From Candidatus Omnitrophota bacterium (GTDB lineage: Bacteria; Omnitrophota; Gorgyraeia; JAZDFF01), in assembly GCA_043808095.1 (NCBI GenBank), contig JAZDFF010000040.1, positions 1,908 through 65,907 of the forward strand: a stretch of DNA of 64,000 nt, given 5' to 3'. This document shows positions 1 through 64,000 of this stretch, piece after piece. Below the pieces are notes generated by a model that worked only from the letters and a program-made list of their open reading frames with translations, made no database searches and had not been told where the DNA came from. How positions within the stretch are numbered: position 1 is the first letter of the stretch; the number at the start of each line of letters is the position of its first letter. Made by a program: the position numbers and the translations under genes.

Positions 1-149
1 GTGAGAATACCAACTTCTTTCTAAATCTCATCTTTTCCATTTATTTTCAATTATATTTTAAAACAAAACCCTACGCAAGTATTTTACTTACATAGGGTTA
101 TGTTTTAGTGGCTCCCCCGCGAGGACTCGAACCTCGGACATGGTGGTTA

Positions 150-510
150 CAAGTGACCCGAAATTGCTTTCGGACTTGGACTATCTCTTTACCATGACTA
201 ACGAAGCGGCTCCCTCGCTTTCGCTCGGGATAAAACTGTACTTCGTCCAGTTTTAGGTAGTGGGTGCATAGTCTCTGCACCTGCCTTCGCTAAAGCATCG
301 GCAGGCAAGCCTTCTGCCTGCTAGCCTCATGCGAGGATCGGCTCAGGATTACCCCAGCTGTTTCGTTTTGCTGCGCAAAAGCGAAACAAAACGACAGGGG
401 CTTCCCTGAATTCTCCCACAGTTTCAACTACGGTTTCCCGTAGAAGCTGCGCTTTGTAAGATCCTTCGGGTTTCGCCCTCAGGATGCTCGTCCGCCTTCG
501 GCGGACTCGC
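150..510 (-). ncRNA. Group I self-splicing intron (361 nt) in the anticodon loop of tRNA-Asn, between nt 35 and 36.
   Basis: The 5' exon ends in U and the intron ends in G (omega-G) immediately before the 3' exon. The conserved P7 core strands are present: GCAGAGACTA (R element) and AAGAGATAGTCC (S element). GNRA-type capped helices are also present. No ORF lies inside the intron. Confidence 0.75.
345..396 (-). repeat. A roughly 48-nt imperfect palindromic module (CCCCnGCTGnTTCGTTTTGCTnCGCAAAAGCGAAnCAAAACG..GGGG) inserted in a peripheral loop of the group I intron.
   Basis: A second copy lies at 43982..44033 in the same orientation and carries compensatory substitutions that preserve the hairpin. 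Confidence 0.6.
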
Positions 511-592
511 ACAGCCACCCGCTCTACCAACTGAGCTACAGGGGAATATTAAAAAATCAAATATCAAAAATCAAAAATAAAAATTATAAATA

Positions 593-1192
593 TTAAAAAT
601 CGCGCCTTGACTCTAACGCCTTGGACAAAGTCGGAGAGTCAATGTATTCTAAATTTGCACCCAAAGGAATGCCTACGCCGATACGGGTAAGTTTTACGCC
701 ATACGGCTTGATTACCTTACTTAAATAAAGCGCGGTGGTCTCTCCTTCTGTATCCGCATCAGTAGCAATAATTACCTCTTTGACGTTATTCTGTTTTAGC
801 CGGCTTAAAAGCCCTTCTATGGCCAAATCCCCCGGCCCTCTTCCTTCAAGCGGAGCGATGCTGCCCAATAATACATGGTACAACCCCTTAAAAGACGAAC
901 TGTTCTCAATGGAAATAACATTCTTGGGCTCCTCAACTACGCACAGAAGCGACCTGTCACGGCCCTGGTCCTGACAGATCTTACAGGTATCCTGTTCGCT
1001 TAAATTATTACAGACCTTGCAGAGCCTGGTTTTTGCTTTTGCCTCTGTTATCGAAGAGGCAAGTCCCTCGGCCTGATCTTTGGGGCTGTTTAAAAGATAA
1101 AAGACTATCCTTTCGGCGCCCCTCTTGCCGATACCGGGCAGTTTTACTAATTTTGCGATCAGCCTCTCTATGGAATCAGGATAGTTGGACAT
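593..1192 (-). CDS. recR: Recombination protein RecR.
   Basis: It has the RecR N-terminal HhH region, a C4 zinc finger (CKVCNNLSEQDTCKICQD) and a Toprim domain. It follows dnaX as in the conserved dnaX-recR arrangement. Confidence 0.93.
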   Translation of the reverse strand: MSNYPDSIERLIAKLVKLPGIGKRGAERIVFYLLNSPKDQAEGLASSITEAKAKTRLCKVCNNLSEQDTCKICQDQGRDRSLLCVVEEPKNVISIENSSSFKGLYHVLLGSIAPLEGRGPGDLAIEGLLSRLKQNNVKEVIIATDADTEGETTALYLSKVIKPYGVKLTRIGVGIPLGANLEYIDSPTLSKALESRRDF

Positions 1193-1196
1193 CTGT

Positions 1197-2849
1197 TTAT
1201 TCCCTTCTAAAGACCCTGCCTCTAAAGGTCTCCAGTGCAGATTTAATGAATGACTCGTCTTCTTTTCTCTCGGTACTGCCTGTTTTTCCTATCTCTGTAG
1301 TTGTAAAATTAATGCGTAATTTTGTATTAAGCAGGTTATTGAGGGTATTCTCAATCAAAGACTTGTTGTCATTCTTCTCTAAAACTTCCCGATGAAGCGA
1401 CGCAGATTTAGCAAAACCAACGGTAAGAAGGCTCTTTTCTATCTTTAACGGCGCGCCTTCCTGAAGATAAGTTGCCGTAGACATTTTAACCTTACCTAGC
1501 TCATTAATCAAGTCCGGCCAGACATTTTTAATCTGGGCGATATCAGTTATATGGGTATTGGCCTCTTCTGCCTTGGGCTCATTTGGACTGTGCGGCTCTT
1601 CGAGAGGCTCCACCAATTTAGCCGCGTTGATTTTAGGCTCCATAATTTTCGGGATGCTCGTTGGGTTTACCGGATTATTCCGGGCCTTCGGCTGTTGGGG
1701 CATTTTAATCGAAGATAGGGTATGGGGGTTATTTTCCTGTTTTTCTTTTAAGGCGCTTGGGCCCGAGTGCGTAAGTTTAACCAATAAGACCTCAAGAGGA
1801 ATCCTCAAAGTCTCTAATCTCTTAGTGGTCTCTCCGGTAGAAATAATAAGATTCATGATATTTAGGAGTTCGGATATAGAGAAAAATTGCGACTGTTTAT
1901 AAATTGTTTCCTGATTTTCTGCGGTCAGATCAATCAGCCCCTTTAGTGAATCTTTGCCGATTTTAGCCACTAAGATATTGCGGAAATGCTCTAATAAATG
2001 GGGAATAAATTGCGCTGTATCTTTACCTTCATTTATCAGCCTATCTAATAATTTCAAGGCACCGAGCGAATCCTTCTTAATAATATATTCCGTTAACTCA
2101 AATAACGACTCTTGCTCCAATATACCAAGAAGAGAGACTACGTCGCTTACCTGTAATTTCTCTTTAGAGAATGATACGAGCTGGTCAAGAATGGATTCTG
2201 CGTCCCTTATGGAGCCGTCAGAGGCCCGGGCAATCGCAAAGAGCACCCTTTTATCGACATTCAATTTTTCGCTTGCCGTTATCTTCTCTAATTTCTCGGT
2301 AATCTTCAAAGCAGGCACGCGCCTGAAATCAAAACGCTGGCAGCGGGAGATTATCGTCGAGATTATCTTATGCGGTTGGGTAGTGGCAAAGACGAATTTT
2401 ACGTGAGCAGGCGGCTCCTCCAGAGTTTTAAGCAAGGCATTAAAGGCGGCATCAGAGAGCATATGCACTTCATCAATGATATAAATCTTAAACCTGCCAT
2501 TAACCGGGGAAAATTTGACGTTTTCGCGTAGTTGCCTTACATTATCGATGCCGGTATTAGAGGCACCGTCTATCTCGATAACATCAAGGCTGCGGCTTTC
2601 GGTAATCTCGCGGCAGGCGACACATTTCTGGCAGGGCTTTACAGTCGGGCCTTTCTCGCAGTTTAAGGACTTGGCGAAAATTCTTGCGGTTGAGGTCTTA
2701 CCTACCCCGCGCGGGCCGCTAAATAAGTAGGCATGGGCCAGGCGGTTATTAAGAATGGCATTCTTTAAAGTTTTAGTGATGTGATCTTGGCCTATTACCT
2801 CATCGAGTTCCTGAGGCCGCCATTTACGTGCGAGGACTATGTAGGACAT
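1197..2849 (-). CDS. dnaX: DNA polymerase III subunit gamma/tau.
   Basis: It has an AAA+ clamp-loader N-terminus (GPRGVGKTS Walker A), a Cys-rich zinc module (CEKG..CQKCVAC) and a SRC motif. Confidence 0.93.
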   Translation of the reverse strand: MSYIVLARKWRPQELDEVIGQDHITKTLKNAILNNRLAHAYLFSGPRGVGKTSTARIFAKSLNCEKGPTVKPCQKCVACREITESRSLDVIEIDGASNTGIDNVRQLRENVKFSPVNGRFKIYIIDEVHMLSDAAFNALLKTLEEPPAHVKFVFATTQPHKIISTIISRCQRFDFRRVPALKITEKLEKITASEKLNVDKRVLFAIARASDGSIRDAESILDQLVSFSKEKLQVSDVVSLLGILEQESLFELTEYIIKKDSLGALKLLDRLINEGKDTAQFIPHLLEHFRNILVAKIGKDSLKGLIDLTAENQETIYKQSQFFSISELLNIMNLIISTGETTKRLETLRIPLEVLLVKLTHSGPSALKEKQENNPHTLSSIKMPQQPKARNNPVNPTSIPKIMEPKINAAKLVEPLEEPHSPNEPKAEEANTHITDIAQIKNVWPDLINELGKVKMSTATYLQEGAPLKIEKSLLTVGFAKSASLHREVLEKNDNKSLIENTLNNLLNTKLRINFTTTEIGKTGSTERKEDESFIKSALETFRGRVFRRE

Positions 2850-3051
2850 GATTTCATTCCCGATGGTTTAAGCAAAACAACGCAGAAATACAAAATTTTA
2901 GTATTCGAACGGCGCCGCGCTCGCTGCGGCTCCTGTCATGTAAGACTCTGGCTCGGGCGGAGCCTCGCCAGAGTCCGTTGTTTCTTTTCTAGTTGTTGTG
3001 AAAAATTATCTTCCTTGCGGGTTGATGATTTTTCGCTTAAGGTAGAAACAA

Positions 3052-3141
3052 CGGAGGAGTTGGGATTTGAACCCAAGGGCCCAGTTTACCCAGGCCAACT
3101 CTTTAGCAGAGAGTTGCTTTCAACCACTCAGCCACTCCTCC
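3052..3141 (-). tRNA. tRNA-Ser(GCU), type II with a long variable arm.
   Basis: Reverse complement: GGAGGAG TG GCTGAGTGGTTGAAAGC AACTCT CTGCTAA AGAGTT + variable arm + GGGTTCAAATCCC AACTCCTCC G. Confidence 0.85.
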
Positions 3142-3154
3142 AAAGAAATTATTT

Positions 3155-4159
3155 CTAGTTATAAAAGCTCTGATAAGCCAAAAGTAAACGTTCGTTGTTA
3201 GAACCTATTTCTTTGAAATAACGTTTTATCTCTAATAAATCATAAATATAAACCCTATTTCCATTTTTTATTTTTGGCGTAAAACCTAAGTTTCTGAATA
3301 TCAGTACTACTGATTTGAATAAAGGTTTAGAACAATTCGTAAAACAAATTCTCAAATATCTATATTGCTTTTCGTTAATCTTGTATGTATGAAAATAAGT
3401 ACCGCCATCTGTATCCATAAGGCCTTTTAAACATGCCCGTTGAAATTCCTTATTTTTTTTAATCCAATTCGGAATATCAATCTTATTTCTGATTTTATCT
3501 CCTATTTTAAACCCCTGGCTATTTAAGAATTTCACTAATTCTACGCTTGAAACAATTATATCAGCTCCATTATTTCCTCTATTAATATGGCGTGTTGAAT
3601 CAAGTAAAAATAATTCTTTTATCAGTTTTGCACAATAATCAGAATAATTTTTATCTTTTATATTATTATATGATATTGCAATCTGGTATTTACTCTTAAC
3701 CCCTCCATCTCCCATAAATATGCCGATAAACTCAGCTAATTTAATAGAAGGAGACGGATAAGAAATTATTTTTTTTACCGTAACCCCAAATCTTTTAAAA
3801 TATTCCGGATTTGTTTTTATTAATTCTTGAGTAGTTAAGCCGCCCTTTTTTCTTCCTTCATAAGTACCCGGATTTCCATATAACTTAAGCCTGGCTTTAG
3901 CGCCTAATCTTCCGGCATTAGAAGAATTCCAAGATTCTGGTAGAAAATTAGCAGTTTTGGGTATTAAAATTCCCGTCAGTTTCTCTAACTTTAAGGCAGA
4001 TTCATAACTCATATTAAATTTTTCTCTTTCCCAATCACATAATGTCCTTGGGTGAATATTACAAATCTTGGTTATCCCGACCCGATGTTTAACTAATTTT
4101 GATTTATTCCTTATTATAAATTCTCTCTGTTTGCCCTTTGGAAATGATAATCTAGCCAT
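3155..4159 (-). CDS. Free-standing double-motif LAGLIDADG homing-endonuclease-like protein with an N-terminal HTH-like region.
   Basis: Two LAGLIDADG motifs are present: LAEFIGIFMGDGGV and ACLKGLMDTDGGTY. The stop codon lies 13 nt upstream of the 5' end of tRNA-Ser(GCU) on the same strand. Confidence 0.75.
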   Translation of the reverse strand: MARLSFPKGKQREFIIRNKSKLVKHRVGITKICNIHPRTLCDWEREKFNMSYESALKLEKLTGILIPKTANFLPESWNSSNAGRLGAKARLKLYGNPGTYEGRKKGGLTTQELIKTNPEYFKRFGVTVKKIISYPSPSIKLAEFIGIFMGDGGVKSKYQIAISYNNIKDKNYSDYCAKLIKELFLLDSTRHINRGNNGADIIVSSVELVKFLNSQGFKIGDKIRNKIDIPNWIKKNKEFQRACLKGLMDTDGGTYFHTYKINEKQYRYLRICFTNCSKPLFKSVVLIFRNLGFTPKIKNGNRVYIYDLLEIKRYFKEIGSNNERLLLAYQSFYN

Positions 4160-4206
4160 TTTTACAACGTTTTTTCTTTCCCGCCTTGCGCTTAGTGCCT
4201 ATTGTG

Positions 4207-4218
4207 GCGGGATCCCGC
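4207..4218. promoter_or_regulatory. GCGGGATCCCGC palindrome, one copy of a six-member intergenic palindrome family.
   Basis: The same 12-mer, or its CGGGATCCCG core, recurs at 40723, 49147, 51631, 53061 and 28752, each 20-100 bp 5' of a minus-strand gene start. Confidence 0.4.
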
Positions 4219-4221
4219 CAA

Positions 4222-4680
4222 CTATTTAGTGCGTTTGCGGGAAAAAAAATCTTTCAGTAAAGAGCTGCTCTCTCTTTCTAAAACACCCTTCGTAACTTTT
4301 ATGCGATGATTTAGTTTTTTGTTGTCTACTATATTGATTACTGAGCCGCACGCCCCTGCCTTAGGGTCGGCTGCGCCGTAAATTAGGCGCTTAATCCGCG
4401 CTAAAACAAGTGCGCCTGCACACATACTGCAGGGCTCAATTGTAACATATAATGATGCCTCGGGCAACCACTTACTAGCCAGGTAATTTGTAGCACTGGT
4501 AAGGGTAATCATCTCGGCATGGGCAGTTGAATCTTTGAGTCTTTCTACCTGATTATGGCCCCGGGCAATGATTTTCCGGTCATGGACAATGACGCAGCCA
4601 ACCGGGACCTCGTCTTCTTCGGCTGCAATATACGCCTCCTTAAGCGCCTCTTGCATATAAATCTCATCAATCTTGCCCAT
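4222..4680 (-). CDS. tadA: tRNA-specific adenosine(34) deaminase TadA.
   Basis: It has the CDA-fold zinc motifs HAE and PCxxC (HAEMITL, PCSMCAGAL). It lies directly beside tRNA-Arg(ACG), which is its substrate. Confidence 0.9.
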   Translation of the reverse strand: MGKIDEIYMQEALKEAYIAAEEDEVPVGCVIVHDRKIIARGHNQVERLKDSTAHAEMITLTSATNYLASKWLPEASLYVTIEPCSMCAGALVLARIKRLIYGAADPKAGACGSVINIVDNKKLNHRIKVTKGVLERESSSLLKDFFSRKRTK

Positions 4681-4713
4681 AACCCTTAGTTCTTAGTTCT
4701 TAAATCTGAAGTA

Positions 4714-4760
4714 ATGCGCCCGGCTGGAATCGAACCTGCAACAACTTGCTCCGCCCCTCG
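4714..4760 (-). pseudogene. Degenerate 3' portion of a tRNA-Arg(ACG)-like gene: variable loop, T-arm and acceptor 3' strand.
   Basis: Reverse complement GGAGCAAGTTGTTGCAGGTTCGATTCCAGCCGGGCGCA aligns with positions 36-73 of the intact tRNA-Arg, with a mismatch in the T-stem. It is preceded by a CCTCG..CGAGG hairpin. Confidence 0.55.
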
Positions 4761-4800
4761 CTTTTACATTTAGCGGAATCCCGAGGTTTTATCAATAAAG

Positions 4801-4874
4801 TGCGCCTGGCTGGATTTGAACCAGCAACAACCAGCTCCGTAGGCTGATGCTCTATCCAGTTGAGCTACAGGCGC
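4801..4874 (-). tRNA. tRNA-Arg(ACG).
   Basis: Reverse complement: GCGCCTG TA GCTC AACTGGATA GAGC A TCAGC CTACGGA GCTGG TTGTT GCTGG TTCAAAT CCAGC CAGGCGC A. No CCA is encoded. Confidence 0.88.
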
Positions 4875-4899
4875 ATTAAAATTATTACAAATAACTAAC

Positions 4900-5092
4900 T
4901 CAGCTCGGGACGGAGTGCAAATAAAAACCGAGGGACTCCGTAGGCTGATGCTCTATCCTTCGCCGTAGGCGAATCCGCCTGCGGCGGAAATTGCCCGCCA
5001 CTAAAACTTTGCCGCCACAAATCTTAGGCGGCTCGCCAATGAATTGTGGCGAGGCGGGTCCGCCAATCTTTGTGGCGGAAGCTACAGGCGCA
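4900..5092 (-). pseudogene. tRNA-Arg(ACG)-like 5' portion carrying two inserts: a 120-nt insert in the D-loop and a 32-nt insert after the anticodon loop. It has no T-arm.
   Basis: Reverse complement: TGCGCCTGTAGCT [120-nt insert] GGATAGAGC A TCAGC CTACGG [AGTCCCTCGGTTTTTATTTGCACTCCGTCCCG] A GCTGA. The insert pairs with the anticodon (ACGGAGT/ACTCCGT), as pre-tRNA introns do. Confidence 0.55.
4960..5079 (-). repeat. A 120-nt multi-hairpin insertion element, copy 1. It is built from CCGCCA-loop-TGGCGG hairpins.
   Basis: It is near-identical (about 3 mismatches) to 16212..16331, and both copies interrupt the D-loop of a tRNA-Arg-like 5' fragment at exactly the same position. Confidence 0.7.
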
Positions 5093-5103
5093 AACGTAAT
5101 TAT

Positions 5104-5397
5104 TTAGCCAAATTTAGCCAGCTGAATCAAATTAATACAATTGACTAAAGATAACGCTGCAAGTATCGGGCCAAATATAGCCCTTTTTTCAAATATCCAG
5201 TCATCAATAACATTAATCTCGCCTTCGATTGACGATAAAAGTATTGTCCCTGAGCCAAAATTTATATTGAGAATCTCTTCTAATTTCGTATATGTCTTAG
5301 GCGAAAACATATAAATCAAAATTAATACAAATGAGGCCATGGAGGCCAGGAAAAGAAACACCGTTAACATCTGCAAGATACTATCTATGCCAAACAT
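5104..5397 (-). CDS. Small hypothetical membrane protein with two or three predicted TM helices.
   Basis: It is an ORF with hydrophobic segments, and I found no recognisable domain. Confidence 0.4.
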   Translation of the reverse strand: MFGIDSILQMLTVFLFLASMASFVLILIYMFSPKTYTKLEEILNINFGSGTILLSSIEGEINVIDDWIFEKRAIFGPILAALSLVNCINLIQLAKFG

Positions 5398-5452
5398 ATA
5401 ATTTTACCTTAAATTTAATTTGAAGCAAATTTTCCCTTTTCGGAAAAATCAG

Positions 5453-5540
5453 CGGAGGGAGTGAGATTCGAACTCACGTGAGCCTTACGACCCAACCGCT
5501 TTTCGAGAGCGGCCCGTTATGACCACTTCGGTATCCCTCC
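5453..5540 (-). tRNA. tRNA-Ser(CGA), type II.
   Basis: Reverse complement: GGAGGGA TA CCG AAGTGGTCATAA CGG G CCGCT CTCGAAA AGCGG + long variable arm + GAGTTCGAATCTC ACTCCCTCC G. Confidence 0.82.
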
Positions 5541-5897
5541 GAATTTGTCGCGGTTTTCCCCTCGTCACTTCGTTCCTCGGGACTCCGCTCACTCCGTTCG
5601 CTTCGCGAGACCGCTAATTTGCCTTTGTTTAACCCATGCAAATTATCCCGAGATTATCGAGGGGCGCATTCGACCGCCCGCCATTAATACTTTGGCGGGC
5701 GTCCGCCTAAGTTTTAGTGGCGGACGCTCTGCCAACTCTCCAAAAATTTATTTCATGAATTTTTGGATCCTGAATCCCGATATAATCGGGATGAAAGATC
5801 TTTCAAAACTCTTGGCTTACCGTTCGGCTACCCTCGCTGCGTAGATCCTTCGCTTTCGCTCAGGATCCGATTTGCTTTCCATTAAGGGAGAAAAAAT

Positions 5898-5984
5898 CGG
5901 AGGCGGAAGGATTCGAACCCTCGGTGGACTTACGCCCACAACGGTTTTCAAGACCGCCGCTTTCAACCGCTCAGCCACGCCTCC
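5898..5984 (-). tRNA. tRNA-Ser(UGA), type II.
   Basis: Reverse complement: GGAGGCG TG GCTGAGCGGTTGAAAGC GGCGGT CTTGAAA ACCGT + variable arm + GGGTTCGAATCC TTCCGCCTCC G. Confidence 0.82.
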
Positions 5985-6058
5985 CAAAAATTGCTTTTTA
6001 ATTTTTGGGACTTCGAATCCCGCCATAGGCGGGACGAGAAGTCTTTGCTGAATGTTTT
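5985..6058 (-). promoter_or_regulatory. Conserved tRNA-proximal 5' element: a GTCCCGCC-loop-GGCGGGAC hairpin followed by a CCAAAAATT..AATTTTTGG palindrome.
   Basis: It directly abuts the 5' end of tRNA-Ser(UGA). Near-identical copies lie at 7770..7842 and 8201..8277, and a diverged copy at 5745..5822. It is probably a promoter or leader region. Confidence 0.5.
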
Positions 6059-6081
6059 TTAGATCTCTCTATTCGTTATAA

Positions 6082-7419
6082 CTACATCAGATCTTTCCTC
6101 TTACAGCCTATAGATTTCAAAGCCCCTTCAGGATCATCATTATAGGCGCGGCAAAAAGTTGTTACATCCTTCATCAGGCGGATATTTTTATCTTTTAGAA
6201 TCCTCAATATCTTAGCGCGTATATTGGTTTCCTCTATTACCTCTCTGGGGCTTATCCCCTTAATCTCAGAAAGCCTCTCGCGGAACATCCCGCTTACGCC
6301 GCTATTTACAAATTCTTTTTTTGCAAAATCAAATGACCAGATGCAGGTAAGTAATACCATCTTCTTTTCCATGCCTCCGGTCTCATGAATTTCGGCAACC
6401 ACCCGATGAATTCCGTGCTCATCCTGGAATCTTCTCATTACCACCAACACATCTATCAAACTCACTAATGCCTCAGGCACATTCATGGGTTCATTCTGAA
6501 GCCTGATAATAGTCTCTCTGGCAGTGCTGGCGTGTATTGTGCCGATACAGTATTTACCTATATTCATTGCCGTCATCATATCTTTGGCTTCTCTGCCGCG
6601 TACCTCGCCCACGATTATCCTGTCCGGACGCATCCTCAGGCTATTTTTAACCAAATCCTCAAGGCTCAGATGTTCATCGCTTTCTAAGCGCGAGCAATTC
6701 TCCTCTAAATCCGTATTAAGTTCTAAGGTATCTTCAATTATTACCAACCGTTCGCTGCGCGGGAGAAAACTCAAAATGGCATTTAAAAGAGTAGTCTTAC
6801 CCGAGCCCGGCCCGCCTGAAATAAGGATATTGGCCGGCTTCATAGCTAAACCCTCAACATAAATCCAGAAATGCGCGGCTAAATCATAGCTCAAGGTCCC
6901 GTTTTCGATAAGTTCGATAATACTTAGAGGTATTTCCTTCGCCCGGGTTATGGTGATTTGGGGGCCGTAAGGAGAAAATATGATATTAACCCTTCCTTTG
7001 ACATCCCTTAATTCAATGTTGTTGATTTTACGGATCTCGCTTCTTCCTGAAAATATCACCAATTTCTTGATAAATAGATTTAACTCATCATTATTTGTAA
7101 ACCCGGCCTCGGTCTTTACCAGGCCGTATTTGGTCTTATGGATAAATATGGGGCTTAAGCCATTAATGATAATATCCTCAACCTGAGGGTCATTTAAAAA
7201 TTCTTCGATAGGGCCGTAAGACAAAAATTTCTCAAAAAATGCCTCTATATCCAACCCCTTTATCTTCTTCAAGATGTTTTTGCCTTTGGCGGTATTGTAG
7301 ACTTCCAAAAAATGATTAAAGATTACGCCTTTTTTTTCTTGAGGATCCTGGTTTAAGGTAATTTTTCCGGCAACACGATCCAGAACTTCGTTTTCCATAT
7401 TTAAGAAATCTCTATCCAT
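6082..7419 (-). CDS. CpaF/TadA/VirB11-family type II/IV secretion ATPase.
   Basis: It has Walker A (GGPGSGKTT), an Asp box, and the His box and IIVGEVRG motif typical of CpaF/FlaI-type ATPases. It is an orphan gene between tRNA-Ser genes. Confidence 0.85.
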   Translation of the reverse strand: MDRDFLNMENEVLDRVAGKITLNQDPQEKKGVIFNHFLEVYNTAKGKNILKKIKGLDIEAFFEKFLSYGPIEEFLNDPQVEDIIINGLSPIFIHKTKYGLVKTEAGFTNNDELNLFIKKLVIFSGRSEIRKINNIELRDVKGRVNIIFSPYGPQITITRAKEIPLSIIELIENGTLSYDLAAHFWIYVEGLAMKPANILISGGPGSGKTTLLNAILSFLPRSERLVIIEDTLELNTDLEENCSRLESDEHLSLEDLVKNSLRMRPDRIIVGEVRGREAKDMMTAMNIGKYCIGTIHASTARETIIRLQNEPMNVPEALVSLIDVLVVMRRFQDEHGIHRVVAEIHETGGMEKKMVLLTCIWSFDFAKKEFVNSGVSGMFRERLSEIKGISPREVIEETNIRAKILRILKDKNIRLMKDVTTFCRAYNDDPEGALKSIGCKRKDLM

Positions 7420-7496
7420 ATTATCTCCTCAAATGACCCCGACGAAACGTCGGGGTTATACATTATTATATGTTTTAATCTGGCGCCTAATTATTA

Positions 7497-7685
7497 GTGG
7501 CGGCGCCGCGCTCGCTGCGGCATCCGCCAAAATTTTCCTTGTCGGAAAAAGCATTAAGGGTGCGGCGCCGAAACACATTGTTTCGGCATCCGCCAAAATT
7601 TAAATTGGCGAAAAACATTAAGGTGGCGGGGCCGAAATACATTATTTCGGCATCCGCCAAAATTTAAATTAATTTAAATTTTGGC
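7497..7685. repeat. Three tandem copies of a roughly 64-nt unit, each carrying two hairpins (GCCGAAACA..TGTTTCGGC and GCCAAAATTTAAATTGGC), located immediately 3' of tRNA-Ser(GGA).
   Basis: The periodicity is directly visible. The last unit merges into the tRNA 3' end (..CTCTCCGCCAAAATT). Confidence 0.7.
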
Positions 7686-7769
7686 GGAGAGGGAGGGATT
7701 CGAACCCTCGGACCCTTGCGGATCACATGTTCTCCAGACATGCCGGTTAAACCACTCCCGAACCTCTCC
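7682..7769 (-). tRNA. tRNA-Ser(GGA), type II, with CCA encoded.
   Basis: Reverse complement: GGAGAGG TT CGGGAGTGGTTTAACCG G CATGT CTGGAGA ACATG + variable arm + GAGGGTTCGAATCCCTC CCTCTCC G CCA. Confidence 0.85.
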
Positions 7770-7842
7770 AAAAAATTGCTTTTTATTTTTTGGATTTCGA
7801 GTCCGCCAATGCTTTAATGGCGGACGAGAAATCTTAATTACC
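7770..7842 (-). promoter_or_regulatory. tRNA-proximal 5' element, copy directly upstream of tRNA-Ser(GGA).
   Basis: It is near-identical to 8201..8277 and 5985..6058. Confidence 0.5.
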
Positions 7843-8100
7843 TTTGATCAACGCTAATTTCTTCTTACGGCTAAATCTCTTTACCTCTAATTCTCTTTTC
7901 CTGGCTAAATTATAATTTTCACACAATTCTTTATGTAGCAAAATCAAGGGCTTGCGAAAACGCGTGTAACGACATTTATTCGAAGTATTATGTTCATGAA
8001 TACGTTGTTCTACATTTATGGAAATACCTACATATAAGGTGTTATCTCGACATTCTGCTATATAAACGTACCAGGGTTTAGAATAATTAACCTTAGCCAC
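7834..8100 (-). CDS. Small GIY-YIG nuclease-domain protein of the YhbQ/UPF0213 type.
   Basis: It has the motif block WYVYIAECRDNTLYVGISINVEQRIHEHN. It sits between two copies of an approximately 85-bp direct repeat. Confidence 0.75.
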   Translation of the reverse strand: MAKVNYSKPWYVYIAECRDNTLYVGISINVEQRIHEHNTSNKCRYTRFRKPLILLHKELCENYNLARKRELEVKRFSRKKKLALIKGN

Positions 8101-8182
8101 GAATTTATATTAGAAACTATCTAATTTAGATCTCTCACCATGACTGTGTCAGGGTTCGAGAACATTTTCGTTTATGCGAAAA

Positions 8183-8277
8183 TGTCCACTCCCGAACCTC
8201 TCCAAAAAATTGCTTTTTATTTTTTGGATTTCGAGTCCGCCAATGCTTTAATGGCGGACGAGAAATCTATTTTCCCT
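8183..8277 (-). repeat. Second copy of the tRNA-Ser(GGA) 5' end (GGAGAGGTTCGGGAGTGG) plus the tRNA-proximal element. Together with 7752..7842 it forms an approximately 85-bp direct repeat flanking the GIY-YIG gene.
   Basis: The sequence identity to 7752..7842 is directly visible. The tRNA fragment is followed by an unrelated hairpin (ACATTTTCG..CGAAAATGT) rather than a D-arm. Confidence 0.7.
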
Positions 8278-8280
8278 ATC

Positions 8281-8949
8281 TCAAAAAAGCTGTTTAAATA
8301 CGGCGTATAGGATATTGTCAGCCACACGGATAAAATCAACGAAGAAATTGGTTAAAGAAAATCCATCAAAGATGAGTTTTATCAGAATGGCAAGTAATAC
8401 CAGGTTAAGGATATAAATTACAGAAAAACCGAAGACATAACTTACCCTTAGGAATTCTCCTTGTTTAGAACGTAGCGATTTCGCGCTAAAGACAAGATGA
8501 AGGCATATAGTAAAACCAAAAAGAAAGAAAAAATATTTAACCAGGTCTAAGGATTTAAATGTTAATGATAGTATTAAATACGCAAGAAACAGGACAATAG
8601 TATAAATGGGTAATAGATACGGCGCTACCTTTATCAATGGTTTAAAGAAACCAAACGTCAGCTCTAATAATTTCTGGCCCCTGGCATAAACAATTTGTGG
8701 CTCCCAGATGAATGCATAAATTATCAAAAAACTGACGAGCCCCGCCCAGAAATAATTCTGAAAAGGAGCTTCAATAACACTAAATTCACGCAAAAACGCT
8801 ACAGTTACGGAATAGACAAACGGCAAGAGGCACATCCCCAATAAAAACTTAACTACCGCAAAAATTTTGCCTGTCAAGCCGGATCTTTTGACTGATGCGC
8901 TATCTTCTTTTTTAGGAGATATTTTCTTTTCCATCTTAAATGAGCGCAT
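8281..8949 (-). CDS. Hypothetical polytopic membrane protein.
   Basis: Multiple hydrophobic helices are present. The first five codons (MRSFK) come from the family-A 5'-UTR repeat, so the true start is probably the downstream MEKK. Confidence 0.5.
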   Translation of the reverse strand: MRSFKMEKKISPKKEDSASVKRSGLTGKIFAVVKFLLGMCLLPFVYSVTVAFLREFSVIEAPFQNYFWAGLVSFLIIYAFIWEPQIVYARGQKLLELTFGFFKPLIKVAPYLLPIYTIVLFLAYLILSLTFKSLDLVKYFFFLFGFTICLHLVFSAKSLRSKQGEFLRVSYVFGFSVIYILNLVLLAILIKLIFDGFSLTNFFVDFIRVADNILYAVFKQLF

Positions 8950-9020
8950 AACTTACGGAGCGGAAATCCGCGAAGTAAGTTATTTGCGCGAATTTAATCC
9001 CTCACCTTTTTACCCTACAC
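8936..9020 (-). repeat. Family-A structured 5'-UTR repeat (AACTTACGGAGC..GCGAAGTAAGTT hairpin, then GCGCGAATTAATCCC).
   Basis: Other copies lie at 21786..21858, 38022..38110, 55944..56062 and 60150..60258. Each is within about 100 nt upstream of a gene start. Confidence 0.6.
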
Positions 9021-9070
9021 CTAAACTATCCTGGATAAAGGTGGGGGATAATAATAGGTTTTCTTTTTGA

Positions 9071-10396
9071 TTAAGATATCCTTTCCTTACCATCTAAATA
9101 TGGCCGCAATACTTCAGGGATAATCACCGCGCCGTCTTTCTGCTGGTAATTTTCTAAGATTGCTATCACGGTCCTTGCCAGGGCAATCCCTGAACCGTTT
9201 AAGGTATGCACAAAATCTATTTTTTTAGAATCCTTTCTTCTAAATCTTATATTCGCCCGACGGGCCTGGAAACTCTCTAAATTCGAGCAACTCGACACCT
9301 CAAGCCACTTGTCAATGCCCGCGGCATAGGCCTCAAGGTCATAGCACTTTCCGGCAGCAAAACTCAGGTCCTGTGTTGAAAGGGCAACTACCCTGTAAGC
9401 AAGGCCCAAGAGCTGTAAAACCTCCTCGGCATCTTTGACTAATTTTTCAAGCTCATCATAGGAAGTCTCGGGTTTTACGAATTTAACCAGCTCCACTTTA
9501 TCGAATTGATGCACGCGCATAAGGCCCTTGGTATCTTTCCCGTAAGAACCGGCCTCCCGCCTAAAACAGGCGGTATAGGCAGTGAGGTATTTGGGCAGGT
9601 CTTCTTCATTTAAGACCTCATCCCTGAATATGTTGGTAACCGGTACCTCAGCCGTAGGGATAAGAAATAAATCATCATCTTTTAACCGATACATATCTTC
9701 TTCTAATTTGGGAAGTTGTCCTGTCCCGGTCATTGATGCACGGTTAACCAAAAAAGGCGGAAAGACCTCAAGATATCCGTGTTTTCTGGTGTGTAAATCC
9801 AGCATAAAGTTAATAAGTGCGCGCTCTAATTTTGCGCCCCAGCCTTTAAAAAGGATAAAATTTGAGCCGGTAATCTTGGCGGCGCGGTTAAAATCAATGA
9901 TATCTAAGTGCTGGCTGATCTCTATATGAGTGACCGGCTTAAAATCAAATACAGGTTGCTTACCCCAGGAACGGATAACCTGATTTTTAGAAAGCCCCCC
10001 TACCGGCACAGATGTATGAGGCACATTAGGAATAATTAACAATAACTTATTAAATTCCTGGTCGGATTCTTTTAATTTGTCTTCCAGGGCGTCGATTTTT
10101 TCGGCGATGGTCTTCATTGAGGCGATTTTTGTTTTGGCATCCGCCTTCGCTGAAGCTTCGGCGGATAGTTCTTCGAAGCCTTGGCGAAGGAGAACATCCT
10201 TCTTCTCTTTCAATAACGCGGTGATCTCATCATTAGCCTTGTTCTTTTGGGCGCGCAGGGCCTCGACCTCATTTAAGGTTTTACGCCGGGAATCATCGAG
10301 CTTAATCAAACCTTCTAAATCAATTTTTAACCCGCGGTTTTTAATCGACTGCTTTACTAAATCCAAATTTTCCCGAATAAATTTTATGTCTAACAT
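9071..10396 (-). CDS. serS: Seryl-tRNA synthetase.
   Basis: It has the N-terminal coiled-coil arm and class II aaRS core motifs. It lies among four tRNA-Ser genes. Confidence 0.93.
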
Positions 10397-10485
10397 TTTA
10401 TCCTTTGATTACCCCCAATGGTCGCATCCTCCTTCGCTCTTTGATAAATTTTGTTGTCATTTTGACGAGCTTCGGAGGATTTCGT

Positions 10486-11949
10486 CTAGCCCTTTATTAC
10501 ACCTAAAGGCCTCATCCTGCAGACGCGTTTTGAAATGCCGGCATTATGCACTACATCTACCACATCATTTACATCTTTATAGGCCTGGGGCGCTTCTTCA
10601 ACAATAGTCCCCCGCCCGGTTGCCTTAACTGTAATGCCTTTTGATTCTAATTCCTTTAATAACGCACTCAAATCAATGGTTTTAAGCGCACCACTTCGGG
10701 ATTTAAGCCGGCCTGCGCCATGGCAGGTCGACCCGAAGGTCTCTTCCATTGCCTTTTGCGTACCCACTAAAAGATAGGAATTCCTGCCCATATCTCCGGG
10801 GATAATCACCGGCTGGCCGGTCTTTTTGTATCGGGCAGGTAATGCTGGATTTCCCGGGCCAAAGGCGCGCGTAGCGCCTTTTCTATGGATACATAGATTT
10901 TTCTCTTTACCGTCAACCGTATGCCTCTCCATCTTTGCGATATTATGGGCCACGTCATAAATTAAAAACATGCCCATATCCTGCCAGGAACGGTTAAAAA
11001 ACTTCTCAAATACCTCGCGGGTCAAATGCATCAGGCATTGCCGATTTGCCCAGGCGTAATTTGCCGCGCATCTCATGGCCCCAAAATAAGCCTTACCTTC
11101 GGACGAATTAACCGGAGCACAGGCAAGCTGCTTGTCCGGGACATTGATATTATATTTCGCCAGGCAATGAATCATGGTCTTGAGAGAGTCATCGCAGACC
11201 TGATAACCTAAGCCCCGTGAACCGGAATGTATCATAATCGTAATCTGGCCTTCGGTTAAGCCAAATTCATCGCAAAGATCGCGCTCATACAGCCGGTCAA
11301 TTACCTGGACCTCTATGAAATGATTTCCCGAGCCGAGTGTCCCGGATTGGGCCTTGCCTCTAACATAAGCCCTATCTGAAACTGCCGAAGGATCTGCTCC
11401 GGCAATTGCACCAAATTCTTCGGTACACTCTAAATCATCGCTAGTTCCGTAGCCTTTTTCAACCGCCCACTTTGCACCTTTTACTAAAATTTCTTTTTCT
11501 TCTCTGGTAGTGACCTTTATATCGCCTTTTGAACCTATACCTGTAGGTATGTCATTAAATAGGGCATAGACCAAATTCTTGATTTTATCTTTTATCTCAT
11601 CAAATTGAAAATTAGTTTTAAGGAGTCTTATCCCGCAATTTATGTCATAGCCCACGCCTCCGGGCGAAATTACTCCGCCTTCCTCAGGGTCAGTTGCCGC
11701 TACCCCTCCGATACAAAATCCATATCCCCAATGGATATCCGGCATAGCCAGGGAATAATTTACAATCCCCGGTAAAAATGCGACATTTGCCACCTGTTCC
11801 AGGGCTCTATCCTGGCGGATATCCTTTAGCAGTTTCTCATCGGCATAGATAATTCCCGGAACCCGCATTCCGGGTTTATAACTCTTGGGTATACGCCAAC
11901 GATAATCGTCAATCTTCTCTAATGGTACTTGCCCGATCTCAGACATCAA
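10486..11949 (-). CDS. rtcB: RNA-splicing ligase RtcB (3'-phosphate/5'-OH ligase).
   Basis: Conserved RtcB blocks are present: NCGIRLL, HSGSRGLG and CHGAGR. Confidence 0.92.
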   Translation of the reverse strand: MMSEIGQVPLEKIDDYRWRIPKSYKPGMRVPGIIYADEKLLKDIRQDRALEQVANVAFLPGIVNYSLAMPDIHWGYGFCIGGVAATDPEEGGVISPGGVGYDINCGIRLLKTNFQFDEIKDKIKNLVYALFNDIPTGIGSKGDIKVTTREEKEILVKGAKWAVEKGYGTSDDLECTEEFGAIAGADPSAVSDRAYVRGKAQSGTLGSGNHFIEVQVIDRLYERDLCDEFGLTEGQITIMIHSGSRGLGYQVCDDSLKTMIHCLAKYNINVPDKQLACAPVNSSEGKAYFGAMRCAANYAWANRQCLMHLTREVFEKFFNRSWQDMGMFLIYDVAHNIAKMERHTVDGKEKNLCIHRKGATRAFGPGNPALPARYKKTGQPVIIPGDMGRNSYLLVGTQKAMEETFGSTCHGAGRLKSRSGALKTIDLSALLKELESKGITVKATGRGTIVEEAPQAYKDVNDVVDVVHNAGISKRVCRMRPLGVIKG

Positions 11950-12364
11950 AAATCACCTCAGCCTGCCAACCTGATTTAAGTTCCCTTAATTGCAACTGGT
12001 GATAAGTAGCGGCCTTAATCTCAGTGTTTACTCTGTAATTATTCATATCTTCGCCAACGGCAGTTGCCTGCAGATTGTTTTTATCTAATTTTTCAATCTT
12101 AAAATCCGAGAAAATTAATTCTTTGGCGGCGGATAAAGAAAGTAATTCATTTAGCCAGTTTATGAAAAGCTCCTCTAAATTATCCGCCTTTTGTTTAACC
12201 GTGATATTTCTGGTATCTGGCATCTGGCATCTCGTATCTGGCTTTTTTTCAGCCATAATCTCAAACATTGCCGTGGCGGAATTTTTAAATAATTCTTTTA
12301 AATCTTTGGCCTTTACCCTGATACAGATATCGGCGGTGTGTTCGATTTGTTCGTAGTTTTTCAT
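11939..12364 (-). CDS. Archease, the RtcB activator.
   Basis: It has the N-terminal EHTADI motif. It overlaps the rtcB start as in archaeal and eukaryotic archease-RtcB pairs. It contains a short internal PDTR tandem duplication. Confidence 0.85.
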   Translation of the reverse strand: MKNYEQIEHTADICIRVKAKDLKELFKNSATAMFEIMAEKKPDTRCQMPDTRNITVKQKADNLEELFINWLNELLSLSAAKELIFSDFKIEKLDKNNLQATAVGEDMNNYRVNTEIKAATYHQLQLRELKSGWQAEVIFDV

Positions 12365-12503
12365 AACGCGAATTATCGCTAATCCCTGCCTGACGGTAGG
12401 CAGGAAACGCGAATTATCGTTAATATTATTAGCGTATATTTCCGCCGAAGGCGGATTAGCCTTTGGCTAAAGCGTTAGATTCGCGTAAATTAGCGTTTTT
12501 AAA

Positions 12504-12576
12504 TGAGCCGCGAAGGAATCGAACCTTCAACCCCCAGATTAAGAGTCTGATGCTCTACCGATTGAGCTAGCGGCCC
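12504..12576 (-). tRNA. tRNA-Lys(CUU).
   Basis: Reverse complement: GGGCCGC TA GCTC AATCGGTA GAGC A TCAGA CTCTTAA TCTGG GGGTT GAAGG TTCGATT CCTTC GCGGCTC A. Confidence 0.88.
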
Positions 12577-13240
12577 TTATTCTTTTTACGACACCCTCAA
12601 TCCAACCGAGTATTCTATATAAAAGATTCTTATCGCAGACTTCAATTTTTATTGTCCCTTGATATAAAATATTTTTGCGATGTCCCGTACCTTCTCTTTT
12701 AATATAACTTTTGCCAAATTGTAAAATTGGCAGACCAATTATATCTGACCAGAATTTTTTTATTTTTAATTCATCTTGTCCAGAATGAATATTGAGATAA
12801 ACTTTAAACCTCTCCTCAGGAATATTGCATATCTCCCTAAACCATCTCATCATAAAATGTATCAATTCGGGATCAGAATTAGAGACACCGACTCTATTCT
12901 TTTTATTTCCCTCTGCCCAATATAGCATTATACCAGCTAACTTAAATTCATTTTTGCTCAATAAATCGATGTCTAATTTTGCTTTTTCCTTGATTTCTAC
13001 AATCTCTTTATTTCTTCTTGCCTGCGTAGCTTTCGACCCAAGCAATCTCCCCCTATAACTGCCATCCTTAAAAAGCCTATCCAACCTATCTTTCTGCTTT
13101 GCCGTCAACTCTATATCCCTACACCAATCACTAATTGTACTTTTTGAGATACTGGACGGCATTCTCTGCCCTATCTCTTTATAACTCAAACCTTGCGATC
13201 TCAAGTTTCTAACTAACTTCTGTTTCCGCCAACTTTTCAT
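12539..13240 (-). CDS. Single-motif LAGLIDADG-like homing-endonuclease-family protein with an N-terminal HTH-like region.
   Basis: It has a LAGIMLYWAEGNK block and an HTH-like N-terminus (ISDWCRD) resembling the ORF at 3155..4159. The reading frame runs through the first 38 nt of tRNA-Lys and terminates at the UAA inside the tRNA anticodon loop. Confidence 0.5.
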   Translation of the reverse strand: MKSWRKQKLVRNLRSQGLSYKEIGQRMPSSISKSTISDWCRDIELTAKQKDRLDRLFKDGSYRGRLLGSKATQARRNKEIVEIKEKAKLDIDLLSKNEFKLAGIMLYWAEGNKKNRVGVSNSDPELIHFMMRWFREICNIPEERFKVYLNIHSGQDELKIKKFWSDIIGLPILQFGKSYIKREGTGHRKNILYQGTIKIEVCDKNLLYRILGWIEGVVKRIRAASSIGRASDS

Positions 13241-13329
13241 CGTTTAATATCTTCTACTCTGCCAACCCCGAATGAAATATTTCTGCGAAGTTATACTCCG
13301 GGACCCCGAAGCTTTACTTCTATGAATAA

Positions 13330-13346
13330 CTACATTCGGGATTGAG
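13330..13346 (-). repeat. A 16-17-nt duplicate of the tRNA-Lys(CUU) 5' end (GGGCCATTAGCTCAATC), located upstream of the LAGLIDADG-like gene.
   Basis: It matches positions 1-16 of the intact tRNA-Lys at 12576 with one mismatch and then diverges. Confidence 0.55.
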
Positions 13347-13620
13347 CTAATGGCCCGTTTGTCATATTTTAACACAGATTAGCACAGATGAAAAGAAACA
13401 GATTAGCACAGATGGAGGATAACAAAATACTTTTAAGCGTTTATTTTTCTGATAGATAGCCATTGTTACTCCCTCTCCCTCGACTTCGTCCTTCGACGCG
13501 CTCGCCTTTGGCGAGCTTGCTCAGGAAGACCCTGAGTTTGTCGAATGGGTCGCTCGGGATGGTGAGCGAAGTCGAACCACTAAACTGCTTAATTATTTTA
13601 TAATAAGACTGATAATAGCT

Positions 13621-14877
13621 TCATCGAATTTTTCTCAAAAATGGTTCCCAATTTAGTAAAAAGTCAACAATATCCTCAGCCATGCTGGCGTTTCCAACTT
13701 TATTAGGATGTGGATCAAAATTGTATCTTTGATACTGCCTTCGGGGCTCTATTAAAGAAATTTTGTTGCGTTCGCAAACTTCCTTCAAATCCCTCAAGGG
13801 TCTTTTTAAATCAATTAAATATTCTTGCCCTTTCCAAACTGAACGATCAACACCCCCCACTTGTTCTATTAAATTCCATCTCTCACTGAAGATTCTTAAA
13901 CCGTTTTCACCAGATTCTGAAAAAATTAAAAAGTCAGCATCTATCTTCTCGGAAATTTGTTTCATCTTAATACTTAAAACTTCAAATAAATCCCATGCCG
14001 ATAGCGATTCTTTTGAATGATTAAAAGAACTATGCCTATAAACTCCTTGGGGATTCATAAGAAAAGGTCCCCACTGAAACTTTATTTTTGCCATTTCTTC
14101 CTTAGAAAACCCCTTTACTTTCTCTTCATCTACCCTCTGCAGTGAAATCATTAATCTATTTTTTAATCTAATGGCGTGCCAAACTAAGGCACTTTTATTA
14201 AAAAAACTTCTTATTTTACTGGTTTCGGAAACTTTCTTAGTCTTGGGGTAAAGGTTAATTTTCTCTAACTTACCATCTATCATTTTGTATTTAAATACTT
14301 TGTTATTGTGTAATTTCGTAGAAATTCCTTTTTCGTATGGGAACAAAATTTCTTCGATATCATTTGCACAAAATTGATATATCACAATATCTGGCTGGTA
14401 TTTAATCCCCTCCCTACTTAATGCCTCCAATGCCTGATCAGTTGACCACCCCCCTACGCCTATGGTGATTACTTCAATATTGTCAAATCCTAATCTTTTA
14501 AATAATAGTTCTACTTTTCGAGTATACAAATCATCAATAGCCACAAAACCCCAAGTAATGGAATCACCCAAAAAAAGAATCCTGACAACGCCTTCAGGCT
14601 TTTCAAAGCTATGTTCCACATCCTTCCAACCTTGCGAATTAGTATAAAAATTTATTATTTCGTCAGTATCTGGATTGATAAATTGTATCCGACTGCGAGG
14701 TGGAGGCGCCCATCCGTAAATCTTAGCTTTTGGTGTTGCAGTTGTCCCAACGCCCACCTTTATCGGTGGTAATACATTCCAAAGAATAAACTCTATCACC
14801 AATAAGCTGATAAACACCGATATTGCAATAAGCAGTAAATTTTTGCTAATACTTTTAATCAAGAATCTATAGGCCAT
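13621..14877 (-). CDS. Membrane-anchored SGNH/GDSL-family hydrolase.
   Basis: It has an N-terminal TM helix and the GDSL block ILFLGDSITWGF. Confidence 0.7.
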   Translation of the reverse strand: MAYRFLIKSISKNLLLIAISVFISLLVIEFILWNVLPPIKVGVGTTATPKAKIYGWAPPPRSRIQFINPDTDEIINFYTNSQGWKDVEHSFEKPEGVVRILFLGDSITWGFVAIDDLYTRKVELLFKRLGFDNIEVITIGVGGWSTDQALEALSREGIKYQPDIVIYQFCANDIEEILFPYEKGISTKLHNNKVFKYKMIDGKLEKINLYPKTKKVSETSKIRSFFNKSALVWHAIRLKNRLMISLQRVDEEKVKGFSKEEMAKIKFQWGPFLMNPQGVYRHSSFNHSKESLSAWDLFEVLSIKMKQISEKIDADFLIFSESGENGLRIFSERWNLIEQVGGVDRSVWKGQEYLIDLKRPLRDLKEVCERNKISLIEPRRQYQRYNFDPHPNKVGNASMAEDIVDFLLNWEPFLRKIR

Positions 14878-15117
14878 AGACGCTTTATATAATTACCTAC
14901 ATTACAATGTGTTACAAAATAATTCCATAAAACTTTCATTATCGATTTCTTTCATAACTTAATGAAATATATAAAGTTAGATACAACACCTACGCTCCTG
15001 CCCAACCAACTATTAATTGTTTTTTATTCATTTAAACTGCTCCCTTCGACTCGGCTTCGCCTCGCTCAGGACTAAAAAGAGTCTTCGCTTTGGGGCGGAT
15101 TTGAATTTAACTATATT

Positions 15118-15804
15118 TCATCTATGTTCTTCAATTCCTTTTAATAATTGATTGACATAATCAAGATTACGCTGGTCTGCCAATTTAGTATATAACTCTT
15201 TTGCCTTTAATAAAACAGACTCTGCTGAATCATAATTATTAAGCATAATATAGGCATAGCCAAGATTTGAATAAATGAAAGATAAATGAACATCCTCTGG
15301 AATGCTGAGTGGTTTTAGCTGTGCTGCTTTCTCTAACGCCTTGACCGCTTCTGCATATTGTTGAGTTGTAACATATTCTTTCCCCAGATTTGAATACATC
15401 TCAGCATAGTTAGGATTCATCTCAATGGCTTTCTTATAATTCTTAATTGCCGAATCATAATCTTTCATTGAATTATAAACTGTTGCTAAATTACTATAAG
15501 CTTCAGTATAATTAGGATTTAAACTAATGGCTTTTTCGAAATTTTCTTTCGCTTTATCAAATTGGCTCAAAAATAAATAATTAATTCCTAGATTTAAGAA
15601 AACACCAGGGTCATCTGTTTTTAAAGCAACAGCCCTTTCCAAAAGCTCAATTGCTTTCCCATATGCTTTGTACTGATTTGTGTACACATAAGCTTCTTTT
15701 TTTAACTCTTGCACATTTTGGGTATTATCTGTTTCTGCAAATGCTACTGAAGACGCAAACAATAAAACAAAAAACAACAAAAACTTATTTTTCATATCCA
15801 TCAC
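15118..15804 (-). CDS. Secreted TPR-repeat protein.
   Basis: It has a signal peptide followed by tandem 34-residue TPR-like repeats. Confidence 0.75.
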   Translation of the reverse strand: MMDMKNKFLLFFVLLFASSVAFAETDNTQNVQELKKEAYVYTNQYKAYGKAIELLERAVALKTDDPGVFLNLGINYLFLSQFDKAKENFEKAISLNPNYTEAYSNLATVYNSMKDYDSAIKNYKKAIEMNPNYAEMYSNLGKEYVTTQQYAEAVKALEKAAQLKPLSIPEDVHLSFIYSNLGYAYIMLNNYDSAESVLLKAKELYTKLADQRNLDYVNQLLKGIEEHR

Positions 15805-16011
15805 ACCCTCCTTGTTATCTTCTTATTGCTACTTGCTACTCTCTACTCGCTACTTTACTCTATCTGTGCCCATCTTGTATCTCTTAATCTGTGATAATCT
15901 GTGTATTAAAAATGCGCCTAGCTGGTCTGCTTCGCTCAAATGTTTTCACTTTGAGCTCCGCAGAACCATTTCTACGAAGCTCCCGCATAAAAATGTTGGA
16001 GCGAAGTAGAA

Positions 16012-16034
16012 TGCGCCTGGCTGGACTCGAACCA
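16012..16034 (-). pseudogene. tRNA-Arg(ACG)-like T-loop and acceptor 3' fragment (GGTTCGAGTCCAGCCAGGCGCA) abutting tRNA-Arg(UCG).
   Basis: It matches positions 52-73 of tRNA-Arg(ACG) at 4801..4874, with T-loop variation. Confidence 0.5.
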
Positions 16035-16041
16035 ATTAAAA

Positions 16042-16115
16042 CGCCCCTGGAGGGAGTTGAACCCCCAACGCCTAGCTCCGAAGGCTAGCGCTCTATCCAG
16101 TTGAGCTACAGGGGC
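16042..16115 (-). tRNA. tRNA-Arg(UCG).
   Basis: Reverse complement: GCCCCTG TA GCTC AACTGGATA GAGC G CTAGC CTTCGGA GCTAG GCGTT GGGGG TTCAACT CCCTC CAGGGGC G. Confidence 0.85.
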
Positions 16116-16344
16116 TACTAATTATATCGCGATATCCAGTTCCGTCCCTCGACTTCGCTCGGGATGGAATCCTGAGTTAAACGAAGGATTCCTAAGACTG
16201 GCGCTCTATCCTTCGCCGTAGGCGAATCCGCTTGCGGCGGAAATTGCCCCCACTAAAACTTTGCCGCCACAAATCTTAGGCGGCTCGCCAATGAATTGTG
16301 GCGAGGCGGGTCCGCCAATCTTTGTGGCGGAAGCTATAGGCGCA
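16116..16344 (-). pseudogene. Second tRNA-Arg-like 5' portion carrying the same 120-nt D-loop insert (16212..16331) and a roughly 50-nt insert in the anticodon-stem region.
   Basis: Reverse complement: TGCGCCTATAGCT [120-nt insert] GGATAGAGC G CCAGT CTTAGGA[..GGAATCC..GGATTCC..] ACTGG. The architecture is the same as at 4900..5092. Confidence 0.5.
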
Positions 16345-16346
16345 TA

Positions 16347-17066
16347 CTATATTATCTCGGTTTTATCACCTAAAATCTCTTGAATTTTCTCTAGCTTCTT
16401 TTTATCTACCGCAAGGATCCCCGACTCTGCGGCTACGCGTACCGGCGAATTTAACTGAATCTTATCGGGGTTTATCATATCAATGGCTTCTTTTAATTTC
16501 TTAATCTGCCTTATGTCATCATTTATGCCACTAACTAACATTACCTCAAGCCAGATTTTGCCCTTGAATTCTTTTCTTAGGCTCACTAGGCCTTGAATAA
16601 TACCATCAAGCTTCAAATTTAGCTCGGGTCTATCAATCTTTTGCCAGATAGATACGGACACCGCATCAAGCGAAGGTACGATTAAATCCGCGCCAAGTAA
16701 TTGACTGCGCACCGAAGCCTGACTCAAAAAAGAGGAATTGGTAATAACGGCAACCGGTATATTGACAATCCTTTTAATTTGAAAAATAAATTCTCCTATA
16801 TTTACATTTAAAGTCGGCTCGCCCGAGCCGGAAAGGGTAATGTAATTTACGGTTTTTTGAATCTCATTATTGGCGCCTAACCAGGCCTTTAATTCGTTTA
16901 AGATCTCTTCGATTTTAATATATTCTTTTCTCTCAGTAGTTTTATGAGTCGTATCGCCCAGCTGGCAATATATGCAGTCGAAGGTGCAGGTTTTATAAGG
17001 CGTAAGACTTACGCCTAATGATAGGCCGAGCCTGCGCGATTTAACCGGTCCGTAAATATATTTCAT
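16347..17066 (-). CDS. Radical SAM enzyme of unknown specificity.
   Basis: It has the CxxxCxxC cluster motif CTFDCIYCQ after a GPVxSRRLG N-terminus. Confidence 0.75.
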   Translation of the reverse strand: MKYIYGPVKSRRLGLSLGVSLTPYKTCTFDCIYCQLGDTTHKTTERKEYIKIEEILNELKAWLGANNEIQKTVNYITLSGSGEPTLNVNIGEFIFQIKRIVNIPVAVITNSSFLSQASVRSQLLGADLIVPSLDAVSVSIWQKIDRPELNLKLDGIIQGLVSLRKEFKGKIWLEVMLVSGINDDIRQIKKLKEAIDMINPDKIQLNSPVRVAAESGILAVDKKKLEKIQEILGDKTEII

Positions 17067-17070
17067 AAAT

Positions 17071-17140
17071 CACCAATTATCACGAATTACACACTAATTT
17101 CCACTAATTCATTTTGTGTAAATTTGTGTTTTCTGCCTGT
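17071..17140. promoter_or_regulatory. AATTNGTG / TTTGTGTAAATTTGTGT repeat array immediately 5' of the radical SAM gene.
   Basis: Similar arrays lie at 45518..45603, 54660..54751 and 61197..61300, each directly upstream of a gene start. A related CAGATTAGCACAGAT family lies at 13370..13440, 15855..15910 and 53085..53290. Confidence 0.4.
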
Positions 17141-17228
17141 CGTTGGACAGAGATCAGTGTAGATTCGTGTGTCAAAAAAAGGGATAGATTTTCTATCCCC
17201 GGTTTTATTATGCAAGTTTAGTAAAGGC

Positions 17229-18032
17229 TTAAATACCCACAACACAAATATTATTTTTATCGGCCAAGTTTAGAAAGACGGACTTATCAATAATCAAGGT
17301 TTTTTCCGCCTCGATTGCCAGGCACCTCGCCTTCACTCTGGCTAAAGTCTTTATCGTGCGGGGCCCGACTACAGGAATATCAAAACGCATATCCTGCTGT
17401 GGTTTACTTACTTTAACCACTGCCACCTCGCCCCGGCCAAGCCTTCCGCCTCTAAGGATTGTGGCGTCTGTGCCCTCCATGGCCTCAACTGCAAGAATTG
17501 CCTTATTTTTTACCACAACGGTCTGGCCGATATCTAGGGCACCCATAATCTTGGCGATCTCCATGCCAAAGTAAATATCATTCCAATCATCAAATGTCGG
17601 CTGTTGCCTGCCTAATACGCCTTTTTTGGCCAAAAATTCATCAAGATATAGTGTCGAGTCGAGTAATTCAATGCCTTCAATCTTTAGTCTATCGGCAATG
17701 GACCTGAATATCGTATCTGCCTTTCTATTTTCAATATCTTTAAATATATTCTTGATGTCATCGTCCCATTTTATTTTTTTATCAAATAGATGTTTGGGCT
17801 TAATCTGACCTGCCATCACCACTTTTTTTAGGCCTTCATTTTTAAATATGTTAACTATCTCTTTAAACTCTCCCAGCCTGATCCAGGTAATCTTATCAAC
17901 AACTCGGCCTAGGTCCGGATGCGTCTCGCCTCTAATTGCAGTGGCAACGAGCCCGATGTTGCGGGATCTTGCGGCTTGAGCAAAGATTAAGGGAAATCTT
18001 CCGTTACCGGCAATGAGGCCTAAGCGTTCCAT
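17229..18032 (-). CDS. lpxI: UDP-2,3-diacylglucosamine hydrolase LpxI (DUF1009).
   Basis: It has the GLIAGNGRFPL N-terminus typical of LpxI and lies in the lpx cluster. Confidence 0.75.
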   Translation of the reverse strand: MERLGLIAGNGRFPLIFAQAARSRNIGLVATAIRGETHPDLGRVVDKITWIRLGEFKEIVNIFKNEGLKKVVMAGQIKPKHLFDKKIKWDDDIKNIFKDIENRKADTIFRSIADRLKIEGIELLDSTLYLDEFLAKKGVLGRQQPTFDDWNDIYFGMEIAKIMGALDIGQTVVVKNKAILAVEAMEGTDATILRGGRLGRGEVAVVKVSKPQQDMRFDIPVVGPRTIKTLARVKARCLAIEAEKTLIIDKSVFLNLADKNNICVVGI

Positions 18033-18048
18033 AAAATCTCTCTGGTTT

Positions 18049-18822
18049 TTATCTGGTTATGCCTCTTTCTGAGGCCTTGACGAAGTCGACGAGATGGGAT
18101 ACTTCTTTACAGCCAGTAATCTCTTTTTCTATTTTTTCTAAAGCATGCGGGATAGAAATTTGAGAAAAAAACAGTATCTTAAAGGCATGTTTTAAGACGG
18201 TTATGGTTTCCTTGGGAAAATCGGCTCTTTTTAAACCGACTATATTTATACCAAAGACCTTTGCCGGATGGCCGTCACAAGTTGAATAAGGCGGGATATC
18301 CTGGACTACTTTGGAACAGCCGCCAATAATAGAAAGTGTTCCAATGCGCACAAACTGATGGATCGCAACCAAACCTCCTATTACCGCCTTATCCTCAAGA
18401 GTGACATGTCCTGCTAAGGTGCCATTATTGGCAATAACACAGCCGTTGCCTACCTTACAATCGTGGGCAACATGTGAATAGGCCATGAGCAAATTATTAT
18501 TACCGATTTCAGTCTTGGTATTTTTTTCCGTCGAAAGATTAATCGTAACAAACTCTCTTATGATATTATCATCCCCGATAGAAAGATATGACTCTTCGCC
18601 TTTATATTTTAGGTCTTGAGGAATACTCCCGATAACCGCGCCAGTAAAAATATTACAGCGCGCACCGATAGTAGTATTGCCTTTAATGGTGCAGTGATTA
18701 AGTATTCTTGTGCCTTCGCCAATAATTACCGGATCTTCTATAATAGTATAAGGGCCGACGAAACAACCGTCGGCCAATTTTGCTTTTTTAGAAACAATTG
18801 CCGTGGGATGGATATTTATCAT
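18049..18822 (-). CDS. lpxA: UDP-GlcNAc acyltransferase LpxA.
   Basis: It has left-handed beta-helix hexapeptide repeats and the LpxA C-terminal helical domain. Confidence 0.9.
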   Translation of the reverse strand: MINIHPTAIVSKKAKLADGCFVGPYTIIEDPVIIGEGTRILNHCTIKGNTTIGARCNIFTGAVIGSIPQDLKYKGEESYLSIGDDNIIREFVTINLSTEKNTKTEIGNNNLLMAYSHVAHDCKVGNGCVIANNGTLAGHVTLEDKAVIGGLVAIHQFVRIGTLSIIGGCSKVVQDIPPYSTCDGHPAKVFGINIVGLKRADFPKETITVLKHAFKILFFSQISIPHALEKIEKEITGCKEVSHLVDFVKASERGITR

Positions 18823-18840
18823 AGAAACTTTTTTAGGATT

Positions 18841-20154
18841 CTATCCTTCTACTAACGCAAACAAAAGATCAGCCTCGGCAACGATTTTACCGTCAACCTT
18901 AGCCTGGGTATGGACCTGGCCGGTCTTTGACCTTACCTTCACCAACTCTACCTCTAGAACAAGCTGATCCCCGGGGACAACTGTCTTTCTAAATTTCGCA
19001 TTATCTATGGCCATAAAATAGGCAATCTTACCGGCATTTTGAGACTGAGATAGCATGAGTATCCCGCCGAGCTGAGCCATGGCCTCGATAATAAGCACAC
19101 CAGGCATAACCGGCCGCCCAGGGAAATGCCCGGTAAAGAAATTGTCATTTAGGCTGACGTTTTTAATCCCGACAGCGGATTTGCCTTCTTCAATAGAAAT
19201 TACCTTATCTACAAAAAGAAACGGATAACGGTGGGGTAAAATCTTCATTATCTCTTTTACGTCTAATTCTTTACCCTCGGGTATGTATCCTCCCTTAACT
19301 CCGCCTAATTCGTATCTTTGTTTCTGCTCGTAAATCCTGTTAATTAATTTAATATTAAGCGGGTGCCCGCTTTTTAGGGCTACAACATGACCACAAATAG
19401 GTTCGCCCAAAAGATACAAATCGCCGATTAAATCCAAGACCTTATGCCGGATGAATTCATCTTCACAGCGCAACTTATTTTTGACCACTCCTTTTTTACC
19501 CACGACAAGGGTATTTTCATAATTTGCGCCTTTGCCGAGACCCATATTAACTAAGTCATCTGCCTCATCTTCTAAACAAAAGGTCCGGCTTAAGGCAATA
19601 TTTTTCTCAAAACTATCCTTAGGCAGACTTAAAGATAAAAATTGGGCCTTTAATATAGGGAGTTCGTAATTTAAGGTATAAGAAATCTTAAATTCAGAGC
19701 TCGGTAAAATTGTGATTACCGCACCACCTTCTTCTTCTACAATCGGCTCTTTAATAGAAAAGTATTTACGCGGGATGTCTTGTTCTCTAAGGCCGGCTTT
19801 TTTAAGGGTATCAATAAAGCCGATAGCGCTTCCGTCGAGGCCTGGGACTTCGTTATTATCTATCTCGACTAAGATATTATCTATCCCCAGACCAGACAGT
19901 GCTGCCATCAGATGTTCTATGGTATGAACTTCACATCCGTCTTTTCCTATAGATGTACGACGAGGATTACGATGAATATCCAGGATATTTGTTATATCGG
20001 CCTTTATGGTCGGCCTGTCAGGCAGATCTACCCTGATGAAATTTATGCCTGTCTTAGGACTGGCGGGCTTGAAGGTCATATTTACCTTGTTTCCAGTATG
20101 TAAACCTGTCCCATTTAAACTGATTTCTTTATTTATTGTCTTTTGATATTCCAT
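18841..20154 (-). CDS. lpxC: Fused LpxC deacetylase and FabZ dehydratase.
   Basis: It has the N-terminal LpxC fold (LNGTGLHTG..) and a C-terminal FabZ hot-dog domain (FFTGHFPGRPVMPGVLIIEAMAQ). Confidence 0.9.
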   Translation of the reverse strand: MEYQKTINKEISLNGTGLHTGNKVNMTFKPASPKTGINFIRVDLPDRPTIKADITNILDIHRNPRRTSIGKDGCEVHTIEHLMAALSGLGIDNILVEIDNNEVPGLDGSAIGFIDTLKKAGLREQDIPRKYFSIKEPIVEEEGGAVITILPSSEFKISYTLNYELPILKAQFLSLSLPKDSFEKNIALSRTFCLEDEADDLVNMGLGKGANYENTLVVGKKGVVKNKLRCEDEFIRHKVLDLIGDLYLLGEPICGHVVALKSGHPLNIKLINRIYEQKQRYELGGVKGGYIPEGKELDVKEIMKILPHRYPFLFVDKVISIEEGKSAVGIKNVSLNDNFFTGHFPGRPVMPGVLIIEAMAQLGGILMLSQSQNAGKIAYFMAIDNAKFRKTVVPGDQLVLEVELVKVRSKTGQVHTQAKVDGKIVAEADLLFALVEG

Positions 20155-21181
20155 TTATCTTCTTCTCCAGTTCTTCTATTTTCTTTTTTAATTCATCTAT
20201 GGTCTTCATGGTCGCAGGTAATCTCTGAACACATGCATTTACCCGCTTGGCAATATTGTGAGGTTTGGCCGGATAGCCAGAAACTTTGGTATTGGCCGCT
20301 ACAGTCTTAGTAACCCCGGCCTGGGCTGCTACAATCGCGTTGTCTCCTATACTAATATGCCCGACGATACCGGCCTGTCCGGCCAGTATTACATTGTTCC
20401 CTACCGTAGTACTTCCGGACACGCCGGCCTGGGCAATAATAATAGAATTTTCCCCCACTACAACATTGTGGGCAATCTGCACAAGATTGTCAATCTTTGT
20501 GCCGCGCCCCACAACTGTCTTATCAAACCTGGCCCGGTCAATGGTTACATTAGAACCAATCTCGACATCATCCTCGATAACCACTATCCCAATCTGGGGT
20601 ATACGCTGATGTATGCCCTTAACCTTGGCAAAGCCAAATCCGTCAGAGCCGATAACTGTGCCGCTGTGAATAACCACCCTGTTTCCAATTGTCACCCTTT
20701 CCCTGATAGAAACATTGGGATATATTATGCTGTCCCTACCGATTTTCGTGTAATGGCCAAGGTAACAGCCGGCATAGATAATTGCATTATCGTCAAGTTC
20801 TACCTTATCACAAACAACTACATACGCGCCTAATGCCACGGCCTTACCTAATTTCACGCCCTCTCCGATAATGGCAGTAGGATGAATTCCTTGCGGATAT
20901 TTGACCTCAACAGGCACTACCAGAGACAACATTTTGGCAAAGGCCAAAGAAGGATTCTCGGTGCGGATAATAGGCTTAGGACCTCTTTCAATCTCGGTTG
21001 AGGTGATAATTGCCGAGGCCTCGGTCTCCTGCATAAGGCCTGCATACTTGGGATTAGCCACAAAGGTGATATCGCCTTTTTTTGCCTCTTTTATCCCGCA
21101 GACGCCGGTAATTACGGTTTGAGGGTTTCCAACAACCTCCCCATCCAAAAATTCGGCGATTTCTTTAAGGGTCTTGCGCAT
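20129..21181 (-). CDS. lpxD: UDP-3-O-acylglucosamine N-acyltransferase LpxD.
   Basis: It has the LpxD N-terminal domain, extended hexapeptide repeats and a C-terminal coiled coil. Confidence 0.9.
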   Translation of the reverse strand: MRKTLKEIAEFLDGEVVGNPQTVITGVCGIKEAKKGDITFVANPKYAGLMQETEASAIITSTEIERGPKPIIRTENPSLAFAKMLSLVVPVEVKYPQGIHPTAIIGEGVKLGKAVALGAYVVVCDKVELDDNAIIYAGCYLGHYTKIGRDSIIYPNVSIRERVTIGNRVVIHSGTVIGSDGFGFAKVKGIHQRIPQIGIVVIEDDVEIGSNVTIDRARFDKTVVGRGTKIDNLVQIAHNVVVGENSIIIAQAGVSGSTTVGNNVILAGQAGIVGHISIGDNAIVAAQAGVTKTVAANTKVSGYPAKPHNIAKRVNACVQRLPATMKTIDELKKKIEELEKKINGISKDNK

Positions 21182-21192
21182 AAAAAATATCT

Positions 21193-21714
21193 CTATTGTT
21201 TTTTCTTATAATTATTATTCAGTAGTTTAAGAACGCCTTCTGTGATATCTTTGGCATTATCGCCGTAGAGAAGCACCCTATCATTTAAAATGAAGGCGTA
21301 GTTATTACTCTTGGCAAAATCGCGTACCGCTCCTTCAATATCCTTTAAGATCTCTTTAATCTTTTCATCCCTGTCTTTTTTTATGTCCGTCTGCAACTGA
21401 TTATCCAATTCCATTAAATCTCTGCCCTTGGCATCAATAAGTTTCTGCTGTTTTTCTTTTTCTACGGCCTTTAATAAATCAAGTTTTGCCTGCAACCCTT
21501 TTAACTCATCGATTTTTTTCTTTCTCTCCTCTAATTTTGGACCTTGGGTGGCCTCTAATTTCTTTTCGTAATCAATGGTTTTCTGGTAAGAATCAAAAAG
21601 TTGGCTTAAGTCGACATAACCGATTTTTTCTGCTTCGGCAAAAGCACAACTCGTACCAACCGCCAGAGCCAAAACACATGCAAAAATCATAAGATGCATT
21701 TTAATACTGTTCAT
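21193..21714 (-). CDS. skp: Periplasmic chaperone Skp (OmpH).
   Basis: It has a signal peptide and a coiled-coil OmpH-like region. It lies between lpxD and bamA. Confidence 0.85.
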   Translation of the reverse strand: MNSIKMHLMIFACVLALAVGTSCAFAEAEKIGYVDLSQLFDSYQKTIDYEKKLEATQGPKLEERKKKIDELKGLQAKLDLLKAVEKEKQQKLIDAKGRDLMELDNQLQTDIKKDRDEKIKEILKDIEGAVRDFAKSNNYAFILNDRVLLYGDNAKDITEGVLKLLNNNYKKKQ

Positions 21715-21994
21715 TCCCCCTCCCCTTAATGAGTACTTGATTTATGGAGTCCAAGGGACGACATAAATCAATCTTCCATGAATAACTTCCTTGTTAGTAC
21801 GAATTAATCCCGAAGCTTAAGCTAAAATTATCGAAGAAAATTTTAGCTTGTTTTAAGCGAGGGATATGTCAACTTTGACCCCGTTAAAATAACGCTGCGA
21901 AAATTTATTCTAAATTTTCTTGCAGCTATCGGGGTAAGTTCGGACAGATAACTTATGGAGCCAGAATGGCGACATAAATTATAGTCTCATTTAC

Positions 21995-24325
21995 TTAAAA
22001 GAAACCGTGACTTATGCTAAAATGAAGTCTTCCCTGTCTTTTTGTCTCACCGGGTTCTTTATTTAAAGGATACCCGTAATCTAATCTTAGCGGACCAAGT
22101 GGCGTCTTTATCCTTAGCCCCAGGCCAACGCTTGATTTATATCCGCTCGACCCGAAGTCTTTAACCTTAGACCAGACATTACCCACATCAAAAAATGTTG
22201 CGCCTTTAATATACTCAACCAAAGGAAAAACATACTCTAAATTTCCTATAAGGAGCGCTTCGCCTCCTATGGGATCATCGGTAGCTGCATCTATCGGGCC
22301 CACCTTTCTTTCTCGGTAACCTCTAATAGTATCCGAACCACCGGCATAGAATCTTTCATAAATAGGCACCTCGTCAGAGCTTCCAAATGGCTGAGTGATG
22401 CCTGCGCGTATCTCTGATTGCAATACTGATTTTCTCGTGATAGGAATATAATTACTGAAGCTTCCGATAAATTTGGTAAAATTCTTATCGCCACCTAAAG
22501 GCCCGCCTGCTAATTCAGCTGCTCCAGATAATAACCTTCCTCTAGTCGGCTCAAAGATATTATCGCGAGTATCTCGGTCTAAACCAAACTCTGTGCTGAT
22601 GATTGTATTTTGCCCCTCTTCTTTTTTTAGGTCACTTGAGGCAGCTTCATCAATATTAGTAATCTCGATATTGTCAAATCGCCAAAATAGATGCGCCTTT
22701 AGATATTCGGATAATTCTTTGGCTAAACGCAAATCCCCGCCAGTCCGTTTTTCGTCGTAGGCATAACCTACGTCGGTGTCACGGTAATGTGATCTATTAT
22801 AAAGATCAAATCCGAAAGATAGCGGATAATCGAAAATCCAGGGCTCGGTAAAACTAAGACCGAATTCCTTACGTAAGCTTCCTAACTCGGCGCGAAGACT
22901 TAAATCCTGGCCGCCTCCGGTAAAATAAGGAAAATTTCTCCAGTCAAAGTTCTTCTGCTCAATCTGGGCAAAACCAATGAATTGATCGACGGAACTATAG
23001 CCGCCGCCAAACATAAATTCTCCGGTCTTAGATTCTTTTACCTGGACAATAAGATTCTTTTTGTTCGGTGCGCTGCCGGGCTCTGTGTCATAATTTATTT
23101 CTTCAAAGAAACCTAGGTTATTCAAACGCTCGCGGCTGCGTCTTAGTTTCTCGCCGCTAAACCGATCTGCCGGATAAATCCTTAATTCTCTTCTAATAAC
23201 CACGTCCTTGGTCTTGATATTACCTCTTATCTTAATCATATCCACATAGCCGATTTGGTTCTCAGCGATGTTATAGGTAATATTGACCCTGCCTGTTTGA
23301 GCATCTAAGGAAGTAGACTCTTTAACTTCGGCAAAGATGTAGCCCTTATCAAAGCAAAGGCTCTGGATGTTAGATACGTCCTGTGAAAGCCCATCCTGAC
23401 TAAAGACCTTCCCCGGCAGACATTCGCTTAAGTTGCTTCTGATCTCTTGTTCTTTAACAATACTGTTTCCTTCGATGCTGACCGTTCCCACTACATATTT
23501 AATTCCTTCTTTAATGTTAATAGAAACTGCGACCTTATTTTTCTTAAGTTTTTCTGTACTATATTCTACCTCAACATCCTGATAACCCCCGCGTTTATAA
23601 AATGCCCTGATCTTATCAATATCTTCTTTTAAGGTGCCTTCTTTATAGAGGCCGTTTCTTATGATGGTCAGGGGCCATATGAAAGGCCTGCGCGTCTTCA
23701 TAATACTTAGAACCTTTTTATAGCCGAATGCCGCATTGCCATTGATGGAGATTTTACTTACCATTAATTTTGTGCCTTCATCGATTAAGATGGTTACCTT
23801 AACCTTATTGGTATTTTCATCCAGGTCTGATTTTGAGTCTATGCTGACATGAGAAAAGCCTTTTCTTTGATAAAGCTTGACCAGCCCCTGGATATCATCC
23901 TTCAGCTTTGTCTGCTCTAAAAATTCATCTTTTTTTGTCTTCATTGCGCTTTTTAAGGCGTATTCGCCGATAGCGTGGCGGCCCTGGAAAATTATATTAT
24001 CCACAATCGGCAGTTCTTTAACTGTAAATATCACTTTAACGCCCTTTTCATAGTCTTGGGTATCTACCTCAATATCGCTAAAGAAGCCCAGGGAATACAG
24101 TTTTTTGATATCATCCTTGATCACCTGGTCAGAGAATGTCTGACCTAACTTTACCTTTAATTTAGACAGGATAGTAGCTGTACTGATGGTTTTATTACCA
24201 ATAATATCGATGGCGCTGACTCGCTGAGTCTTTTCTTGCACGCCAACCTGACCCTGGGCTATGACTATGGAATTTGACGCAAGATAGAAAATTCCTATTA
24301 AACTAAATATAATTATTTTCTTCAT
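21995..24325 (-). CDS. bamA: Outer-membrane protein assembly factor BamA.
   Basis: It has a signal peptide, five POTRA-like repeats and a C-terminal Omp85 barrel ending in an aromatic residue. Confidence 0.92.
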   Translation of the reverse strand: MKKIIIFSLIGIFYLASNSIVIAQGQVGVQEKTQRVSAIDIIGNKTISTATILSKLKVKLGQTFSDQVIKDDIKKLYSLGFFSDIEVDTQDYEKGVKVIFTVKELPIVDNIIFQGRHAIGEYALKSAMKTKKDEFLEQTKLKDDIQGLVKLYQRKGFSHVSIDSKSDLDENTNKVKVTILIDEGTKLMVSKISINGNAAFGYKKVLSIMKTRRPFIWPLTIIRNGLYKEGTLKEDIDKIRAFYKRGGYQDVEVEYSTEKLKKNKVAVSINIKEGIKYVVGTVSIEGNSIVKEQEIRSNLSECLPGKVFSQDGLSQDVSNIQSLCFDKGYIFAEVKESTSLDAQTGRVNITYNIAENQIGYVDMIKIRGNIKTKDVVIRRELRIYPADRFSGEKLRRSRERLNNLGFFEEINYDTEPGSAPNKKNLIVQVKESKTGEFMFGGGYSSVDQFIGFAQIEQKNFDWRNFPYFTGGGQDLSLRAELGSLRKEFGLSFTEPWIFDYPLSFGFDLYNRSHYRDTDVGYAYDEKRTGGDLRLAKELSEYLKAHLFWRFDNIEITNIDEAASSDLKKEEGQNTIISTEFGLDRDTRDNIFEPTRGRLLSGAAELAGGPLGGDKNFTKFIGSFSNYIPITRKSVLQSEIRAGITQPFGSSDEVPIYERFYAGGSDTIRGYRERKVGPIDAATDDPIGGEALLIGNLEYVFPLVEYIKGATFFDVGNVWSKVKDFGSSGYKSSVGLGLRIKTPLGPLRLDYGYPLNKEPGETKRQGRLHFSISHGFF

Positions 24326-24338
24326 TGTCTATAAGGTC

Positions 24339-25691
24339 TCATTCGAAGCTCGAAAAATTCTCAAAACGCATATATTCTTTGATAAAAGATAATTTCATAA
24401 TACCGACTGGGCCGTTCCTTTGCTTAGCGATATTTACCTCAGCAATACCTTTATTGTCTTCGTTAGGACTGTAATATTCTTCACGGAGCAACAAAACCAC
24501 TAAATCAGCATCCTGCTCAATTGCCCCTGACTCCCTAAGGTCTGAAAGCTGTGGCCGGTGATCTTGCCTTGACTCAACCGCACGGGACAGCTGGCTAATA
24601 GCGATTACGGGGGACTTCAACTCTCTGGCCAGGGCCTTAAGCGAACGGGAAATATCAGAAATTTCCTGCTGCCTGTTTTCGATGCGTCCGCTTCCGCGCA
24701 CAAGCTGGAGATAATCCAAGACTATCAGCCTTATATCATGCTGTGATTTAAGCCTTCTGGCCTTTGCCCTCAACTCTAAAACCGTCATCGCCGGTGTATC
24801 ATCTATAAAAAGAGAGGTCTCTGAGAGTTTGCTGGCGGCGGTAGTGAGCCTGGGCCAATCAGAAGGCGATAAAAATCCTGTCCTTACTTTATGGGCGTCT
24901 ACCCGGGCATGAGAACAAAGGATGCGCTGGGCGAGTTGCTCTTTAGACATCTCCAGGCTAAAAAAAGCAACCGGTAATTTTTCCGTTACCGCCACATACT
25001 CGGCGATATTAATGGCAAAAGAACTTTTACCCATCGAAGGCCTTCCGGCAATCACAATCAAATCCGAATCCTGCAGGCCTGCGGTTTTGGTATCGAAATC
25101 GATAAATCCCGTCGGAATTCCCGTTACATGGGCCTTTTTCTGGTATAACTGGTCGATCCTCTCGATCGTATCTTTTATGACATCCTTCATCGAGATGCTC
25201 GTGCCAGAAACCCGAAAATCAGATATCTCAAATATCAATCTCTCGGCGCGGTCAAGAATCTCATCGATATTATCCTGGGATTCGTAACTGTCGCTTACTA
25301 TTCTTGTAGCATGATTAATCAATAACCTCAGGAGGCTCTTTTCCTTAACAATGCTGGCATAATGTCCGACGTTTGCGGCGGTAGGAACGGTGTTGGTAAG
25401 GGCAGTCAGATATGCCGCTCCGCCGATCTCATCTAATTGGTTAAGACCGCGTAATTCGTCGCTTAAGGTAATAAGGTCTATGGCCTTACTATTGCTGTAT
25501 AGGTTTACTATGCAGGAAAATATTTTTTTATGCATATCCACGTAGAAACAATCCTCATCAACCATCTCCAGGGCCCGATGGATAGCATCTTCATCGATAA
25601 TCATAGAGCCTAATAAAGCCATCTCTGCTTCGATGTTTTGCGGAGGGATTTTTTCTAACAGGGTTATATTTGACATGCTATTAAAATCCAA
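24339..25691 (-). CDS. dnaB: Replicative DNA helicase DnaB.
   Basis: It has the DnaB N-terminal domain and a RecA-like core (GRPSMGKSSFAINIA Walker A). No intein is present. Confidence 0.93.
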   Translation of the reverse strand: MDFNSMSNITLLEKIPPQNIEAEMALLGSMIIDEDAIHRALEMVDEDCFYVDMHKKIFSCIVNLYSNSKAIDLITLSDELRGLNQLDEIGGAAYLTALTNTVPTAANVGHYASIVKEKSLLRLLINHATRIVSDSYESQDNIDEILDRAERLIFEISDFRVSGTSISMKDVIKDTIERIDQLYQKKAHVTGIPTGFIDFDTKTAGLQDSDLIVIAGRPSMGKSSFAINIAEYVAVTEKLPVAFFSLEMSKEQLAQRILCSHARVDAHKVRTGFLSPSDWPRLTTAASKLSETSLFIDDTPAMTVLELRAKARRLKSQHDIRLIVLDYLQLVRGSGRIENRQQEISDISRSLKALARELKSPVIAISQLSRAVESRQDHRPQLSDLRESGAIEQDADLVVLLLREEYYSPNEDNKGIAEVNIAKQRNGPVGIMKLSFIKEYMRFENFSSFE

Positions 25692-25843
25692 GAATTAAAA
25701 TGACATGTTAGAATCCACGTTTAAGGGATAGCAGGGTGTAGTAAGGGATAGTAAGGGTAAGAAAGGGGGATTTTTAAAATTTTTGCTAACCCCTTCTAAC
25801 CCGTCCTGACCCTTTCTAACCCTTAAATCTTTTGATTTTTGCA

Positions 25844-26287
25844 TTACTTTTTAACTACCCAGACCTTGATCTTGGTCTTGATATCATGGCCTAAATCTAC
25901 GTCTACATCATAAATCCCCAAATCTTCGATGGGGTCTTTTAAGAGAATCTGCTTCTTATCTATTGAAATGCCTTCTTGTCCTAAAACACGGGCAATATCT
26001 AAAGCAGCAACGCTTGCATATAACTTATCCTGTTCGTGGGTCTCAACGCTTATGGTATAAGAGGTATTAGAAATCTTCTGGGCAAGTTCTCGGGCATCAT
26101 TTTTTTCTTTCTCCTCTTTGGCAATTTTGAGCTTTTTTTCCATCTCCAGTCTTTTCACATTTGCCTGAGTCATCACCAAAGCAAGACCTTTGGGGATAAG
26201 ATAATTACGGGCGTAACCTTCTTTCACTATTACATTATCTCCAGTCTTGCCTAAATGCTCAATATCTTTTCGTAATATTACTTCCAT
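25844..26287 (-). CDS. rplI: Ribosomal protein L9.
   Basis: It matches the L9 N- and C-terminal domains and lies in the rpsF-ssb-rpsR-rplI operon. Confidence 0.9.
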   Translation of the reverse strand: MEVILRKDIEHLGKTGDNVIVKEGYARNYLIPKGLALVMTQANVKRLEMEKKLKIAKEEKEKNDARELAQKISNTSYTISVETHEQDKLYASVAALDIARVLGQEGISIDKKQILLKDPIEDLGIYDVDVDLGHDIKTKIKVWVVKK

Positions 26288-26289
26288 CT

Positions 26290-26553
26290 CTATCTTCCTG
26301 TATAAGATAAAACAGCTAGGTATCTAGCTCGTTTTATTGCCTCGGTAAGACGCCTTTGGTGTTTAGCGCAATTACCCGAAAAGCGACTCGATTGCATTTT
26401 CCCTCGCTCAGAAATAAATTTCTCTAATAATTTTATCTCTTTATAATCTATGACAATTTGTTTATCCCTACAAAATCTACAAAAGCGCTTTCTCAATGCC
26501 TCTTTTCCATAAAAACCTTCCCTCTTTTTTTTCTTCTTCTTAATTATCATCAT
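26290..26553 (-). CDS. rpsR: Ribosomal protein S18.
   Basis: It has the S18 core, including CRFCRD. Confidence 0.9.
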   Translation of the reverse strand: MMIIKKKKKKREGFYGKEALRKRFCRFCRDKQIVIDYKEIKLLEKFISERGKMQSSRFSGNCAKHQRRLTEAIKRARYLAVLSYTGR

Positions 26554-26566
26554 TGTCTCCTTAGAG

Positions 26567-27025
26567 CTAAATCTGACTTTTGTCTATATCTTCTTCGGCA
26601 GGAACATCCTCCTGCCATGGAGTCTCGGGCCCTGGCATGGCCTTGCCTTCCTCAGCAGGCCCCTCGACCATTCCGGTTCTGGCCTTTGTATCGCCAGGTG
26701 ACCCTAAGAATTGTATGCGCTCTCCCCTGACTTCTAATACATTTCTTTTTTTGCCCTCGTTATCTTCCCAGGAACGCGACTGCAGCCTCCCTTCAACAAA
26801 TAAGGGCTTTCCTTTCTGCAGATATTGGTTGCATACCTCGGCCTGTTTATCCCAGACCACAACGGTAAGAAAGCAGACATCAGTCTTTGCTTCTCCGGTC
26901 TTATCTTTGTATCGCCGGTTTACTGCCATCCTTAGATTAGCCACTGCTGTGCCCTGAGGCGTATAACGCAGTTCCGGATCCCGGGTAAGATTACCAATTA
27001 AAAATACTTTATTAAAATTTGCCAT
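26567..27025 (-). CDS. ssb: Single-stranded DNA-binding protein.
   Basis: It has an OB fold (FLIGNLTRDPELRYT..) and an acidic C-terminal tail. Confidence 0.9.
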   Translation of the reverse strand: MANFNKVFLIGNLTRDPELRYTPQGTAVANLRMAVNRRYKDKTGEAKTDVCFLTVVVWDKQAEVCNQYLQKGKPLFVEGRLQSRSWEDNEGKKRNVLEVRGERIQFLGSPGDTKARTGMVEGPAEEGKAMPGPETPWQEDVPAEEDIDKSQI

Positions 27026-27037
27026 TATGGTACCTCG

Positions 27038-27328
27038 CTATTTTGTATTTCTTAAAATCATAGATCTTAAGATATTCTCATTCATTAGAAATATTTGTTT
27101 TAATGTCAGCATAGCACTTGGCATAGCGGTAAAACGGGCAAGATAATAGGTGCCCTCGCTGGAACCTTTGATAGGATAGGCCAATTTCTTTTTTGCTGAC
27201 CAGACTTCGGCGCTTAAATTGGCCCCTGTATTCTTTGAAATTGCGTCCTGGATCTGCTTAAAAACTAAATTCAACTGGTCTTCCGCTAAACTCCCCTTTA
27301 CCACAAACATAGCTTCATAATTATTCAC
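27038..27328 (-). CDS. rpsF: Ribosomal protein S6.
   Basis: It matches the S6 family and is the first gene of the S6-SSB-S18-L9 operon. Confidence 0.88.
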   Translation of the reverse strand: MNNYEAMFVVKGSLAEDQLNLVFKQIQDAISKNTGANLSAEVWSAKKKLAYPIKGSSEGTYYLARFTAMPSAMLTLKQIFLMNENILRSMILRNTK

Positions 27329-27332
27329 TCTG

Positions 27333-27917
27333 TTAGACCTCCCTCTTTTGCCTCTGTTTTTTGTTGAACTGCGCCATTGCTTTTTCCGTGCCGTCTTTGA
27401 GCCATGCTAAACAACAATCGGCGGCATTTTCTAAAATCGGTTTAAGTCTTTTTTCCTCATCCGGGCTAAATCTGGATAACACATAGTCGCTTAAATCGCA
27501 GTGAACCGGTTTTCCGATGCCGATTTTTAAACGGGTAAACTCGTGGGTCCCTAAATTTTCGATAACTGACCTTAAGCCCTTGTGCCCGCCGGAACTCCCC
27601 TTGGGACGCAGGCGTAAAGTGCCCAAGTTTAAATCTACATCATCATAAACTACTAAGAGATTTTCGGGCGGAATCCTCTTCTTTGAGGTTATCGATCTTA
27701 CTGCCTGGCCCGATAGATTCATAAAAACAAGCGGCCTGGCTAAAATCACCGTCTTTCCGAAAAACCTGACCCTTGTGACAAAATTTTCTTTTGAGGAATC
27801 TTTCTGAAAAATAACTCCGGCTTCTTTGGCCAAGGCCTCAACAACCCGCGCGCCTAAATTATGGCGATTATCGGCGTAAGCCTTTCCCGGATTACCTAAA
27901 CCCACAATAAGATGCAT
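27333..27917 (-). CDS. pth: Peptidyl-tRNA hydrolase.
   Basis: It has the N-terminal motif LIVGLGNPG..Y..RHN. Confidence 0.92.
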   Translation of the reverse strand: MHLIVGLGNPGKAYADNRHNLGARVVEALAKEAGVIFQKDSSKENFVTRVRFFGKTVILARPLVFMNLSGQAVRSITSKKRIPPENLLVVYDDVDLNLGTLRLRPKGSSGGHKGLRSVIENLGTHEFTRLKIGIGKPVHCDLSDYVLSRFSPDEEKRLKPILENAADCCLAWLKDGTEKAMAQFNKKQRQKREV

Positions 27918-27923
27918 ACTTTA

Positions 27924-28652
27924 TTATTTTTCTGCCTTTTTCTCTTGCTTGGGGGTTGTCTCAGTCTTAGCTTGAGGTTTTTCCTCGCCAGCTTCTGGAA
28001 TTTCTTTCTTTTCCTTAATTACTTCGGGCTCTAATTTTTCTTCTGTGGCCAGTTCTACCTCTGCAGCCGGCACTTCTACCTTAGCAGGCGGCACAACGGA
28101 TAAAACTACTGCCTCTGGATCAGCTGAAACTTTTACTTTAGACGGTAATTTTAAATCTTTAATGTGTATGGCATCACCGATCTTTAAACCAGAGACATCC
28201 ACCTCAACATCCTTAGGCATATCTGTAGGCAAACATTCTATTTCTAGCTCCCAAAGTATGTGGTCTAATACGCCCCCGTCTTGCTTAACACCGACGGCCT
28301 CGCCTTTTGCAACGATAGGAATCTTAACCTTAATTTCCTTAGTCAAAGAAATCTGGCAGAAATCCACATGAACAACATCTTCTGTTAAGGGATGGTACTG
28401 GATATCCTTGATTAAAACCGGAATATCTTTTTGTTTTTTGGCGCCTTCTAAAATATTAAGATTTATAATTACGCTTTCTGCACTATGCGATTGCAGGAAG
28501 TGCATAAAATCCCTTTTGTTTATCTGGATAGCCTGGGATTCCTTTTTTTGCCCATAGACTATTCCAGGGATAAGACCCTTATGGCGCAATGCCGTAATTT
28601 TGCCCTTACCCAATTGATCTCTTTTTTCAACCTCTAGTTTTATTTCTTCCAT
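27924..28652 (-). CDS. rplY: Ribosomal protein L25 / general stress protein Ctc.
   Basis: It has the L25 N-terminal beta-barrel and a Ctc-like C-terminal extension with a Glu/Lys-rich tail. Confidence 0.88.
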   Translation of the reverse strand: MEEIKLEVEKRDQLGKGKITALRHKGLIPGIVYGQKKESQAIQINKRDFMHFLQSHSAESVIINLNILEGAKKQKDIPVLIKDIQYHPLTEDVVHVDFCQISLTKEIKVKIPIVAKGEAVGVKQDGGVLDHILWELEIECLPTDMPKDVEVDVSGLKIGDAIHIKDLKLPSKVKVSADPEAVVLSVVPPAKVEVPAAEVELATEEKLEPEVIKEKKEIPEAGEEKPQAKTETTPKQEKKAEK

Positions 28653-28820
28653 GTGCCCTCGCTGTGCTCGGGAGAAACCAGATAACTGAGCACAGAAACC
28701 AGAATTTTTCTCTGGTTACTGTCCCGAATGAAGCTATTTGATTAGCTATTCTTCGGGATCCCGAAGTGATGCTATAGTAGTTACTACATTCGGGATAATC
28801 TGGTTACTGATTACTCTTAA

Positions 28821-29759
28821 TTAATCAAAAAGACAACTCACTGACTCTTCGTTATGAATCCTTTTTATCGCCTCGGCTAACAAGCCTGCCACTGACAAGA
28901 CCTTTATCCTGGGATGTTTTTTGGAATCTTTAAGCGGGATAGTATCGGTAATGAGTAATTGTTTTAACGGAGATTTATCGATTATGGAGAATGCATTGCC
29001 GGATAAAACCCCGTGAGAAATGGCTGCATATATCTCTTTTGCACCGGCCTTTTTCAATGCCTCAGTTGCCTCAATAAGCGAACCGCCGGTTGCTATAAGG
29101 TCATCAACAATCACTACGCGGGCACCTTTAACCTCGCCGAGTATATTCATAACCTCGGCCTTGTCGGGAGAGATCCTGCGCTTATCCACAATCGCCAGTT
29201 GTACCCCTAATCTCTTAGCATAGGCCCTGGCCATCTTTATTCCGCCTACATCCGGTGAAACTACTACAAAATCTCTTAATTTCATCTTTTGAAAGTATTC
29301 TACAAAGATATTTACCGCAAAAAGATGATCTAACGGTATATCAAAGAACCCCTGGATCTGGCCGGCATGAAGATCCATGGTCAAAACGCGGTTTGCCCCG
29401 GCTGTAGTAATCAGATTAGCCACTAATTTTGCCGTTATGGGCACGCGCGGCTGGTCCTTGCGGTCCTGCCGGGCATAACCAAAATAAGGCACGACTGCAG
29501 TAATCCTTTGGCTGGAGGCGCGCCGAAGGGCATCAATCATAATGAGAAGCTCCATAAGATTTTCATTAACCGGCGGGCAGGTCGGCTGTATAACGAATAC
29601 GTCTTTGCCGCGCGCATTTTCATTAATTTTAACCCGCACCTCTCCCTCGCTAAAACGGGTCACCATCGCATCTCTTAAAGAAACTCCTAGGCGCTGGCAG
29701 ATATCTTTGGCTAATTTTGGATGGGCGTTACCTGTAAATACTAAAAGTTTATCTTTCAT
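28821..29759 (-). CDS. prs: Ribose-phosphate pyrophosphokinase.
   Basis: It has the Prs N-terminal domain and the PRPP-binding loop (VDDLIATGGS). Confidence 0.93.
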   Translation of the reverse strand: MKDKLLVFTGNAHPKLAKDICQRLGVSLRDAMVTRFSEGEVRVKINENARGKDVFVIQPTCPPVNENLMELLIMIDALRRASSQRITAVVPYFGYARQDRKDQPRVPITAKLVANLITTAGANRVLTMDLHAGQIQGFFDIPLDHLFAVNIFVEYFQKMKLRDFVVVSPDVGGIKMARAYAKRLGVQLAIVDKRRISPDKAEVMNILGEVKGARVVIVDDLIATGGSLIEATEALKKAGAKEIYAAISHGVLSGNAFSIIDKSPLKQLLITDTIPLKDSKKHPRIKVLSVAGLLAEAIKRIHNEESVSCLFD

Positions 29760-29762
29760 TTT

Positions 29763-30518
29763 TCACCTGTTCTTTTTTATTGGCTCATCTATAACTGAGC
29801 CATGTAAATAATTTGCTTGGAGAGTATTACTTCCGTCGTATTCTGCGATGATGTCTTCGTTGTCGTAGATATAGCGGGTAATTACTCCATTGACATTCTT
29901 TTCAATCCTTCTTCCTATGCCGTCGTAGGTGTACTCTGCAAAGGTTAAGTCAGGGAAGTCAATGCGGATTAACTGATTCTCGACATCGTAAGTATAGTTG
30001 GTAGTCTCTAAGGTAGATTTGTTCTGCTTAGAAATTAGATTCCCATTGTCATCATAGGCGTAAGTATAGTTATCATCTTCCAGTAGTCTATTGGCCTCAT
30101 CATAGACATAGGTTAAAGGATTGCGGTTACCTACTGGGTCATAGGTGTAGTTTTCAGTAGGAATTGTGGGGTGCGTAGCGCCGATTAGTCGGTATAAATC
30201 ATCATAGCCATAGTCGTGCAGGCCAGTTAAATCAGTCATATCTTCCCGGTTGCCGACGTTATCATAGGTGTAGGTGTATGAATTAATAGTAACCAGATTA
30301 CTGAGCACAGAAACCTGATTATCTGTAGATTCTAGATGCAAGATACCAGATGCTAGTTTATCTCTGGTGACCTTGTGACTTGGTGACGTGGTGACCAAGG
30401 TAAGTAATCTACTTGCTAAGTCGTAAGTGTAGGCGGTTTGAGTGCGATGAATAAGATGATAAAGGTAATAGCTATTGTCTAGGAGTTTATCGGTTGAGAT
30501 ATAGTTTAGGTCTTTCAT
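29763..30518 (-). pseudogene. Orphan internal Rhs/YD-repeat fragment, a diverged duplicate of part of the large rhs gene.
   Basis: Its protein aligns block-by-block with a roughly 250-residue internal region of the 31071..36635 product (YTYDxVGNRE..DLTGLHDYGYDDLYRL..DEPI). Shared DNA stretches include TTCTAGATGCAAGATACCAGAT. Confidence 0.75.
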
Positions 30519-30551
30519 AGATTATTTCGTAATTTAATATGATTTAAGGAG

Positions 30552-31061
30552 TTATCGCGTTCTGACACTGTTTTTTCTGTTTTTTATTTTGTAAAACTTT
30601 AATATTGGCACCAAAAGAAATTTAAATAACTTCAATGCCTTAAATAATCTACTAGTTAAAAAAACTTTCTTGGTAATCTCTTTACTATATTGTTCAGCGG
30701 TCTTTTCCCAACCTTCTTTTTTATAACCATGACCTATTCTCTGAACATGATGACCTATTTCGTGAAAGAGCGTAGTTGCAAGTAATAATTTAGGAATTAT
30801 TGGAAAAATAATAAAAAAAATCCGAGGCATCTTGTAGAACATCCCAGATACATTTAGAACTATCTCTATATTTTTAGCATTTTGATATCCATAATAGAGA
30901 CCCGCAGCATCTTTAACATTTCTCTCTACAGGATAGTCAATTATTGTTATTTTATTTATTTTATACAAATCCTCTTGAGGGACAAATTTGAGTAATTCTT
31001 CAATGTTTTTTCTAAAGTTAAATTTTATACTTTTGTCTAGATTAATGATCTCAATTATCAT
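30552..31061 (-). CDS. Small HExxH-motif protein (LFHEIGHHV) immediately downstream of the rhs gene. It may be an Rhs-associated immunity or accessory protein.
   Basis: The HEIGHH motif is visible. The position relative to the Rhs C-terminal tip is the only other support. Confidence 0.45.
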   Translation of the reverse strand: MIIEIINLDKSIKFNFRKNIEELLKFVPQEDLYKINKITIIDYPVERNVKDAAGLYYGYQNAKNIEIVLNVSGMFYKMPRIFFIIFPIIPKLLLATTLFHEIGHHVQRIGHGYKKEGWEKTAEQYSKEITKKVFLTSRLFKALKLFKFLLVPILKFYKIKNRKNSVRTR

Positions 31062-31070
31062 CTCTGCTAA

Positions 31071-34000
31071 TTAAATTCCAAACACATGACTTAACCATTC
31101 AGCTATATCATCAATCAGTTTTTTCCATTTATCAGGCGGAAGTGGAGGAATAGGATTATGAGTAGCAGGTATCGTTGGTGGAATTTTGTAATATCCTGTC
31201 CTTTTACCTTTACCAGCTCCAGGATATGGTTCAGGTGAAGGGCCTTTAATAGCTTGATACAAAGCGTATCCACCAACTGCGGCAATAATAGCAACTTTCC
31301 CAAACTGTGTAGGTTCGGATAATGCCATTGTCGTACCAACAATAATCCAAGGAGGCATACACATTACGTTACCATAAGGATCGACATAAATTACAGGATT
31401 ATTTAACACATAGGGATAAAGGTTTAATGTGAGGGAATTAGTAAGAAAACCTTTAAACGAGTCTTCCTGCAAAAACCTCCCTATCCTCGCATCATAATAC
31501 CTGGCTCGATAGTAATACAAGCCTGTTTCAGAGTCGAATTCACGTCCAGTATAGGTAAACGGATTAGACAGTGTGCCGGTTTGGTTTACGATATTGCCAA
31601 AGGAATCATAGGTATACGTTCGCACTACAGCGCCGGTATTGTCTGTCAGAGCTGTTATACTGCCTAAGCCATCTACGTGATAGTAGTAAAGTTGTCCTCC
31701 CCTCTCCATCCTCAATGGCTCATCTATCCCAGGGCCGTGGAGGTATTTGGCGGTTAGGGTGTTGGTTACATCATATTCAGCAAGGATATCCTCGTTGTCG
31801 TAGACATAGCGAGTAATTACTTCATTTACATTCTTTTCGATTCTTCTGCCGAGGCCATCATAAATATAGTCAATAGTCGATGGTCCATAGTCAATAGAAA
31901 TTAACTGATTCTCGACATTGTAACCATAGGTAGTAACATCTGACGGATTGCTCTTATTGGTTTTAGTGATAAGGTTGCCGTTGTCGTCATATATATAGGT
32001 ATAAGTCCCATCGTCTACCAGTCGATTAGCGACATCGTAAACAAAACTTGCCGGATTGCGGTTACCCACTGGGTCATAGGTGTAGTCTTCAGTCGGGAAG
32101 GTCGGATGAGTTGCCTGAGTTAGTCTATATAAATCATCATAGCCATAGTCATGCAGGCCGGTTAAATCAGTCATCTCTTCCCGGTTACCGACAGAGTCGT
32201 AGGTGTAGGTGTAAGAGTCAAGAGTTGATTGTGTATCTTTAGATTCTAGATGCAAGATACCAGATACTAGTTTATTGTGTGATTTGGGATTTAAACTTGT
32301 TACCATACTTAACAGCCGGCTGGCCAAGTCGTATCCGTAGGCAGTCTGGGTATTGTTGGCTAAGATTAAGGCAGTCCTGCGAGAAAGCTGGTCATAACCA
32401 AAATGACTAATCAGTTGATCAGCGGCGGTCTTGATGTCGATGAGACGGTTTAGGTCATCATAAATATACTTGGTAACAACTGATTGAGGGTCAGTTAAAG
32501 TAAGGCGATTAGAGTTTTTATCATAGGTATAGCTGATAGTAGTGGCTGGCTGATGTCCCAAATTCGCAGTGGTTGCTTGAGTGAGTCTACCAGCTAAATC
32601 ATAATTCATTGTCAGGCCTGAATCAGGATTGGTTACTGAGGTCAGATTATTTACAGAGTCATAACCATTGGTTACATTTAGACCTGGCCCGGATTTGTTA
32701 GTCAGACGGTTTATCTGGTCATAGGTAAAGCTAATGGTTTGGCCTTTAAAGTCAATGACAGTCCCTAAGTTTCTATTTAAGTCATAGCTAAAGGTCTTGG
32801 TCTTGGTTAGAGGGTTAGCGATGGTTTTAAGCTGGTTTATTTCATCATAAGTAAAGTTTGTTTCGTGGAGTTTCGAATCAATGATTTTTTTCAGGCTCCC
32901 TGCCTCATCGTATTGATACTGGGTAGTTTTATTATCAGCATCTACTACTTTTTTCAGGCGGTTCATTGAGTCGTATTCAAAGGTAGTGGTATTGTTGTCG
33001 GCATCAGTTGAGGAAGTAATGTTACCGGCGTTATCATAGGCCAGGGTAGTGGTATGGCTTAAGGGGTCAGTAATGGTTAAGAGATTTTCTGTAACCGGGT
33101 CATAGGTAAAATTAGTCTCATTTTGAAGCGGGGTGCCAAAGCCAGAGATAATCTTAGACAGAAGCGAATAAGGACTATTATACTCCATCTTGGTAATATT
33201 GCCAAGGGCATCGGTTATCTGGATGGGATTTCCTTTTGTGTCATAATCAATATCAGTAAGATTAGATTCTGGGTCTAAGATGCTAGATACTTGATTAAAG
33301 TTCGGCTCATAGGTAAAGGTAGTGGTGGCGGAGATTGCATTCTCAGTTGAGGTCCGCAGATTACCTTTAGCATCATAAGTCATGGTTACTGTAGAGCTGT
33401 TAGGCCGGGTAATTTTTGTGGGATTATTATTTACGTCCCTTTCGATTGTGGTAGTCTGATTTAAGGCATCAATAATTTTTGCATAAGAGCCGAATTTTGA
33501 GGTCTGGGAGGTGGTTGTGTAGCCTTTGCCGTCGATAATCGTTTCTACGATATCAGCCGGCCGCACTACCGGTGCGGGATTCTGTGGTGTGCCTACACCA
33601 GGCGCTAAATCATTAATCAGGCCTTGCACTTCAGAAGGAAAAAACTGAATTATCTCCTGAGGGCTATTTGGAAAAAGCATCCGATTTACCCGGCCATAAT
33701 TATCATATTGGTATTGGGTGGTGAGATTCCGCTCATTGGTAGCGGCAGTTAAAAAATGACTATTATAGGTAAATGCCTTGGTAGTAGTGTCTGGATTAGT
33801 TATTCCGGATAGGTCGCCACTGGCATCAATGTTAAACTGAGTAATTCTACCTGCAGGGTCTTTTATGGATTGGAGCTTGCCTGATGTATTATAGATAAAT
33901 TCATATTTGCCGCCAGCAGGTAAAATAATCTCACTTATCTCTTCGGCTCTTCCGTCAGAATTGGCATCTATATAAATATATTGCGTAGTGTTGCCATTTC

Positions 34001-36635
34001 GGTCAACCATAGAAGTTTCTAAACCTAGGGCATCAAAATTAATCTTGGTTGCGTCTTTCATTTTACGCACGGAAGTGCCGTCACTATTTAATACAAAGGT
34101 AGAATAATCACCTAAGGCAGTGGTAAAAACATCTTCGGTGGCAATATCTATACCATGTGGTCCGGCACCAACACTAATCCTTGTCAGGATTGAAAAATTA
34201 TCAATATCAATCACTGCTACGCGGCTTGCGTTTCCTTCAGTAACATAGGCGTATTTAGCGTCTGGGCTAAAGGCTAAGCCTATTGGACGCATAATATCCG
34301 GGATGGTTGCGATTACTTCATTGTTTATAGTATCTATAACAGAAACATTATTTGATGAAAAATTGGTTACTAAAACATATTTGTTATCCGGGCTAACTCC
34401 GGCGCTGAGCGGCTGTGAGCCCACGGCAATTGTTTTAATGACCTGCTGTGAAACCAAATCAATCACACTAACAGTATTGCTGGAATTATTCGGCACATAT
34501 AAGAACCTATCGTCATTTGTAATATCAATGACATTGGGATTATTGCCGGTATTTAAAGTGGCGATGACTTCCTTAGTCTGAGTATCAATTACTGAGACTG
34601 TATTACTGTTACGATTTGACACATAGAGCCTGCTTCCGTCGTGGCTATACACAGCGCCGCAGGGTCCGCTTCCCACGTTGATTGTCTGGGTAGGTTCAAA
34701 AGTAACCCCGTCAAGCAAACCCACCTTACCTGAGGCAAGGTCAGATACACATATCTCACCTGTGATAGGACTACTATTAATCCAGCAACTTTGCGATACA
34801 TTGGCATTAATAACTTTTTCTACCTTTTTGGTAGCCGTGTTAATTAAAGAGACATAGGGAGAATATACATGATTAATAAGCGCGTATTTACCGTCAGAAG
34901 TGACGCAAACTCCGTGAGGCGTTCCGCTGATAGGAATGGTGCTAATTACTTCATTCTCCTGGTAATCAATTACAGAGGAATTTCTGCTGGTCCAATTCCC
35001 GGTAAATGCTAGGGGTTGGGGATGTTGACGAATAATTATGGCTGAACCATCGCCCTCGGTCAGAAGAATTGCGCCATCCGGGGAGAAATGTAGGCGCTGT
35101 AAACCCTCTATGCTCCAGCCTGCACCAAAAGGAGAATCTTGCTGGCTGTTAATGGTAAGATACCCATTGACATTGCGTGTCATAGGCACTGGTTCAATAG
35201 TGAGCACGCCGGTATTAGCAATAGGTGCTCCCCCAAAATTAGCGGTGGTCCAATAAGTTGCATTCGTATAATCATTGGAGGCCTCTATGGTGTAAGGATA
35301 ACTTCCCGAGGTAAGTAGTTGGCCCAAAGCATCTTTTCCATCAAAAAGATAGGCGTATCTTACTTTGCCGCTTACTCCCTGATAGGTTGCCTGCGCTTGT
35401 CTACCAGCAATATCAACTTTAAAAGTAGTAGTGGCCGGAATATTGGTAGTAACCGGGTCTAAATCTGTCTCGATAGAGATAAAATTTGAAGGCTGAGCAG
35501 TCAAGGAAGTATAGACAAGTTTTAAGTCATAAGGCCTGCCTAATCGTTTGACTTGCGGCAGGGAATGTTCAAGAGTTAAACTGCCGGATTTAACGCCTAC
35601 ACCAGGGTCTTTTGCCTGCTGGGGTTGAATTTGCGCATCCTGGGTATTGTTTGCAGTCATATTTGATTTTCTATCCTGTGGCGGAGGTACTGCAGGTAGA
35701 TTCAAATCCCAGGGAGAAAAATGATTTATCTGGTATTCTAACCAAAGGCCATCTGCTGAGATATAACCCATAAGACCTGTGTCTTGCCATTGCCCGGTCT
35801 CTTCATTAAAGATACCCGCAGGGATAGGTATGCCGGCAGCAAAGCCGAGGGTATTGGCAACTCTCATAGTTACGGGCTGATTAAAGGTTGCGCCATCTGG
35901 TTGTAAGTCAACTGCATAGGTAAAGAAGGTAGTAGAAGGCAGTTCATCAGGAAGCGCCTGGGATTTTTCGTATTTGGTTGAGACCACATTGATCGGTTCA
36001 GTTACCGCACCTTCTGGAAAGATTAGTTGAATCTGACCTGTAGAGTTAATGTGCGTTCCACCGGAAGGAGTAATCTGAGTAACAACGGAGTCTTGAGGAG
36101 TTAAATATACAGGATTAACTGCAGAATGACGGCCAGTAACTACTTTTACTTGTCGTTGGCAACTGGTAAAGGAGGTTTTTTCAATCTTTATACTTGTAGT
36201 AAATTCATTAGAGCTAGGTGAGAGCTTTTCGATAGTTATAGAGAATCTTCCCTGGCTATCAGAGTAGGCCTGTTCGACCTGGTCAGGGGAGGTAATCAGG
36301 GCATCTTGTAGGGGAAGTTCGGTTGAGGCATCATAGACTATCCCATCCACAAAACCCCTCTTATAATAAGGCCGGCAAGGAGAGGGACCGTTTTTAAAGA
36401 GATAATTTATTAGATACACTACGTCCCCAACATCTACTTTGCCGTCTATATTAACATCGCCAGATTCTAATGGCGCAGGAGCAGGACCATTCTTAAAGAG
36501 ATAATTTACCAGATAGACTACGTCCCCAACATCTACCTTACCATCAGCGTTAGCATCACCGCAGACCCAGGCCCAGGATGGTTGAGCAACTAACAAAATT
36601 AACGCTATCCCCAAAAATAAGATACGCCTTTTCAT
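31071..36635 (-). CDS. Rhs/YD-repeat polymorphic-toxin-family protein (1854 aa).
   Basis: Domain order: signal peptide, two dockerin-like Ca-binding repeats (GDANADGKVDVGDVVYL x2), a carboxypeptidase-regulatory-like domain, tandem YVTN beta-propeller repeats, about 50 YD repeats, and an Rhs-core end (..YVDPYGN) followed by a roughly 100-aa hydrophobic C-terminal tip. Confidence 0.85.
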   Translation of the reverse strand: MKRRILFLGIALILLVAQPSWAWVCGDANADGKVDVGDVVYLVNYLFKNGPAPAPLESGDVNIDGKVDVGDVVYLINYLFKNGPSPCRPYYKRGFVDGIVYDASTELPLQDALITSPDQVEQAYSDSQGRFSITIEKLSPSSNEFTTSIKIEKTSFTSCQRQVKVVTGRHSAVNPVYLTPQDSVVTQITPSGGTHINSTGQIQLIFPEGAVTEPINVVSTKYEKSQALPDELPSTTFFTYAVDLQPDGATFNQPVTMRVANTLGFAAGIPIPAGIFNEETGQWQDTGLMGYISADGLWLEYQINHFSPWDLNLPAVPPPQDRKSNMTANNTQDAQIQPQQAKDPGVGVKSGSLTLEHSLPQVKRLGRPYDLKLVYTSLTAQPSNFISIETDLDPVTTNIPATTTFKVDIAGRQAQATYQGVSGKVRYAYLFDGKDALGQLLTSGSYPYTIEASNDYTNATYWTTANFGGAPIANTGVLTIEPVPMTRNVNGYLTINSQQDSPFGAGWSIEGLQRLHFSPDGAILLTEGDGSAIIIRQHPQPLAFTGNWTSRNSSVIDYQENEVISTIPISGTPHGVCVTSDGKYALINHVYSPYVSLINTATKKVEKVINANVSQSCWINSSPITGEICVSDLASGKVGLLDGVTFEPTQTINVGSGPCGAVYSHDGSRLYVSNRNSNTVSVIDTQTKEVIATLNTGNNPNVIDITNDDRFLYVPNNSSNTVSVIDLVSQQVIKTIAVGSQPLSAGVSPDNKYVLVTNFSSNNVSVIDTINNEVIATIPDIMRPIGLAFSPDAKYAYVTEGNASRVAVIDIDNFSILTRISVGAGPHGIDIATEDVFTTALGDYSTFVLNSDGTSVRKMKDATKINFDALGLETSMVDRNGNTTQYIYIDANSDGRAEEISEIILPAGGKYEFIYNTSGKLQSIKDPAGRITQFNIDASGDLSGITNPDTTTKAFTYNSHFLTAATNERNLTTQYQYDNYGRVNRMLFPNSPQEIIQFFPSEVQGLINDLAPGVGTPQNPAPVVRPADIVETIIDGKGYTTTSQTSKFGSYAKIIDALNQTTTIERDVNNNPTKITRPNSSTVTMTYDAKGNLRTSTENAISATTTFTYEPNFNQVSSILDPESNLTDIDYDTKGNPIQITDALGNITKMEYNSPYSLLSKIISGFGTPLQNETNFTYDPVTENLLTITDPLSHTTTLAYDNAGNITSSTDADNNTTTFEYDSMNRLKKVVDADNKTTQYQYDEAGSLKKIIDSKLHETNFTYDEINQLKTIANPLTKTKTFSYDLNRNLGTVIDFKGQTISFTYDQINRLTNKSGPGLNVTNGYDSVNNLTSVTNPDSGLTMNYDLAGRLTQATTANLGHQPATTISYTYDKNSNRLTLTDPQSVVTKYIYDDLNRLIDIKTAADQLISHFGYDQLSRRTALILANNTQTAYGYDLASRLLSMVTSLNPKSHNKLVSGILHLESKDTQSTLDSYTYTYDSVGNREEMTDLTGLHDYGYDDLYRLTQATHPTFPTEDYTYDPVGNRNPASFVYDVANRLVDDGTYTYIYDDNGNLITKTNKSNPSDVTTYGYNVENQLISIDYGPSTIDYIYDGLGRRIEKNVNEVITRYVYDNEDILAEYDVTNTLTAKYLHGPGIDEPLRMERGGQLYYYHVDGLGSITALTDNTGAVVRTYTYDSFGNIVNQTGTLSNPFTYTGREFDSETGLYYYRARYYDARIGRFLQEDSFKGFLTNSLTLNLYPYVLNNPVIYVDPYGNVMCMPPWIIVGTTMALSEPTQFGKVAIIAAVGGYALYQAIKGPSPEPYPGAGKGKRTGYYKIPPTIPATHNPIPPLPPDKWKKLIDDIAEWLSHVFGI

Positions 36636-36643
36636 TGATTAAC

Positions 36644-38029
36644 TTACCTTTTTGATTTTAATCTTTTGCTGGTTAGCCGGGAAATCTTTTTCTTTAAGAC
36701 CCTTGCCGGAACGCCTACTACAACCGAATAATCTTTAACATTACAACCGGCAGTCACTACGCTTCCTGCTCCGGTTACTGCTTTTTTCCCGACTTTTACC
36801 GGTGCAACTAAAACCGTATCCGAGCCGATAAAAGCGCCTTTTCCGATTTTAGTTACATTTTTCTTACGGCCGTCGTAATTTGCGGTAACAGTGCCTGCCC
36901 CGATGTTAACACTATCTCCTACCTTGGCGTCGCCAAGATAGCTGAAATGCCTTACCTTAGTAAACCTGCCGACTCGCGTGCGGTTCAGTTCCGTAAAATT
37001 TCCGATTGAGGCATCATCTTCTAAGACCGTGCCCGGCCGGAGATGGCTAAAAGGCCCGACGGAACAACGGCGACCGATAACTACATCGTGCTCTATAAAG
37101 GTATAGGGATAAATTACAGAATTCCCGCCAATCTTCACATTCGGATAAATATATGTATTATTGGGGTCTAAGATGTTTACGCCTTTTTCTATAAACCCAA
37201 CCAAAATTCTGCGGCGGATTATATCAGAGGCCTTGTTTAAATCTTCTCTCGTATTAACACCTTGGGCCTGGGTATCGTCTTCTATCCTTAACGCCTGGAT
37301 GTGATAACCCTGACTGTCAAGGCACTCGATTATATCCGTAAGATAATATTCCTTTTTCTGCTCGTTAAGTTTAATATGGCCCAGATTGGAAAATAAGACG
37401 TCCTTCTTAAAGCAGTATACGCCTGTGTTTATCTCGTTTATGCGTTTTTGTTCCGGCGAAGCGTCTTTCTCTTCGACGATCTTTTTGACATCATTATTTT
37501 TGTCTCTGATAATCCTACCGTAACCGGCAGGGTCACCAACCAAGGCAGTCAATAACGTGCAAGCGGCTCTGGTATTAGAGTGGACTTCAATAAGCGAAAA
37601 TAAAGTTTCTTTCCTTATCAGAGGATGGTCTCCGTAGAAGATTAGCACATCCGAAGCATCCTTCTTAAAAAGTCCGGCCGTCGCTTTTATAGCATCAGCT
37701 GTACCTAAAAGCCTCCTCTGAAGGCAAAGCCTTATATCTTTTTTCTTTTGATAATTTTTAATAAATACTTTAACTAAATCTTTTTTATAACCGATAACAA
37801 GAATAATCCTTTTTAATTTGCGGGTGGCGCTTAACAGGTCCAGGATATAGCCTAACATAGGCTTGCCAAAAATAGGCTGAAGGACCTTCGGGATTCCGGA
37901 TTTAAGTCTTGTGCTTTTGCCTGCTGCTAAAACAATTGCATCTAGATCTTGCATTTTAAAAACCTGATACCTAAGAGTTGATTTGTATATTTTAAAAAGT
38001 TGCCCGGTCTGGACTCTTAATGAGACCAC
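36644..38029 (-). CDS. glmU: Bifunctional GlcNAc-1-P uridyltransferase / GlcN-1-P acetyltransferase GlmU.
   Basis: It has an N-terminal nucleotidyltransferase domain (LAAGKSTRLKSGIPKVL) and a C-terminal hexapeptide acetyltransferase domain. The true start is probably the internal MQDLDAIV (about 37954), because the annotated N-terminus overlaps the family-A UTR repeat. Confidence 0.88.
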   Translation of the reverse strand: MVSLRVQTGQLFKIYKSTLRYQVFKMQDLDAIVLAAGKSTRLKSGIPKVLQPIFGKPMLGYILDLLSATRKLKRIILVIGYKKDLVKVFIKNYQKKKDIRLCLQRRLLGTADAIKATAGLFKKDASDVLIFYGDHPLIRKETLFSLIEVHSNTRAACTLLTALVGDPAGYGRIIRDKNNDVKKIVEEKDASPEQKRINEINTGVYCFKKDVLFSNLGHIKLNEQKKEYYLTDIIECLDSQGYHIQALRIEDDTQAQGVNTREDLNKASDIIRRRILVGFIEKGVNILDPNNTYIYPNVKIGGNSVIYPYTFIEHDVVIGRRCSVGPFSHLRPGTVLEDDASIGNFTELNRTRVGRFTKVRHFSYLGDAKVGDSVNIGAGTVTANYDGRKKNVTKIGKGAFIGSDTVLVAPVKVGKKAVTGAGSVVTAGCNVKDYSVVVGVPARVLKKKISRLTSKRLKSKR

Positions 38030-38141
38030 AACTTACGGAGCGTTAACGAACGTAAGTTGTCTGGTCGAATTAATCCCGAGTCCGCCATTGATTCAGTGGC
38101 GGACGAGGGAGAACCAGAACATTTATTTATGGTAAATTTAG

Positions 38142-38213
38142 TTGCCCGGTCTGGACTCGAACCAGAAAAGCGAGACCCAAATTCTCGTGTGTTACCAATT
38201 ACACTACCGGGCA
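38142..38213 (-). tRNA. tRNA-Gln(UUG).
   Basis: Reverse complement: TGCCCGG TA GTGT AATTGGTA ACAC A CGAGA ATTTGGG TCTCG CTTT TCTGG TTCGAGT CCAGA CCGGGCA A. The U1:A72 pair is typical of bacterial tRNA-Gln. Confidence 0.82.
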
Positions 38214-38225
38214 ATAATTTATATA

Positions 38226-38645
38226 TTAATAGCCCGGCTCTCCTAGGTCTTGCGAAGAAGAGACGCTAACTTTAGACTTATCTTTTTCATAGGCCTCCAG
38301 AACCTTTTTCTGCAAGACTTCTCTGAAGGTCTGAGTAATGGGATGGCAGATATCTTTATGCTCTGACTGCGCTGTCTGATTATCGCTTGAAACTGGCCTT
38401 GGGATTACAGGAAGCTGAGCTGCGCACTGGTTACAGAATTTGCTATGCAGTTCATTGCGGAACCCGCATTTAGGGCAAGGCGTCTTTAATCTCCTTGACG
38501 GCATAGCAATAAAAAGACCGCTGTTTCCCTGAATTACCTTGATGTTTCTTACCACAAAGGCGTTATCGAAAGTCACAGTTGCATAAGCTTTTAGTTTTTT
38601 ATCCGGACTTTCCTTCAAAAAAATCCTAACCTCAGTTATCTCCAT
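38226..38645 (-). CDS. spoVG: SpoVG-family protein with a C-terminal zinc-ribbon extension.
   Basis: It has the SpoVG N-terminal block MEITEVRI..KAYATVTFDNAFVVRNIKVIQGNSGLFIAMPS, followed by a CPKCG..CNQC ribbon. Confidence 0.85.
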   Translation of the reverse strand: MEITEVRIFLKESPDKKLKAYATVTFDNAFVVRNIKVIQGNSGLFIAMPSRRLKTPCPKCGFRNELHSKFCNQCAAQLPVIPRPVSSDNQTAQSEHKDICHPITQTFREVLQKKVLEAYEKDKSKVSVSSSQDLGEPGY

Positions 38646-38755
38646 GGCTAGCCCTCCTTATCCAAACCAAACGCAAATCTTGCTTCCTTCGCTTAACCCA
38701 ATAAACAATCCTCAAGCGAAGTCGAAGGATCTCATTTGTTGACAAAGATTTAGCG

Positions 38756-39706
38756 CTACCTAGTCTTTACCACATACGTCTGCCAATCCTTCTTCTGGTT
38801 AAGTACTGCTTGGTACTTCTCGGCCTCCTTTCTTGACTTCAGTATGGCATAAACTGCTGCGCCGCTTCCTGACATGCAGGCGGTATTTATGCCTAAATTT
38901 CGCAAATAATCCTTAATTTGGCCAACTTCAGGGAATTTTTCTAACGTTTCCGTCTCCAGGCTGTTATGGATATACCTAGGAAGGCCGCTAAAGTCTCTAT
39001 CCTTTAAGACACGGACTAGCATTTTAACATCTTTATTGCTATCTGTCAATCCTTCGGTTTTGTCCGGGATGGATTTGAAGTTTAGACCCTGGTAAATGGA
39101 TTTAGTGGAAACCGAAACCGAAGGAACCACCAGGAGATGCCAAAACCTACCTATGCCTCTTAAAGGCTTTATTTCATCTCCCCGGCCCCTTCCCAGGCCA
39201 AACCTATAGCCTAAGACAAAAAAAGCCACATCTGAGCCTAATATTCGTGCGTATTTTAAAAGCTGTTTTCTGCTTAATCTTAAACCCAAAAGCTGATTTA
39301 GGCCTAATAATGTGGCTGCGGCATTACTCGAGCCCCCTGCCAGGCCGCTACCTACGGGTATATTTTTCTTTATCTGGATATCAACGCCGGCTTTGAGACT
39401 AAAATCTTTCTTTAAGATTTCCGCTGCCTGAAAGGCCAGGTTTCTTGCACCTTGCGGCACAGCCTTATCAAGGCAACTGACCCGGATAAGCCCTGAAGAA
39501 TTTAGTTTAAGGCCGACCTCGTCGCAAAGGTCAATTCTTTCAAAGACGGTTTCAATATCATGAAATCCGTCTGCCCTTTTAGCTAATACATTCAGGTAAA
39601 GGTTTAATTTGGCGCAAGATGCGAGGACCAATTTCTTCATAAACGCTAAATCGCCTGCCTGACGGTGAAGCAGGCAGGGCATTTGGCGGTTTTGCGGTAT
39701 AGCCAA
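38756..39706 (-). CDS. ispE: 4-diphosphocytidyl-2C-methyl-D-erythritol kinase.
   Basis: It has the GHMP kinase motif PVGSGLAGGSSNAAA. The neighbourhood is the conserved ispE-spoVG-glmU-prs-ctc-pth arrangement. Confidence 0.88.
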   Translation of the reverse strand: MAIPQNRQMPCLLHRQAGDLAFMKKLVLASCAKLNLYLNVLAKRADGFHDIETVFERIDLCDEVGLKLNSSGLIRVSCLDKAVPQGARNLAFQAAEILKKDFSLKAGVDIQIKKNIPVGSGLAGGSSNAAATLLGLNQLLGLRLSRKQLLKYARILGSDVAFFVLGYRFGLGRGRGDEIKPLRGIGRFWHLLVVPSVSVSTKSIYQGLNFKSIPDKTEGLTDSNKDVKMLVRVLKDRDFSGLPRYIHNSLETETLEKFPEVGQIKDYLRNLGINTACMSGSGAAVYAILKSRKEAEKYQAVLNQKKDWQTYVVKTR

Positions 39707-39710
39707 GTTT

Positions 39711-40643
39711 TCATTTCTTATCTAATATCTTCTTTGCCTGCTTTACGATATCACCAGCAGTAAGATTATATTCCTTTAACAGCTCCTCGCACTCTCCGGA
39801 CTGGCCAAATCTATTTCTTACCCCTATCCTCTCAACCCGAGTAGGAAAATTTTCTAAGACTACATCGTCCACTGCCGAGGCAAGACCTCCAATAATCATG
39901 TGCTCTTCGCAAACTACAATACCTTTAGTCTGGCGAGTGGCATCAACAATGGCCGCTGTATCCAGTGGTTTTATAGTATGCATATTAATAACTCGGCAAG
40001 ATACGCCTTCTTTTTTAAGGATGGATGCGGCATCCAACGCTTCTTTTACCATGATGCCGCAGGCAACTATAGTTATATCCCTGCCATCTTCTAAAATATC
40101 AGCATGACCTAATTTAAAAGGACTCTTTCTTTCTATTGTAGGGACCTTGGGCCTGCCCAGGCGCACATAAACAGGACCGGGGTGTTTTACTGCGGCCATT
40201 ATGGCATCCTTGGTTTGGGGTCCATCGCAAGGCACAATTATTGTCATATTCGCAATTACCCGCATAATGGCAATATCCTCAATCGCATGATGACTTGAAC
40301 CATCGGGCCCGACAGTAATGCCCGCATGCGAGGCCACGATTTTGATATTAAAATTATTGAAACAGACGGTGTTTCGGATCTGCTCCCAGGCCCTGCCTGT
40401 GGCAAATATGGCAAAGGTTGAACAAAATACGGTCTTACCGCAACTAGCCAAACCTGCTGCCGCAGCCATCATGTTCTGTTCGGCGATACCAAAATTAAAA
40501 AATCTATCGGGAAATTCTTTGGCAAAAAGACTTGTGCGGGTTGAACTGGATAGATCCGCATCCAAGACTACAATGTCTTTATTTTCTTTGCCTAATTCAA
40601 CTAAGGTCTTACCGTAAATATCGCGCTGATATAGTAATTCCAT
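39711..40643 (-). CDS. Transketolase, C-terminal (pyrimidine-binding) subunit.
   Basis: It matches the split-transketolase B-subunit family. Confidence 0.88.
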   Translation of the reverse strand: MELLYQRDIYGKTLVELGKENKDIVVLDADLSSSTRTSLFAKEFPDRFFNFGIAEQNMMAAAAGLASCGKTVFCSTFAIFATGRAWEQIRNTVCFNNFNIKIVASHAGITVGPDGSSHHAIEDIAIMRVIANMTIIVPCDGPQTKDAIMAAVKHPGPVYVRLGRPKVPTIERKSPFKLGHADILEDGRDITIVACGIMVKEALDAASILKKEGVSCRVINMHTIKPLDTAAIVDATRQTKGIVVCEEHMIIGGLASAVDDVVLENFPTRVERIGVRNRFGQSGECEELLKEYNLTAGDIVKQAKKILDKK

Positions 40644-40789
40644 GGTTAAATTGCTATATTGTTAAATTGTTATACTGCTATCAATTTGACAATTTTCCCG
40701 CCCATCAATTTAATTACGTGACGGGATCCCGCCACTTTTTATAAAACTGTTTAGGCGGGAAACAGTTTGACAGTTTAACAATTTAAAAG

Positions 40790-41611
40790 TTACTCTAGTT
40801 CTTTAAGCGCCCTTTGGGCCTCTTCGGCAGTCGGTGCCCTGCCGTGAAAGTCTACTACATGCTCCATAAAAGAAACGCCTTTACCTTTTACCGTATGGGC
40901 AATTATGATCGTTGGTTTATCCTTAATCGTCTTGGCCTGGCTAAAGGCATCAAGGATCTGGGCGATATTATGTCCGTCTATCTCAATGGTATACCAGCCA
41001 AAGGCCTTCCATTTTTCCACTACCGGCTCAATATCCATAATGTCCTGGATTTTTCCGTCTATCTGGAAGCCATTGTAATCGAGCATAGCGCAAAGGTTAT
41101 CGCATTTAAAATGGGCTGCGGCCATGGCTGCCTCCCAGATATTGCCCTCTTGAATTTCCCCGTCTCCCATCAGACAATAAATATGGTAGTCCTTTTTATC
41201 GATTTTGGCAGCCAGACTCATCCCCAGCGCCACTGACAGACCCTGGCCTAAAGAACCGCTTGCTACATCTACTCCGCAAACGCCTCTGTCCGGATGACCT
41301 TGTAAGATACTGCCGAGTTTCCTTAAGGTCAGAAGTTCTTCTTTTTTGAAATATCCGCTCTCAGCTAAGACTGCATACCAGAGCGGACAACAATGTCCTT
41401 TAGAAAGATGAAACCTATCCCGGTCTGGCCAATCCGGTTTTTTCGGATCATGGCGCAATACCTTAAAATATAAGCAAGTAATTAAATCTGTAGCAGAAAG
41501 AGACCCGCCCGGATGACCAGAGCGAGCCTCGGCTAACATCTGGATAATCAGCCGGCGGATCTGTTTGGCTTTTGCCTCTAATAACTTGATGTCTTCTTTG
41601 GTATAACTCAT
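40790..41611 (-). CDS. Transketolase, N-terminal (TPP-binding) subunit.
   Basis: It has the TPP-binding motif GDGE..N and the HPGGSLS block. Confidence 0.88.
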   Translation of the reverse strand: MSYTKEDIKLLEAKAKQIRRLIIQMLAEARSGHPGGSLSATDLITCLYFKVLRHDPKKPDWPDRDRFHLSKGHCCPLWYAVLAESGYFKKEELLTLRKLGSILQGHPDRGVCGVDVASGSLGQGLSVALGMSLAAKIDKKDYHIYCLMGDGEIQEGNIWEAAMAAAHFKCDNLCAMLDYNGFQIDGKIQDIMDIEPVVEKWKAFGWYTIEIDGHNIAQILDAFSQAKTIKDKPTIIIAHTVKGKGVSFMEHVVDFHGRAPTAEEAQRALKELE

Positions 41612-41824
41612 TTTATTTACTGATAATTATTCTCAAACGCGAATTTTCGCCAATCAAACGCAAATAGTCGCTAATTTTATTCGCGACCATTAGCGTTCCC
41701 GCCACAAAGATTGGCGGGTCCGCCTCCGCCATAATAATTGGCGGATGCGCCAATATTTGTGGTGCAAAAGAATTGTGGCGGAAGATTCGCGACCATTAGC
41801 GTTAAGAAGATTTTTTCAAAGTAT

Positions 41825-42799
41825 TTATTTTAACTTTTCTATCTTCTCTTTTACTTTATCTTGTTCCGCATCTAATTCTAAAGATTTCTTCCAGCTTTCT
41901 TTGGCCAGGTCCTTGGAATTCAGCTTCAAATACGTATCGCCCAGATGGTCTAAGATAACCGGGTCCTTGACTAAATCCGTGGCCTTTTTAAGTTGTATTA
42001 GCGCCTCATTAAACATCCCTTTTTTATAGAGGGCCCAGCCCAAACTATCTATAAAGGCACCGTTTTGGGGATCTATCGCCAGGGCCTGGTCTATTAAATC
42101 AATCGCCTCATCCAGGTTAATTCCATTTTCTGCGTAAAGATAGCCGAGTGAATTTAAGGCATCGGAATGCTGAGGATTCAGCTCAATTGCCTTTTTTAGA
42201 TTTTTAATCGCCTCGCTGCGCTTGGCTTGTTCTTCATATAAAAACCCAAGATAAAAATAGGCATCGCTGCTTTTGGGGTCAATTTCCAGGATAAATTTAT
42301 ATTGATTAATGGCCATATCAAGTTTTTTCTGATAATAGTATAACTGTCCAAGCGAATGGTAGATCTGCAGGTTTTTAGGGTCTAATTTATTGGCCTTTTT
42401 TAAGACCTCTTCATATTGGCTGGCTGCTTCGTCGAACCTCTTTAAAGAAGCATAAAGGAGGGCAAGTAAAACTCTTGGCTCAATAGCATTGGGGTTAGAA
42501 TTTATTGTCTGTTTTAACTGAGTAATTGCCTGTTCGTACTTTTCTAGCCTGATGTAATCAACTGCCAGTCTTAAACTGATTGAAATAGCTTCGGCATCAA
42601 AGTTGCTGGCCTTTTTATATTCTTCTATGGCCGATTCTAAATCATCGGTTTGCTCATATAAAAGGCCCATCATATAATGGGCAAAGGCCCGGGAATCCTT
42701 TTTTGACTCAGGAGAAGCTTGAGCGCAACCGGTGAAGACAAAAAATATTGTAGCTATGATCCCTAATATAGGCAGGAATCGTCGTAGATTCGATGTCAT
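41825..42799 (-). CDS. TPR-repeat lipoprotein.
   Basis: It has a signal peptide with a lipobox-like Cys (FTGCAQA) followed by tandem TPR repeats. Confidence 0.75.
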   Translation of the reverse strand: MTSNLRRFLPILGIIATIFFVFTGCAQASPESKKDSRAFAHYMMGLLYEQTDDLESAIEEYKKASNFDAEAISISLRLAVDYIRLEKYEQAITQLKQTINSNPNAIEPRVLLALLYASLKRFDEAASQYEEVLKKANKLDPKNLQIYHSLGQLYYYQKKLDMAINQYKFILEIDPKSSDAYFYLGFLYEEQAKRSEAIKNLKKAIELNPQHSDALNSLGYLYAENGINLDEAIDLIDQALAIDPQNGAFIDSLGWALYKKGMFNEALIQLKKATDLVKDPVILDHLGDTYLKLNSKDLAKESWKKSLELDAEQDKVKEKIEKLK

Positions 42800-43033
42800 G
42801 ATTTATTTCTTGCTAAAGACGGATAGGACTTTAACCCCAGGCCCTCTTCTTGAGATGTCTGCGAAGTCTTCGCATCTTTTTTCTCTTGTGGGTGCGGATC
42901 TTTCTTCTTTTTCTTTTTCTACCGCAAGGCATTTTCCCCTCACTCCTTCGTCGTTCGGGAGTAACCAGATAACAGTCTCCAGTAACCTGATTAAATTAAT
43001 TTTTCTGGTTTCTGTAAACTGGTTTCTGGTTAC

Positions 43034-43906
43034 TTAATATATCACCTTATTCAACGGATATTCTACGATTCCCTGGGCGCCGGCCATTTTTAAAGCCGGA
43101 ATTAAATTGCGCACAACATTCTCGTCGATCACTGTCTCAATGGCACACCAGCCTTTTTCTGAAAGATCCGAAATGGTAGGCCTTTTTAAGGCAGGCAGTA
43201 GCGAAATTACCCTCTTTACATTGGTCTTTTTTATATTCATTTTAAGGCCGACCTTTGATTCCGCAAAGAGTGCACCTTTAAGCAAAATAGCAATCTGTTC
43301 AATCTTTTGACGCTTCCATTTATCCTGCCAGCTCTTTCGGTTGGCGATTAATTTTGTCGTCGATTCGCAGACTGTAGCAATCTCTCTTAATTTATTTGCC
43401 TTAAGGCTCCTGCCTGTTTCGGTAAGTTCAACAACGGCCTCAACTAAACCCTGGGCAACCTTAACCTCCGTAGCGCCCCAGCTGAATTCAACATCCGCCT
43501 TTACTTTATTCTTCTTTAGGAAACTCTTGGTGGCATTTACTAGTTCCGTGGCAATCTGTTTTCCTTTCAGGTCCTTTACCGATTTGATTGAAGAGCCTTC
43601 CGGAACTGCAATCACCCAGCGTACCGGCCTTAAAGACTGTTTGGCGTAGATAAGTTCTTCAACCCTAAGGACATTAGAGCCATTTTCCTTTATCCAGTCT
43701 TCGCCGGTGATTCCGCAGTCAAGGTCGCTCTCAACATAGCGGGACATCTCCTGGGCGCGCAGTAAGACCGGCTCAATCTCAGGGTCGTCTATCGATGGAA
43801 AATAAGAGCGCTCAGAGACCGAGATATTAAAACCTGCCTTCCTGAACATGACGAAAGTAGCTTCCTGTAAACTGCCCTTAGGCAGACCTAACTTCAATTT
43901 CTTCAT
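43034..43906 (-). CDS. hisG: ATP phosphoribosyltransferase, long form.
   Basis: It has the HisG catalytic domains and the C-terminal regulatory domain. Confidence 0.9.
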   Translation of the reverse strand: MKKLKLGLPKGSLQEATFVMFRKAGFNISVSERSYFPSIDDPEIEPVLLRAQEMSRYVESDLDCGITGEDWIKENGSNVLRVEELIYAKQSLRPVRWVIAVPEGSSIKSVKDLKGKQIATELVNATKSFLKKNKVKADVEFSWGATEVKVAQGLVEAVVELTETGRSLKANKLREIATVCESTTKLIANRKSWQDKWKRQKIEQIAILLKGALFAESKVGLKMNIKKTNVKRVISLLPALKRPTISDLSEKGWCAIETVIDENVVRNLIPALKMAGAQGIVEYPLNKVIY

Positions 43907-43981
43907 AGAATTTCACTCCTCTTAAAATGCCAAATTATTATACAATTTAACTTCCTGTATGTAAAGGAAAAATTAATGAGC

Positions 43982-44033
43982 CCCCGCTGCTTCGTTTTGC
44001 TACGCAAAAGCGAAGCAAAACGGTGGGGGCGAA
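43982..44033 (-). repeat. Second copy of the approximately 48-nt palindromic module found inside the tRNA-Asn group I intron.
   Basis: CCCCCGCTGCTTCGTTTTGCTACGCAAAAGCGAAGCAAAACGGTGGGGG. On the minus strand it is followed by a T-rich run. Confidence 0.6.
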
Positions 44034-44094
44034 TTATCCCGCCCTTTTTTAGTATTAATATTCTTTCTAAGGACAATTCTTTAAAAGATTCGGA

Positions 44095-44135
44095 ATGTGT
44101 AAAAGGGGCAGGGTCACCTGCCTCACCGGCAGGCA
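44095..44135 (-). terminator. Probable intrinsic terminator downstream of apgM.
   Basis: Minus strand: CCTGCCTGCCGGTGAGGCAGGTGACCCTGCCCC followed by TTTTAC. Confidence 0.45.
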
Positions 44136-44230
44136 GGAATTCAACCAATCCTTGACAAGCTTGTCAAAGAGGTTTCATTTGAGAAAAATCATCACTAAAT
44201 TATGAGCTTATGAATAACTTCGGCAGGAAC

Positions 44231-45514
44231 TTATCCATTGGCAAATTTCACCAGAAGCGGCATAAGGTCTTTGCCGAGGATTCCTTTTATAGAGCCTTCA
44301 GCACAAGTTTTTTCCGAAAAACTCTCCTGGCCATCAGGCTTAATGTTTTTACCGTAGATTAAAAGCGGCACAGGGTCGCTTGAGTGGGCTTTGAGGCTAC
44401 AAGGAGTGGAGTGGTCTGCGGTTACTGCAATGATTGAGTCCTCCTGATTCATCTTAGAAAGGAGGTTTTTAAAAAAATACTTGTCAATTAATTCGATAAT
44501 TTCTTTCTTTTTGCTAAAATCTCCGTCGTGGCCCGGTTCATCTGGGCCTTTGATGTGGATGTAAAGGCCGTCAAATTTTTCTATCTCATCAAGCGCCACT
44601 TTCGTCCAGACACTATAGTCAACATCAAGATGCCCTGTTGATGAAGGGACTTCGACTAGCGACATGCCGGTTAAAAGGGCAATGCCTTTTTCAACCGGCA
44701 TCTGGACAAATGAACCGAATCTCACTTTCAACAAATCCTCTAGCCTGGGAAATTTTGGCAGGTGATCCCCTGCATCGCGCGATAAAATAATATTTGCCGG
44801 CATTTTATTCCCGGAAATCCGCTTCTGGTTTATGAGAGACTCTAAAAGAACCTTGTGCGATTTCTGGGTAAACTCATTTAAAAGAAGGGCCGCCTCTTTT
44901 GCCGGAAGGCTATCTTCGTGGCCGGCCACGGGGCTGGATATAGAAACTAGGTTTTCAAATTTCTCTTTGGCCACGCCAAATACGCCTTCACGGTCATAGG
45001 CCGGGTCAGTATTGGTAATCCAGCCGGAAAGTTTTGAGTGCATGCCCCTTATAACCAATACCCCGCGGTGGCCGATGGTATTTTTGAATTCAAAGGTGGC
45101 ATTTGAAAGCGTGACCTTGGCATTTATCTCTTTAGAAAGGGCGGTCGCCTCTTCCGTAGTTAAATTTCTGCCTACCCGGCGGTCTTTGATGGTTTTCCCG
45201 TCGGAGTCAACCGTGGCAAAATTTACCCTGAGGGCAAGATTACCGTCTTCTACGGCCAGACCCTCGGCAAAGGACTCCAGCGGGCCTCTTCCGGTGTAAT
45301 ACTTACGCGCATCATAACCCAAGAGACTGATAACCGCAATATCCGACTCCGGGGCAATGCCTTTGGCTACCGGATAAAGCAGGCCGAGTTTGCTTTTCTT
45401 GGCTAAACCATCCAGAGTTGGCGTTGATGCGGCCTCAAGAGGAGTTTTATTATCCAAGGCTTTTATGGGAAGGTCACCTAAGCCGTCTAAAACTATGTAG
45501 AAGATTTTTTTCAT
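44231..45514 (-). CDS. apgM: Cofactor-independent phosphoglycerate mutase, archaeal type.
   Basis: It has the ApgM N-terminal block IVLDGLGD and the metal-binding C-terminal block (TADHSTP). Confidence 0.85.
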   Translation of the reverse strand: MKKIFYIVLDGLGDLPIKALDNKTPLEAASTPTLDGLAKKSKLGLLYPVAKGIAPESDIAVISLLGYDARKYYTGRGPLESFAEGLAVEDGNLALRVNFATVDSDGKTIKDRRVGRNLTTEEATALSKEINAKVTLSNATFEFKNTIGHRGVLVIRGMHSKLSGWITNTDPAYDREGVFGVAKEKFENLVSISSPVAGHEDSLPAKEAALLLNEFTQKSHKVLLESLINQKRISGNKMPANIILSRDAGDHLPKFPRLEDLLKVRFGSFVQMPVEKGIALLTGMSLVEVPSSTGHLDVDYSVWTKVALDEIEKFDGLYIHIKGPDEPGHDGDFSKKKEIIELIDKYFFKNLLSKMNQEDSIIAVTADHSTPCSLKAHSSDPVPLLIYGKNIKPDGQESFSEKTCAEGSIKGILGKDLMPLLVKFANG

Positions 45515-45603
45515 CTTTACACTAATTTACACTAATCAAACACTGATATTCACGAATATTTTATTTGTGTTTATTCGTGTGCAATTTGTGGTAATTCGTG
45601 ATT

Positions 45604-48600
45604 CTAACACTTAGAGAAACCACAGCCATGGCATTTGATACAGCCTTCTTCATGACGTAATGCTCCGCCGCAATCAGGGCAAACACCGACGATGTTTCCC
45701 CGATGGGCGCTGTGAACAAGATGCTCTTCGGATTTAAGCAGAGATTCGATTTCTTGGTTTACCTCTGATTCTTTTTGCTTATTATTAAGTAGCCTTTTTT
45801 CGATTACCCTGGCCATAGCATCGGCACAGGAAAAAATCCTCACACCCTTTTCCCAGGAAGGCGAAGGACACCTAATACCATGCAATTGGTCAATTATAGA
45901 CTTTACTTCAATCTCAGAGCGCAGCGCCAAAGAAACGAGCCTGCCTATAGCCTCAAGTTGGCTAGCTGCACATCCTCCGGCCTTACCCATCTGGGTAAAG
46001 ATCTCAAAAGGCCTACCTTCTTCGTCGCTATTTATGGTTACATAAAGATTACCGCAGCCTGTCGGCACCTTTGTAGTTGTTCCGTTAATTACCTCGGGGC
46101 GCGGCCGGGGCGTAATCTTATCAATCTCTGTCTTTTGTTCTTTACGGCCGATGTTTAGGACTTGTTCATCCCTGCTTCTGTCTCGGTAAATAGTCGCACC
46201 TTTACAACCGAGTTTATAGGCACTCATGTAAACCTGGCGCACGTCTTCAACAGTAGCATTTTCCGGGAAGTTCACGGTTTTACTGACTGCATTATCAGTA
46301 TACCTCTGGAATACTGCCTGCATCCTGATATGCCACTCGGGTGCAATATCATGGGCAGTGACAAAAACCCGCCTGATATCTTCAGGTATTTCTTTTAAAT
46401 CTTTGATTGAGCCTTTCTCGGCAACCTTAGACATCAATTCCCGGGAATAAAACCCTCTTTCCTTGGCTACCTCTTCAAATACTGGGTCTACCTCAACAAG
46501 TTTATCATTATCCATCACATTGCGATAATAAGAGACGGCAAATATCGGCTCAATACCCGAGGAGCACGGACCGGCAATAATACTTATTGTTCCGGTAGGG
46601 GCAATTGTGGTAAGAGTAGCATTTCTGAGTCTTAGGCTTTTTTTCTTATCATACATGCTACCAAGAAATGCCGGGAAAACCCCTCTTTCCTTGGCAAGCC
46701 GTATAGACTCTTCTCTTGCCTCTTTAAGGATAAAAGACATTATTGCATTACCGAGTCTTAAGGCCTCATCAGAATCATAAGGAATACCCAATTTTAAAAG
46801 AAGGCTACCCCAGCCCATTACACCAAGTCCGATTTTACGGGTAAGCTTGGTGTTCTCTTCAATTATCGGCACAGGGAATTTATTGATGTCGATGACGTTA
46901 TCCAAGAAATGCACAGCTCCATGAGTTATGTTTTTAAGTCTGGGCCAATCGACGCTAAGTCTGCCATTTTTCTCTTTGACCATTAAGGCAAGGTTAATTG
47001 AGCCCAGATTACAGGATTCATAAGGCAAAAGTACTTGCTCTCCGCAAGGATTAGTCGACTCGTACTTGCCTAATTCCGGTGTGGGGTTAAATTCATTCAT
47101 CCGGTCGATAAAAATTATACCAGGTTCGCCATTTTTATGCGCCTGTTTAACAATCAAATCAAAGACCTCTTTAGCATTCAATTGTTTCAAGGCCTTGGCT
47201 GTATGCGGATCAATTAAATCGTAGTTTTCTGCCTTAGCCACTTTATTCATAAATTCCTTGGTAATGGCAACCGAGATGTTAAAATTAGTGATATCACGAT
47301 TGGATTCTTTGCAGGTTATAAACTCCAAAATATCAGGATGATCCACCCGCAATATCCCCATATTGGCGCCACGTCTGGTGCCGCCCTGTTTTACCGCCTG
47401 AGTGGCTGAGTCGAAAACCTTCATAAAAGAAACCGGTCCCGAGGCAATCCCTCCGGTAGATTGTACGACGCTATTTTTTGGCCTAAGACGAGAAAAGGAA
47501 AAACCAGTGCCTCCTCCACTTTTGTGGATCAATGCAGTAGCTTTGAGTGATTCAAAAATGCTATCCATGGAATCATCGATGGGCAGGACGAAACAATTAT
47601 GAACGGAAACGAAATTCGCAGAATAGGAATGATCTTCTTCAACTTCTAAATTATAGACCTTGCCCTGATAAGACTGTTTTTCAATATAGTCAACAGGACT
47701 AAATAATATTCCCTCCCTCTCGATACTACGGATAAATTCAAAACCATTATGCGGTATTTCTGTTTCTAATAATTCGGCTACAATCTGAGAACCATATCTG
47801 CCCGAAACCTGACATTTCACTGGTCTAACCCGACCCAGACGAGGCATCGAATCAAAATTTAAAGCAGCAAAGGACCCCAAGCGCATCAACATCTGCCAAG
47901 CAGCATAAACCGCATTTGTATTACACATTACTAATTTTGTAGAAAAATTATTCCCATTCTTAAAGACACAACTGTCGCCTCTAAATAATCCGGCAAGAAA
48001 TCCTTTTTGCTTTTTGGCAGGTAAAAGAATAAACCATGGCGGTATAGATTTAGAAGCATAGCCTGTGTTAAATAATTTCAAAAAGAATTCAGCCAATATC
48101 TTAGAGTGAAATCTTAAAGAGATCCATCGACGTTGGGGAGAATCTGTAGTCTCAATTCTAGATGTTATCCCAAATTTATTTTTAACTATGCGCATAACGT
48201 CTTGTGCATATGATTCTTCTTCATTTGAGAAAGTAAATCTTAAAACCTCATTTTCACTAACACAACCCTCAGAAAAATAATATCCAAATAGTCTCATCAA
48301 AGATACATCTAATACTATTTCATTTCTTACGGGATGCACTTGTCTGGATATTTCTCCACTACGATTTCTATTTTGGGTATAAATAGTGCCGTCTTTCCTA
48401 ACATAATACCTAATATCTGCATTTCTTTGATAAAGAACCCCTTCTATTTCAATAAAATCGCTGTTATCAAGATAATCGGAGATTTTAATCGTCTCTCTAT
48501 CCATAGTTTCTTGGGGATAATTTAAAGCCACGTAGTCACCGACGCGCAGATCCGCAGCTTTTAACCAACGAATACTGCTCCCCTGTTTCCTCATAGCTAA

Positions 48601-49167
48601 TACCGGATGTTCACCCGTAACTTTCAAAGTCTGGGTAGGTAATTTGTATATTCCGATTATATACAACAAATCACTAGTCCGCTCAAATTTTTCCAAGACC
48701 CTTTTGAATCTATTTCTATGAGTTAAAATCTCATCTCCAATATTTATATCACTAATGGCCCGGGGGCCATCTTTAGTAATTATTAATTGGTCAGGATGAA
48801 AACACGCCGATAACTGACCGAGTTCTCTTCCCGCATTCATTAAGGTAGGAGAATTGGGCATGAATTCCAAAGAGGCCAATAACCCATAAAACTTCTCTTC
48901 TAATTTTCTTATCTGAGTGCCATTTTTACCATAGGCCCTGTCGGCAGAAGATATGGATTTGGCAATACGCCGAAACATCTGGTCGGGAGATTCAATCACC
49001 TTACCACTTGGGTCCTTTTTAAGATACCTTCTTTCCAGCACCGTTTTGGCATTTAGAGATAAGAACGGTTCCATATCAGGCTCCTTTAATGAACCCCGAC
49101 GTATCGTCGGGACAAATTTTCCCGCTTCAAATCTGTAAAACATAAAGCGGGATCCCGCCACCGTCAA
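45604..49167 (-). CDS. nrdJ: Class II (adenosylcobalamin-dependent) ribonucleotide reductase NrdJ interrupted by a 403-aa intein.
   Basis: The NrdJ blocks NPCGEQ..CNLGSINL and the C-terminal zinc ribbon are present. The intein is inserted at the conserved ..GQLSA|C..HN|CFVLP site. The true start is probably the internal MEPFLSL (about 49074). Confidence 0.9.
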   Translation of the reverse strand: MTVAGSRFMFYRFEAGKFVPTIRRGSLKEPDMEPFLSLNAKTVLERRYLKKDPSGKVIESPDQMFRRIAKSISSADRAYGKNGTQIRKLEEKFYGLLASLEFMPNSPTLMNAGRELGQLSACFHPDQLIITKDGPRAISDINIGDEILTHRNRFKRVLEKFERTSDLLYIIGIYKLPTQTLKVTGEHPVLAMRKQGSSIRWLKAADLRVGDYVALNYPQETMDRETIKISDYLDNSDFIEIEGVLYQRNADIRYYVRKDGTIYTQNRNRSGEISRQVHPVRNEIVLDVSLMRLFGYYFSEGCVSENEVLRFTFSNEEESYAQDVMRIVKNKFGITSRIETTDSPQRRWISLRFHSKILAEFFLKLFNTGYASKSIPPWFILLPAKKQKGFLAGLFRGDSCVFKNGNNFSTKLVMCNTNAVYAAWQMLMRLGSFAALNFDSMPRLGRVRPVKCQVSGRYGSQIVAELLETEIPHNGFEFIRSIEREGILFSPVDYIEKQSYQGKVYNLEVEEDHSYSANFVSVHNCFVLPIDDSMDSIFESLKATALIHKSGGGTGFSFSRLRPKNSVVQSTGGIASGPVSFMKVFDSATQAVKQGGTRRGANMGILRVDHPDILEFITCKESNRDITNFNISVAITKEFMNKVAKAENYDLIDPHTAKALKQLNAKEVFDLIVKQAHKNGEPGIIFIDRMNEFNPTPELGKYESTNPCGEQVLLPYESCNLGSINLALMVKEKNGRLSVDWPRLKNITHGAVHFLDNVIDINKFPVPIIEENTKLTRKIGLGVMGWGSLLLKLGIPYDSDEALRLGNAIMSFILKEAREESIRLAKERGVFPAFLGSMYDKKKSLRLRNATLTTIAPTGTISIIAGPCSSGIEPIFAVSYYRNVMDNDKLVEVDPVFEEVAKERGFYSRELMSKVAEKGSIKDLKEIPEDIRRVFVTAHDIAPEWHIRMQAVFQRYTDNAVSKTVNFPENATVEDVRQVYMSAYKLGCKGATIYRDRSRDEQVLNIGRKEQKTEIDKITPRPRPEVINGTTTKVPTGCGNLYVTINSDEEGRPFEIFTQMGKAGGCAASQLEAIGRLVSLALRSEIEVKSIIDQLHGIRCPSPSWEKGVRIFSCADAMARVIEKRLLNNKQKESEVNQEIESLLKSEEHLVHSAHRGNIVGVCPDCGGALRHEEGCIKCHGCGFSKC
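47596..48804 (-). mobile_element. Intein within NrdJ with an embedded double-motif LAGLIDADG homing-endonuclease domain.
   Basis: The intein begins with Cys after GQLSA and ends VHN, followed by extein Cys (CFVLP). The internal LAGLIDADG motifs are LFGYYFSEG and FLAGLFRGDS. Confidence 0.85.
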
Positions 49168-49342
49168 AAAACTATTGTGCGGGAAAATTTAACCCCTAAG
49201 ATTAATTAGAGGAATTATTTGTTGAATGGGAACAAATGCACTCTACCACAAACAAAATCCCATGTCAATATCTATATACAATATATTGTATATATTTTTA
49301 AAAAGGTACACAACTTATTGTATAACAATCGAATACTGATTC

Positions 49343-50353
49343 TTAGTTTGATTTGGGCGAGGAAGTTGAATCTCTGACCACTAATTTCGTCGGTAGCATC
49401 AGTTTTTTATTGTCTTCTTTAACCTTAGAATTTATTTGATTCAATAACTCTTTTACAGCTATCTGGCACATTTCAATCAAAGGTTGTTTCACGGTAGTTA
49501 ATGCCACCGGGCCAAAACAGCCAGCAGGGTTATCATCAAAACCCACAACTGAAATATCTGAAGGCACTTTTAGACTGTTCTCTATAATTACCCCCTCTAC
49601 CTCTAAGGCCATATCGTCGCTGGCGGCAAATATTGCAGTTGGCGGTGATTTTAGTTTAAGAAGTTCTAGGGTTAAGGTCCGGGCTGAATGCCGGGAATAG
49701 TCCGAGTGCTTGATATATTCTCTGGGCAGGTTAAAACCTTTATTAGATAAAACCTCTTTAAAACCTAAAAGTCGCTCTTCTGCCGCCTGGGTTTTTAAAT
49801 CACCGGTTATATGGGCGATTCTTTTATGACCTAAACTAATCAAATGTTCGGTTGCTTCCTTTGCCCCTTTTTTATTATTGATAGACACACTGGTTATTTC
49901 AAAGTCCTGGGCCGTGTTATTAATTACGACCGAAGGAATTCCTGCGCTAATGACTTCTTTAAGTTGTTCCGTCTCGCCCAGGATGTCTGCAAATATAACC
50001 CCGTCGATACTAGCCAGATTAATCGAGGTGGAGCCATCGGTCAGATGTAAAACCAAATCCAGTTTTTGTGCATCGCAGGCTGTGCCGATACCCCGGATAA
50101 TCTCAATGGCATAAAAAGAATAAAATATGCCTTCGAATCTGGGGATAACTAAGCCTAGGGCACCTTTTTTTCCGCCAGCCAGGCGCTGGGCACTGATATT
50201 GGGTCGGTATTTAAGTTTATGGATGGCACTTTCTACCTTAAGGCGGCTGGTTTTATTAACGGTGGGAATTTTGTTGATCACCCGTGAGACTGTAGTGGTA
50301 GAAACTCCAGCCAAACGGGCAACATCTTCGATCCTTGCTTTTTTAGTAACCAC
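49343..50353 (-). CDS. LacI-family transcriptional regulator.
   Basis: It has an N-terminal HTH (IEDVARLAGVSTTTVSRVIN) and a periplasmic-binding-protein-like sugar-binding domain. Confidence 0.88.
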   Translation of the reverse strand: MVTKKARIEDVARLAGVSTTTVSRVINKIPTVNKTSRLKVESAIHKLKYRPNISAQRLAGGKKGALGLVIPRFEGIFYSFYAIEIIRGIGTACDAQKLDLVLHLTDGSTSINLASIDGVIFADILGETEQLKEVISAGIPSVVINNTAQDFEITSVSINNKKGAKEATEHLISLGHKRIAHITGDLKTQAAEERLLGFKEVLSNKGFNLPREYIKHSDYSRHSARTLTLELLKLKSPPTAIFAASDDMALEVEGVIIENSLKVPSDISVVGFDDNPAGCFGPVALTTVKQPLIEMCQIAVKELLNQINSKVKEDNKKLMLPTKLVVRDSTSSPKSN

Positions 50354-50397
50354 TAGATTTTTAAAATTTAATATCCCGTAAGATTATACGGAATGAA

Positions 50398-51546
50398 TTA
50401 TCTGACTATATCTCCGACGCGGATACGATTATTGGATTCAACCTGCCTTATATCCAAAGCCGAAATATTCCTGCGGGTCTGGATAACTTCCACAATTGCA
50501 ACCTGTTTGTCGGCTCGATATACCTTAAATATATTCCCTATTCTCGCTCCATCAGCCTCGCCTAAATCAACAACGATAAAATTATTTTCTGTGTTTACGG
50601 CTATAACCTTACCTTCCTTGGCCACTACATTAACAGAAGCCCTAGGGCTTCCTTTAACCACGATAGGCGGCAACTCGACCGTCCTGGTACCCGAGGATTC
50701 TTCTTCGCCTTCTCTTGCCTCTTGTATTTCCTTTTTTATATTGACCATCTCGTCCATTTTGCTTTGTATGGCTAAATCCATATCCGTGATTCTGGAATCC
50801 AGAGTTTCCTTATCTGCCTCAATCTTATTTAACCTCTCCATAAGTGCAAGGTTTGCCTTCTCCTTAGTCTTTAACTTAGCACGCATTGCGGAATTGTCTT
50901 TCTGCAGTTCCTTTAATTGAGTAAGCAATGAATTCTTATCTAGTTTTTCCCTCACTAAATCGTTAGATAATGTCTTGGCTAATTTCTCATTGTATTCTAA
51001 CTTTCTCTCTAAATCTTCCCGTACTTTTTGCAGATTAGAAAACTCTAATTCTGTTGCTTGTTTTTCGTCTTTTACCTTGACCAGTTCTAGACGAGAATTC
51101 TTTAAGGCGCCATCTAAATCTTTTAATTGAATCTCGAGCCCCGCCTTCTCTTTAAGAACCTTGGCCCAATATTCATCAGCCATAGGGGCTTCTTTTGCGG
51201 TAGCCACTTCTGTTGTCACCCCGGGTTGTTTCTGTAATTCTTCGGCGAGAACCTCTTTTTCTTTATTAACAAGTTCGAATTTCTGTTTCCAGTCATCGCG
51301 TTCCCTGGCTAGCACATCTAAATCCTTCTGCACGGCTGCCATCTTATCTTGAAGCCGCAGCCTTTCTTGTTCCGCGGATGAAAGATTCTTTACCATATCT
51401 TCGTTTTCTTTTTGCCACTTCTTCTCTTTTTGAGCAAATTCGTTCTGGGAGACCTGTTTCTCATTATAAAGACGCAGCGATATGAATATGCTAACCACAA
51501 ACAATATTGCCAGACCGAAAACTATCACCCGCATCTTTTTATCCAT
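50398..51546 (-). CDS. Membrane-anchored coiled-coil protein, hypothetical.
   Basis: It has an N-terminal TM helix, about 250 residues of heptad-rich coiled coil, and a C-terminal beta-rich domain. Confidence 0.5.
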   Translation of the reverse strand: MDKKMRVIVFGLAILFVVSIFISLRLYNEKQVSQNEFAQKEKKWQKENEDMVKNLSSAEQERLRLQDKMAAVQKDLDVLARERDDWKQKFELVNKEKEVLAEELQKQPGVTTEVATAKEAPMADEYWAKVLKEKAGLEIQLKDLDGALKNSRLELVKVKDEKQATELEFSNLQKVREDLERKLEYNEKLAKTLSNDLVREKLDKNSLLTQLKELQKDNSAMRAKLKTKEKANLALMERLNKIEADKETLDSRITDMDLAIQSKMDEMVNIKKEIQEAREGEEESSGTRTVELPPIVVKGSPRASVNVVAKEGKVIAVNTENNFIVVDLGEADGARIGNIFKVYRADKQVAIVEVIQTRRNISALDIRQVESNNRIRVGDIVR

Positions 51547-51727
51547 ATTGTTTCCCCCTTATTTTTTATATTATACTTAAAGCAATATTTTTGATTACAG
51601 CGATTATCCCGAACAATAGTAAAATATACAGCGGGATCCCGCAAAGCGGGAAAAATCAGATTACAATGATTAGCTTACTTTTTTAAATCACTGTAATCTT
51701 CTTTCAAATCACGGTAATCATTTCCTA

Positions 51728-52957
51728 CTATAACCGGGCAAATATCTGACGAATAACTAGACTGGCCGCACCTAAGGCCACAGAATTTTCTCCTAATCGC
51801 GAAGGAATAATCTTTACGTCTTTGGCCATCTCATCGAATGCCCATTCATTAACCGACTGCCTGACTACATCAAAAAGGATATCGCCTGCCTCTTCAAAGC
51901 CTCCGCCGATAATAACCATCTCGGGATTTAAGAGATTAACCAAATAGGCAATCCTTACTCCAAGACGACTTGCGGCAGCGCGCATCAATTCTTCAGCTAA
52001 CTTATCTTGTTCTCTAACGGCCCTAAATATTTCTTTAAGGGTAATTTTCTCCGGATTGTTTTCGGCAAACTCAAATATTTTTGATTTCGTCCCCTGGTTT
52101 ATTAATCTCCTGGCATCTTCGACTAACCCTAGGTCTGACTCCCAGCGTTTCAATAAACAGGACTTGCCGAATTCACAATTAAAAAGAGCGTCTTGCTTTG
52201 GATTATTTATGGAGACTTCACCCGCAGCACCGGTTGCCCCGCGATAAATTTTTCCGTCTATCATTATACCACAACCAACGCCAGAAAACATGTAGATTAA
52301 ATTCTGGATTTTATAGTCTAAGGTAAGCCACTGTTCGCCAAAACAGGCAACCGTAGCATCATTTTCAATAAAGGCCGGGATGCCGAATTCTTTTTCTAAA
52401 ATCTCGCGCAGAGGTAAAAAGATCGAGGCATACACACAGCCGGTCTTGCCTACTTTTTCCGGCCAACGCACTGTCTCGCCATTTTTATCGATAATTCCGG
52501 CAATTCCGACGCCGATGCCTTTTATCTTTGACTTATCTTCCTTTGACCTTTTGATGATCTCTGAGGCAATATCTATAATTAGGGCTACTATCTCTTTTAC
52601 ACTCGCGGCTTGGCGCTCTCTTTTTACGCGCACAAGTATACGGCCGTCTAAATCTATCAGGACACCAATCATATTCATTAGATTGAGGCCGATACCTATA
52701 GAAATTCCGGCTGAAGGATTTATATCTAAAAGTAAAGGCCGCCTTCCGCCGGCAGATTGATCAAGTTCTTTTTCAAAGACGATTTTTTTGCGCAAAAAAT
52801 CATCAATATAATTTGTGACGGTTGCAACATTTAGGCCAACGAGTTTAGAGATGTCGCTTTTGCTTAAAGGCCCGCTTCTTCGTATCGCCTCTAATATGGC
52901 AAGATTTCTTCTGGCCCTCTCGCTTAACTCTTCGCCCTTAAAGGTAATTTCTTCCAT
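51728..52957 (-). CDS. ROK-family transcriptional regulator (NagC/XylR type).
   Basis: It has an N-terminal winged HTH and a ROK sugar-kinase-like domain (GIGVGIAGIID). Confidence 0.85.
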   Translation of the reverse strand: MEEITFKGEELSERARRNLAILEAIRRSGPLSKSDISKLVGLNVATVTNYIDDFLRKKIVFEKELDQSAGGRRPLLLDINPSAGISIGIGLNLMNMIGVLIDLDGRILVRVKRERQAASVKEIVALIIDIASEIIKRSKEDKSKIKGIGVGIAGIIDKNGETVRWPEKVGKTGCVYASIFLPLREILEKEFGIPAFIENDATVACFGEQWLTLDYKIQNLIYMFSGVGCGIMIDGKIYRGATGAAGEVSINNPKQDALFNCEFGKSCLLKRWESDLGLVEDARRLINQGTKSKIFEFAENNPEKITLKEIFRAVREQDKLAEELMRAAASRLGVRIAYLVNLLNPEMVIIGGGFEEAGDILFDVVRQSVNEWAFDEMAKDVKIIPSRLGENSVALGAASLVIRQIFARL

Positions 52958-53318
52958 TAAAATGTCATAATTTTTCCCGTGGCTTATGTTTTAATCAAAT
53001 TAAAACCACAGATTTTGTCAAAATATCCGTGCCCAGGCAGGCGTATCTTTTCCCGCCGTAGCGGGATCCCGCTGGATTTTTTTATTTTGGTGCGGGATAA
53101 TCTGTGCTAATCTGCGAAATTAAACGATATTTAATCTTTGTAACAAACAATAATTTCAATACCTTATAATATATTTCTTTAATTATAATACTTTTGTAAA
53201 AATAAAGCAAGAAATATTTAAAAAAACACAGATTAGCACAGATTTAGGTATCTGTGATCATCTGTGAAAACGTGAGTTTAACCCGAAATCTTGCGCTTAT
53301 CTGTGTAAATGTATTTTT

Positions 53319-54635
53319 TTACTTCAACCAGAGTTCTTCTAATATATAATATGCCTCTTTAGGAGTTCTTTTGTCTAAACCAGCAGTGTCGCCTGGAGAA
53401 AGCTTGATTATCCCCCACCATTCTTCATTCATATTAAGATTTTTGGGTGCGGCGATATCAAAGAAATATCCGCCATTTGACCAGGAGGCCTCGGTATCCT
53501 GTATTGTCCAGCTACCTGGTCCATATTTCCACCACTCATCCGTCCATTCAAAGAGGCAGGCGCCTAAACAATTACCCAATCCGTCATGGCGATCAAATAA
53601 ATTTTTTTCAATCTCCTTCCACTGGCTTCTTATAAATAAGGCCTGAGTGGCCTCAGAAGGTATGTTTTGTTTTGCATCAAAAGAATCGCATCCGAACTCT
53701 GTAAAGAAGAAAGGACGAGCCCAGGTTATATTAACCTGACGAAATAAAGAACCAAAAGATTTGCCTGCATAATTAGATATTCCTAAAAGGTCGACATCTT
53801 TACAGATAAGCGCTGCCGTATCAAGTCCTCCTAAACCTCCGTTTCCTAAAGCAATGGGGTGAATTTTATCAATCTTTTTTATTTCTCGGGCAATATCGTT
53901 AACGAAGGCATAATAAATCTCAGCCTGCTGTTTCCTCTTAAGATAAGGATCACAGATCTCTTCTAACTGCGGCGTGGTCCAGGGGTTTAAATTTTGCGGC
54001 CCGAAGGAATAATTATTTTCATTGCCCAATACCCACATAAGTATGCCCGGTTCATCTTTAAAGGTCCTGACCATTTCTAAACAATCGCTTTTTATTCGTT
54101 GCCTAAAGTCTTTATCCCCGTATGAAGAACAATGCCCTTCCCAGAAACCTAACCAGTGCCCGAGAATTGTGCGAATCCCGTATTTACGATAAAAATAACT
54201 AATCATCTTTTTGATATTTGCGATATCTTTCCCCGGATGATACAGACGGATAACATTAACCCCGGCCTCAAACATTAAGGGGGCATCTGTCTGCCAAGGC
54301 CGGTGTTTGTCTTGACTCAAATCATAGTCATAACCCTGACCAATTGGGACGGGATTATAACAGGCGCCTTTTATGATAAAGGGTTTGTTATTTACGAGGA
54401 ATTCGAAGTGACCATTAGTGAGTTTTTGGATGGTTATCTTGTCAACACTTCGTATACCCCGATTGGCTTGCTCGGGGCTTGCTTTCTGAATATTCGATTC
54501 TTGGGTATCCTCAGTGTTGACGGGAGCATTTGCCGCCGTAGCCAATAGGCCTGATGATGTCAAAACAAAAAAGAGGCAAGAAATCCAGATTAAATTTTTT
54601 ACCGGATTTCTTGCCTCAATTTTTTTTATATCCAT
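53319..54635 (-). CDS. Secreted glycoside-hydrolase-like protein with a TIM-barrel-type signature.
   Basis: It has a signal peptide and a conserved GNEN block (VLGNENNY). It is paralogous to the C-terminal half of the 56094..58439 product (FEWxDEWWK, EEWWGI). Confidence 0.6.
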   Translation of the reverse strand: MDIKKIEARNPVKNLIWISCLFFVLTSSGLLATAANAPVNTEDTQESNIQKASPEQANRGIRSVDKITIQKLTNGHFEFLVNNKPFIIKGACYNPVPIGQGYDYDLSQDKHRPWQTDAPLMFEAGVNVIRLYHPGKDIANIKKMISYFYRKYGIRTILGHWLGFWEGHCSSYGDKDFRQRIKSDCLEMVRTFKDEPGILMWVLGNENNYSFGPQNLNPWTTPQLEEICDPYLKRKQQAEIYYAFVNDIAREIKKIDKIHPIALGNGGLGGLDTAALICKDVDLLGISNYAGKSFGSLFRQVNITWARPFFFTEFGCDSFDAKQNIPSEATQALFIRSQWKEIEKNLFDRHDGLGNCLGACLFEWTDEWWKYGPGSWTIQDTEASWSNGGYFFDIAAPKNLNMNEEWWGIIKLSPGDTAGLDKRTPKEAYYILEELWLK

Positions 54636-54751
54636 ACTTTATCTGTAAGACTAGCGAGAAAATCATTTTGGCACGAATCTACACGAACCACACACAAATT
54701 TTCACGAATAAATTCGTGTAAATTAGGCTCTTAATTCGTAGGAATTCGTGT

Positions 54752-55954
54752 TTACTCGTATTTTATCTCATCCAGATAGAACGTTGCGCCTTCCGGATTT
54801 ACGTCTACGTTAGTTGCCCAGCAAAAACCGCCGATAATCGAAGAAAGATCCTTTCCTCTTAGATCGATGCTGTATTGCTTCCACTCCTTGGTCAATAATA
54901 CCGGACCAATACCAGCTGAATCACTGTCAGAATATTCGCCGGTAAGACCGCCAATCTTAAATTCTTCAATACGTTCTTTACCGGTGGCGCCTTTTGCCCA
55001 GAAGGTAAGCTTGGTGGCCTTTGTAAGATCATGGCCGGCATCAGTCTGGCCCCAGTTGTTTGCAGGATGCTGCCAGTATAAGCCAGCCCAACGCGCACCT
55101 TGGGAATTTTTCCCGGAATAAACAATCTTTATGCAATTATCTCCCAGATATGGATCTCCGGTTGACGCCTGGTCTAAGGCGATATCGCCGTAATCACCCA
55201 TCCAACCTGAGGGGATAAAATGATTACCCACGGAAGTGCTATCGGCATAAACATAGAAAGGCATATTTTGCGCAGCCTTTACCTGAGGCTTAAGATTAGG
55301 GTCATATTCGAATTTGATATTATCAAGATAAAAACCCATGCCCTTGGGATTGGCATTTGCGGAAGTAACCCAGCCGAATCCGCCGCTTATATAGGTAAGG
55401 TCTTTTCCGGTAAGATTAATGGAATATTGTTCCCATTGATCGCTTAATTCTATGGGGCCGGTCTCAACCTCTGCTGTATCTGGATAAATGCCTTTTATAC
55501 CGCCAACCATGAATTTTTCGATTATTTCACCGCCCTTTGCGCCTTTGGCCCAGAAAGTAAGTTTATTTAGGCCGGTTAAATTAAAACCTCCTTGGCGCGC
55601 CCCCCAGTTATTCGGAGGATTCTGCCAATAGACCCCTACCCAGCCTTGTTTTTGCGTCTTCTTACCAGAATAGGTAAATTTTATGCAGGTCGTGCCAGAA
55701 TGGGGACTATCCATATCTTGGTCACCCATGACAATATCACCGTGATCGCCCATCCAGCCAGCAGGGATGTAGTGATTGTCAGGTGATTTTTTGTCCGTGT
55801 AGACATTAAAAACCTTAAGACTACCCTCTCCCTTTTTGACCGGTTCATCAGTTACCGTTTGGGCAAAAATAGGACTAACCAACAACAGGACTAGCCCTAT
55901 CACTGCAACAAAAGCCAGACATTTTTTCATACTTCCTCCTTTTAATGAGCGCAT
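54752..55954 (-). CDS. Secreted protein made of two tandem, approximately 170-aa, beta-rich modules that may bind carbohydrate.
   Basis: An internal duplication is visible (IPAGWMGDHGDI..CIKFTYSGKK..LTFWAKGAKG versus IPSGWMGDYGDI..CIKIVYSGKN..LTFWAKGATG). The first codons (MRSLK) derive from the family-A repeat, so the true start is probably MKKCL. Confidence 0.5.
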   Translation of the reverse strand: MRSLKGGSMKKCLAFVAVIGLVLLLVSPIFAQTVTDEPVKKGEGSLKVFNVYTDKKSPDNHYIPAGWMGDHGDIVMGDQDMDSPHSGTTCIKFTYSGKKTQKQGWVGVYWQNPPNNWGARQGGFNLTGLNKLTFWAKGAKGGEIIEKFMVGGIKGIYPDTAEVETGPIELSDQWEQYSINLTGKDLTYISGGFGWVTSANANPKGMGFYLDNIKFEYDPNLKPQVKAAQNMPFYVYADSTSVGNHFIPSGWMGDYGDIALDQASTGDPYLGDNCIKIVYSGKNSQGARWAGLYWQHPANNWGQTDAGHDLTKATKLTFWAKGATGKERIEEFKIGGLTGEYSDSDSAGIGPVLLTKEWKQYSIDLRGKDLSSIIGGFCWATNVDVNPEGATFYLDEIKYE

Positions 55955-56093
55955 AACTTACGGAGCACAACGTGCGACGTAAGTTATCTGCGCGAATTAA
56001 TCCCGAAGCTTAAGCTAAAATTATCGAAGAAAATTTTAGCTTGTCTAAGCGAGGGACATGTTAATCCTGACACTAACGTATCTTCGGGGTCAT

Positions 56094-58439
56094 TCACCTC
56101 CATAATTCCTTATACGTAAAATAGCTCTTTCTCGATTGTCTTAAAAACGGGCTTAAAGAGCCGTTGCCTTGGCCGACTATACCCAGCCATTCCTCGTGCA
56201 TAAAGCCGTCGGGAAACGGGCCGGTAAACAGGCCTTTTGTATCATGGACAGATGGTTCATAGGCCTTCCACCATTCATCCAGCCATTCAAAGAGTATTGC
56301 GCCTAAGGCATTACCGAAACCGTCTTGGCCCGTCATATTCAAAGAGGTATCCTCCCATGCACTGCGATGATATTCTGCCTGCAAGGCCTCTGCCTCTTCA
56401 GTAGACTTTCCCTCGGCATAAGCCGAACAGCCATATTCAGAAATAAATGCTGGCTTATCCGTCTGTTCTTTAACCACCTGCCAAAAATCCACAAAACCAT
56501 AACCGCCCCGATAGACATTAGCAGCAAAGATATCTACATCCGGACAATTCTTGGCGAATCTATCTAAAAAGAGTGTATCTCCGTTGGCAATAGCGATGGG
56601 GTGATTTTTATCTATCTTTTTTATTTCTAAAGCTACTTCATTTACAAATTTAAAAAAGGCATCGGGGTCTTTATTGGCATTGCAGGCCACGCCGTAGACA
56701 TTCTCATTGCCCAATAACCACATTAAAACATAGGGCTCGTCTTTAAATTCCAAAACCAGCTTTTTAACCTCGTTTAACATATTCTCGCGGTGCTTGGGAT
56801 TATTGTAATCTGTACCTTCATACCAGCTTGCGCCGCTTCCGATAGCATACTTTCCCAAGAAATCGCCTAAGATTACTCTTATCCCGAATCTATTATACAT
56901 ATCTTGCAATAATTTCTTATCCAGCTTAAAGGGTTGGTGATAAAGCCTTATGGTATTAACTCCCATTTCCTTCATCAGGGTAAAATCGCCTAGTGCAGGC
57001 TCATTGATATCCTGTTTGTTGTTGCGATTTTTGTCGATAAAGGCATCATAAGGACCGTCGCATTTACCATTTTTATTATAATCATATTCCATCCAGTTCT
57101 TTAAGGTGCCGTCGTCAGGGCTCTGACCGACTTTTACCGGCGCATAAGTAATGCCTTTAATTACATAAGGCTTATTATCCACTAATAATTGCCAAGAGCC
57201 GTCGCTATATTGTACCAGACCAACCTTGCCCTGGCCGACTCTTCTTTTTACGGTTTTAAATTGGAATTTATTTAAGAGCGGTTTAAGTCTATCCCAAAAA
57301 GTAACTTCTACGAATCTACCTGGATTGGTAATTACAATATCGTTGTTGATATCGTTGTCAAAACCATTAATCACCTGAATTCGGGCCTCGACTAACTTTA
57401 TTTTAAGTTCGGGGTGTTTTCTGCAGAGATATTTTATCTTGGCTATCGCAGCAGAAGCCACATACCAAGGTGTATGCCAATAAGTCCAGCCGTAACTGTT
57501 CGGGAAGTTAACTACGATGGCATAATAGGCCTTGATGGCATGAGCAATTAGACCTGCGCGTTCTAAAACTAATCCAGTATAAAAAAGCCTTATTCCCTGC
57601 GGCTCGGAGGCGGTGGCCCATTTAAAGAAATTTGCCTGATTATCATCAGTATAAATAAAATCCCAATGGCTGCCGCTTAACCTTCCTTCCTCTTTGGCCT
57701 TAGCATAGGCAAGGTCCCAACGGATGGAGGTGGTATTAGGATAAATACCCTCTCCGACGGCAAGAGAAAGCCCTTCCTGATCTAAAATCTTATAGTGATA
57801 ATCCTTTGTCCCCATACCGGTAAACCTTCCGTATTTAGAATAATCTACAATTGATTCTCTTCCTGGGTCATTAAGGATGAGCGTAGTCTTTGGTCTCTTG
57901 GGTTTTGGGGTTTCTTTAGGTTTAGGCTGCTTTAGAGACGGTTGATTGGTTTGGGTTTCTAACAGTTTATCAATCTTCTCAATTGATAATTTACTTTTTT
58001 CTGCCACTGACCAATACCAACCCCTGGGATCCCAGGCCTCGGCATATTTATATTTTTGTATAATCAATCTAAAAACTACTTTTGCCTCTTCGAATTTGCC
58101 TTGACGCATATAAAACTCAGCCTGGATAAAATAACAAGTGGCGACGTTATTAAGCACATCGTATTTTGATTCTTCTCCTTTAGGCGGAAAATCAGTCATA
58201 TCTGAAGCAAGCCTATCGGACTCATCTTTATAAAGCTCGATGCATTTATTCGTATATTCCAACACCTTATCAAACTTTTTCTCGCCCAGCGCCTCCCACG
58301 CCTTGCCTACATAGTCCTTCGATGAGAGTTGTTCGTCGGAGAAAGCTACGTTGCTGCAAGAAAAACACACACACCAACACAGTAAAGATATTAAATAACG
58401 TGTTAGCCTTTGCATATATAGCGTACGTTGTTTCATCAC
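56094..58439 (-). CDS. Large secreted protein with an N-terminal TPR-like region and a C-terminal glycoside-hydrolase-like domain.
   Basis: It has a signal peptide. Its C-terminal approximately 350 aa are paralogous to the 53319..54635 product (GNEN block, FEWLDEWWK). Confidence 0.6.
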   Translation of the reverse strand: MMKQRTLYMQRLTRYLISLLCWCVCFSCSNVAFSDEQLSSKDYVGKAWEALGEKKFDKVLEYTNKCIELYKDESDRLASDMTDFPPKGEESKYDVLNNVATCYFIQAEFYMRQGKFEEAKVVFRLIIQKYKYAEAWDPRGWYWSVAEKSKLSIEKIDKLLETQTNQPSLKQPKPKETPKPKRPKTTLILNDPGRESIVDYSKYGRFTGMGTKDYHYKILDQEGLSLAVGEGIYPNTTSIRWDLAYAKAKEEGRLSGSHWDFIYTDDNQANFFKWATASEPQGIRLFYTGLVLERAGLIAHAIKAYYAIVVNFPNSYGWTYWHTPWYVASAAIAKIKYLCRKHPELKIKLVEARIQVINGFDNDINNDIVITNPGRFVEVTFWDRLKPLLNKFQFKTVKRRVGQGKVGLVQYSDGSWQLLVDNKPYVIKGITYAPVKVGQSPDDGTLKNWMEYDYNKNGKCDGPYDAFIDKNRNNKQDINEPALGDFTLMKEMGVNTIRLYHQPFKLDKKLLQDMYNRFGIRVILGDFLGKYAIGSGASWYEGTDYNNPKHRENMLNEVKKLVLEFKDEPYVLMWLLGNENVYGVACNANKDPDAFFKFVNEVALEIKKIDKNHPIAIANGDTLFLDRFAKNCPDVDIFAANVYRGGYGFVDFWQVVKEQTDKPAFISEYGCSAYAEGKSTEEAEALQAEYHRSAWEDTSLNMTGQDGFGNALGAILFEWLDEWWKAYEPSVHDTKGLFTGPFPDGFMHEEWLGIVGQGNGSLSPFLRQSRKSYFTYKELWR

Positions 58440-58614
58440 TTATCTTACTAACGCTCCTTGCGCTAATACCCTTCGCGATATACTTCTACATCAATTTATT
58501 CTACTTCGCTAAAGCTTCGTAGAATATTCTCGCCGGAATAATTCTCCGAAGCCTATACCATTGTTTACTATTGGTAAGGCGAAGGAGAATATTTTGGCGT
58601 TTTGATATCGAACC

Positions 58615-60135
58615 CTAGTCCCGTCTTTCTCCTTTTCGCCTTTCTTCTTCTCGTCTCTCTTCTGCTCGTCTTTCTTCTTTTCGTCTTTCTTCTCTTCGTC
58701 TTTCGACCTGCGCACGAATCTCATAGGCTTTATCTTCGGTGATTGAGAAAGTCTTAATGACGAAAATAGCCGCTGCAGAGGTCGCAATCGGAATACCGAT
58801 ATCGCACAAGCGCATATTCAACAACGTCCGCGCTGATTGGCCGAGGCCTAATGCAACATTGAAGCCGGTTAGATTCAAGAGGAATCCGGATATAACCGAT
58901 GAGAATGCGACTCCCACTTTTACCATCCACCAGTAAATAGCCCCAAACATACCTTCTCTGCGCGTGTCAGTGGTAAGTTCATCAAGGTCACAGACATCGG
59001 CTACCATGGAATTGACCAATGTAAAAAGCGATCCCAGGCCGAATGCCATGAATGGAGCAGCGATCAACAGTAAGTACGGATGCTGGGGGTTATATCCAAG
59101 CCATTTCAAAGCATAACCAATGATTGAAAGAGGAATAGTGATAAAAAAAGTGTTTCTTTTCCCAAGCTTTCTGGACAGCCATATGGTTACGTAAATGGCG
59201 CCCATAGTACAAATAGCGCTGAATGTTCCAAAACAACCAAGCAAAAGTCCGCCTCTTGCATAGGCTTGATCGAGAACAGGAGCATTTTTAAAGACATAAA
59301 AGAAAACAACATAAATGGTAAAAGCTGACGCACACATGAATCCGCCAAAGATCAGTAAGGTGAATATGCACAGCTTGAGAAATGGTTTACATTTAAGAGT
59401 AATAAAACCCCCACCAAAGAAGTTTTTCATCACATTCCAGGCACCCTTGATATCAGGCTTTGGTAAGTGGTGGAAGTATTCTTTATTAAAAATAGCTGGC
59501 AGGATTCCACATCCAACTATAATAATACCTATGATGATGGCAAGAAATCGTCCGCCATAAACGATATCTGGAAACCAGGCCTGGTTGTGCATAATAGCCC
59601 AACACCAAGGAGCGATGAGCCATGGCAACTGACCGCCAAAATTACTGGCCCCCTGCAGCCGTGTACGTTCATGATAATCGGGGGTCATCTCATAGCCAAG
59701 GGCAATCCAAGGGATAGAAAAACATGTAAATCCGATAAAATAAAGGGTCTGAATTATTCCGAAATACAAGACATAAAAAAGTTCGCTATGCCCTTTATAA
59801 AGTTGAAACATAAGAGTGTAACAAATCCCACCAGCAATCGCGCCAAAGAATATAAGCGGCCTACGGCGCCCCCAGCGGGTCCGCAGATTATCAGAAATGT
59901 AACCTGTTATAGGATCTGATATGGCATCAATAATACGAGGGAGAGCTCCTACCAAACCCACTAAAGCAGGATTCACGCCTAAGCCGAGGTTTAGAACAAT
60001 TACCATCTGTGAAATAAATGCGGCTTGAGCAGTATTCGCAAATGCCCCTATACTGTATATGGCTTTTTGAAAAAAAGGAATGCGGTCTTCGGGGGCTGTA
60101 ACATGGTGTTTTGACTGAGCAGTTGGTTGTTCCAC
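58615..60135 (-). CDS. MFS-family (GPH-like) sugar:cation symporter with a charged low-complexity C-terminal tail.
   Basis: It has twelve hydrophobic helices and a C-terminal tail RRREERRKEERRAEERREEERRKGERRD. The start is probably GTG. Confidence 0.75.
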   Translation of the reverse strand: MEQPTAQSKHHVTAPEDRIPFFQKAIYSIGAFANTAQAAFISQMVIVLNLGLGVNPALVGLVGALPRIIDAISDPITGYISDNLRTRWGRRRPLIFFGAIAGGICYTLMFQLYKGHSELFYVLYFGIIQTLYFIGFTCFSIPWIALGYEMTPDYHERTRLQGASNFGGQLPWLIAPWCWAIMHNQAWFPDIVYGGRFLAIIIGIIIVGCGILPAIFNKEYFHHLPKPDIKGAWNVMKNFFGGGFITLKCKPFLKLCIFTLLIFGGFMCASAFTIYVVFFYVFKNAPVLDQAYARGGLLLGCFGTFSAICTMGAIYVTIWLSRKLGKRNTFFITIPLSIIGYALKWLGYNPQHPYLLLIAAPFMAFGLGSLFTLVNSMVADVCDLDELTTDTRREGMFGAIYWWMVKVGVAFSSVISGFLLNLTGFNVALGLGQSARTLLNMRLCDIGIPIATSAAAIFVIKTFSITEDKAYEIRAQVERRREERRKEERRAEERREEERRKGERRD

Positions 60136-60352
60136 TAATCGATCTCCGTTTAATGAGCAGATAACTTACGCGAGCAATGTAAACGAGCGTAAATTATAGG
60201 CCGTCAGGCCGTCTGCGAATTAACCCCGAGCCTTCTAGGCGAGGGGTCTAGATAATTTACGCTAGTAGTGCGGCGGCCTTGTTCATTTGTGGCCGCATAA
60301 ATGTGGTAATTATAACAAATAGGCCTGGTGTAAACAAGATTAAACAATTTTT

Positions 60353-61219
60353 TCATCCAAATAGCGCGCCGGAAGTTACTCCTTTGACAATATACTTCTG
60401 CATCAGGAGGTAAACGACGATTATAGGCAGGGCCGTTATAGTAAGTCCTGCCATCAAAAGCGGGTAACGAGTCAGGAACTCTCCCTGAAACACCATCAAC
60501 GCCCGTTGAAGAGGCATCAGGTTTTTACTGTCAAACATTATCAGGGCCAGCACATATTCGTTCCAGACATTGAGCGCATTCAAGACCACCACGACCGCCA
60601 ATACCGGTTTGGCTAGCGGCAGGGCCACATGCCTCCAGATACCCAATTTTGAGCAACCGTCAATACGGGCCGCATCCTCTAATTCCTTGGGCATCTTGTC
60701 AAAAAAAGTCTTCAAAAGAAAAATACTCGTAGATAACCCTACGTTTATCATGCACAAGATATAGCCTATCGCAGTATTCCTCAGGTGCAATTTATTTAAG
60801 AGGACAAATAAAGGCACGAAGCTCCCTGGTATAGGAATCATCATCGCCGCCATAAACATAAAAAAGAGCAGGTTCTTCCCCGGGAAACGCAAGCGTGAAA
60901 AGGCATAGGCAGCCAGGGAGGCCACGATGATTATTCCGATTACTACCGAAACAGTATAAAAGATGCTATTTAAAAAATACCGGCCAAAGCCGCCCTGTTG
61001 CCAGGCGAGGATATAATTCTCAAAATGAAATTCCTTTGGGATTAAAGACATATCCTTGAATATTGTCTCCTGGGTCTTCAAACTTGATGATACCATCCAC
61101 AATAAAGGGCATAGGCAGGTGACTGCTACGGTAATCAAAAATAGATGGATTAATAAATTTATGCTTGTCTTTTTAATCTTGTAGTAAATGGCTGTCTTCA
61201 TCTTGGCACTAATCTCCAC
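60353..61219 (-). CDS. Carbohydrate ABC transporter permease (UgpE/MalG type).
   Basis: It has six TM helices and an EAA loop (DAARIDG..LAKP). Confidence 0.85.
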   Translation of the reverse strand: MEISAKMKTAIYYKIKKTSINLLIHLFLITVAVTCLCPLLWMVSSSLKTQETIFKDMSLIPKEFHFENYILAWQQGGFGRYFLNSIFYTVSVVIGIIIVASLAAYAFSRLRFPGKNLLFFMFMAAMMIPIPGSFVPLFVLLNKLHLRNTAIGYILCMINVGLSTSIFLLKTFFDKMPKELEDAARIDGCSKLGIWRHVALPLAKPVLAVVVVLNALNVWNEYVLALIMFDSKNLMPLQRALMVFQGEFLTRYPLLMAGLTITALPIIVVYLLMQKYIVKGVTSGALFG

Positions 61220-61316
61220 TAATTACACACGAATTCCCACCAATAAAATTCGTGTAAATTTGTGTGAAATTTGTGTTCATTTGTGTAGAAATATTGTTTT
61301 TAAACAGTTTAAATCT

Positions 61317-62195
61317 CTAAGCCTGGCGGTATTTCTTAGAAAATCTGTACTGAATAAATGAAATAATCACTAAAATCACTCCGAAAGTTATGCCCTGGGC
61401 GCAGGCATAACCAAAACGCGATGAACCGCGCATAGAAGCCAAAATCCTTAACACCGGCACCTGCGTATGGTATGCCGGCCCTCCGTCGGTCATAGCGATA
61501 ATCAAAATAAATCCCTGCATCGTGCCTAAAATCGTAAGTATAGCCACTAATACTGCCACGGGTATCATCGAGGGAAAGGTAATCTTTCTAAAACAATCCC
61601 AGGCATTGGCCCCGTCAACGCGCGCGGCTTCATAGAGTTCACGGGGAATAGTCTGTAACCCTGCCAGGAATATTAGGAAACCCCAGCCAAAACCTTTCCA
61701 CGAATGCACAATGGCAACAGTATTAAGTGCGGTCGCCGGATCAGAGAGCCAGTTCCTCGCCAGGTGAGCCAGCCCCAGGTTCGTTAACCAGTGGTTTAAT
61801 AACCCATAATTCCCATCCAGAATCCACTGCCAGACCAGTCCCACCACTACTCCGGATAAAACCGGCGGGATGAAAAAGATGAACCGATAGAAGCGTTTGA
61901 GTTTTATCTCGCGGTCGCAGGCCCAGGCCAAAAGAAAGGCAAGGGCGTTTTGAAAAGTCAGGGCAATCAAGGTAATGTATCCGGCATTGGCCATTGACTG
62001 CCACCAGATTTTATCTTCAAAGAATATTTCTTTAAAATTACCCAGACCCACGAAGGCCTTGGTAGGCAGTATCCCGTCCCATTCATACATTCCCAGTTGA
62101 AAAACCCAGATAAAAGGGATGATGTAGAATGTCACAAAGATTGCTACTGCGGGAAGGACGAATGTGTAATTTTCTAAGGTGGATTTGAGTCTCAT
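61317..62195 (-). CDS. Carbohydrate ABC transporter permease (UgpA/MalF type).
   Basis: It has six TM helices and the EAA motif YEAARVDGANAW. Confidence 0.85.
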   Translation of the reverse strand: MRLKSTLENYTFVLPAVAIFVTFYIIPFIWVFQLGMYEWDGILPTKAFVGLGNFKEIFFEDKIWWQSMANAGYITLIALTFQNALAFLLAWACDREIKLKRFYRFIFFIPPVLSGVVVGLVWQWILDGNYGLLNHWLTNLGLAHLARNWLSDPATALNTVAIVHSWKGFGWGFLIFLAGLQTIPRELYEAARVDGANAWDCFRKITFPSMIPVAVLVAILTILGTMQGFILIIAMTDGGPAYHTQVPVLRILASMRGSSRFGYACAQGITFGVILVIISFIQYRFSKKYRQA

Positions 62196-62316
62196 AATTT
62201 AGAGTATTGGGGTATTAGGATATCGGGATTTGGATATTGGGATATTTGGAAATTAGGAATATTTACCTGATCTCCTATTCTCCTAATCACCAAAACCCAA
62301 TTTCCCAATCACCAAA

Positions 62317-63621
62317 TCACCTTTTCTTTGCTAATTCCCGCTCTTTAATCTTCTGCGTTCCCTGCGCTATCTGAACAGGCGTCTTCTCGCCGATAATTAT
62401 TGACTGTATCCCTTTATTAAAGGTTTCTAAAACCTGGGGCGACTCGGATATACTCCATGCATTGGGATGCGTGGTAAGTTCAATATCATCGGCAAACTGC
62501 GCAAGAATAGGAGGAATCTTGCTTAACGCGTCTTTATTTGCCGGCGGGTTCGAAGTTGTTTCTGCTAAATATGCCTGCTGGTCCGCCCCGGTCAACCACT
62601 CTAAAAACTTTACTGCTTCCTCTTTATTCTGAGAGCGGGCATTAATAATAAAAGATGAGCCCGCCCCGCCCCAGATGGTCATGGGATATTTATCTGAAAC
62701 CTGCGGCGGCAACATCACGGCATAATTTAAACCGGGGTTCATGCCTTTATAGACATTTACGCACCATGAACCGTTAAAGGCAAAGACTGCTCTTCCGTTA
62801 GCAAAGAGCTGCTCAGCAGCCTTATTAATCATGATCACCAACCCATTGGACAAAACCCCCGAATCCTGCATCTCCTTAAAGAGCGTTAATACCCTGACCC
62901 AATCCGGGTCAGTATAGGGGACTTCTCCGCGAATGGTTGCCAGAACCTTATCTTCTCCCATAAGATTAAAGGCATAATTATTGGCCAAACATTCAATCAT
63001 CCACACCTCTCCCCATCCGGAAACCAGGCCCTGCATATTGGCCTGTTTAATCTTCTGGCCTATATCTAAGAATTCTTGAAAAGTCAAGGGCGGCTCATTC
63101 GGATCAAGCCCTAATTCCTTAAATAAATCCTTATTATAAAGCATCTGGATGGTCATGATATCTATGGGCGCGCCGTAAATACCCGTCTTGATACCGTAAC
63201 TATTACCGTCGGAAAATGCATTTACTGCCAGGGCCTTGCTAAAGAAATTATTTTTCCATTTACCCGAATCCGCCTCCATGTAGGGCGTTAAATCCAGGAC
63301 ATGTCCGGCCTTGATAAAGGAGGCGAAATCCCACATCTTACCTAATATCCCGAAGATATCCGGAAGGTTTTGCCCTTGCGCCGCAGCGCGCACTTTCTCC
63401 TCATAGGCATCAGAGGGCGCATAGAGTTCAAAATTTACTTTTACGCCGGTTAACCCTGCATATTTTTTAGCCAGCTCCTGGAATGCCGATTCCCTGTCCG
63501 TCATCCAGTGCCAGACGGTCAGCGTAGCCTGGGAGCTGCTTTCCTGTTTGGGCGCGCAACCCGCAAGAGCAAACAGGAAACAGGCAGAGACAAATATACA
63601 CCCCAAATAAAATCTTCTCAT
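62317..63621 (-). CDS. ABC transporter extracellular solute-binding protein, family 1 (sugar).
   Basis: It has a lipoprotein signal peptide (FALAGCAP) and an SBP_bac_1-like fold. Confidence 0.85.
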   Translation of the reverse strand: MRRFYLGCIFVSACFLFALAGCAPKQESSSQATLTVWHWMTDRESAFQELAKKYAGLTGVKVNFELYAPSDAYEEKVRAAAQGQNLPDIFGILGKMWDFASFIKAGHVLDLTPYMEADSGKWKNNFFSKALAVNAFSDGNSYGIKTGIYGAPIDIMTIQMLYNKDLFKELGLDPNEPPLTFQEFLDIGQKIKQANMQGLVSGWGEVWMIECLANNYAFNLMGEDKVLATIRGEVPYTDPDWVRVLTLFKEMQDSGVLSNGLVIMINKAAEQLFANGRAVFAFNGSWCVNVYKGMNPGLNYAVMLPPQVSDKYPMTIWGGAGSSFIINARSQNKEEAVKFLEWLTGADQQAYLAETTSNPPANKDALSKIPPILAQFADDIELTTHPNAWSISESPQVLETFNKGIQSIIIGEKTPVQIAQGTQKIKERELAKKR

Positions 63622-63718
63622 AGACCAGCTTCTCTTAATTTATATCAGATAATTTTTTGTCGATTTATGATCAGGATGCGTATGCACGAAAATTATTGGA
63701 AGGAAAAGGACAGGTACT

Positions 63719-63994
63719 TTATCTTCTCATCCATAATATACGCGCCAGGCCCATCAACTCGGCTTTCTCCAGGCGCACGCCCACACGCTGTCCTTCTCTT
63801 TCGCTAAAAGGCCCGGACCAAACTACTTCTCCGCGCGTATAAAGGGGTTCATGCTGGTCGGGAATATCCAGCCACATCTCTAAAGGCGTCCTGACGGATA
63901 AATTCTGCTGCGCCAGCAGGCCTAAGCCATTGGCGCTGATATCAATCGTATCTGCCCTGCCTTCCTGTCCGCTGGTAGAATCTAAAAATCTCAC
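63719..63994 (-). CDS. PilZ-domain protein, C-terminal part only; the gene continues past the window edge.
   Basis: It has the PilZ signature DISANGLGL and the RxxxR-region context. Confidence 0.55.
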   Translation of the reverse strand: MRFLDSTSGQEGRADTIDISANGLGLLAQQNLSVRTPLEMWLDIPDQHEPLYTRGEVVWSGPFSEREGQRVGVRLEKAELMGLARILWMRR

Positions 63995-64000
63995 AGGGAA

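Follow-up and report, generated by a model that had tools for sequence, protein, structure and literature searches.

An 88-aa GIY-YIG nuclease gene and the hairpin modules on either side of it, found just upstream of a tRNA-Ser(GGA) gene in an Omnitrophota contig, probably constitute a mobile cassette of the homing or transposon type that targets tRNA-Ser genes and whose target is rebuilt by duplication. The cassette is about 350 bp long and comprises a left module (P1 hairpin plus GA-hairpin), the nuclease gene and a right module (TC-hairpin plus A/T-rich hairpin); the right module is an inverted copy of the left and abuts position +1 of the tRNA. There are two copies of the tRNA 5' end at the locus, the upstream one being a dead fragment and the downstream one part of an intact gene.

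The repeat, the end modules and the nuclease

The window, i.e. the whole stretch of 64,000 nt that was analysed, contains an exact 83-nt direct repeat (7752-7834 = 8186-8268) with a spacing of 434 nt, as determined by repeat search and blastn. The sequence-only reading had placed this repeat at 7752..7842 and 8183..8277, and the repeat itself stands, but those extents are a few bases too long in comparison with the exact 83 nt. Each copy, read on the minus strand, consists of 65 nt of upstream sequence followed by nt 1-18 of tRNA-Ser(GGA) (GGAGAGGTTCGGGAGTGG). The tRNA-Ser(GGA) gene lies on the minus strand at 7682-7769 (ARAGORN; Rfam tRNA, 51 bits) and the distal copy of its 5' end (8203-8186, minus strand) gives way to unrelated sequence after nt 18, just as had been described. 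Between the repeat copies is the GIY-YIG ORF (8100-7834, minus strand, GTG start, 88 aa), whose stop codon shares its last base with the start of the proximal repeat, and the earlier claim that the repeat brackets this ORF is borne out both by the PF01541 match (E = 2.3e-16) and by its position between the exact copies. A chance origin is ruled out by the recurrence of an exact 83-mer within 434 nt, and independent MAGs produced by different assemblers share this architecture (L005, L010, L017), which makes an assembly artefact unlikely. The 83-nt repeat is made up of a cassette end plus an 18-nt target duplication, and one insertion into a naive leader would be too simple a history for it. 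The features of the locus and of the related remnants in the window are as follows.

8226..8268, minus strand: distal TC-hairpin (AGATTTC-TC-GTCCGCCA..TGGCGGAC-TC-GAAATCC), which opens the distal 83-nt repeat
8202..8227, minus strand: distal A/T-rich hairpin (CCAAAAAAT..ATTTTTTGG), abutting tRNA +1
8186..8203, minus strand: truncated tRNA-Ser(GGA) 5' fragment, nt 1-18, ending after the D-loop GG
8162..8185, minus strand: P1 hairpin (ACATTTTCG CATAAA CGAAAATGT), the cassette left end, abutting the tRNA fragment; 8/8 tested pairs compensatory
8128..8161, minus strand: GA-hairpin with a TCTC/GAGA stem, a tandem G.A internal loop, a variable upper stem and a conserved GAGAGATCT end
7834..8100, minus strand: GIY-YIG ORF, 88 aa, GTG start, a stand-alone UPF0213-type domain (Pfam, AF2, fold matches)
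7792..7834, minus strand: proximal TC-hairpin, starting at the last base of the stop codon; right-end module part 1
7768..7793, minus strand: proximal A/T-rich hairpin, abutting tRNA +1; right-end module part 2
7682..7769, minus strand: intact tRNA-Ser(GGA), nt 1-18 of which (7769-7752) lie within the proximal repeat (ARAGORN, Rfam)
5985..6069, minus strand: ORF-less cassette derivative at tRNA-Ser(TGA) (R1 match 6006-6050, E 0.003)
5558..5868, minus strand: cassette relics between tRNA-Ser(TGA) and tRNA-Ser(CGA) (R1 match 5718-5807)

The distal TC-hairpin starts 12 nt past the stop codon of the upstream membrane-protein gene, and the same TC-hairpin architecture, with compensatory stem changes, is found at four other loci (L005, L010, L017, L039). 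The distal tRNA fragment is 100% identical to the gene copy, including a lineage-specific D-arm (TTCGGGAGTGG), and the identical 18 nt are present in a cassette-free tRNA (L080). The proximal TC-hairpin is the inverted counterpart of the GA-hairpin, as indicated by a match to the covariance model R1 on the opposite strand (7787-7840). In the ORF-less derivative the order is GAGAGATCT (6069-6061), 17 nt, TC-hairpin (6043-6008), A/T hairpin (6007-5985) and tRNA. The relics at 5558..5868 comprise a GA-hairpin (5868-5843), a TC-hairpin (5801-5765), an A/T hairpin (5764-5742), the 17-nt 5' end of a pseudo-tRNA-Ser (5741-5725) and a further GA-hairpin (5582-5558); the D-loop of the pseudo-tRNA is broken by a 49-nt insert of two hairpins (5724-5676), after which it resumes as GGTCGAATGCG (5675-5665), and the fragment matches the tRNA-Ser(CGA) of two relatives (L083/L085).

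A protein-profile search recovered 78 loci, 42 of which are of Omnitrophota type. In P1 plus the GA-hairpin 93% of cells were paired and 15/16 pairs were compensatory, a level reached by 0/500 shuffles, and the module region folds much better than shuffled sequence (z = -6.8). R1 matches the window at 8122-8192 with 77 bits, and the full module is confined within the window to the tRNA-Ser cluster. With R1, a sense module was detected ahead of the ORF in 31 loci and an inverted one shortly after it in 32, an arrangement that constitutes terminal inverted repeats; the inner ends of the two are GAGAGATCT and AGATYTCTC, the copies are imperfect, structure and inner ends being kept better than sequence, and the tandem G.A loops change strand between left and right copies. 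The 65-nt element had been read from the sequence as a tRNA leader, but it is instead the right-end hairpin module of the cassette, the motif being present upstream of 32/39 GIY-linked tRNA-Ser genes, 1/26 GIY-free tRNA-Ser genes and 0/36 other tRNAs. The D-arm GNGAGYGG/TYNAA and the inner module ends GGTGAGAGA/TCTAA are candidates for a single recognition motif.

A number of other readings of this region were considered. No known RNA family was detected in Rfam for the 5' module or leader, either at the gathering threshold or at E <= 10, and hammerhead, k-turn and T-box readings of the module were dropped by eye on the grounds of misfitting motif order or bulges. Pairing of the 5' module with the cognate tRNA was also rejected: in the window TCGAACCCT could pair with the T-arm, yet this was put down to chance or composition, and complementarity of 8-9 nt to the tRNA occurs in only four loci and shows no covariation. 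TCTCGAA in the module as a relic of the tRNA-Ser(CGA) anticodon loop was set aside as it does not change with the isoacceptor. A loose genome-wide scan for tandem-G.A hairpins gave counts equal to those of shuffles (26 vs about 13 x 2), and of such hairpins only the long-stem cases near tRNAs are meaningful. Scanning of 7400-8400 for sigma-70 promoters and terminators yielded promoter-like sites no more numerous than in shuffles, and a 15-nt match to tRNA nt 19-33 at 44661-44675, within a coding region, was judged to be due to chance.

The encoded protein scores 60.3 bits against PF01541 (cut-off 22.6) and is a single-domain member of the UPF0213/YhbQ type with a predicted Slx1-like fold. The family has 17 invariant residues and about 65% identity; YVY (11-13), YVG (23-25), R33, H37/N38 and E70 are invariant in 30 homologues and all family-invariant residues are kept in the window protein. 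A profile search of the PDB matched residues 7-86 to the UPF0213 structures 1ZG2 (E = 4.3e-18) and 1YWL (E = 4.9e-14). The AlphaFold2 (AF2) model (pLDDT 90.4; E10-16, E22-27, H30-39, E53-60, H63-74, H78-87) and Foldseek matches to GIY-YIG structures point to the beta-beta-alpha-alpha-beta-alpha GIY-YIG core fold, and the best fold matches after UPF0213 were Slx1 nuclease domains (6SEH, 4XLG, 7CQ4; TMq 0.60-0.65). The whole protein is one GIY-YIG domain with no separate DNA-binding domain; that it is a bare 88-aa protein, without the DNA-binding domain of characterised sequence-specific GIY-YIG homing enzymes, was counted against a mobile reading. It scores 16.4 bits against TIGR01453, below the cut-off of 56, and no match to a SegB-type NCBIfam or PHROG was found; searches of PHROG and PADLOC gave no match and hence no sign of a phage-specific family or defence system, and exact-sequence look-ups of the GIY protein and the flanking membrane protein returned nothing. 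Free-standing homologues are carried by phage genomes, but the homologue of Rhizobium phage RHph_Y65 is not beside a tRNA, from which it follows that the tRNA link is not universal for the protein family.

Recurrence, empty sites and decay

A tRNA-Ser gene lies downstream on the same strand in 39/42 Omnitrophota loci (within 350 nt in 36 of them), and the remaining three stop at a contig edge. The sequence-only reading had allowed that occurrence of the gene at unrelated loci lacking repeats would make the link coincidental; what was found is the gene at tRNA-Ser in these 39 loci, with a repeat of the same kind in at least 14. All four anticodons are represented among the linked genes (GGA 13, CGA 14, TGA 8, GCT 4), the isoacceptors are intermingled in the protein tree, which is short (88 aa) and poorly resolved, and in one MAG three cassette copies sit at three different tRNA-Ser genes (L007, L027, L034). 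The gene is often located within a conserved RtcB-SerRS-membrane protein-tRNA-Ser neighbourhood and in several loci its stop codon is 3-13 nt from the tRNA or overlaps it. Outside the Omnitrophota, a homologous cassette occurs in WOR-3/Stahlbacteria directly downstream of a tRNA carrying a group I intron, and in Patescibacteria-type genomes a homologue is found between tRNA-Arg and tRNA-Lys.

Presence or absence of the gene at orthologous loci had been proposed as a check, and orthologous or near-identical tRNA loci without it do exist. Both the GIY gene and any R1 match are absent at four orthologous loci of the nearest relatives (L081, L083, L085, L087), which share the layout archease-RtcB-SerRS-membrane protein-tRNA-Ser array, and the gene is also absent from two contigs (L079/L080) with a 98.9%-identical tRNA-Ser(GGA). 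These empty sites are in relatives at about 60% flanking-protein identity or in rearranged contexts, and the loci compared yielded no filled and empty alleles of one site above 95% identity. Such sporadic presence and absence at homologous sites is characteristic of free-standing homing genes, as is the position of the ORF between a membrane-protein gene and a tRNA with neither ribozyme nor intein. There are also traces of a life cycle: truncated ORFs occur at four loci (L033, L034, L052, L072), tandem or nested units at three (L007, L030, L036), and ORF-less relics at two other tRNA-Ser genes in the window.

In at least 14 loci in addition to the window, a second copy of tRNA nt 1 to 18-20, with 0-1 mismatch, lies 45-85 nt ahead of the ORF and ends after the D-loop GG, and decayed copies are present in further loci. 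The fragment carries the local, lineage-specific tRNA sequence. The flanks of the repeated segment are unrelated in many loci (L014, L018, L025, L026, L033, L045), and in five of these there are sharp identical cores of 18-22 nt (L014, L018, L026, L033, L045). These data bear on the proposal, made from the sequence, that a nuclease cassette had inserted into the tRNA leader with target duplication, or that a homing-type event had taken place. The core of that proposal holds, but the insertion point does not: the fixed junction falls within the body of the tRNA, behind the GG of the D-loop at nt 18-20. The position of the junction varies among loci (nt 10, 15-20, 31-32), and the lengths of the direct repeats over the loci range from 10 to 136 nt, for which an element-borne or repair-generated origin is also possible. 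Long, 100%-identical repeats of 57-136 nt are found in the window and at L010, L017 and L040; perfect repeats of this length are unlike one simple insertion, and a recognisable tRNA fragment is absent in about half of the loci, both of which were counted against a mobile cassette.

Possible mechanism and competing explanations

How such a cassette might move can be outlined from the anatomy of the loci. From the fixed D-loop junction we infer that the putative nuclease cleaves tRNA-Ser DNA, and it would cut cassette-free genes in the D-loop region; it is probably structure-specific, acting on DNA prone to form hairpins or cloverleaves. The cassette could then enter by homing, with a filled allele as the template for repair, or it could be joined to the ends of a staggered break, where fill-in would duplicate tRNA nt 1-18 and so rebuild a complete tRNA and leave the host unharmed. 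The longer repeat in the window (83 nt) is due to an extra copy of the right module upstream of the tRNA fragment, which most likely arose by re-insertion or by out-of-register repair in an occupied site, comparable to the segmental amplification driven by phage SegB. Transcription probably starts upstream and covers both the ORF and the tRNA, as part of a SerRS-membrane protein operon, and RNase P would free the tRNA. As the intact downstream tRNA keeps the presumed target, the immunity of filled loci is not accounted for by this scheme.

The closest known analogue of the cassette is SegB of phages T4 and T6, a free-standing GIY-YIG homing endonuclease located in a tRNA cluster, which cuts inside tRNA genes (PMC2330249, PMC13096335). 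SegB homologues are enriched next to tRNAs and the breaks they make lead to segmental duplications of a nuclease-plus-tRNA unit (PMC2330249, PMC13096335). In both systems the GIY-YIG gene lies between tRNA genes rather than in an intron. However, the phage protein is more than twice as long and has a DNA-binding part, and it recognises about 27 bp, including a T-loop motif, with no isotype preference, whereas the cassette encodes a bare 88-aa UPF0213 domain in bacterial chromosomes, strictly upstream of tRNA-Ser, and has a D-loop junction, hairpin end modules and a rebuilt tRNA 5' end. The combination of a catalytic domain with a DNA-binding domain reading a long asymmetric site, which is typical of homing enzymes, is lacking. 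The UPF0213/YhbQ proteins of known structure (1ZG2, BH0048; 1YWL, EF2693) are of the same family, size and fold but have no assigned function or described genomic behaviour, and the literature search found no paper tying the UPF0213 family to tRNA genes. The eukaryotic endonuclease Slx1, the best structural match after UPF0213, has branched or hairpin-like DNA as its substrate instead of a long sequence, an activity that would suit the hairpin modules and loop-position junctions, but it has an extra RING/zinc domain, needs Slx4, is a repair enzyme rather than a mobile-element protein and shows only about 15% identity. Intron-encoded GIY-YIG enzymes of the I-TevI type and the "collaborative homing" nucleases beside group I introns share the nuclease superfamily and the selfish logic, but there an intron surrounds the ORF, while the cassette keeps its tRNA functional by duplication, not splicing; a search of 7400-8400 with Rfam at E <= 10 found no intron or ribozyme around the ORF, and the downstream tRNA is uninterrupted.

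Comparison may also be made with tRNA-targeting elements and with DNA transposons bearing terminal inverted repeats (TIRs) and target-site duplications (TSDs), with which the cassette shares inverted ends, target direct repeats, non-autonomous derivatives, the use of tRNA genes as a safe harbour and variable duplications. Penelope-like retroelements have a GIY-YIG endonuclease and long, variable TSDs. The cassette differs from transposons in having no integrase, DDE, HUH or RT protein and in being restricted to tRNA genes; its sole ORF is the GIY-YIG gene, and none of the known transposase classes (DDE, HUH/Y1, serine, tyrosine, Cas1) is represented. No prokaryotic transposon with a GIY-YIG protein as its only driver came up in literature searches, nor did any description of this arrangement (searched as GIY-YIG with tRNA-Ser, YhbQ, COG2827, UPF0213 and TIR/TSD in prokaryotes).

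An important consideration is whether the gene is instead a vertically inherited host gene working with tRNA-Ser, for example as a nuclease for maintenance or processing that is transcribed together with the tRNA, or as a regulator of the SerRS/tRNA-Ser/RtcB neighbourhood; the fragments and hairpins would then be left over from recombination in a region rich in repeats and heavily transcribed. The strictly upstream, same-strand position and the strong conservation of the protein, with its 17 invariant residues, also fit a gene beneficial to the host, while stop codons within 3-13 nt of the tRNA or overlapping it imply co-transcription, and the frequent RtcB-SerRS-membrane protein-tRNA-Ser neighbourhood points the same way. 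Set against this are the absence of the gene from all four nearest orthologous loci and from beside a near-identical tRNA, its linkage to four isoacceptors that are mixed in the protein tree, genomes with as many as three copies, the occurrence of truncated copies, ORF-less relics and tandem units, inverted end modules and target-type direct repeats that amount to the anatomy of a mobile element, and free-standing homologues in phage genomes; we consider a host gene improbable. The tandem units (L036, L007), the sharp 18-22-nt cores with unrelated flanks (L014, L018, L026, L033, L045) and the fact that the 434-nt unit between the direct repeats could be excised by recombination would all suit an integrative element with a circular intermediate, in which the 18-nt tRNA 5' segment is the att core (attL/attR), the recombinase is encoded elsewhere and the GIY-YIG protein is cargo or accessory. 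There is, however, no integrase or recombinase in or beside the cassette at any locus, and the repeat is the tRNA 5' end, whereas classical tRNA-integrating elements such as genomic islands and prophages duplicate the 3' part; the junction varies, unlike a fixed crossover site, and in sequence the fragment follows the tRNA variant of its own locus, not a consensus carried by the element; all of this makes such an element quite improbable.

The remaining two explanations fare worse. A covariation-supported structure situated between a flank-derived 18-mer and a nuclease ORF recalls the layout of the IscB omega-RNA, and the region folds well beyond shuffles, so the tRNA fragment plus P1/GA-hairpin might be imagined as a guide-plus-scaffold RNA steering the nuclease to tRNA-Ser, as in the OMEGA systems (IscB/TnpB) where the RNA spans the element end. 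This is very improbable, given that a single 88-aa GIY-YIG domain is too small for RNA binding and R-loop formation, that about half of the loci whose ORF is intact lack the fragment or have only a decayed version of it, that no Rfam family matches, and that the inverted module copy and strand-switching G.A loops indicate two-fold symmetric DNA recognition rather than an RNA scaffold. It is scarcely credible that the repeat is a local accident of replication slippage or assembly beside an unrelated GIY-YIG gene: MAG assemblies can mis-join short repeats, and a repeat search found many others around the tRNA genes of the window, but at least 14 species-level genomes, independent of one another and obtained in different studies with different assemblers, show the same gene/fragment/tRNA arrangement in different sequences.

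Going beyond a mobile cassette that targets tRNA-Ser, a bolder proposal is that the loci represent an unrecognised class of minimal prokaryotic mobile element. Its sole protein would be an 88-aa Slx1-like, structure-specific GIY-YIG nuclease that recognises its own hairpin ends and cloverleaf-prone tRNA-gene DNA and inserts the element into a staggered break in the tRNA-Ser D-loop, with a target duplication of about 20 to >100 bp rebuilding the tRNA. This we put forward tentatively, as possible but rather unlikely in its entirety.

Implications for the UPF0213 family and for tRNA genes

Stand-alone GIY-YIG proteins of the UPF0213/YhbQ type are frequent in bacteria and structures of them have been available since 2005, but they have no known role. 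The phylum-wide, position-specific link with tRNA-Ser suggests a testable function, that of a mobility nuclease targeting tRNA genes, and if this is true the family would gain its first function, one exercised across several phyla, as is hinted at by the positions upstream of tRNA-Ser in Omnitrophota, downstream of the intron-bearing tRNA in WOR-3 and between tRNA-Arg and tRNA-Lys in Patescibacteria-type genomes. It would extend the SegB phenomenon of phages, in which a nuclease, tRNA genes and nuclease-driven duplication are associated, to bacterial chromosomes and to a much smaller enzyme, and it points to a very small nuclease whose specificity is possibly directed by structure. It would also mean that a selfish element can settle in an essential gene by restoring that gene's 5' end, with no need of an intron, and would account for the tRNA pseudo-fragments and rearranged tRNA-Ser arrays in Omnitrophota MAGs.

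The tRNA-Ser(GGA) locus and its hairpin modules

The cassette consists of a left module of two hairpins, a GIY-YIG ORF and an inverted right module, and its anatomy in the window is as follows (L numbers denote loci from other genomes or contigs with which the window was compared).

7682-7769, minus strand: tRNA-Ser(GGA), Rfam tRNA 51 bits
7752-7834 and 8186-8268: copies of an exact 83-nt direct repeat, 434 nt apart; in minus-strand reading each comprises a 43-nt hairpin AGATTTC-TC-GTCCGCCA...TGGCGGAC-TC-GAAATCC, an A/T-rich hairpin and tRNA nt 1-18, GGAGAGGTTCGGGAGTGG
8100-7834, minus strand: GIY-YIG ORF, 88 aa, GTG start, between the repeat copies; PF01541 E = 2.3e-16

The sequence-only reading had described this repeat, ORF and tRNA to within a few bases, and its statement that the distal repeat copy carries 18 nt of the tRNA followed by unrelated sequence was borne out by the divergence seen beyond that copy. 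The final base of the ORF stop codon is base 1 of the proximal repeat.

In the left module a hairpin termed P1 lies directly 3' of the tRNA fragment. Next comes the GA-hairpin, which has a basal stem of 4 bp (TCTC/GAGA, TTTC/GAAA, CCTC/GAGG, TATC/GATA and other variants), tandem G.A in its internal loop and an upper stem that varies between loci; the 3' end of this second hairpin, GAGAGATCT, falls a few bases ahead of the start codon. In a 20-sequence alignment 93% of cells were paired, with compensatory changes at 15 of 16 pairs; this level of pairing was matched by 0/500 shuffles and slid controls dropped to 31-60%. No matching Rfam family was found for the module. In 31 loci a covariance model placed it ahead of the ORF in sense orientation (77 bits at 8122-8192 in the window), and in 32 loci the model picked up weaker opposite-strand copies just past the ORF, these having the form AGATYTCTC-stem-loop-stem-TCGARATCC plus an A/T hairpin abutting tRNA +1. 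When the 3' motif of the downstream copy was sought within 70 nt upstream of tRNA genes, it was present at 32 of the 39 tRNA-Ser genes with a GIY gene upstream, as against 1/26 tRNA-Ser genes without one, the sole positive being an ORF-less derivative in the window, and 0/36 other tRNAs. The element that had been read from the sequence as a tRNA leader is thus indeed present upstream of the tRNA, but it is the downstream inverted module of the cassette and not the tRNA's own. Upstream of the ORF the G.A loops are carried by the sense strand, and downstream by the antisense strand, a symmetry that would be expected of DNA-end recognition and not of one RNA.

At 14 or more loci in addition to the window, nucleotides 1 to ~18-20 of the tRNA recur, with 0-1 mismatch, at a distance of 45-85 nt on the upstream side of the ORF. 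The 3' edge of this fragment falls nearly always directly past the conserved D-loop GG, the exceptions being nt 10 (L015, L034), nt 15-16 (L039, L044) and nt 31-32 (L017, L040). Identity is limited to about -3 to +20, with unrelated flanks, in L014, L018, L025, L026, L033 and L045, and reaches 25-105 nt further upstream in the window, L005, L010, L017, L039 and L040; in the remaining loci the fragment is decayed (3-5 mismatches) or absent. The fragment agrees in every case with the local tRNA variant, and that of the window bears an unusual D-arm, TTCGGGAGTGG, also found in the cassette-free tRNA of L080, which argues that it is a copy of the target and not a generic sequence borne by the element. 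The D-arm at the junction (CGGGAGTGG/TTTAA) and the inner end of the left module (GGTGAGAGA/TCTAA) are alike at 9/14 positions (window 8128-8136, 7826-7834 and 7752-7769), a likeness that may represent a candidate recognition motif, and GAGAG occurs at the tRNA 5' end and both inner module ends in the window.

Just downstream of tRNA-Ser(GGA) are three tandem ~64-nt units (window 7518-7679), each a two-tier hairpin TGGCGGA-(GCCGAAAT..ATTTCGGC)-CCGCCA, and the first TGGCGGA and the tRNA 3' end together make up a perfect inverted repeat of 18 nt (7653-7670 / 7671-7688). The GIY-free relatives L083 and L085 have single units of this design after tRNA-Ser genes, so this is a native trailer, triplicated in the window.

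Recurrence, empty sites and relics

A scan of one genome per species yielded 78 loci encoding relatives of the protein. A tRNA-Ser lies downstream on the same strand in 39 of the 42 Omnitrophota-type loci, the other three stopping at a contig edge, and the gap is 350 nt or less in 36/39, usually 10-130 nt with occasional overlap. All four isoacceptors are targets (GGA 13, CGA 14, TGA 8, GCT 4), a single MAG has three copies of the cassette gene, each at a different tRNA-Ser, and isoacceptors are intermingled in a neighbour-joining protein tree, which is short and weakly resolved.

Occurrence is patchy. The comparison of orthologous loci proposed in the sequence-only reading was made through homologues of the flanking membrane protein, and the four such loci that are nearest (~60% identity) all have the order archease-RtcB-SerRS-membrane protein-(5-12 nt)-tRNA-Ser(TGA)-tRNA-Ser(CGA)-(tRNA-Ser(GGA)), with a GIY gene or module match in 0/4. 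Two metagenome contigs whose tRNA-Ser(GGA) is 98.9% identical likewise lack the gene, and in L080 the tRNA comes directly after a deaminase-like gene. Derivatives in the window are:

6069-5985: ORF-less cassette at tRNA-Ser(TGA), consisting of GAGAGATCT, 17 nt, right module and tRNA
between the tRNA-Ser TGA and CGA genes: hairpin relics
5741-5665, between the TGA and CGA genes: pseudo-tRNA-Ser, D-loop split by a 49-nt two-hairpin insert

Elsewhere there are tandem or nested units (L007, L030, L036), truncated ORFs (L033, L034, L052, L072) and a deletion fusing tRNA GGAGAG to module GAGAGATCT (L012). Such a pattern of gain, decay and loss is typically seen with selfish nuclease genes.

Omnitrophota have a conserved neighbourhood in the archease-RtcB-SerRS-membrane protein-tRNA-Ser array (window 6082-12364; L002, L005, L022, L030-L032, L044, L081-L088), with inteins in RtcB of L083 and L087. 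That of the window is rearranged: it starts with GGA, and TGA is preceded by an inserted gene for a type II/IV secretion ATPase (6082-7419). Its functional tRNA-Ser(CGA) (5452-5540) differs in sequence from that of relatives, whose type remains only as the truncated, D-loop-interrupted relic (5665-5741), which suggests gene replacement in the array.

Related tRNA-associated elements

In six WOR-3/Stahlbacteria genomes (L035, L037, L038, L041, L043, L046; ~3300-4300 each) the 3' exon of a tRNA with a group I intron is immediately followed by a homologous GIY-YIG cassette that shares the P1 and GA-hairpin 5' module, often tandemly repeated; this layout is reminiscent of 'collaborative homing'. 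More distant relatives in other phyla lie between tRNA-Arg(TCG) and tRNA-Lys(CTT), or tRNA-Val and tRNA-Ala, near partial tRNA copies interrupted in the T-loop. In the Arg/Lys setting such a copy, split by a hairpin insert, follows tRNA-Lys (L051 4355-4450; L061 4366-4460; L053 1000-1152), and 1-4 copies of a different short repeat, GGAAACTTTCTGCGTAAACGC, precede the ORF. In phages the homologues are ordinary free-standing genes and have no tRNA next to them.

Several other tRNA genes of the window are interrupted or partly duplicated. On the minus strand at 109-544 a group I intron (157-468, Rfam RF00028, 61.8 bits) splits the anticodon loop of a tRNA gene that ARAGORN does not report (5' exon 544-513, 3' exon 147-109); in the 5' region of the intron are two tandem-G.A hairpins (512-461) in the style of the cassette module. 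At 37999-38213 (minus) the gene for tRNA-Gln(TTG) has behind it an incomplete duplicate of its 3' part, in the order T-stem (38119-38111), an insert of ~95 nt with hairpins (38074-38110 among them) that splits the T-loop, and the last 18 nt of the tRNA once more (38016-37999). The combination of loop insertion and partial duplication, here with no ORF, parallels the tRNA-Ser case. Partial copies also lie ahead of tRNA-Arg genes (4936-4958 and 16116-16200, minus). For tRNA-Arg(ACG) the copy covers nt 18-40, from the D-loop to the anticodon loop, stands 62 nt upstream of the gene and comes after the hairpin TTCGCCTACGGCGAA; the same hairpin with a D-loop-onward fragment is found upstream of tRNA-Arg(TCG), which is followed by a tRNA-Arg 3' fragment (16012-16034).

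The nuclease, its possible mechanism and known systems

The encoded protein has a 100%-identical counterpart, annotated 'GIY-YIG nuclease family protein', in a Candidatus Omnitrophota MAG. A homology search gave 179 candidate relatives at E <= 1e-5, and the 120 of these that were listed have identities of 55-76% and are nearly all 80-130 aa. Across 30 aligned relatives 17 residues are invariant, including the GIY/YIG tyrosines, R33, H37/N38 and E70. Among solved structures the family profile matched only 1ZG2 (E = 4e-18) and 1YWL (E = 5e-14), both UPF0213, a family of stand-alone single-domain GIY-YIG proteins. The AlphaFold2 model is confident (pLDDT 90.4), its best fold matches beyond UPF0213 being nuclease domains of the structure-specific endonuclease Slx1 (TMq 0.60-0.65). 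No second domain was found in the 88 aa, PHROG and PADLOC searches gave zero matches, and a group I intron endonuclease model gave only a sub-threshold match.

The GIY-YIG gene, the two inverted modules and the target-type repeat probably constitute a mobile cassette that targets tRNA-Ser; the core of the sequence-only reading, insertion of a nuclease cassette with duplication of the target, was right, though the anatomy is richer than it described. Directly observed are the anatomy, its recurrence, the diversity of targets, the patchy occurrence and the relics. The nuclease would break cassette-free tRNA-Ser DNA in the D-loop region. It may recognise structure instead of a long sequence: its fold is Slx1-like, it has no binding domain, and the junctions fall in cloverleaf loops. 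Entry of the cassette would take place through repair templated by a filled copy, or else through joining of the cassette into a break with staggered ends, and the tRNA would be restored through duplication of nt 1-18. The ORF and tRNA may be co-transcribed from upstream; in relatives the first tRNA-Ser is 5-12 nt past the membrane-protein gene. Since the 83-nt repeat of the window is made up of the right module and the 18-nt duplication, and on the left is bounded by the start of the 43-nt hairpin (TC-hairpin), as in L005, L010 and L017, a second event in an occupied site would be needed, either re-insertion or out-of-register repair.

The cassette does not fit a classical transposon, having no known transposase class, or an integrative element, there being no integrase and the 5' rather than the 3' part of the tRNA being duplicated; nor is it encoded within an intron. 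The closest known system is phage SegB, a GIY-YIG enzyme of the T4 tRNA cluster that reads a tRNA T-loop motif and homes together with flanking tRNA genes (PMC2330249). A 2026 study reported that SegB cuts within tRNA genes and brings about segmental amplification of segB-plus-tRNA units, and that in phages it is enriched beside tRNAs (PMC13096335). In contrast, the cassette is hosted by a bacterial chromosome, encodes an 88-aa protein of UPF0213 type, is specific for tRNA-Ser with a D-loop junction, has hairpin end modules and would rebuild the 5' end of the tRNA. No account of such a cassette turned up in literature searches. The cassette would add a variation to the theme of free-standing GIY-YIG mobility nucleases and gives the orphan family UPF0213 a candidate function that can be tested.

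What the first reader, a model, noticed from the sequence alone, without database searches (positions are those of the whole stretch)
12504..13346. LAGLIDADG-like ORF reads into tRNA-Lys(CUU) and stops in its anticodon loop, with a duplicated tRNA 5' end upstream.
The 233-aa ORF's last 13 codons are encoded by tRNA-Lys positions 1-38, and its stop codon is the UAA of the anticodon loop (CUCUUAA). Upstream of the ORF, at 13330..13346, there is a 16-nt copy of the tRNA-Lys 5' end (GGGCCATTAGCTCAAT), so the ORF is bracketed by a direct repeat of the tRNA 5' end. That is the footprint expected if an endonuclease-bearing element inserted at the 5' portion of the tRNA gene and regenerated it. A gene-within-tRNA overlap of this kind is rare.
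Basis: seen in the sequence. Interest (0 to 1): 0.65.

Follow-up and report, generated by a model that had tools for sequence, protein, structure and literature searches.

The report
Selfish endonuclease-like gene splitting a tRNA-Lys gene
A probable selfish "homing endonuclease" gene sits between a leftover front piece of an old lysine-tRNA gene and a complete lysine-tRNA gene, and it belongs to a very large, unannotated protein family that is almost always found glued to the front of tRNA genes in Omnitrophota and Patescibacteria.

Summary
The ORF (12539..13240, minus strand), the tRNA-Lys(CUU) (12504..12576) and the stop codon inside the anticodon loop are all real. The upstream 16-mer is real too, but it lies at 13341..13356 and differs from the tRNA at 2 of 16 bases.

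Comparison with 137 related loci changes the picture in five ways.
- The 16-mer is the start of a truncated older tRNA-Lys gene that runs to about tRNA position 33-38. It sits behind a promoter-like site and is split by a 74-nt hairpin.
- The ORF is absent from 54 of 62 syntenic tRNA-Arg/tRNA-Lys/archease loci, so empty sites are common.
- Its relationships disagree with those of the flanking host genes.
- In 53 of 55 loci, relatives end within -29 to +140 nt of the start of a same-strand tRNA (Lys, Arg, Met, Ala or Gly).
- The tRNA-encoded tail is read in all three frames, so the overlap is incidental read-through.

No intron model matches. The protein has an N-terminal HTH and a domain whose LYWAEGNK motif weakly matches I-DmoI, but neither Pfam nor Foldseek confirms a LAGLIDADG fold.

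Best reading: an intron-less homing-endonuclease-like gene that broke the resident tRNA in its anticodon loop and is linked to a complete replacement tRNA. Nuclease activity, the cut site and allele immunity are inferred.

The parts
13366..13394 (-). Promoter-like site (TTTTCA, 17-nt spacer, TG-TAAAAT) about 10 nt upstream of the tRNA remnant. It probably drives the remnant, the ORF and the tRNA-Lys.
   Evidence: Consensus scan. A TTGCAA..N17..TAAAAT-type promoter lies in the same place in front of tRNA-Lys in empty sites and in front of the remnant in occupied sites. The function is inferred.
13341..13356 (-). Remnant part 1: GGGCCATTAGCTCAAT, positions 1-16 of an older tRNA-Lys allele of the 'GGGCCAT' type.
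   Evidence: The identical 16-mer heads the remnant in L001, L003, L061, L078, L086, L089 and L122. In L086 it sits where the closely related empty locus L076 has its tRNA-Lys 5' end.
13267..13340 (-). 74-nt extended hairpin (CCCGAATG...CATTCGGG) inserted into the D-loop of the remnant, at tRNA position 16/17.
   Evidence: Fold energy -39.6 kcal/mol, z = -5.1. It is absent from the remnants of L001, L078 and L086. A related sequence lies upstream of a radical-SAM gene in L094.
13241..13266 (-). Remnant part 2 and leader: GTTGGCAGAGTAGAAGATATTAAACG. This is a decayed tRNA-Lys segment (positions about 17-38: D-arm 3' side, anticodon-arm 5' side and loop), ending 0-3 nt before the ATG.
   Evidence: Comparison with the uninterrupted remnants GGGCCATTAGCTCAATTGGCAGAGCAGGACACTT-ATG (L001) and ...GCATCAGATTTCTAAAAAT-ATG (L078).
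12539..13240 (-). 233-aa ORF: N-terminal HTH, a helical linker and a C-terminal LAGLIDADG-like domain. The conserved protein ends at about residue 220 (12581). The rest is read-through into the tRNA.
   Evidence: dN/dS against relatives is 0.06-0.15.
13109..13228 (-). Helix-turn-helix DNA-binding region (residues about 5-44).
   Evidence: Weak HTH_23 and HTH_WhiA hits in the window protein. Relatives hit HTH_23, HTH_38 and HTH_7 with E down to 1e-19.
12899..12940 (-). Core motif LAGIMLYWAEGNKK (residues 101-114). E110, G111 and K113 are invariant or nearly so across the family, and N121 and D123 follow shortly after.
   Evidence: Alignments A1, A2 and A5. The motif aligns with GLYVAEGDK (E117 region) of I-DmoI.
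12504..12576 (-). Complete tRNA-Lys(CUU), allele with anticodon stem TCAGA/TCTGG and acceptor GGGCCGC/GCGGCTC. No CCA is encoded.
   Evidence: ARAGORN. Rfam RF00005, 69.5 bits against a gathering score of 29.
12539..12576 (-). Overlap of the ORF 3' end with tRNA positions 1-38. The stop codon is T36 A37 A38.
   Evidence: The reading frame into the tRNA differs among homologues.

Best explanation
The ORF is a free-standing (intron-less) homing-endonuclease-like gene that targets the tRNA-Lys(CUU) gene.

Shown here:
- The ORF is an insertion that is sporadically present at a conserved tRNA-Arg(UCG) / tRNA-Lys(CUU) / archease / RtcB locus.
- On its 5' side, behind a promoter-like site, lies a truncated tRNA-Lys that ends in the anticodon loop. 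In L086 the same fragment occupies the native tRNA position.
- On its 3' side, with no spacer and no stop codon of its own, lies a complete tRNA-Lys of a different allele.
- The ORF is under purifying selection, and its relationships disagree with those of the flanking host genes.

Inferred:
- The protein (HTH plus a single LAGLIDADG-like domain) acts as a homodimer.
- It cuts ORF-free tRNA-Lys genes in the naturally palindromic anticodon arm.
- Repair copies the ORF and the linked tRNA from an occupied allele, using the tRNA halves as homology arms. This leaves the recipient's own 5' part (positions 1 to about 38) as the upstream remnant.
- The linked tRNA carries a different anticodon-stem sequence, which may make it immune to the enzyme.
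- The remnant, the ORF and the tRNA are probably co-transcribed from the tRNA promoter.
- Reading into the tRNA happens because the coding sequence abuts tRNA position +1.
- RNase P cleavage would then remove the stop codon from the message, which could keep the protein scarce. This last point is speculation.
For: Family-wide adjacency to tRNAs:
- In 53 of 55 loci, the ORF or its relatives stop within -29 to +140 nt of the 5' end of a same-strand tRNA. This holds for 46 of 48 species-representative genomes.
- The tRNAs in those genomes are Lys-CTT 11, Arg-CCT 27, Met-CAT 4, Ala-GGC 2, Gly-GCC 1 and Arg-TCG 1.

Empty sites:
- Of 62 archease-anchored syntenic loci with enough upstream sequence, 54 lack the ORF and 8 have it.
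- No pseudogene traces were found in the empty spacers.

The remnant is the resident tRNA:
- Occupied L086 and empty L076 are 96% identical from tRNA-Arg through nt 26 of tRNA-Lys.
- The ORF is then present only in L086, and the downstream flank is only 85% identical.
- Remnants in 11 of 17 occupied Omnitrophota loci run from position 1 to about 33-38 and are followed directly by the ATG.
- In the distant Arg-CCT subfamily, three remnants end at position 36-37.

Linkage and transfer:
- The ORF subclade L003/L061/L089 always carries the ATTCC tRNA allele.
- L086 and L089 have 83% identical archease but 60% identical ORFs and different tRNA alleles.
- L122 and L011 have 82% identical ORFs but 56% identical archease.

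Allele pattern:
- The anticodon-stem allele GGACA is in 27 of 54 empty sites and 0 of 17 occupied sites (Fisher p = 9e-5).
- GGACA is nevertheless the allele of the remnants in L001, L061 and L070.

Protein:
- dN/dS is 0.06-0.15.
- 5,349 clusters at 50% identity match the family profile.
- The family has an N-terminal HTH.
- LYWAEGNK aligns with the I-DmoI catalytic motif.
- Tandem two-domain members exist, as in LAGLIDADG enzymes. One of them lies 80 nt upstream of a tRNA-Gln.

Other:
- No intron model matches.
- A promoter-like site lies upstream of the remnant, and no terminator-like site was found anywhere in 11900..13700, so none separates the remnant from the archease gene.
Against: - Nuclease activity is not shown.
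- No Pfam LAGLIDADG hit was found in 77 members scanned.
- Foldseek of two good AlphaFold models (pLDDT 86 and 84) against the PDB finds no LAGLIDADG enzyme. The predicted order of elements (alpha-beta-alpha-beta-alpha-beta-beta-alpha) is not the canonical alpha-beta-beta-alpha-beta-beta-alpha.
- The downstream tRNA is intact, so a cut site in the anticodon arm would still be present unless that allele is resistant. Resistance is only suggested by allele statistics from non-independent loci.
- In L078 the remnant and the functional tRNA share the same anticodon-stem strand (TCAGA).
- The data cannot strictly tell which of the two tRNA 5' copies came in with the ORF.
- Most distant (Patescibacteria) loci show no remnant (8 of 50 loci with p <= 0.01, two of them hits to a neighbouring tRNA-Arg).
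Confidence: 0.68

Rival explanations
1. Same mobile ORF, opposite polarity. In this reading the element is [partial tRNA copy + ORF], inserted exactly at position -1/+1 in front of the native tRNA-Lys. The upstream fragment is then foreign, a homology arm or part of the element, and the downstream tRNA is the original host gene.
For: - The final structure is the same under both models.
- The remnant's first 16-26 nt are identical in loci whose ORFs are saturated at synonymous sites, as if they travelled with the element.
- The window's tRNA allele (TCAGA, GGGCCGC) also occurs in ORF-free loci L077, L079, L084 and L085.
- In L078 the downstream tRNA is identical to that of empty L079.
Against: - In L086 the remnant is contiguous with the 96%-identical upstream flank shared with empty L076. 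The ORF, the tRNA and the downstream flank are the diverged part.
- The truncation point at the anticodon loop recurs in an unrelated tRNA (Arg-CCT). That has no meaning if insertion is at +1.
- ORF subclades track the downstream tRNA allele.
Confidence: 0.14
2. The ORF is a resident, non-mobile DNA-binding protein (an HTH regulator or a WhiA-like degenerate LAGLIDADG protein). On this view it is co-transcribed with tRNA genes and repeatedly lost, and the tRNA fragments are unrelated debris from a recombination-prone tRNA locus.
For: - The only confident domain is an HTH.
- The structure search does not confirm a nuclease fold.
- tRNA-derived fragments and hairpin repeats also occur at ORF-free loci.
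- Purifying selection is strong.
Against: - The ORF is present in only 8 of 62 syntenic loci.
- It is associated with six different tRNA identities across two phyla.
- Its relationships are incongruent with the flanking archease.
- The remnant truncation coincides with the ORF start.
- The acidic residue of the motif is conserved.
Confidence: 0.1
3. It is an intron or split-tRNA arrangement. The upstream fragment would be a 5' exon, and the ORF-bearing segment would be removed at the RNA level (group I self-splicing, or endonuclease plus the neighbouring RtcB/archease ligase).
For: - The break point lies at or next to the canonical tRNA intron position (37/38).
- RtcB and archease lie directly downstream.
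- The best sequence match, I-DmoI, is encoded in an archaeal intron (my own knowledge).
Against: - A complete, high-scoring tRNA follows the ORF.
- No group I or group II model matches at E <= 10 in the window region, or at E <= 0.1 in six occupied loci.
- The window remnant has a decayed anticodon arm and an A6 that would mismatch C67.
- Remnants are missing in many ORF-bearing loci.
- The tRNA-Lys/archease/RtcB synteny is the same in ORF-free loci.
Confidence: 0.03

Closest known systems
Free-standing homing endonucleases with intron-less homing, especially phage T4 SegB in the tRNA gene cluster (PMC2330249; review PMC3984707)
   Same: - The endonuclease gene is not protected by an intron or intein.
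- It sits among tRNA genes and targets tRNA gene sequence.
[quoted passage not shown]
- Flanking tRNA genes are co-inherited with it.
   Different: - SegB is a GIY-YIG enzyme of a phage that recognises the T-psi-C stem-loop and lies between genes.
- Here the host is cellular (Omnitrophota) and the protein is HTH plus a LAGLIDADG-like domain.
- The resident tRNA is left truncated at the anticodon loop, and a full tRNA directly abuts the ORF.
- Activity is untested.
[quoted passage not shown]
   Same: - It is a bacterial homing endonuclease whose target is the anticodon stem-loop of a tRNA gene.
- Its insertion point is in the anticodon loop.
   Different: - I-Ssp6803I is a PD-(D/E)XK enzyme inside a self-splicing intron, so the tRNA is restored by RNA splicing.
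- Here no intron is detectable.
- tRNA function is provided by a second, complete gene copy.
LAGLIDADG homing endonucleases such as I-DmoI and the single-domain enzymes in rRNA insertions of CPR bacteria (PMC11270868)
   Same: - The motif helix ends in A-E-G followed by K, as in I-DmoI LYVAEGDK.
- Both single-domain and tandem two-domain forms exist.
- The family occurs in Patescibacteria and spreads horizontally into conserved RNA genes.
   Different: - No Pfam LAGLIDADG_1, _2 or _3 hit and no Foldseek match.
- There is an extra helix and a different predicted strand order.
- There is an N-terminal HTH.
- The target is a tRNA rather than an rRNA, and no intron is present.
'Fractured genes': homing endonuclease genes inserted between halves of a split host gene (PMC2677866)
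   Same: A homing endonuclease gene sits inside an essential gene without an intron, and the host function is rescued by another device.
   Different: In fractured genes the rescue is by split inteins at the protein level. Here the rescue is by a duplicate or replacement RNA gene.
Integrase-borne genomic islands that insert into tRNA genes and restore them with an element-borne copy of the tRNA end (my own knowledge)
   Same: The element is flanked by a direct repeat of part of a tRNA gene, and the tRNA stays functional.
   Different: - Such islands usually use the tRNA 3' end, encode a tyrosine or serine integrase, and are kilobases long.
- Here the unit is 0.8 kb with no integrase.
- It is the 5' part up to the anticodon loop that is duplicated.

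Membership tests
LAGLIDADG homing endonuclease (protein family) | A conserved motif helix ending in an acidic residue followed by Gly (…ADG/…AEG) that supplies the catalytic carboxylate | tested here: met
   LAGIMLYWAEGNKK. E110 and G111 are invariant, and Y107 and K113 are invariant or nearly so, in alignments A1, A2 and A5. The motif aligns with the I-DmoI GLYVAEGDK region. The match is at motif level only, with E about 1e-3.
LAGLIDADG homing endonuclease (protein family) | Significant match to curated family models (Pfam LAGLIDADG_1, _2 or _3) | tested here: not met
   No such hit for the window protein or for 41 and 36 diverse relatives. NCBIfam also gives nothing.
LAGLIDADG homing endonuclease (protein family) | An alpha-beta-beta-alpha-beta-beta-alpha core fold resembling solved enzymes | tested here: inconclusive
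LAGLIDADG homing endonuclease (protein family) | Functions as a homodimer of single domains or as a tandem two-domain monomer | tested here: inconclusive
   Tandem [HTH-domain]x2 members exist (P0183, P0234, P0239, P0258). This is consistent with the feature, but oligomeric state was not tested.
LAGLIDADG homing endonuclease (protein family) | Site-specific double-strand DNA cleavage with 4-nt 3' overhangs | not testable with these tools
   Needs biochemistry.
Free-standing homing endonuclease gene (intron-less homing) | Sporadic presence at an otherwise conserved, syntenic site, so that empty sites exist | tested here: met
   8 occupied against 54 empty tRNA-Arg/tRNA-Lys/archease loci. No pseudogene traces in the empty spacers.
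Free-standing homing endonuclease gene (intron-less homing) | Horizontal spread, seen as gene relationships incongruent with host flanks | tested here: met
   Identity matrices for the ORF and for archease disagree. Examples: L122/L011 are 82% (ORF) against 56% (archease). L086/L089 are 60% against 83%. The upstream and downstream flanks of L086 differ in identity to L076 (96% against 85%). The matrices are pairwise identities, not a formal reconciliation.
Free-standing homing endonuclease gene (intron-less homing) | Not embedded in a self-splicing intron or an intein | tested here: met
   Only tRNA models match in the window region at E <= 10 and in six occupied loci at E <= 0.1. The ORF is not in frame within a host protein.
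Free-standing homing endonuclease gene (intron-less homing) | The enzyme cleaves the ORF-less allele at or near the insertion point, and the occupied allele is immune | not testable with these tools
   There are only indirect hints. Remnants end at the anticodon loop. The GGACA allele is common in empty sites and absent next to the ORF.
tRNA intron (group I, or bulge-helix-bulge spliced by endonuclease and RtcB) | The tRNA is interrupted, and a mature tRNA can form only after the intervening sequence is removed | tested here: not met
   An uninterrupted tRNA-Lys, 73 nt and 69.5 bits, follows the ORF.
tRNA intron (group I, or bulge-helix-bulge spliced by endonuclease and RtcB) | A ribozyme core or a splicing motif is present | tested here: not met
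   No Rfam intron family matched. The window remnant has a decayed anticodon arm. The bulge-helix-bulge motif was not searched for formally.
Integrase-mediated tRNA-targeting island | Encodes a site-specific recombinase and is flanked by att repeats derived from the tRNA 3' end | tested here: not met
   The 0.8-kb unit holds one ORF with no recombinase domain. The repeat is the tRNA 5' part.

The most novel reading that the evidence does not exclude
This would be a previously undescribed way for a selfish endonuclease gene to live inside an essential RNA gene without an intron.

- It breaks the resident tRNA in the anticodon loop and brings its own complete, cleavage-resistant tRNA allele.
- It thereby drives rapid turnover of tRNA alleles (anticodon-stem variants) and litters tRNA loci with fragments across Omnitrophota and Patescibacteria.
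- The family of at least 5,349 clusters would then be a new, tRNA-specialised branch of LAGLIDADG-like enzymes.
- The covarying 'hairpin units' that mimic the tRNA 5' end may be part of the same conflict.
Probability: 0.35. Interest if true: 0.78.

Novelty: new variant of a known kind. Interest (0 to 1): 0.6.

Why it matters
- It would give a function and a genomic rule ("always at the 5' end of a tRNA gene") to a very large protein family with no Pfam or NCBIfam hit outside its HTH. The family has 5,349 clusters at 50% identity.
- It would explain why tRNA loci in these uncultivated phyla carry tRNA fragments, variable alleles and ORFs that gene callers extend into tRNAs.
- It would add a fourth way, besides introns, inteins and intergenic sites, for homing endonuclease genes to avoid killing their host: a linked spare copy of the target.
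- If the enzymes are active, they are a ready-made set of nucleases with long, tRNA-gene-specific targets.
- Their arms race with tRNA anticodon-stem sequences could be tested directly.

Tried and rejected
- **Intron hypothesis.** Rfam found only tRNA, both at E <= 10 on 11900..13700 and at E <= 0.1 on six occupied loci. Rejected.
- **Pfam, NCBIfam and PDB sequence searches with the single protein or the close-homologue profile.** None gave anything for the C-terminal domain. Only broader profiles reached I-DmoI, and only weakly.
- **Ungapped search for upstream tRNA copies.** It missed most remnants. Gapped alignment and direct reading were needed.
- **Search for decayed ORF copies in long ORF-free spacers.** None found.
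- **A second family member in the window.** The weak tblastn hit at 41255..41551 lies inside a transketolase-like gene and is chance.
- **Functional link between the ORF and archease/RtcB.** Rejected, because the tRNA-Lys/archease/RtcB synteny is the same in ORF-free loci, and the ORF also occurs with other neighbours (L005, L012).
- **Integrase-type island.** No recombinase is present.
- **Literature.** Five searches found no description of this family or arrangement.
Full report
**1. What is in the window**

On the minus strand the order is as follows.
- A promoter-like site (13394..13366).
- GGGCCATTAGCTCAAT (13356..13341).
- A 74-nt extended hairpin (13340..13267; z = -5.1).
- GTTGGCAGAGTAGAAGATATTAAACG (13266..13241).
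- A 233-aa ORF (13240..12539).
- tRNA-Lys(CUU) (12576..12504; ARAGORN; Rfam 69.5 bits).
- Archease (12364..11939) and RtcB (11949..10486).

It differs from the tRNA's own 5' end at positions 6 and 7 (AT against GC).

**2. The ORF is a real, conserved gene of a very large family**
- The first search returned 1,249 homologues. The named ones are from Omnitrophota MAGs.
- A profile search of 1.84 billion representative proteins gave 5,349 clusters at E <= 1e-3.
- dN/dS against relatives is 0.06-0.15, with synonymous sites saturated.
- There is no Pfam or NCBIfam family for the C-terminal domain. The N-terminus is an HTH.

**3. The tRNA overlap is incidental**

In alignment A1 the conserved protein ends about 6-8 residues after LGWIEG. 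The tails are the tRNA translated in three different frames: RAISSxGRAxDS*, GPLAQLxEQ..., and GH*.

The stop codon, relative to tRNA position +1, is most often one of these:
- +10, which is U8-A9-G10 read as TAG.
- +38, which is positions 36-38 read as TAA.
- A few nucleotides upstream of the tRNA.

So the gene simply has no spacer and often no stop of its own.

**4. The family rule**

In 53 of 55 loci (46 of 48 species-representative genomes from Omnitrophota, Patescibacteria and a few other bins) the ORF ends within -29 to +140 nt of the start of a same-strand tRNA.

| tRNA next to the ORF | Genomes |
|---|---|
| Lys-CTT (closest relatives, 37-71% identity) | 11 |
| Arg-CCT | 27 |
| Met-CAT | 4 |
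| Ala-GGC | 2 |
| Gly-GCC | 1 |
| Arg-TCG | 1 |

. A tandem two-domain member lies 80 nt upstream of a tRNA-Gln.

**5. Empty sites**

I anchored on the archease gene and fetched 80 metagenome loci.
- The tRNA-Arg(TCG) / tRNA-Lys(CTT) / archease order is conserved.
- Only 8 of the 62 informative loci contain the ORF.
- No decayed copies were found in the others.

**6. What the upstream copy is**

In 11 of 17 occupied Omnitrophota loci the ATG is preceded by a truncated tRNA-Lys. Examples:
- L001: GGGCCATTAGCTCAATTGGCAGAGCAGGACACTT-ATG.
- L078: ...GCATCAGATTTCTAAAAAT-ATG.
- L010: ...AATCTTAAACT-ATG.

The window copy is the same thing, split by the hairpin at D-loop position 16/17. L061 has a different 20-nt palindrome in its D-loop.

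These fragments sit where the tRNA sits in empty sites, behind a promoter-like TTGCAA-N17-TAAAAT sequence. Occupied L086 and empty L076 are 96% identical from tRNA-Arg to nt 26 of tRNA-Lys. The ORF is then present only in L086, and the downstream flank is only 85% identical.

In the distant Arg-CCT subfamily, three loci keep remnants that end at position 36-37.

The break point is therefore the anticodon loop, and the duplicated segment is about 38 nt, not 16.

**7. The ORF is linked to a tRNA allele**

The tRNA-Lys genes in these loci fall into alleles that differ mainly in stem sequences, with compensatory changes.
- Remnants in L001, L061 and L070 are of the GGACA type. The complete tRNAs behind the same ORFs are TCTGA, ATTCC and TCTGC.
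- The ORF subclade L003/L061/L089 always carries ATTCC.
- L086 and L089 have the most similar archease of the set (83%) but the least similar ORFs (60%) and different tRNA alleles.
- L122 and L011 show the reverse: 82% ORF identity against 56% archease identity.
- GGACA is found in 27 of 54 empty sites and in 0 of 17 occupied sites (p = 9e-5). The loci are not independent, so this is a hint only.
- L007 is an exception and was not among the 17 counted. A GGACA tRNA follows the ORF there, but it is itself cut at position 38/39 by another repeated sequence.

**8. The protein**

*AlphaFold models*
- The models are confident (pLDDT 85.7 and 83.9).
- They show an HTH, a long helix, and then an alpha/beta domain.

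*Sequence evidence for LAGLIDADG*
- Two independent family profiles put I-DmoI first among hits to the C-terminal domain. Both align LYWAEGNK..N.D with LYVAEGDK (E = 1.3e-3 to 7e-3).
- hhalign gives 71% probability.
- E110, G111, K113, N121 and D123 are invariant or nearly so.
- Tandem two-domain members exist.

*Structural evidence against*
- Foldseek finds no LAGLIDADG structure, and the predicted strand order is not canonical.

I therefore call the protein LAGLIDADG-like, with family membership not established.

**9. Mechanism proposed (inferred)**
- A homodimer recognises the palindromic anticodon arm of ORF-free tRNA-Lys genes and cuts in the loop.
- Repair from an occupied allele uses tRNA positions 1 to about 38 (the remnant) and the tRNA 3' part or flank as homology arms.
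- The recipient's own 5' part remains as the remnant. The ORF and its linked, possibly resistant, tRNA allele are copied in.
- Each new invasion creates a fresh remnant from a conserved tRNA. This explains why remnants look well preserved although the ORFs are old.

The closest functional precedents are:
- T4 SegB, a free-standing enzyme in a tRNA cluster that targets tRNA genes (PMC2330249).
- The anticodon-specific, intron-encoded endonuclease of cyanobacterial tRNA-fMet genes (cited in PMC3984707).
- The single-domain LAGLIDADG enzymes of CPR rRNA insertions (PMC11270868).

I found no description of this family or arrangement in five literature searches.

**10. Verdict**
- The thing is a new variant of a known kind, an intron-less homing-endonuclease-like gene. 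Its unusual feature is that it tolerates residence in an essential tRNA gene by carrying a spare.
- Nuclease activity, the cut site and allele immunity remain to be shown.

Noticed in passing
L062 2284-2418; L098 288-465; L066 2292-2417; L001 2904-2946; 27 units in 21 loci (none in the window): Hairpin units of about 45-55 nt lie in 1-3 tandem copies in the leader of tRNA-Lys, in both ORF-free and ORF-bearing loci. Each starts with a copy of the tRNA 5' end (GGGCCATTAGCTCA), holds a variable inner hairpin, and ends with TTTCGCTAATGG, which pairs back to the 5' copy. RNAalifold finds 13 pairs, 8 of them with compensatory changes. The outer stem covaries with the local tRNA allele (GCTAGCG where the tRNA starts GGGCCGC). 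In L010 and L061 the ORF abuts such a unit instead of the tRNA. The function is unknown.
   Followed up: partly
window 16010..16041 (-), just downstream of tRNA-Arg(TCG) 16042..16115; also L001 2705-2790 and L079 2100-2320: A 3' fragment of another tRNA-Arg allele (TTGGTTCGAGTCCAGCCAGGCGCA) follows the intact tRNA-Arg(TCG). Larger tRNA-Arg-like pieces with insertions occur at the same place in related loci. A family member sits in front of tRNA-Arg(TCG) in L019, so this neighbour may have a similar history.
   Followed up: no
L007 4663-4792 and L021 4845-4895 (same MAG, PCRK01): The tRNA-Lys (GGACA allele) that follows the ORF in L007 is itself interrupted after position 38/39 (...CTCTTAAT|TAGAAACGGTAGATTCAAATTGCTAACGC...). 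The same foreign sequence ends the other contig next to a paralogous ORF. A second repeated element seems to use the same anticodon-loop site.
   Followed up: no
window 13267..13340 (-); L094 728-790; L061 remnant: Small palindromic inserts lie inside the dead tRNA remnants: 74 nt in the window and 20 nt (CCTGTCTGCCGGCAGGCAGG) in L061. The window hairpin has a relative upstream of a radical-SAM gene in L094, which suggests a small dispersed hairpin repeat.
   Followed up: partly
window 10486..12576 (-) and L055-L134: tRNA-Lys(CUU), archease and RtcB form a conserved block in this clade, with or without the ORF, usually just after tRNA-Arg(UCG). An RNA-repair ligase operon tied to one particular tRNA is curious in its own right.
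   Followed up: no
L001 4314-6699; L003 4290-6675: In relatives the RtcB gene carries an intein with faint Pfam LAGLIDADG_3 hits (products of 1405 and 897 residues). The window RtcB (487 aa) has no intein. This would be a second homing-type element in the same neighbourhood.
   Followed up: no
window 13621..16041 (-): In the window, tRNA-Arg(UCG) and the tRNA-Lys remnant are about 2.7 kb apart, and the gap holds a GDSL-lipase-like gene and a TPR-repeat-looking gene. In most relatives the gap is 60-300 nt. This is another sign that the inter-tRNA spacer is a hot spot for insertions.
   Followed up: no
P0183, P0234, P0239, P0258; L135 1501-3251; L136 1497-3227: High-GC relatives are tandem fusions of two [HTH + domain] units (441-576 aa). 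P0234 lies 80 nt upstream of tRNA-Gln(UUG). P0239 reads into a tRNA-Gln-like gene that ARAGORN calls on the opposite strand.
   Followed up: partly

Follow-up and report, generated by a model that had tools for sequence, protein, structure and literature searches.

Why does a complete tRNA gene lie between the scattered pieces of another tRNA gene? In the window, which is the whole stretch of 64,000 nucleotides that we have analyzed, this arrangement is found at positions 16343-15913 of the minus strand (locus 2), where the outer pieces of a tRNA-Arg gene enclose an intact tRNA-Arg(UCG). A companion, locus 1, is found at 4715-5091 on the same strand. We consider it reasonably probable that locus 2 corresponds to a resident tRNA-Arg(UCG) gene, which was split by small mobile elements and replaced by the complete tRNA-Arg(UCG) now found inside it.

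The pieces of locus 2 and their ancestral position

The initial annotation described a second nested tRNA-Arg locus at this place, and every piece that it mentioned is found on the minus strand. Nucleotides 1-12 of the relic, GCGCCTATAGCT (16343-16332), contain the 5' strand of the acceptor stem and the start of the D-stem. They lie 2 nt past the stop codon of a radical-SAM ORF and are the same as nt 1-12 in L117, one of the related loci. Nucleotides 18-33, GGATAGAGC-G-CCAGT-CT (16211-16195), correspond to the remainder of the D-arm, the 5' strand of the anticodon stem and two loop bases. The 3' strand of this stem (ACTGG) is found at 16136-16144, together with the right copy of some duplicated loop bases (CGGAA). 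The resulting CCAGT..ACTGG helix holds an insert of about 50 nt, as had been claimed, which ends in ...ACGGA-ACTGG (16194-16136).

An AT-rich spacer, ATATCGCGATATAATTAGTA (16116-16135, minus strand), separates the relic anticodon stem from the inner tRNA-Arg(UCG) at 16115-16042. The presence of a different, intact tRNA in the middle of the locus is borne out both by ARAGORN and by Rfam (RF00005, 64.2 bits). The inner tRNA is not a tandem copy of the outer one but another allele, and it is presumed to be a functional replacement gene. The spacer contains TATAAT 7 nt on the 5' side of the inner tRNA, without a full promoter match, and scans of both Arg loci for promoter and terminator consensus sequences gave nothing usable.

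The fragment of T-loop and acceptor stem expected on the 3' side of the inner tRNA is TTGGTTCGAGTCCAGCCAGGCGCA (16035-16012, minus strand). The 5' strand of its T-stem is damaged, and its C66 mismatches A7 of the outer gene. In fact, the locus reaches further in the 3' direction than first described. This proximal fragment is followed by a long hairpin of 86 nt (16011-15926, minus strand, with a fold of -39.7 kcal/mol) and then by a second acceptor fragment, CCAGCTAGGCGCA (15925-15913, minus strand). The T66 of this distal fragment pairs with the outer A7, so the resident gene originally ended, on its 3' side, in CCAGCTAGGCGCA. The hairpin is flanked by a 13-nt direct repeat, CCAGCYAGGCGCA, at 16012-16024 and 15913-15925. 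An Rfam search of locus 2 at E<=10 gives the inner tRNA only; the far sub-threshold 'mir-49' assignment of the 86-nt hairpin reflects hairpin shape alone, and the sub-threshold 'Sr006' and 'Plastid-ycf2' assignments at this locus reflect only a hairpin or tRNA-antisense shape.

The outer gene is interrupted at least four times: in the D-loop, in the anticodon loop, between the anticodon stem and the T-arm, and at the 3' end. When the inserts are removed in silico, an A7.C66 mismatch and a T-stem mismatch remain and nt 13-17 are missing; in the outer gene of locus 1, reassembled in the same way, two neighboring pairs of the anticodon stem and one of the T-stem are mismatched. The relics in the window also carry mutated copies of the anticodon. 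ARAGORN still calls the reassembled sequences tRNA-Arg. Because of the stem mismatches, we read the outer genes as probable pseudogenes; their anticodons are already supplied by intact genes.

The radical-SAM gene (16347-17066, minus strand, Pfam PF04055) serves as a synteny anchor. Its protein is 100% identical to P0001, found by homology search in an Omnitrophota MAG at NCBI, and its homologues are named 'wyosine synthetase-like' by JGI. We have compared about 25 related Omnitrophota contigs which are syntenic at this point, and 13 of them have a plain tRNA-Arg(UCG). This uninterrupted gene begins about 5 nt past the radical-SAM stop (13-20 nt into a segment which opens 10 nt before the end of the radical-SAM match), precisely the place of our outer 5' piece. 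The CCAGT/ACTGG anticodon arm is also present in L117, L118, L120, L123 and L124. The outer gene had been taken for a tRNA-Arg(ACG)-like sequence; its position and its anticodon arm make it instead an orthologue of the resident tRNA-Arg(UCG). Synteny shows that the outer pieces lie at the ancestral tRNA-Arg(UCG) position, and they are what is left of this resident gene. The gene order around the locus is the same as in the relatives: LpxC-LpxA-LpxI-rSAM on one side, and TPR ... tRNA-Lys-Archease-RtcB-SerRS on the other.

Locus 1 is found at a different ancestral position, next to TadA, where relatives have a plain tRNA-Arg(ACG). All its pieces are on the minus strand: relic nt 1-12 (5091-5080), a 121-nt hairpin cluster (5079-4959), relic nt 18-41 (4958-4936), a 5' arm (4935-4875), an intact tRNA-Arg(ACG) (4874-4801), a 3' arm (4800-4755) and the 3' half of the relic (4754-4715). 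On its 3' side, the order TadA-tRNA-Ser-DnaX-RecR agrees with that of the relatives. A 97-aa ORF on the upstream side is dissimilar to the one which L198 has in this place, so the synteny of locus 1 is confirmed on its 3' side only. The two loci occupy two different ancestral tRNA-Arg positions, which upholds the suggestion that their similarity is not a product of random decay. A segmental duplication may be rejected, since the flanks are unrelated and each locus is at its own ancestral position.

Related arrangements are found in other genomes. L111 and L112, from two independent assemblies, have a perfect outer tRNA-Arg, whose anticodon loop is split by an insert of about 215 nt holding a different tRNA-Arg(UCG) allele. 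The arm motifs match those of locus 1: AGTCCCTCG...TCCCGAGC and CTCGGGAT...GCGAGGGGCGGAG. L121 has kept only the 3' arm and a decayed 3' half, and other truncated versions are found in L113, L116, L120 and L124. Relic copies with palindromes in the D-arm are present in L113, L116, L120, L124, L126, L131, L004 and L073.

The inserted elements

The D-loop insert is a GC-rich hairpin cluster of 120 nt (16331-16212, minus strand), which replaces nt 13-17. Its core extends from CCGCCACAAA to TTTGTGGCGG, with 10-bp inverted ends, and is followed by two more hairpins. It folds with -55 to -64 kcal/mol (z-score -3.9 to -5.5) and corresponds to no Rfam family at E<=10. Its identity with the copy in locus 1 (4959-5079), estimated in the initial annotation at about 97%, is 98.3% when aligned, with one substitution and one 1-nt indel. 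The tRNA-like and insert sequences which adjoin the cluster are just 68-70% identical between both loci. The motif GCGCCTRTAGCT-N(110-130)-GGATAGAGC has exactly two occurrences in the window, and 100 shuffled sequences contain none. A third, diverged copy of the cluster (77% identity over 93 nt) is found at 41697-41788 on the plus strand, in an intergenic region without tRNA genes, flanked by a 19-nt direct repeat, ATTCGCGACCATTAGCGTT.

The first hairpin of this cluster, only 19 nt long, has more than 109 exact copies in 596 Gb of sequence, where about four would be expected by chance. These copies span several phyla, their contexts are heterogeneous and mostly away from tRNAs, and most of them have no GIY-YIG gene nearby. 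One copy belongs to an insertion of 52 nt in a genuine RNase P RNA (164.6 bits), at a terminal loop of the P12 region, and there is a possible further copy in a c-di-GMP-I riboswitch. The full-length element is absent from the 200 loci which we have examined; they contain only the first hairpin or partial look-alikes of 70-80 nt, for example L040. The presence of the first hairpin in such heterogeneous, mostly non-tRNA contexts of other genomes speaks against tRNA specificity, and it is one of the refuting outcomes named in the initial annotation. A mobile unit derived from a tRNA and directed to tRNA-Arg had been suggested: Mobile DNA targeting tRNA genes does provide the best explanation. 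Nevertheless, the palindromic nature of the cluster, its non-tRNA copy at 41697-41788 and the involvement of other tRNA genes indicate that these units are neither derived from tRNA nor specific for Arg.

The anticodon-loop insert (16145-16194, minus strand) has two parts: the left duplicate of the anticodon region, which reads TAGGAA and derives from TCGGAA, and an element of 44 nt. The latter is bounded by a 7-bp inverted repeat, TCCTTCG...CGAGGGA, with the hairpins GGAATCC/GGATTCC and TCCCGAGCGAAGTCGAGGGA inside, and its insertion is accompanied by a 5-nt duplication of loop bases 35-39. Ends of the form TCCYTCG...CGAGGGR with a CGGAR duplication are found in three copies only: locus 2, locus 1 and L111, where the duplicates match in four, five and four of the five positions, respectively. 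Terminal inverted repeats with a target duplication of fixed length, a feature of MITE-type elements, are thus present in these three copies. Arms homologous to this insert are found in locus 1, L111 and L121, and related hairpins are found elsewhere in the window (38683-38732, 5846-5865 and 211-230). No transposase is found among the ORFs of the window which were examined. The anticodon-loop element is old, with about 68% identity between both loci, and the D-loop cluster is young (98%).

The hairpin beside the 5' junction of this element covaries with the anticodon region in the same three copies, with paired changes: TCGAGTC/GACTCGA, CGGAGT/ACTCCG and GGAATCC/GGATTCC. Such covariation could reflect selection at the RNA level. 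We have also considered GCTGA in locus 1 as an anticodon stem equivalent to CCAGT/ACTGG. It aligns with the loop of a hairpin in locus 2 and is a coincidence, so the apparent compensatory change of the anticodon stem between both loci is rejected as well.

GIY-YIG cassettes and other explanations

In seven cases, a gene coding for a GIY-YIG protein of about 80 amino acids (Pfam PF01541, E=2e-16 and 2.5e-15) is found between a palindrome-bearing relic and an intact tRNA. The order is always the same: relic, palindrome, ORF, intact tRNA. Such cassettes are present at the tRNA-Ser(GGA) of the window, at L113 (an orthologous Arg locus), at L074 (Pro), which carries the first hairpin itself, CCGCCACAAAGATTGGCGG, and at L050 (Ala), where the insert follows T12 as in the window. 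L200, L201 and L202, which were chosen blind by protein similarity, all show this arrangement. A GIY-YIG gene of the window lies at 7834-8100. The intact tRNA beside the nuclease gene would still bear the presumed target. Loci 1 and 2 have the layout of the cassettes, a palindrome-bearing relic followed by an intact tRNA, and no ORF of any kind is found in 15913-16343 or 4715-5091; neither Arg locus has a gene for a nuclease, a transposase or an integrase. The ORFs examined, from 0 to 54.6 kb, include GIY-YIG and LAGLIDADG ORFs and no other nuclease, transposase or integrase.

These layouts are not limited to Arg: They are also found at Ser, Pro, Ala, Leu, Phe, Lys and Gln genes. A 5' relic lies upstream of 15 of 81 tRNA genes and a 3' relic downstream of 8 of the 81, compared with two and none in the wrong-side controls. 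The link between the hairpin cluster and the GIY-YIG gene is an association, whose mechanism is putative; an 80-aa protein without a DNA-binding domain makes sequence-specific homing putative as well. The flanking duplications range from 5 to 92 nt, and no single known transposition mechanism accounts for this range.

We propose that successive insertions of small mobile DNA elements would have broken the resident tRNA-Arg(UCG). These elements would belong to families which home to conserved tRNA-gene sequences, possibly by repair of a nuclease-induced break from a donor or by MITE-like transposition. An insertion might survive only when its target is duplicated, when a replacement tRNA is brought along, or when the target is already a dead relic; survival in dead relics would explain why the same recent D-loop cluster is present in both Arg relics. 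Since the GIY-YIG gene is retained in the seven other cases, the Arg loci in the window are probably ORF-less versions of GIY-YIG-type cassettes, either decayed or non-autonomous. Only the inner tRNA would mature, through RNase P and RNase Z, and the outer pieces would be leader and trailer debris.

The initial annotation also suggested a functional composite precursor. The outer tRNA-Arg would then be real, and its inserts, one of them with the inner tRNA, would be cut out of the RNA: the inner tRNA would be freed by RNase P and RNase Z, an endonuclease or a ribozyme would trim the halves, and RtcB-Archease would join them. The outer exons to be joined would be GCGCCTATAGCT-GGATAGAGC and CT-ACGGAACTGG. 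The copies in the window would be decaying examples and L111 a pristine one, with an outer tRNA which is, as in L112, perfect in all its stems. ARAGORN does call the insert-free sequences tRNA-Arg, but the relics in the window have stem mismatches, lack nt 13-17 and carry mutated copies of the anticodon, the anticodons of the outer genes are redundant with intact genes, and the truncated versions in L113, L116, L120, L121 and L124 are what decay predicts. Archease and RtcB are conserved a few kb from these tRNA genes (in the window, at 10486-12364, with 129 bits for Archease and 579 bits for RtcB). On the other hand, it is well established that RtcB does not join the ends left by RNase P and RNase Z, and no splicing endonuclease was seen among the ORFs of the window which were examined. 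BHB-like motifs are no commoner than in shuffled sequences (38, 29 and 16 in a relaxed hBHBh' scan, with shuffle means of 30, 32 and 13), and none is found at junctions compatible with a cloverleaf. The Rfam model Intron_gpI gives no signal at E<=10 in 15850-16400. As a positive control, it detects the intron of tRNA-Asn (157-468, 61.8 bits), its sole match in the window at the gathering threshold, and removal of this intron leaves a product called tRNA-Asn(GUU). The end rule of group I introns (U at the end of the 5' exon, G at the end of the intron) would fit one possible boundary, CT|...GAGGG|ACGGA, in locus 2, locus 1 and L111, which is weak evidence when taken alone. The intron mode of ARAGORN reports no outer tRNA, not even the perfect one in L111, and is uninformative. 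The compensatory changes in the junction hairpin of three copies and the tolerance of the same hairpin family within an RNase P RNA would agree with a spliced precursor. Nevertheless, the stem mismatches, the duplicated anticodons and the absence of BHB or group I features lead us to regard splicing as very improbable. We give equally little credit to its specific form, a working bacterial 'tRNA within a tRNA intron', with outer halves held by conserved arm helices and joined by RtcB-Archease without a BHB. If this were true, protein-dependent splicing of tRNA would be documented in Bacteria for the first time, and in a form which needs no BHB motif.

There are further explanations. The fragments might be att-site scars left by repeated integration of tyrosine-recombinase elements into the anticodon loop, D-arm and T-arm, followed by internal deletions; TCCCTCG/CGAGGGA, an inverted repeat around a duplicated core of 5-6 nt, would be the core site of the recombinase. 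Direct repeats of a tRNA 3' end are the classical mark of integration into tRNA genes, and they flank inserts in L116, L122, L142, L074, the tRNA-Gln of the window and 15913-16024; in fact, inserts flanked by direct repeats of tRNA segments are found at many loci besides 16012-16024/15913-15925. A tyrosine-recombinase-like ORF is present only in L196 and L197, at the tRNA-Arg(ACG) of a different genome; it lies upstream and stops some 70 nt short of the 5' end of the tRNA, precisely where the sister contigs diverge. None of the annotated ORFs scanned in the window codes for an integrase. The inserts are merely 40-350 nt long, the genes within them code for GIY-YIG nucleases in seven of seven cases, the formation of attL and attR does not yield a whole tRNA between two halves, and the insertion points in the D-arm (12/13, 15, 17/18 and 19) vary more than expected from a site-specific recombinase. 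We consider such scars unlikely. Local duplication without dedicated mobile elements seems less likely still: Palindromes would stall replication, template switching would generate partial tandem copies, and these would decay, the hairpins being the cause or passive passengers rather than transposing units. The predominance of palindromes in the inserts, the highly variable length of the duplications (5, 12-19 and 92 nt) and the failure to find a transposase agree with slippage, which does not account for a 120-nt cluster with 98% identity at a distance of 11 kb between flanks with about 70%, for an identical 19-nt hairpin in many phyla, for inner and outer tRNAs which are different alleles instead of tandem copies, or for GIY-YIG genes which recur at the same place of the architecture. 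Finally, the window comes from a MAG, and both loci share about 100 nt of nearly exact sequence, across which the assembly might have been joined by mistake. On both sides of locus 2 and on the 3' side of locus 1, however, the genes follow the order seen in the relatives, and independent assemblies repeatedly contain nested or relic architectures, so we attach practically no weight to mis-assembly.

It is a classical observation that mobile DNA lands in transfer RNA genes, usually in the form of large islands which carry an integrase and occupy the 3' end. If the insertion of small mobile elements is the right explanation, Omnitrophota and no fewer than three further phyla would have tRNA genes colonized by very small units, namely GC-rich palindromes, mini-elements with inverted repeats and 80-aa GIY-YIG genes. 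These units would persist by duplicating their target or by bringing a spare tRNA, and nested, fragmented pseudo-tRNAs would remain. About one fourth of the tRNA genes in the sampled DNA have such relics, and the annotation of tRNAs in MAGs suffers from them, since genes are missed or are spurious. The 19-nt hairpin, found verbatim across phyla, is identified here. In the literature which we have searched, nested tRNA genes of bacteria are not described, nor are cassettes with a GIY-YIG gene and a palindrome in the D-arms of tRNAs. All this suggests an undescribed selfish cassette, in which a minimal GIY-YIG nuclease is combined with a palindrome and a duplicated target.

Comparison with known systems

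Group I introns occur in the anticodon loops of bacterial tRNAs (PMC3984707, PMC13011429). The Arg inserts resemble them in their location in the anticodon loop, after a U. In the window, tRNA-Asn(GUU) is split at 35/36, and the hairpin TCCCGAGCGAAAGCGAGGGA is common to its group I intron and the Arg insert. The Arg inserts differ in size (44-215 nt), have no group I core and give no match in Rfam at E<=10.

As with archaeal tRNA introns, the interruptions affect the D-loop, the anticodon loop and the variable or T region of a tRNA gene, and the near-identical inserts at the same position of two genes recall the intron transposition of Thermoproteales. Our case differs in its bacterial host, in the absence of a BHB, in the damaged and redundant outer genes and in an insert which contains a whole tRNA. 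We know of no splicing endonuclease in the Omnitrophota lineage.

Integrative elements with a tyrosine recombinase reportedly use anticodon-loop and T-loop sublocations in tRNA genes. The use of the anticodon loop and T-arm as targets, the direct repetition of a tRNA end and the restoration of function are common features. On the other hand, the inserts described here have tens to hundreds of nt and no integrase, duplications of the 5' side and the D-arm are common, and a whole replacement tRNA sits between both halves, while in integrative elements one half is replaced.

Small palindromic elements include MITEs, REP/BIME, the Rickettsia palindromic elements and the mobile GC clusters of yeast mitochondria. 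Like them, the hairpins in our loci are short, GC-rich and multicopy, they are found in intergenic DNA and in tolerated loops of structured RNA genes, and one of the elements has inverted ends and a short target duplication. They differ in the presence of an identical 19-nt hairpin across phyla, in their enrichment in the D-arms of relic tRNAs and in flanking duplications which are unusually long and variable, with no RAYT or transposase found.

The seg genes of phage T4, for example SegB in the tRNA gene cluster, code for free-standing GIY-YIG homing endonucleases (PMC2988022, PMC13096335). Seg proteins have about 200-250 amino acids and a DNA-binding domain, whereas the proteins described here have about 80-90 and consist of the catalytic domain alone. 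Their genes are chromosomal, in bacteria of several phyla, and are always found between a palindrome-bearing relic and an intact copy of one tRNA; at locus 2, no such gene is left. Both systems have in common a small GIY-YIG gene among or within tRNA genes, an associated local duplication or gene conversion, and an element which is tolerated since its target keeps its function.

Layout and ancestral state of the nested loci

The nested tRNA-Arg(UCG) locus (locus 2) is real and non-random. ARAGORN finds eight tRNA genes in the window, all on the minus strand. The pieces of locus 2 follow each other on this strand, starting 2 nt past the stop codon of a radical-SAM ORF (16347-17066 (-), Pfam PF04055). 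The outer tRNA begins with nt 1-12 (GCGCCTATAGCT, 16343-16332), is interrupted by a 120-nt insert (16331-16212) and continues with the piece GGATAGAGC-G-CCAGT-CT (16211-16195). TAGGAA and a 44-nt element with ends TCCTTCG...CGAGGGA come next (16194-16145), then CGGAA-ACTGG (16144-16136), an AT-rich spacer of 20 nt and an intact inner tRNA-Arg(UCG) (16115-16042, Rfam 64.2 bits). TTTTAAT is followed by TTGGTTCGAGTCCAGCCAGGCGCA (16035-16012), an 86-nt hairpin (16011-15926) and a second acceptor fragment, CCAGCTAGGCGCA (15925-15913).

Locus 1 (5091-4715 (-)) follows this pattern as well, with tRNA-Arg(ACG) at its center. The initial annotation had described outer pieces around an inner tRNA at both loci, with a near-identical 120-nt insert, and this description holds: All the pieces are located, and alignment of the D-loop inserts shows 98.3% identity, with a single substitution and a single 1-nt indel. 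Identity is about 68-70% in the adjoining segments, and the outer flanks show no relationship. The window has two occurrences of the motif GCGCCTRTAGCT-N(110-130)-GGATAGAGC, vs. none in 100 shuffles.

Housekeeping genes in the window include those for DnaX, RecR, TadA, LpxC-FabZ, LpxI, DnaB, SSB, and ribosomal proteins. Its radical-SAM and TadA proteins show 100% identity to 'Candidatus Omnitrophota' MAG proteins, the next-nearest relatives being about 70% and 85% identical, respectively. We have compared the window with loci fetched from other genomes and metagenomes (L numbers): 80 metagenome loci were obtained with a radical-SAM profile, and more by exact-protein look-up. In 13 of the approximately 25 closest loci (L114, L115, L117, L118, L120-L125, L127-L129), a plain tRNA-Arg(UCG) lies about 5 nt past the radical-SAM stop, and the outer 5' piece of the window is at the exact spot where this uninterrupted gene begins. 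The outer anticodon arm (CCAGT/ACTGG), nt 1-12 and the T-loop also match the resident genes of L117, L118, L120, L123, and L124. The outer gene of locus 2 is therefore a remnant of the resident tRNA-Arg(UCG), not a tRNA-Arg(ACG) as originally annotated.

In relatives, the TadA locus includes an uninterrupted tRNA-Arg(ACG) at about 45 nt upstream of TadA, and tRNA-Ser(GCU), DnaX, and RecR come next. The 3' relic of locus 1 sits at the position of this tRNA-Arg(ACG). Since the loci occupy separate ancestral tRNA-Arg positions, they are two different genes, each of which has been invaded. A recent segmental duplication including unrelated flanks, which the initial annotation had considered, is ruled out: The flanks are unrelated and the ancestral positions differ.

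Some other features of the window should be mentioned. A LAGLIDADG_3 ORF of 334 aa (3155-4159 (-)) lies between TadA and tRNA-Ser(GCU), unlike in L194-L199, where tRNA-Ser(GCU) directly follows TadA; no tRNA fragment is seen upstream of this ORF. An RHS-repeat ORF (29763-30518) shares internal repeats (29763-32475, 72-76% identity, spacing 1935 nt) with the beginning of an ORF of 1854 aa (31071-36635). GC skew shows a local sign change over about 30-36 kb.

Elements inserted in the D-arm and the anticodon loop

The fold of the 120-nt element comprises multiple GC-rich hairpins (-55 to -64 kcal/mol, z-score -3.9 to -5.5), including a core palindrome of about 70 nt with 10-bp inverted ends, CCGCCACAAA/TTTGTGGCGG. 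No Rfam family matches it. A third, diverged copy of the hairpin cluster (41697-41788, 77% over 93 nt) is found between housekeeping genes, two in number, and has a 19-nt direct repeat on its sides. This copy is inserted in one of the intergenic units of about 59 nt found on the plus strand (17071-17129, 41638-41696, 45520-45578, 54672-54730, 61207-61265), which consist of CACNAAT/CGCNAAT heptamers with a spacing of about 10 nt and a short hairpin at the end.

The first hairpin of the element, CCGCCACAAAGATTGGCGG (19 nt), has more than 109 exact matches in GTDB species-representative genomes, while about 4 are calculated by chance in 596 Gb. Among the matches listed, most are from Omnitrophota; Thermodesulfobacteriota, Scalindua, other Planctomycetota, Binatia, Chlorobiaceae, and others are also represented. 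In many cases among L001-L109 further CCGCC/GGCGG hairpins come after it, and each genome has a repeat family of its own built around it. Only 9 of the 109 matches listed are within 600 nt of a tRNA. As the hairpin copies are mostly away from tRNAs, we regard the 120-nt element as a small palindromic insertion element that is not intrinsically tied to tRNA-Arg. The initial annotation had proposed a mobile unit targeting tRNA-Arg, and had named heterogeneous non-tRNA contexts as evidence to the contrary: Such contexts are what we find. One copy lies inside a 52-nt insertion in a genuine RNase P RNA (bacterial class A, L025 434-797 (-), 164.6 bits), at a terminal loop of the P12 region; another is in a stretch of 188 nt that matches the c-di-GMP-I riboswitch weakly (L089 3456-3643 (+), 36.5 bits). 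These cases suggest that such palindromes are tolerated in loops of functional RNAs. The cross-phylum hairpin CCGCCACAAAGATTGGCGG appears to be undescribed so far.

The anticodon-loop insert is common to locus 2, locus 1 and L111/L112. It has inverted-repeat ends, TCCYTCG...CGAGGGR, and is flanked by duplicated loop bases 35-39 (CGGAR), a combination which is the signature of either a MITE-like element or a recombinase core site. In L111 the insert has about 215 nt; inside it, another inverted pair, TCCCGAG/CTCGGGA, bounds a complete tRNA-Arg(UCG) that is a different allele. In locus 1 these arms surround tRNA-Arg(ACG). In locus 2 the element has just 44 nt, and the inner tRNA is in a separate insertion lying between anticodon stem and T-arm. 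Just the 3' arm and a decayed 3' half are left in L121. The arms of the two window loci share only about 68% identity, so this is an old insertion. The left loop-base copy and the start of the element form a hairpin, which shows compensatory changes among the three copies (TCGAGTC/GACTCGA, CGGAGT/ACTCCG, GGAATCC/GGATTCC). It is the main observation that may point to a possible role at the RNA level.

Relic tRNA copies and the outer genes

In related genomes, nearly every relic tRNA copy has a D-arm palindrome rich in GC. Those of L113 and L116 separate nt 17 from nt 18, that of L120 follows T12 like the one in the window, and further examples are L124, L126, L131, L004, and L073. In L004, L073, L126, and L131 a hairpin insert of 40-60 nt is flanked by a 12-15-nt duplication of the tRNA 5' end, so an intact tRNA gene is regenerated. 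Our sample of 81 tRNA genes, from the window and the fetched loci, is partly biased, as some loci were fetched for their hairpin or nuclease: 15 genes have their own first 12 nt repeated upstream within 700 nt, with no more than one mismatch, against 2 in the wrong-side control, and 8 have a downstream copy of their own 3' end (control 0). In the window, a class-II tRNA-like 5' piece (GGAGAGTTGGCAGAGC ... GGTCGAATGCGC, 5741-5664 (-)) lies upstream of the intact tRNA-Ser(CGA); this relic has its own promoter-like leader and two CCGCC-type hairpins in its D-loop (5725-5676).

At 38000-38213 (-), tRNA-Gln(UUG) has a hairpin-rich insert (about 125 nt, TCCCTCG-TCCGCCA...TGGCGGA-CTCGGGA) on its 3' side, beyond which 17 nt of its own 3' end are repeated (38016-38000), in the layout seen in locus 2 at the 3' end. 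Directly downstream of tRNA-Ser(GGA) there are three hairpin units in tandem, of about 65 nt each (GGCGGATGCCGAAA...TTTCGGC, 7518-7680). 5' relics are also found upstream of tRNA-Lys in L073, L114, L123, and L130. In L196 (1-434) and L197 (1-165), an ORF resembling a tyrosine recombinase C-terminus ends about 70 nt upstream of the tRNA-Arg(ACG) 5' end. The sister contigs L194/L195 are identical downstream and diverge upstream from this 5' end, which suggests possible integration on the 5' side.

The initial annotation's other proposal was a functional composite precursor. The flawless outer tRNA of L111 and the covarying junction hairpin would agree with a functional outer tRNA, as would a conserved Archease-RtcB pair nearby, part of a cluster with tRNA-Lys(CUU) and seryl-tRNA synthetase (9071-12576 (-), conserved in L111 and L113) a few kb from the tRNA-Arg(UCG) locus. 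With the inserts removed in silico, ARAGORN does call both relics tRNA-Arg, that of locus 2 with the anticodon ACG and that of locus 1 with GCG, but both cloverleaves are damaged. That of locus 2 has an A7.C66 mismatch and a damaged T-stem 5' strand, and lacks nt 13-17; that of locus 1 has two adjacent anticodon-stem mismatches and one T-stem mismatch. The T66 of the distal fragment of locus 2 (15925-15913) pairs with A7, so this fragment was the 3' end originally, before the 86-nt hairpin displaced it.

Splicing signals do not favor a composite precursor either. Relaxed BHB motifs are no commoner than in shuffles, with none fitting the exon boundaries, and Rfam detects no group I core at the Arg loci, though a genuine one is present in the same window: tRNA-Asn(GUU) (109-545 (-)), missed by ARAGORN and the Rfam tRNA model, is split at 35/36 by a 361-nt group I intron (510-150; Intron_gpI 61.8 bits over 157-468), and its in silico spliced product is called tRNA-Asn(GUU). 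A group I intron at the same tRNA position has been reported for Patescibacteria (PMC13011429). Besides, the outer anticodons are already supplied by intact genes, and relatives carry progressively truncated relics. For these reasons we read the outer genes as pseudogenes and consider a functional outer tRNA very improbable. The best explanation for the locus is that small mobile elements colonizing tRNA genes have left their footprint there.

Proposed history and nuclease cassettes

The colonization might have proceeded as follows. A cassette bounded by inverted repeats would have entered the anticodon loop of each resident tRNA-Arg gene, carrying or accompanied by a spare tRNA-Arg, at no loss to the host. 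The disabled outer halves would then drift, and locus 2 would have received a further insertion holding the present inner gene, and in addition the 86-nt hairpin with its 13-nt duplication. Recently, the 120-nt palindromic cluster would have inserted into both relics at one and the same D-arm site, T12|G18, a conserved tRNA sequence probably favored by palindromic elements, which may persist there only in dead copies. The engine might be a nuclease of the GIY-YIG type (with homing-type repair), a trans-acting transposase or a recombinase; no gene for any of these is found at either Arg locus.

A GIY-YIG ORF is present elsewhere in the window (8100-7834 (-), 88 aa, PF01541 E=2e-16), between an intact tRNA-Ser(GGA) (7769-7682 (-)) and a 92-nt duplicate (8277-8186 (-)) of its upstream region and nt 1-18; the copies are 96% identical. 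L113, orthologous to locus 2, contains tRNA-Arg nt 1-17, a 25-nt palindrome, nt 18-31, a GIY-YIG ORF and an intact tRNA-Arg(UCG). The order is the same at a tRNA-Pro in L074, whose palindrome is the CCGCCACAAAGATTGGCGG hairpin plus an inverted copy, and at a tRNA-Ala of Planctomycetia (L050) the palindrome follows T12. We have also picked homologues of the L113 nuclease blind to context. In all three whose DNA was examined (MAG contigs L200-L202), the gene is beside a tRNA-Leu and a second, full or partial tRNA-Leu copy, with the palindrome CTGCCTGCCGGCAGGCAGG in its D-arm or T-loop. In L201 this copy is a full-length tRNA-Leu(CAA), whose sole interruption is a perfect 19-nt palindrome, CTGTCTGCCGACAGGCAGG. 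The sources of L201 and L202 are named Cytophagaceae (protein P0252) and Melioribacteraceae (P0249). In total, 7 of 7 GIY-YIG genes, from at least four phyla, show the architecture of relic, palindrome and intact tRNA.

We have found no description of such GIY-YIG/palindrome cassettes at tRNA genes in the literature searched, and this cassette type, a minimal GIY-YIG nuclease with a palindrome and a target duplication, appears to be undescribed so far. Its nearest analogue is the T4 seg family, which includes SegB in the T4 tRNA cluster (PMC2988022, PMC13096335).
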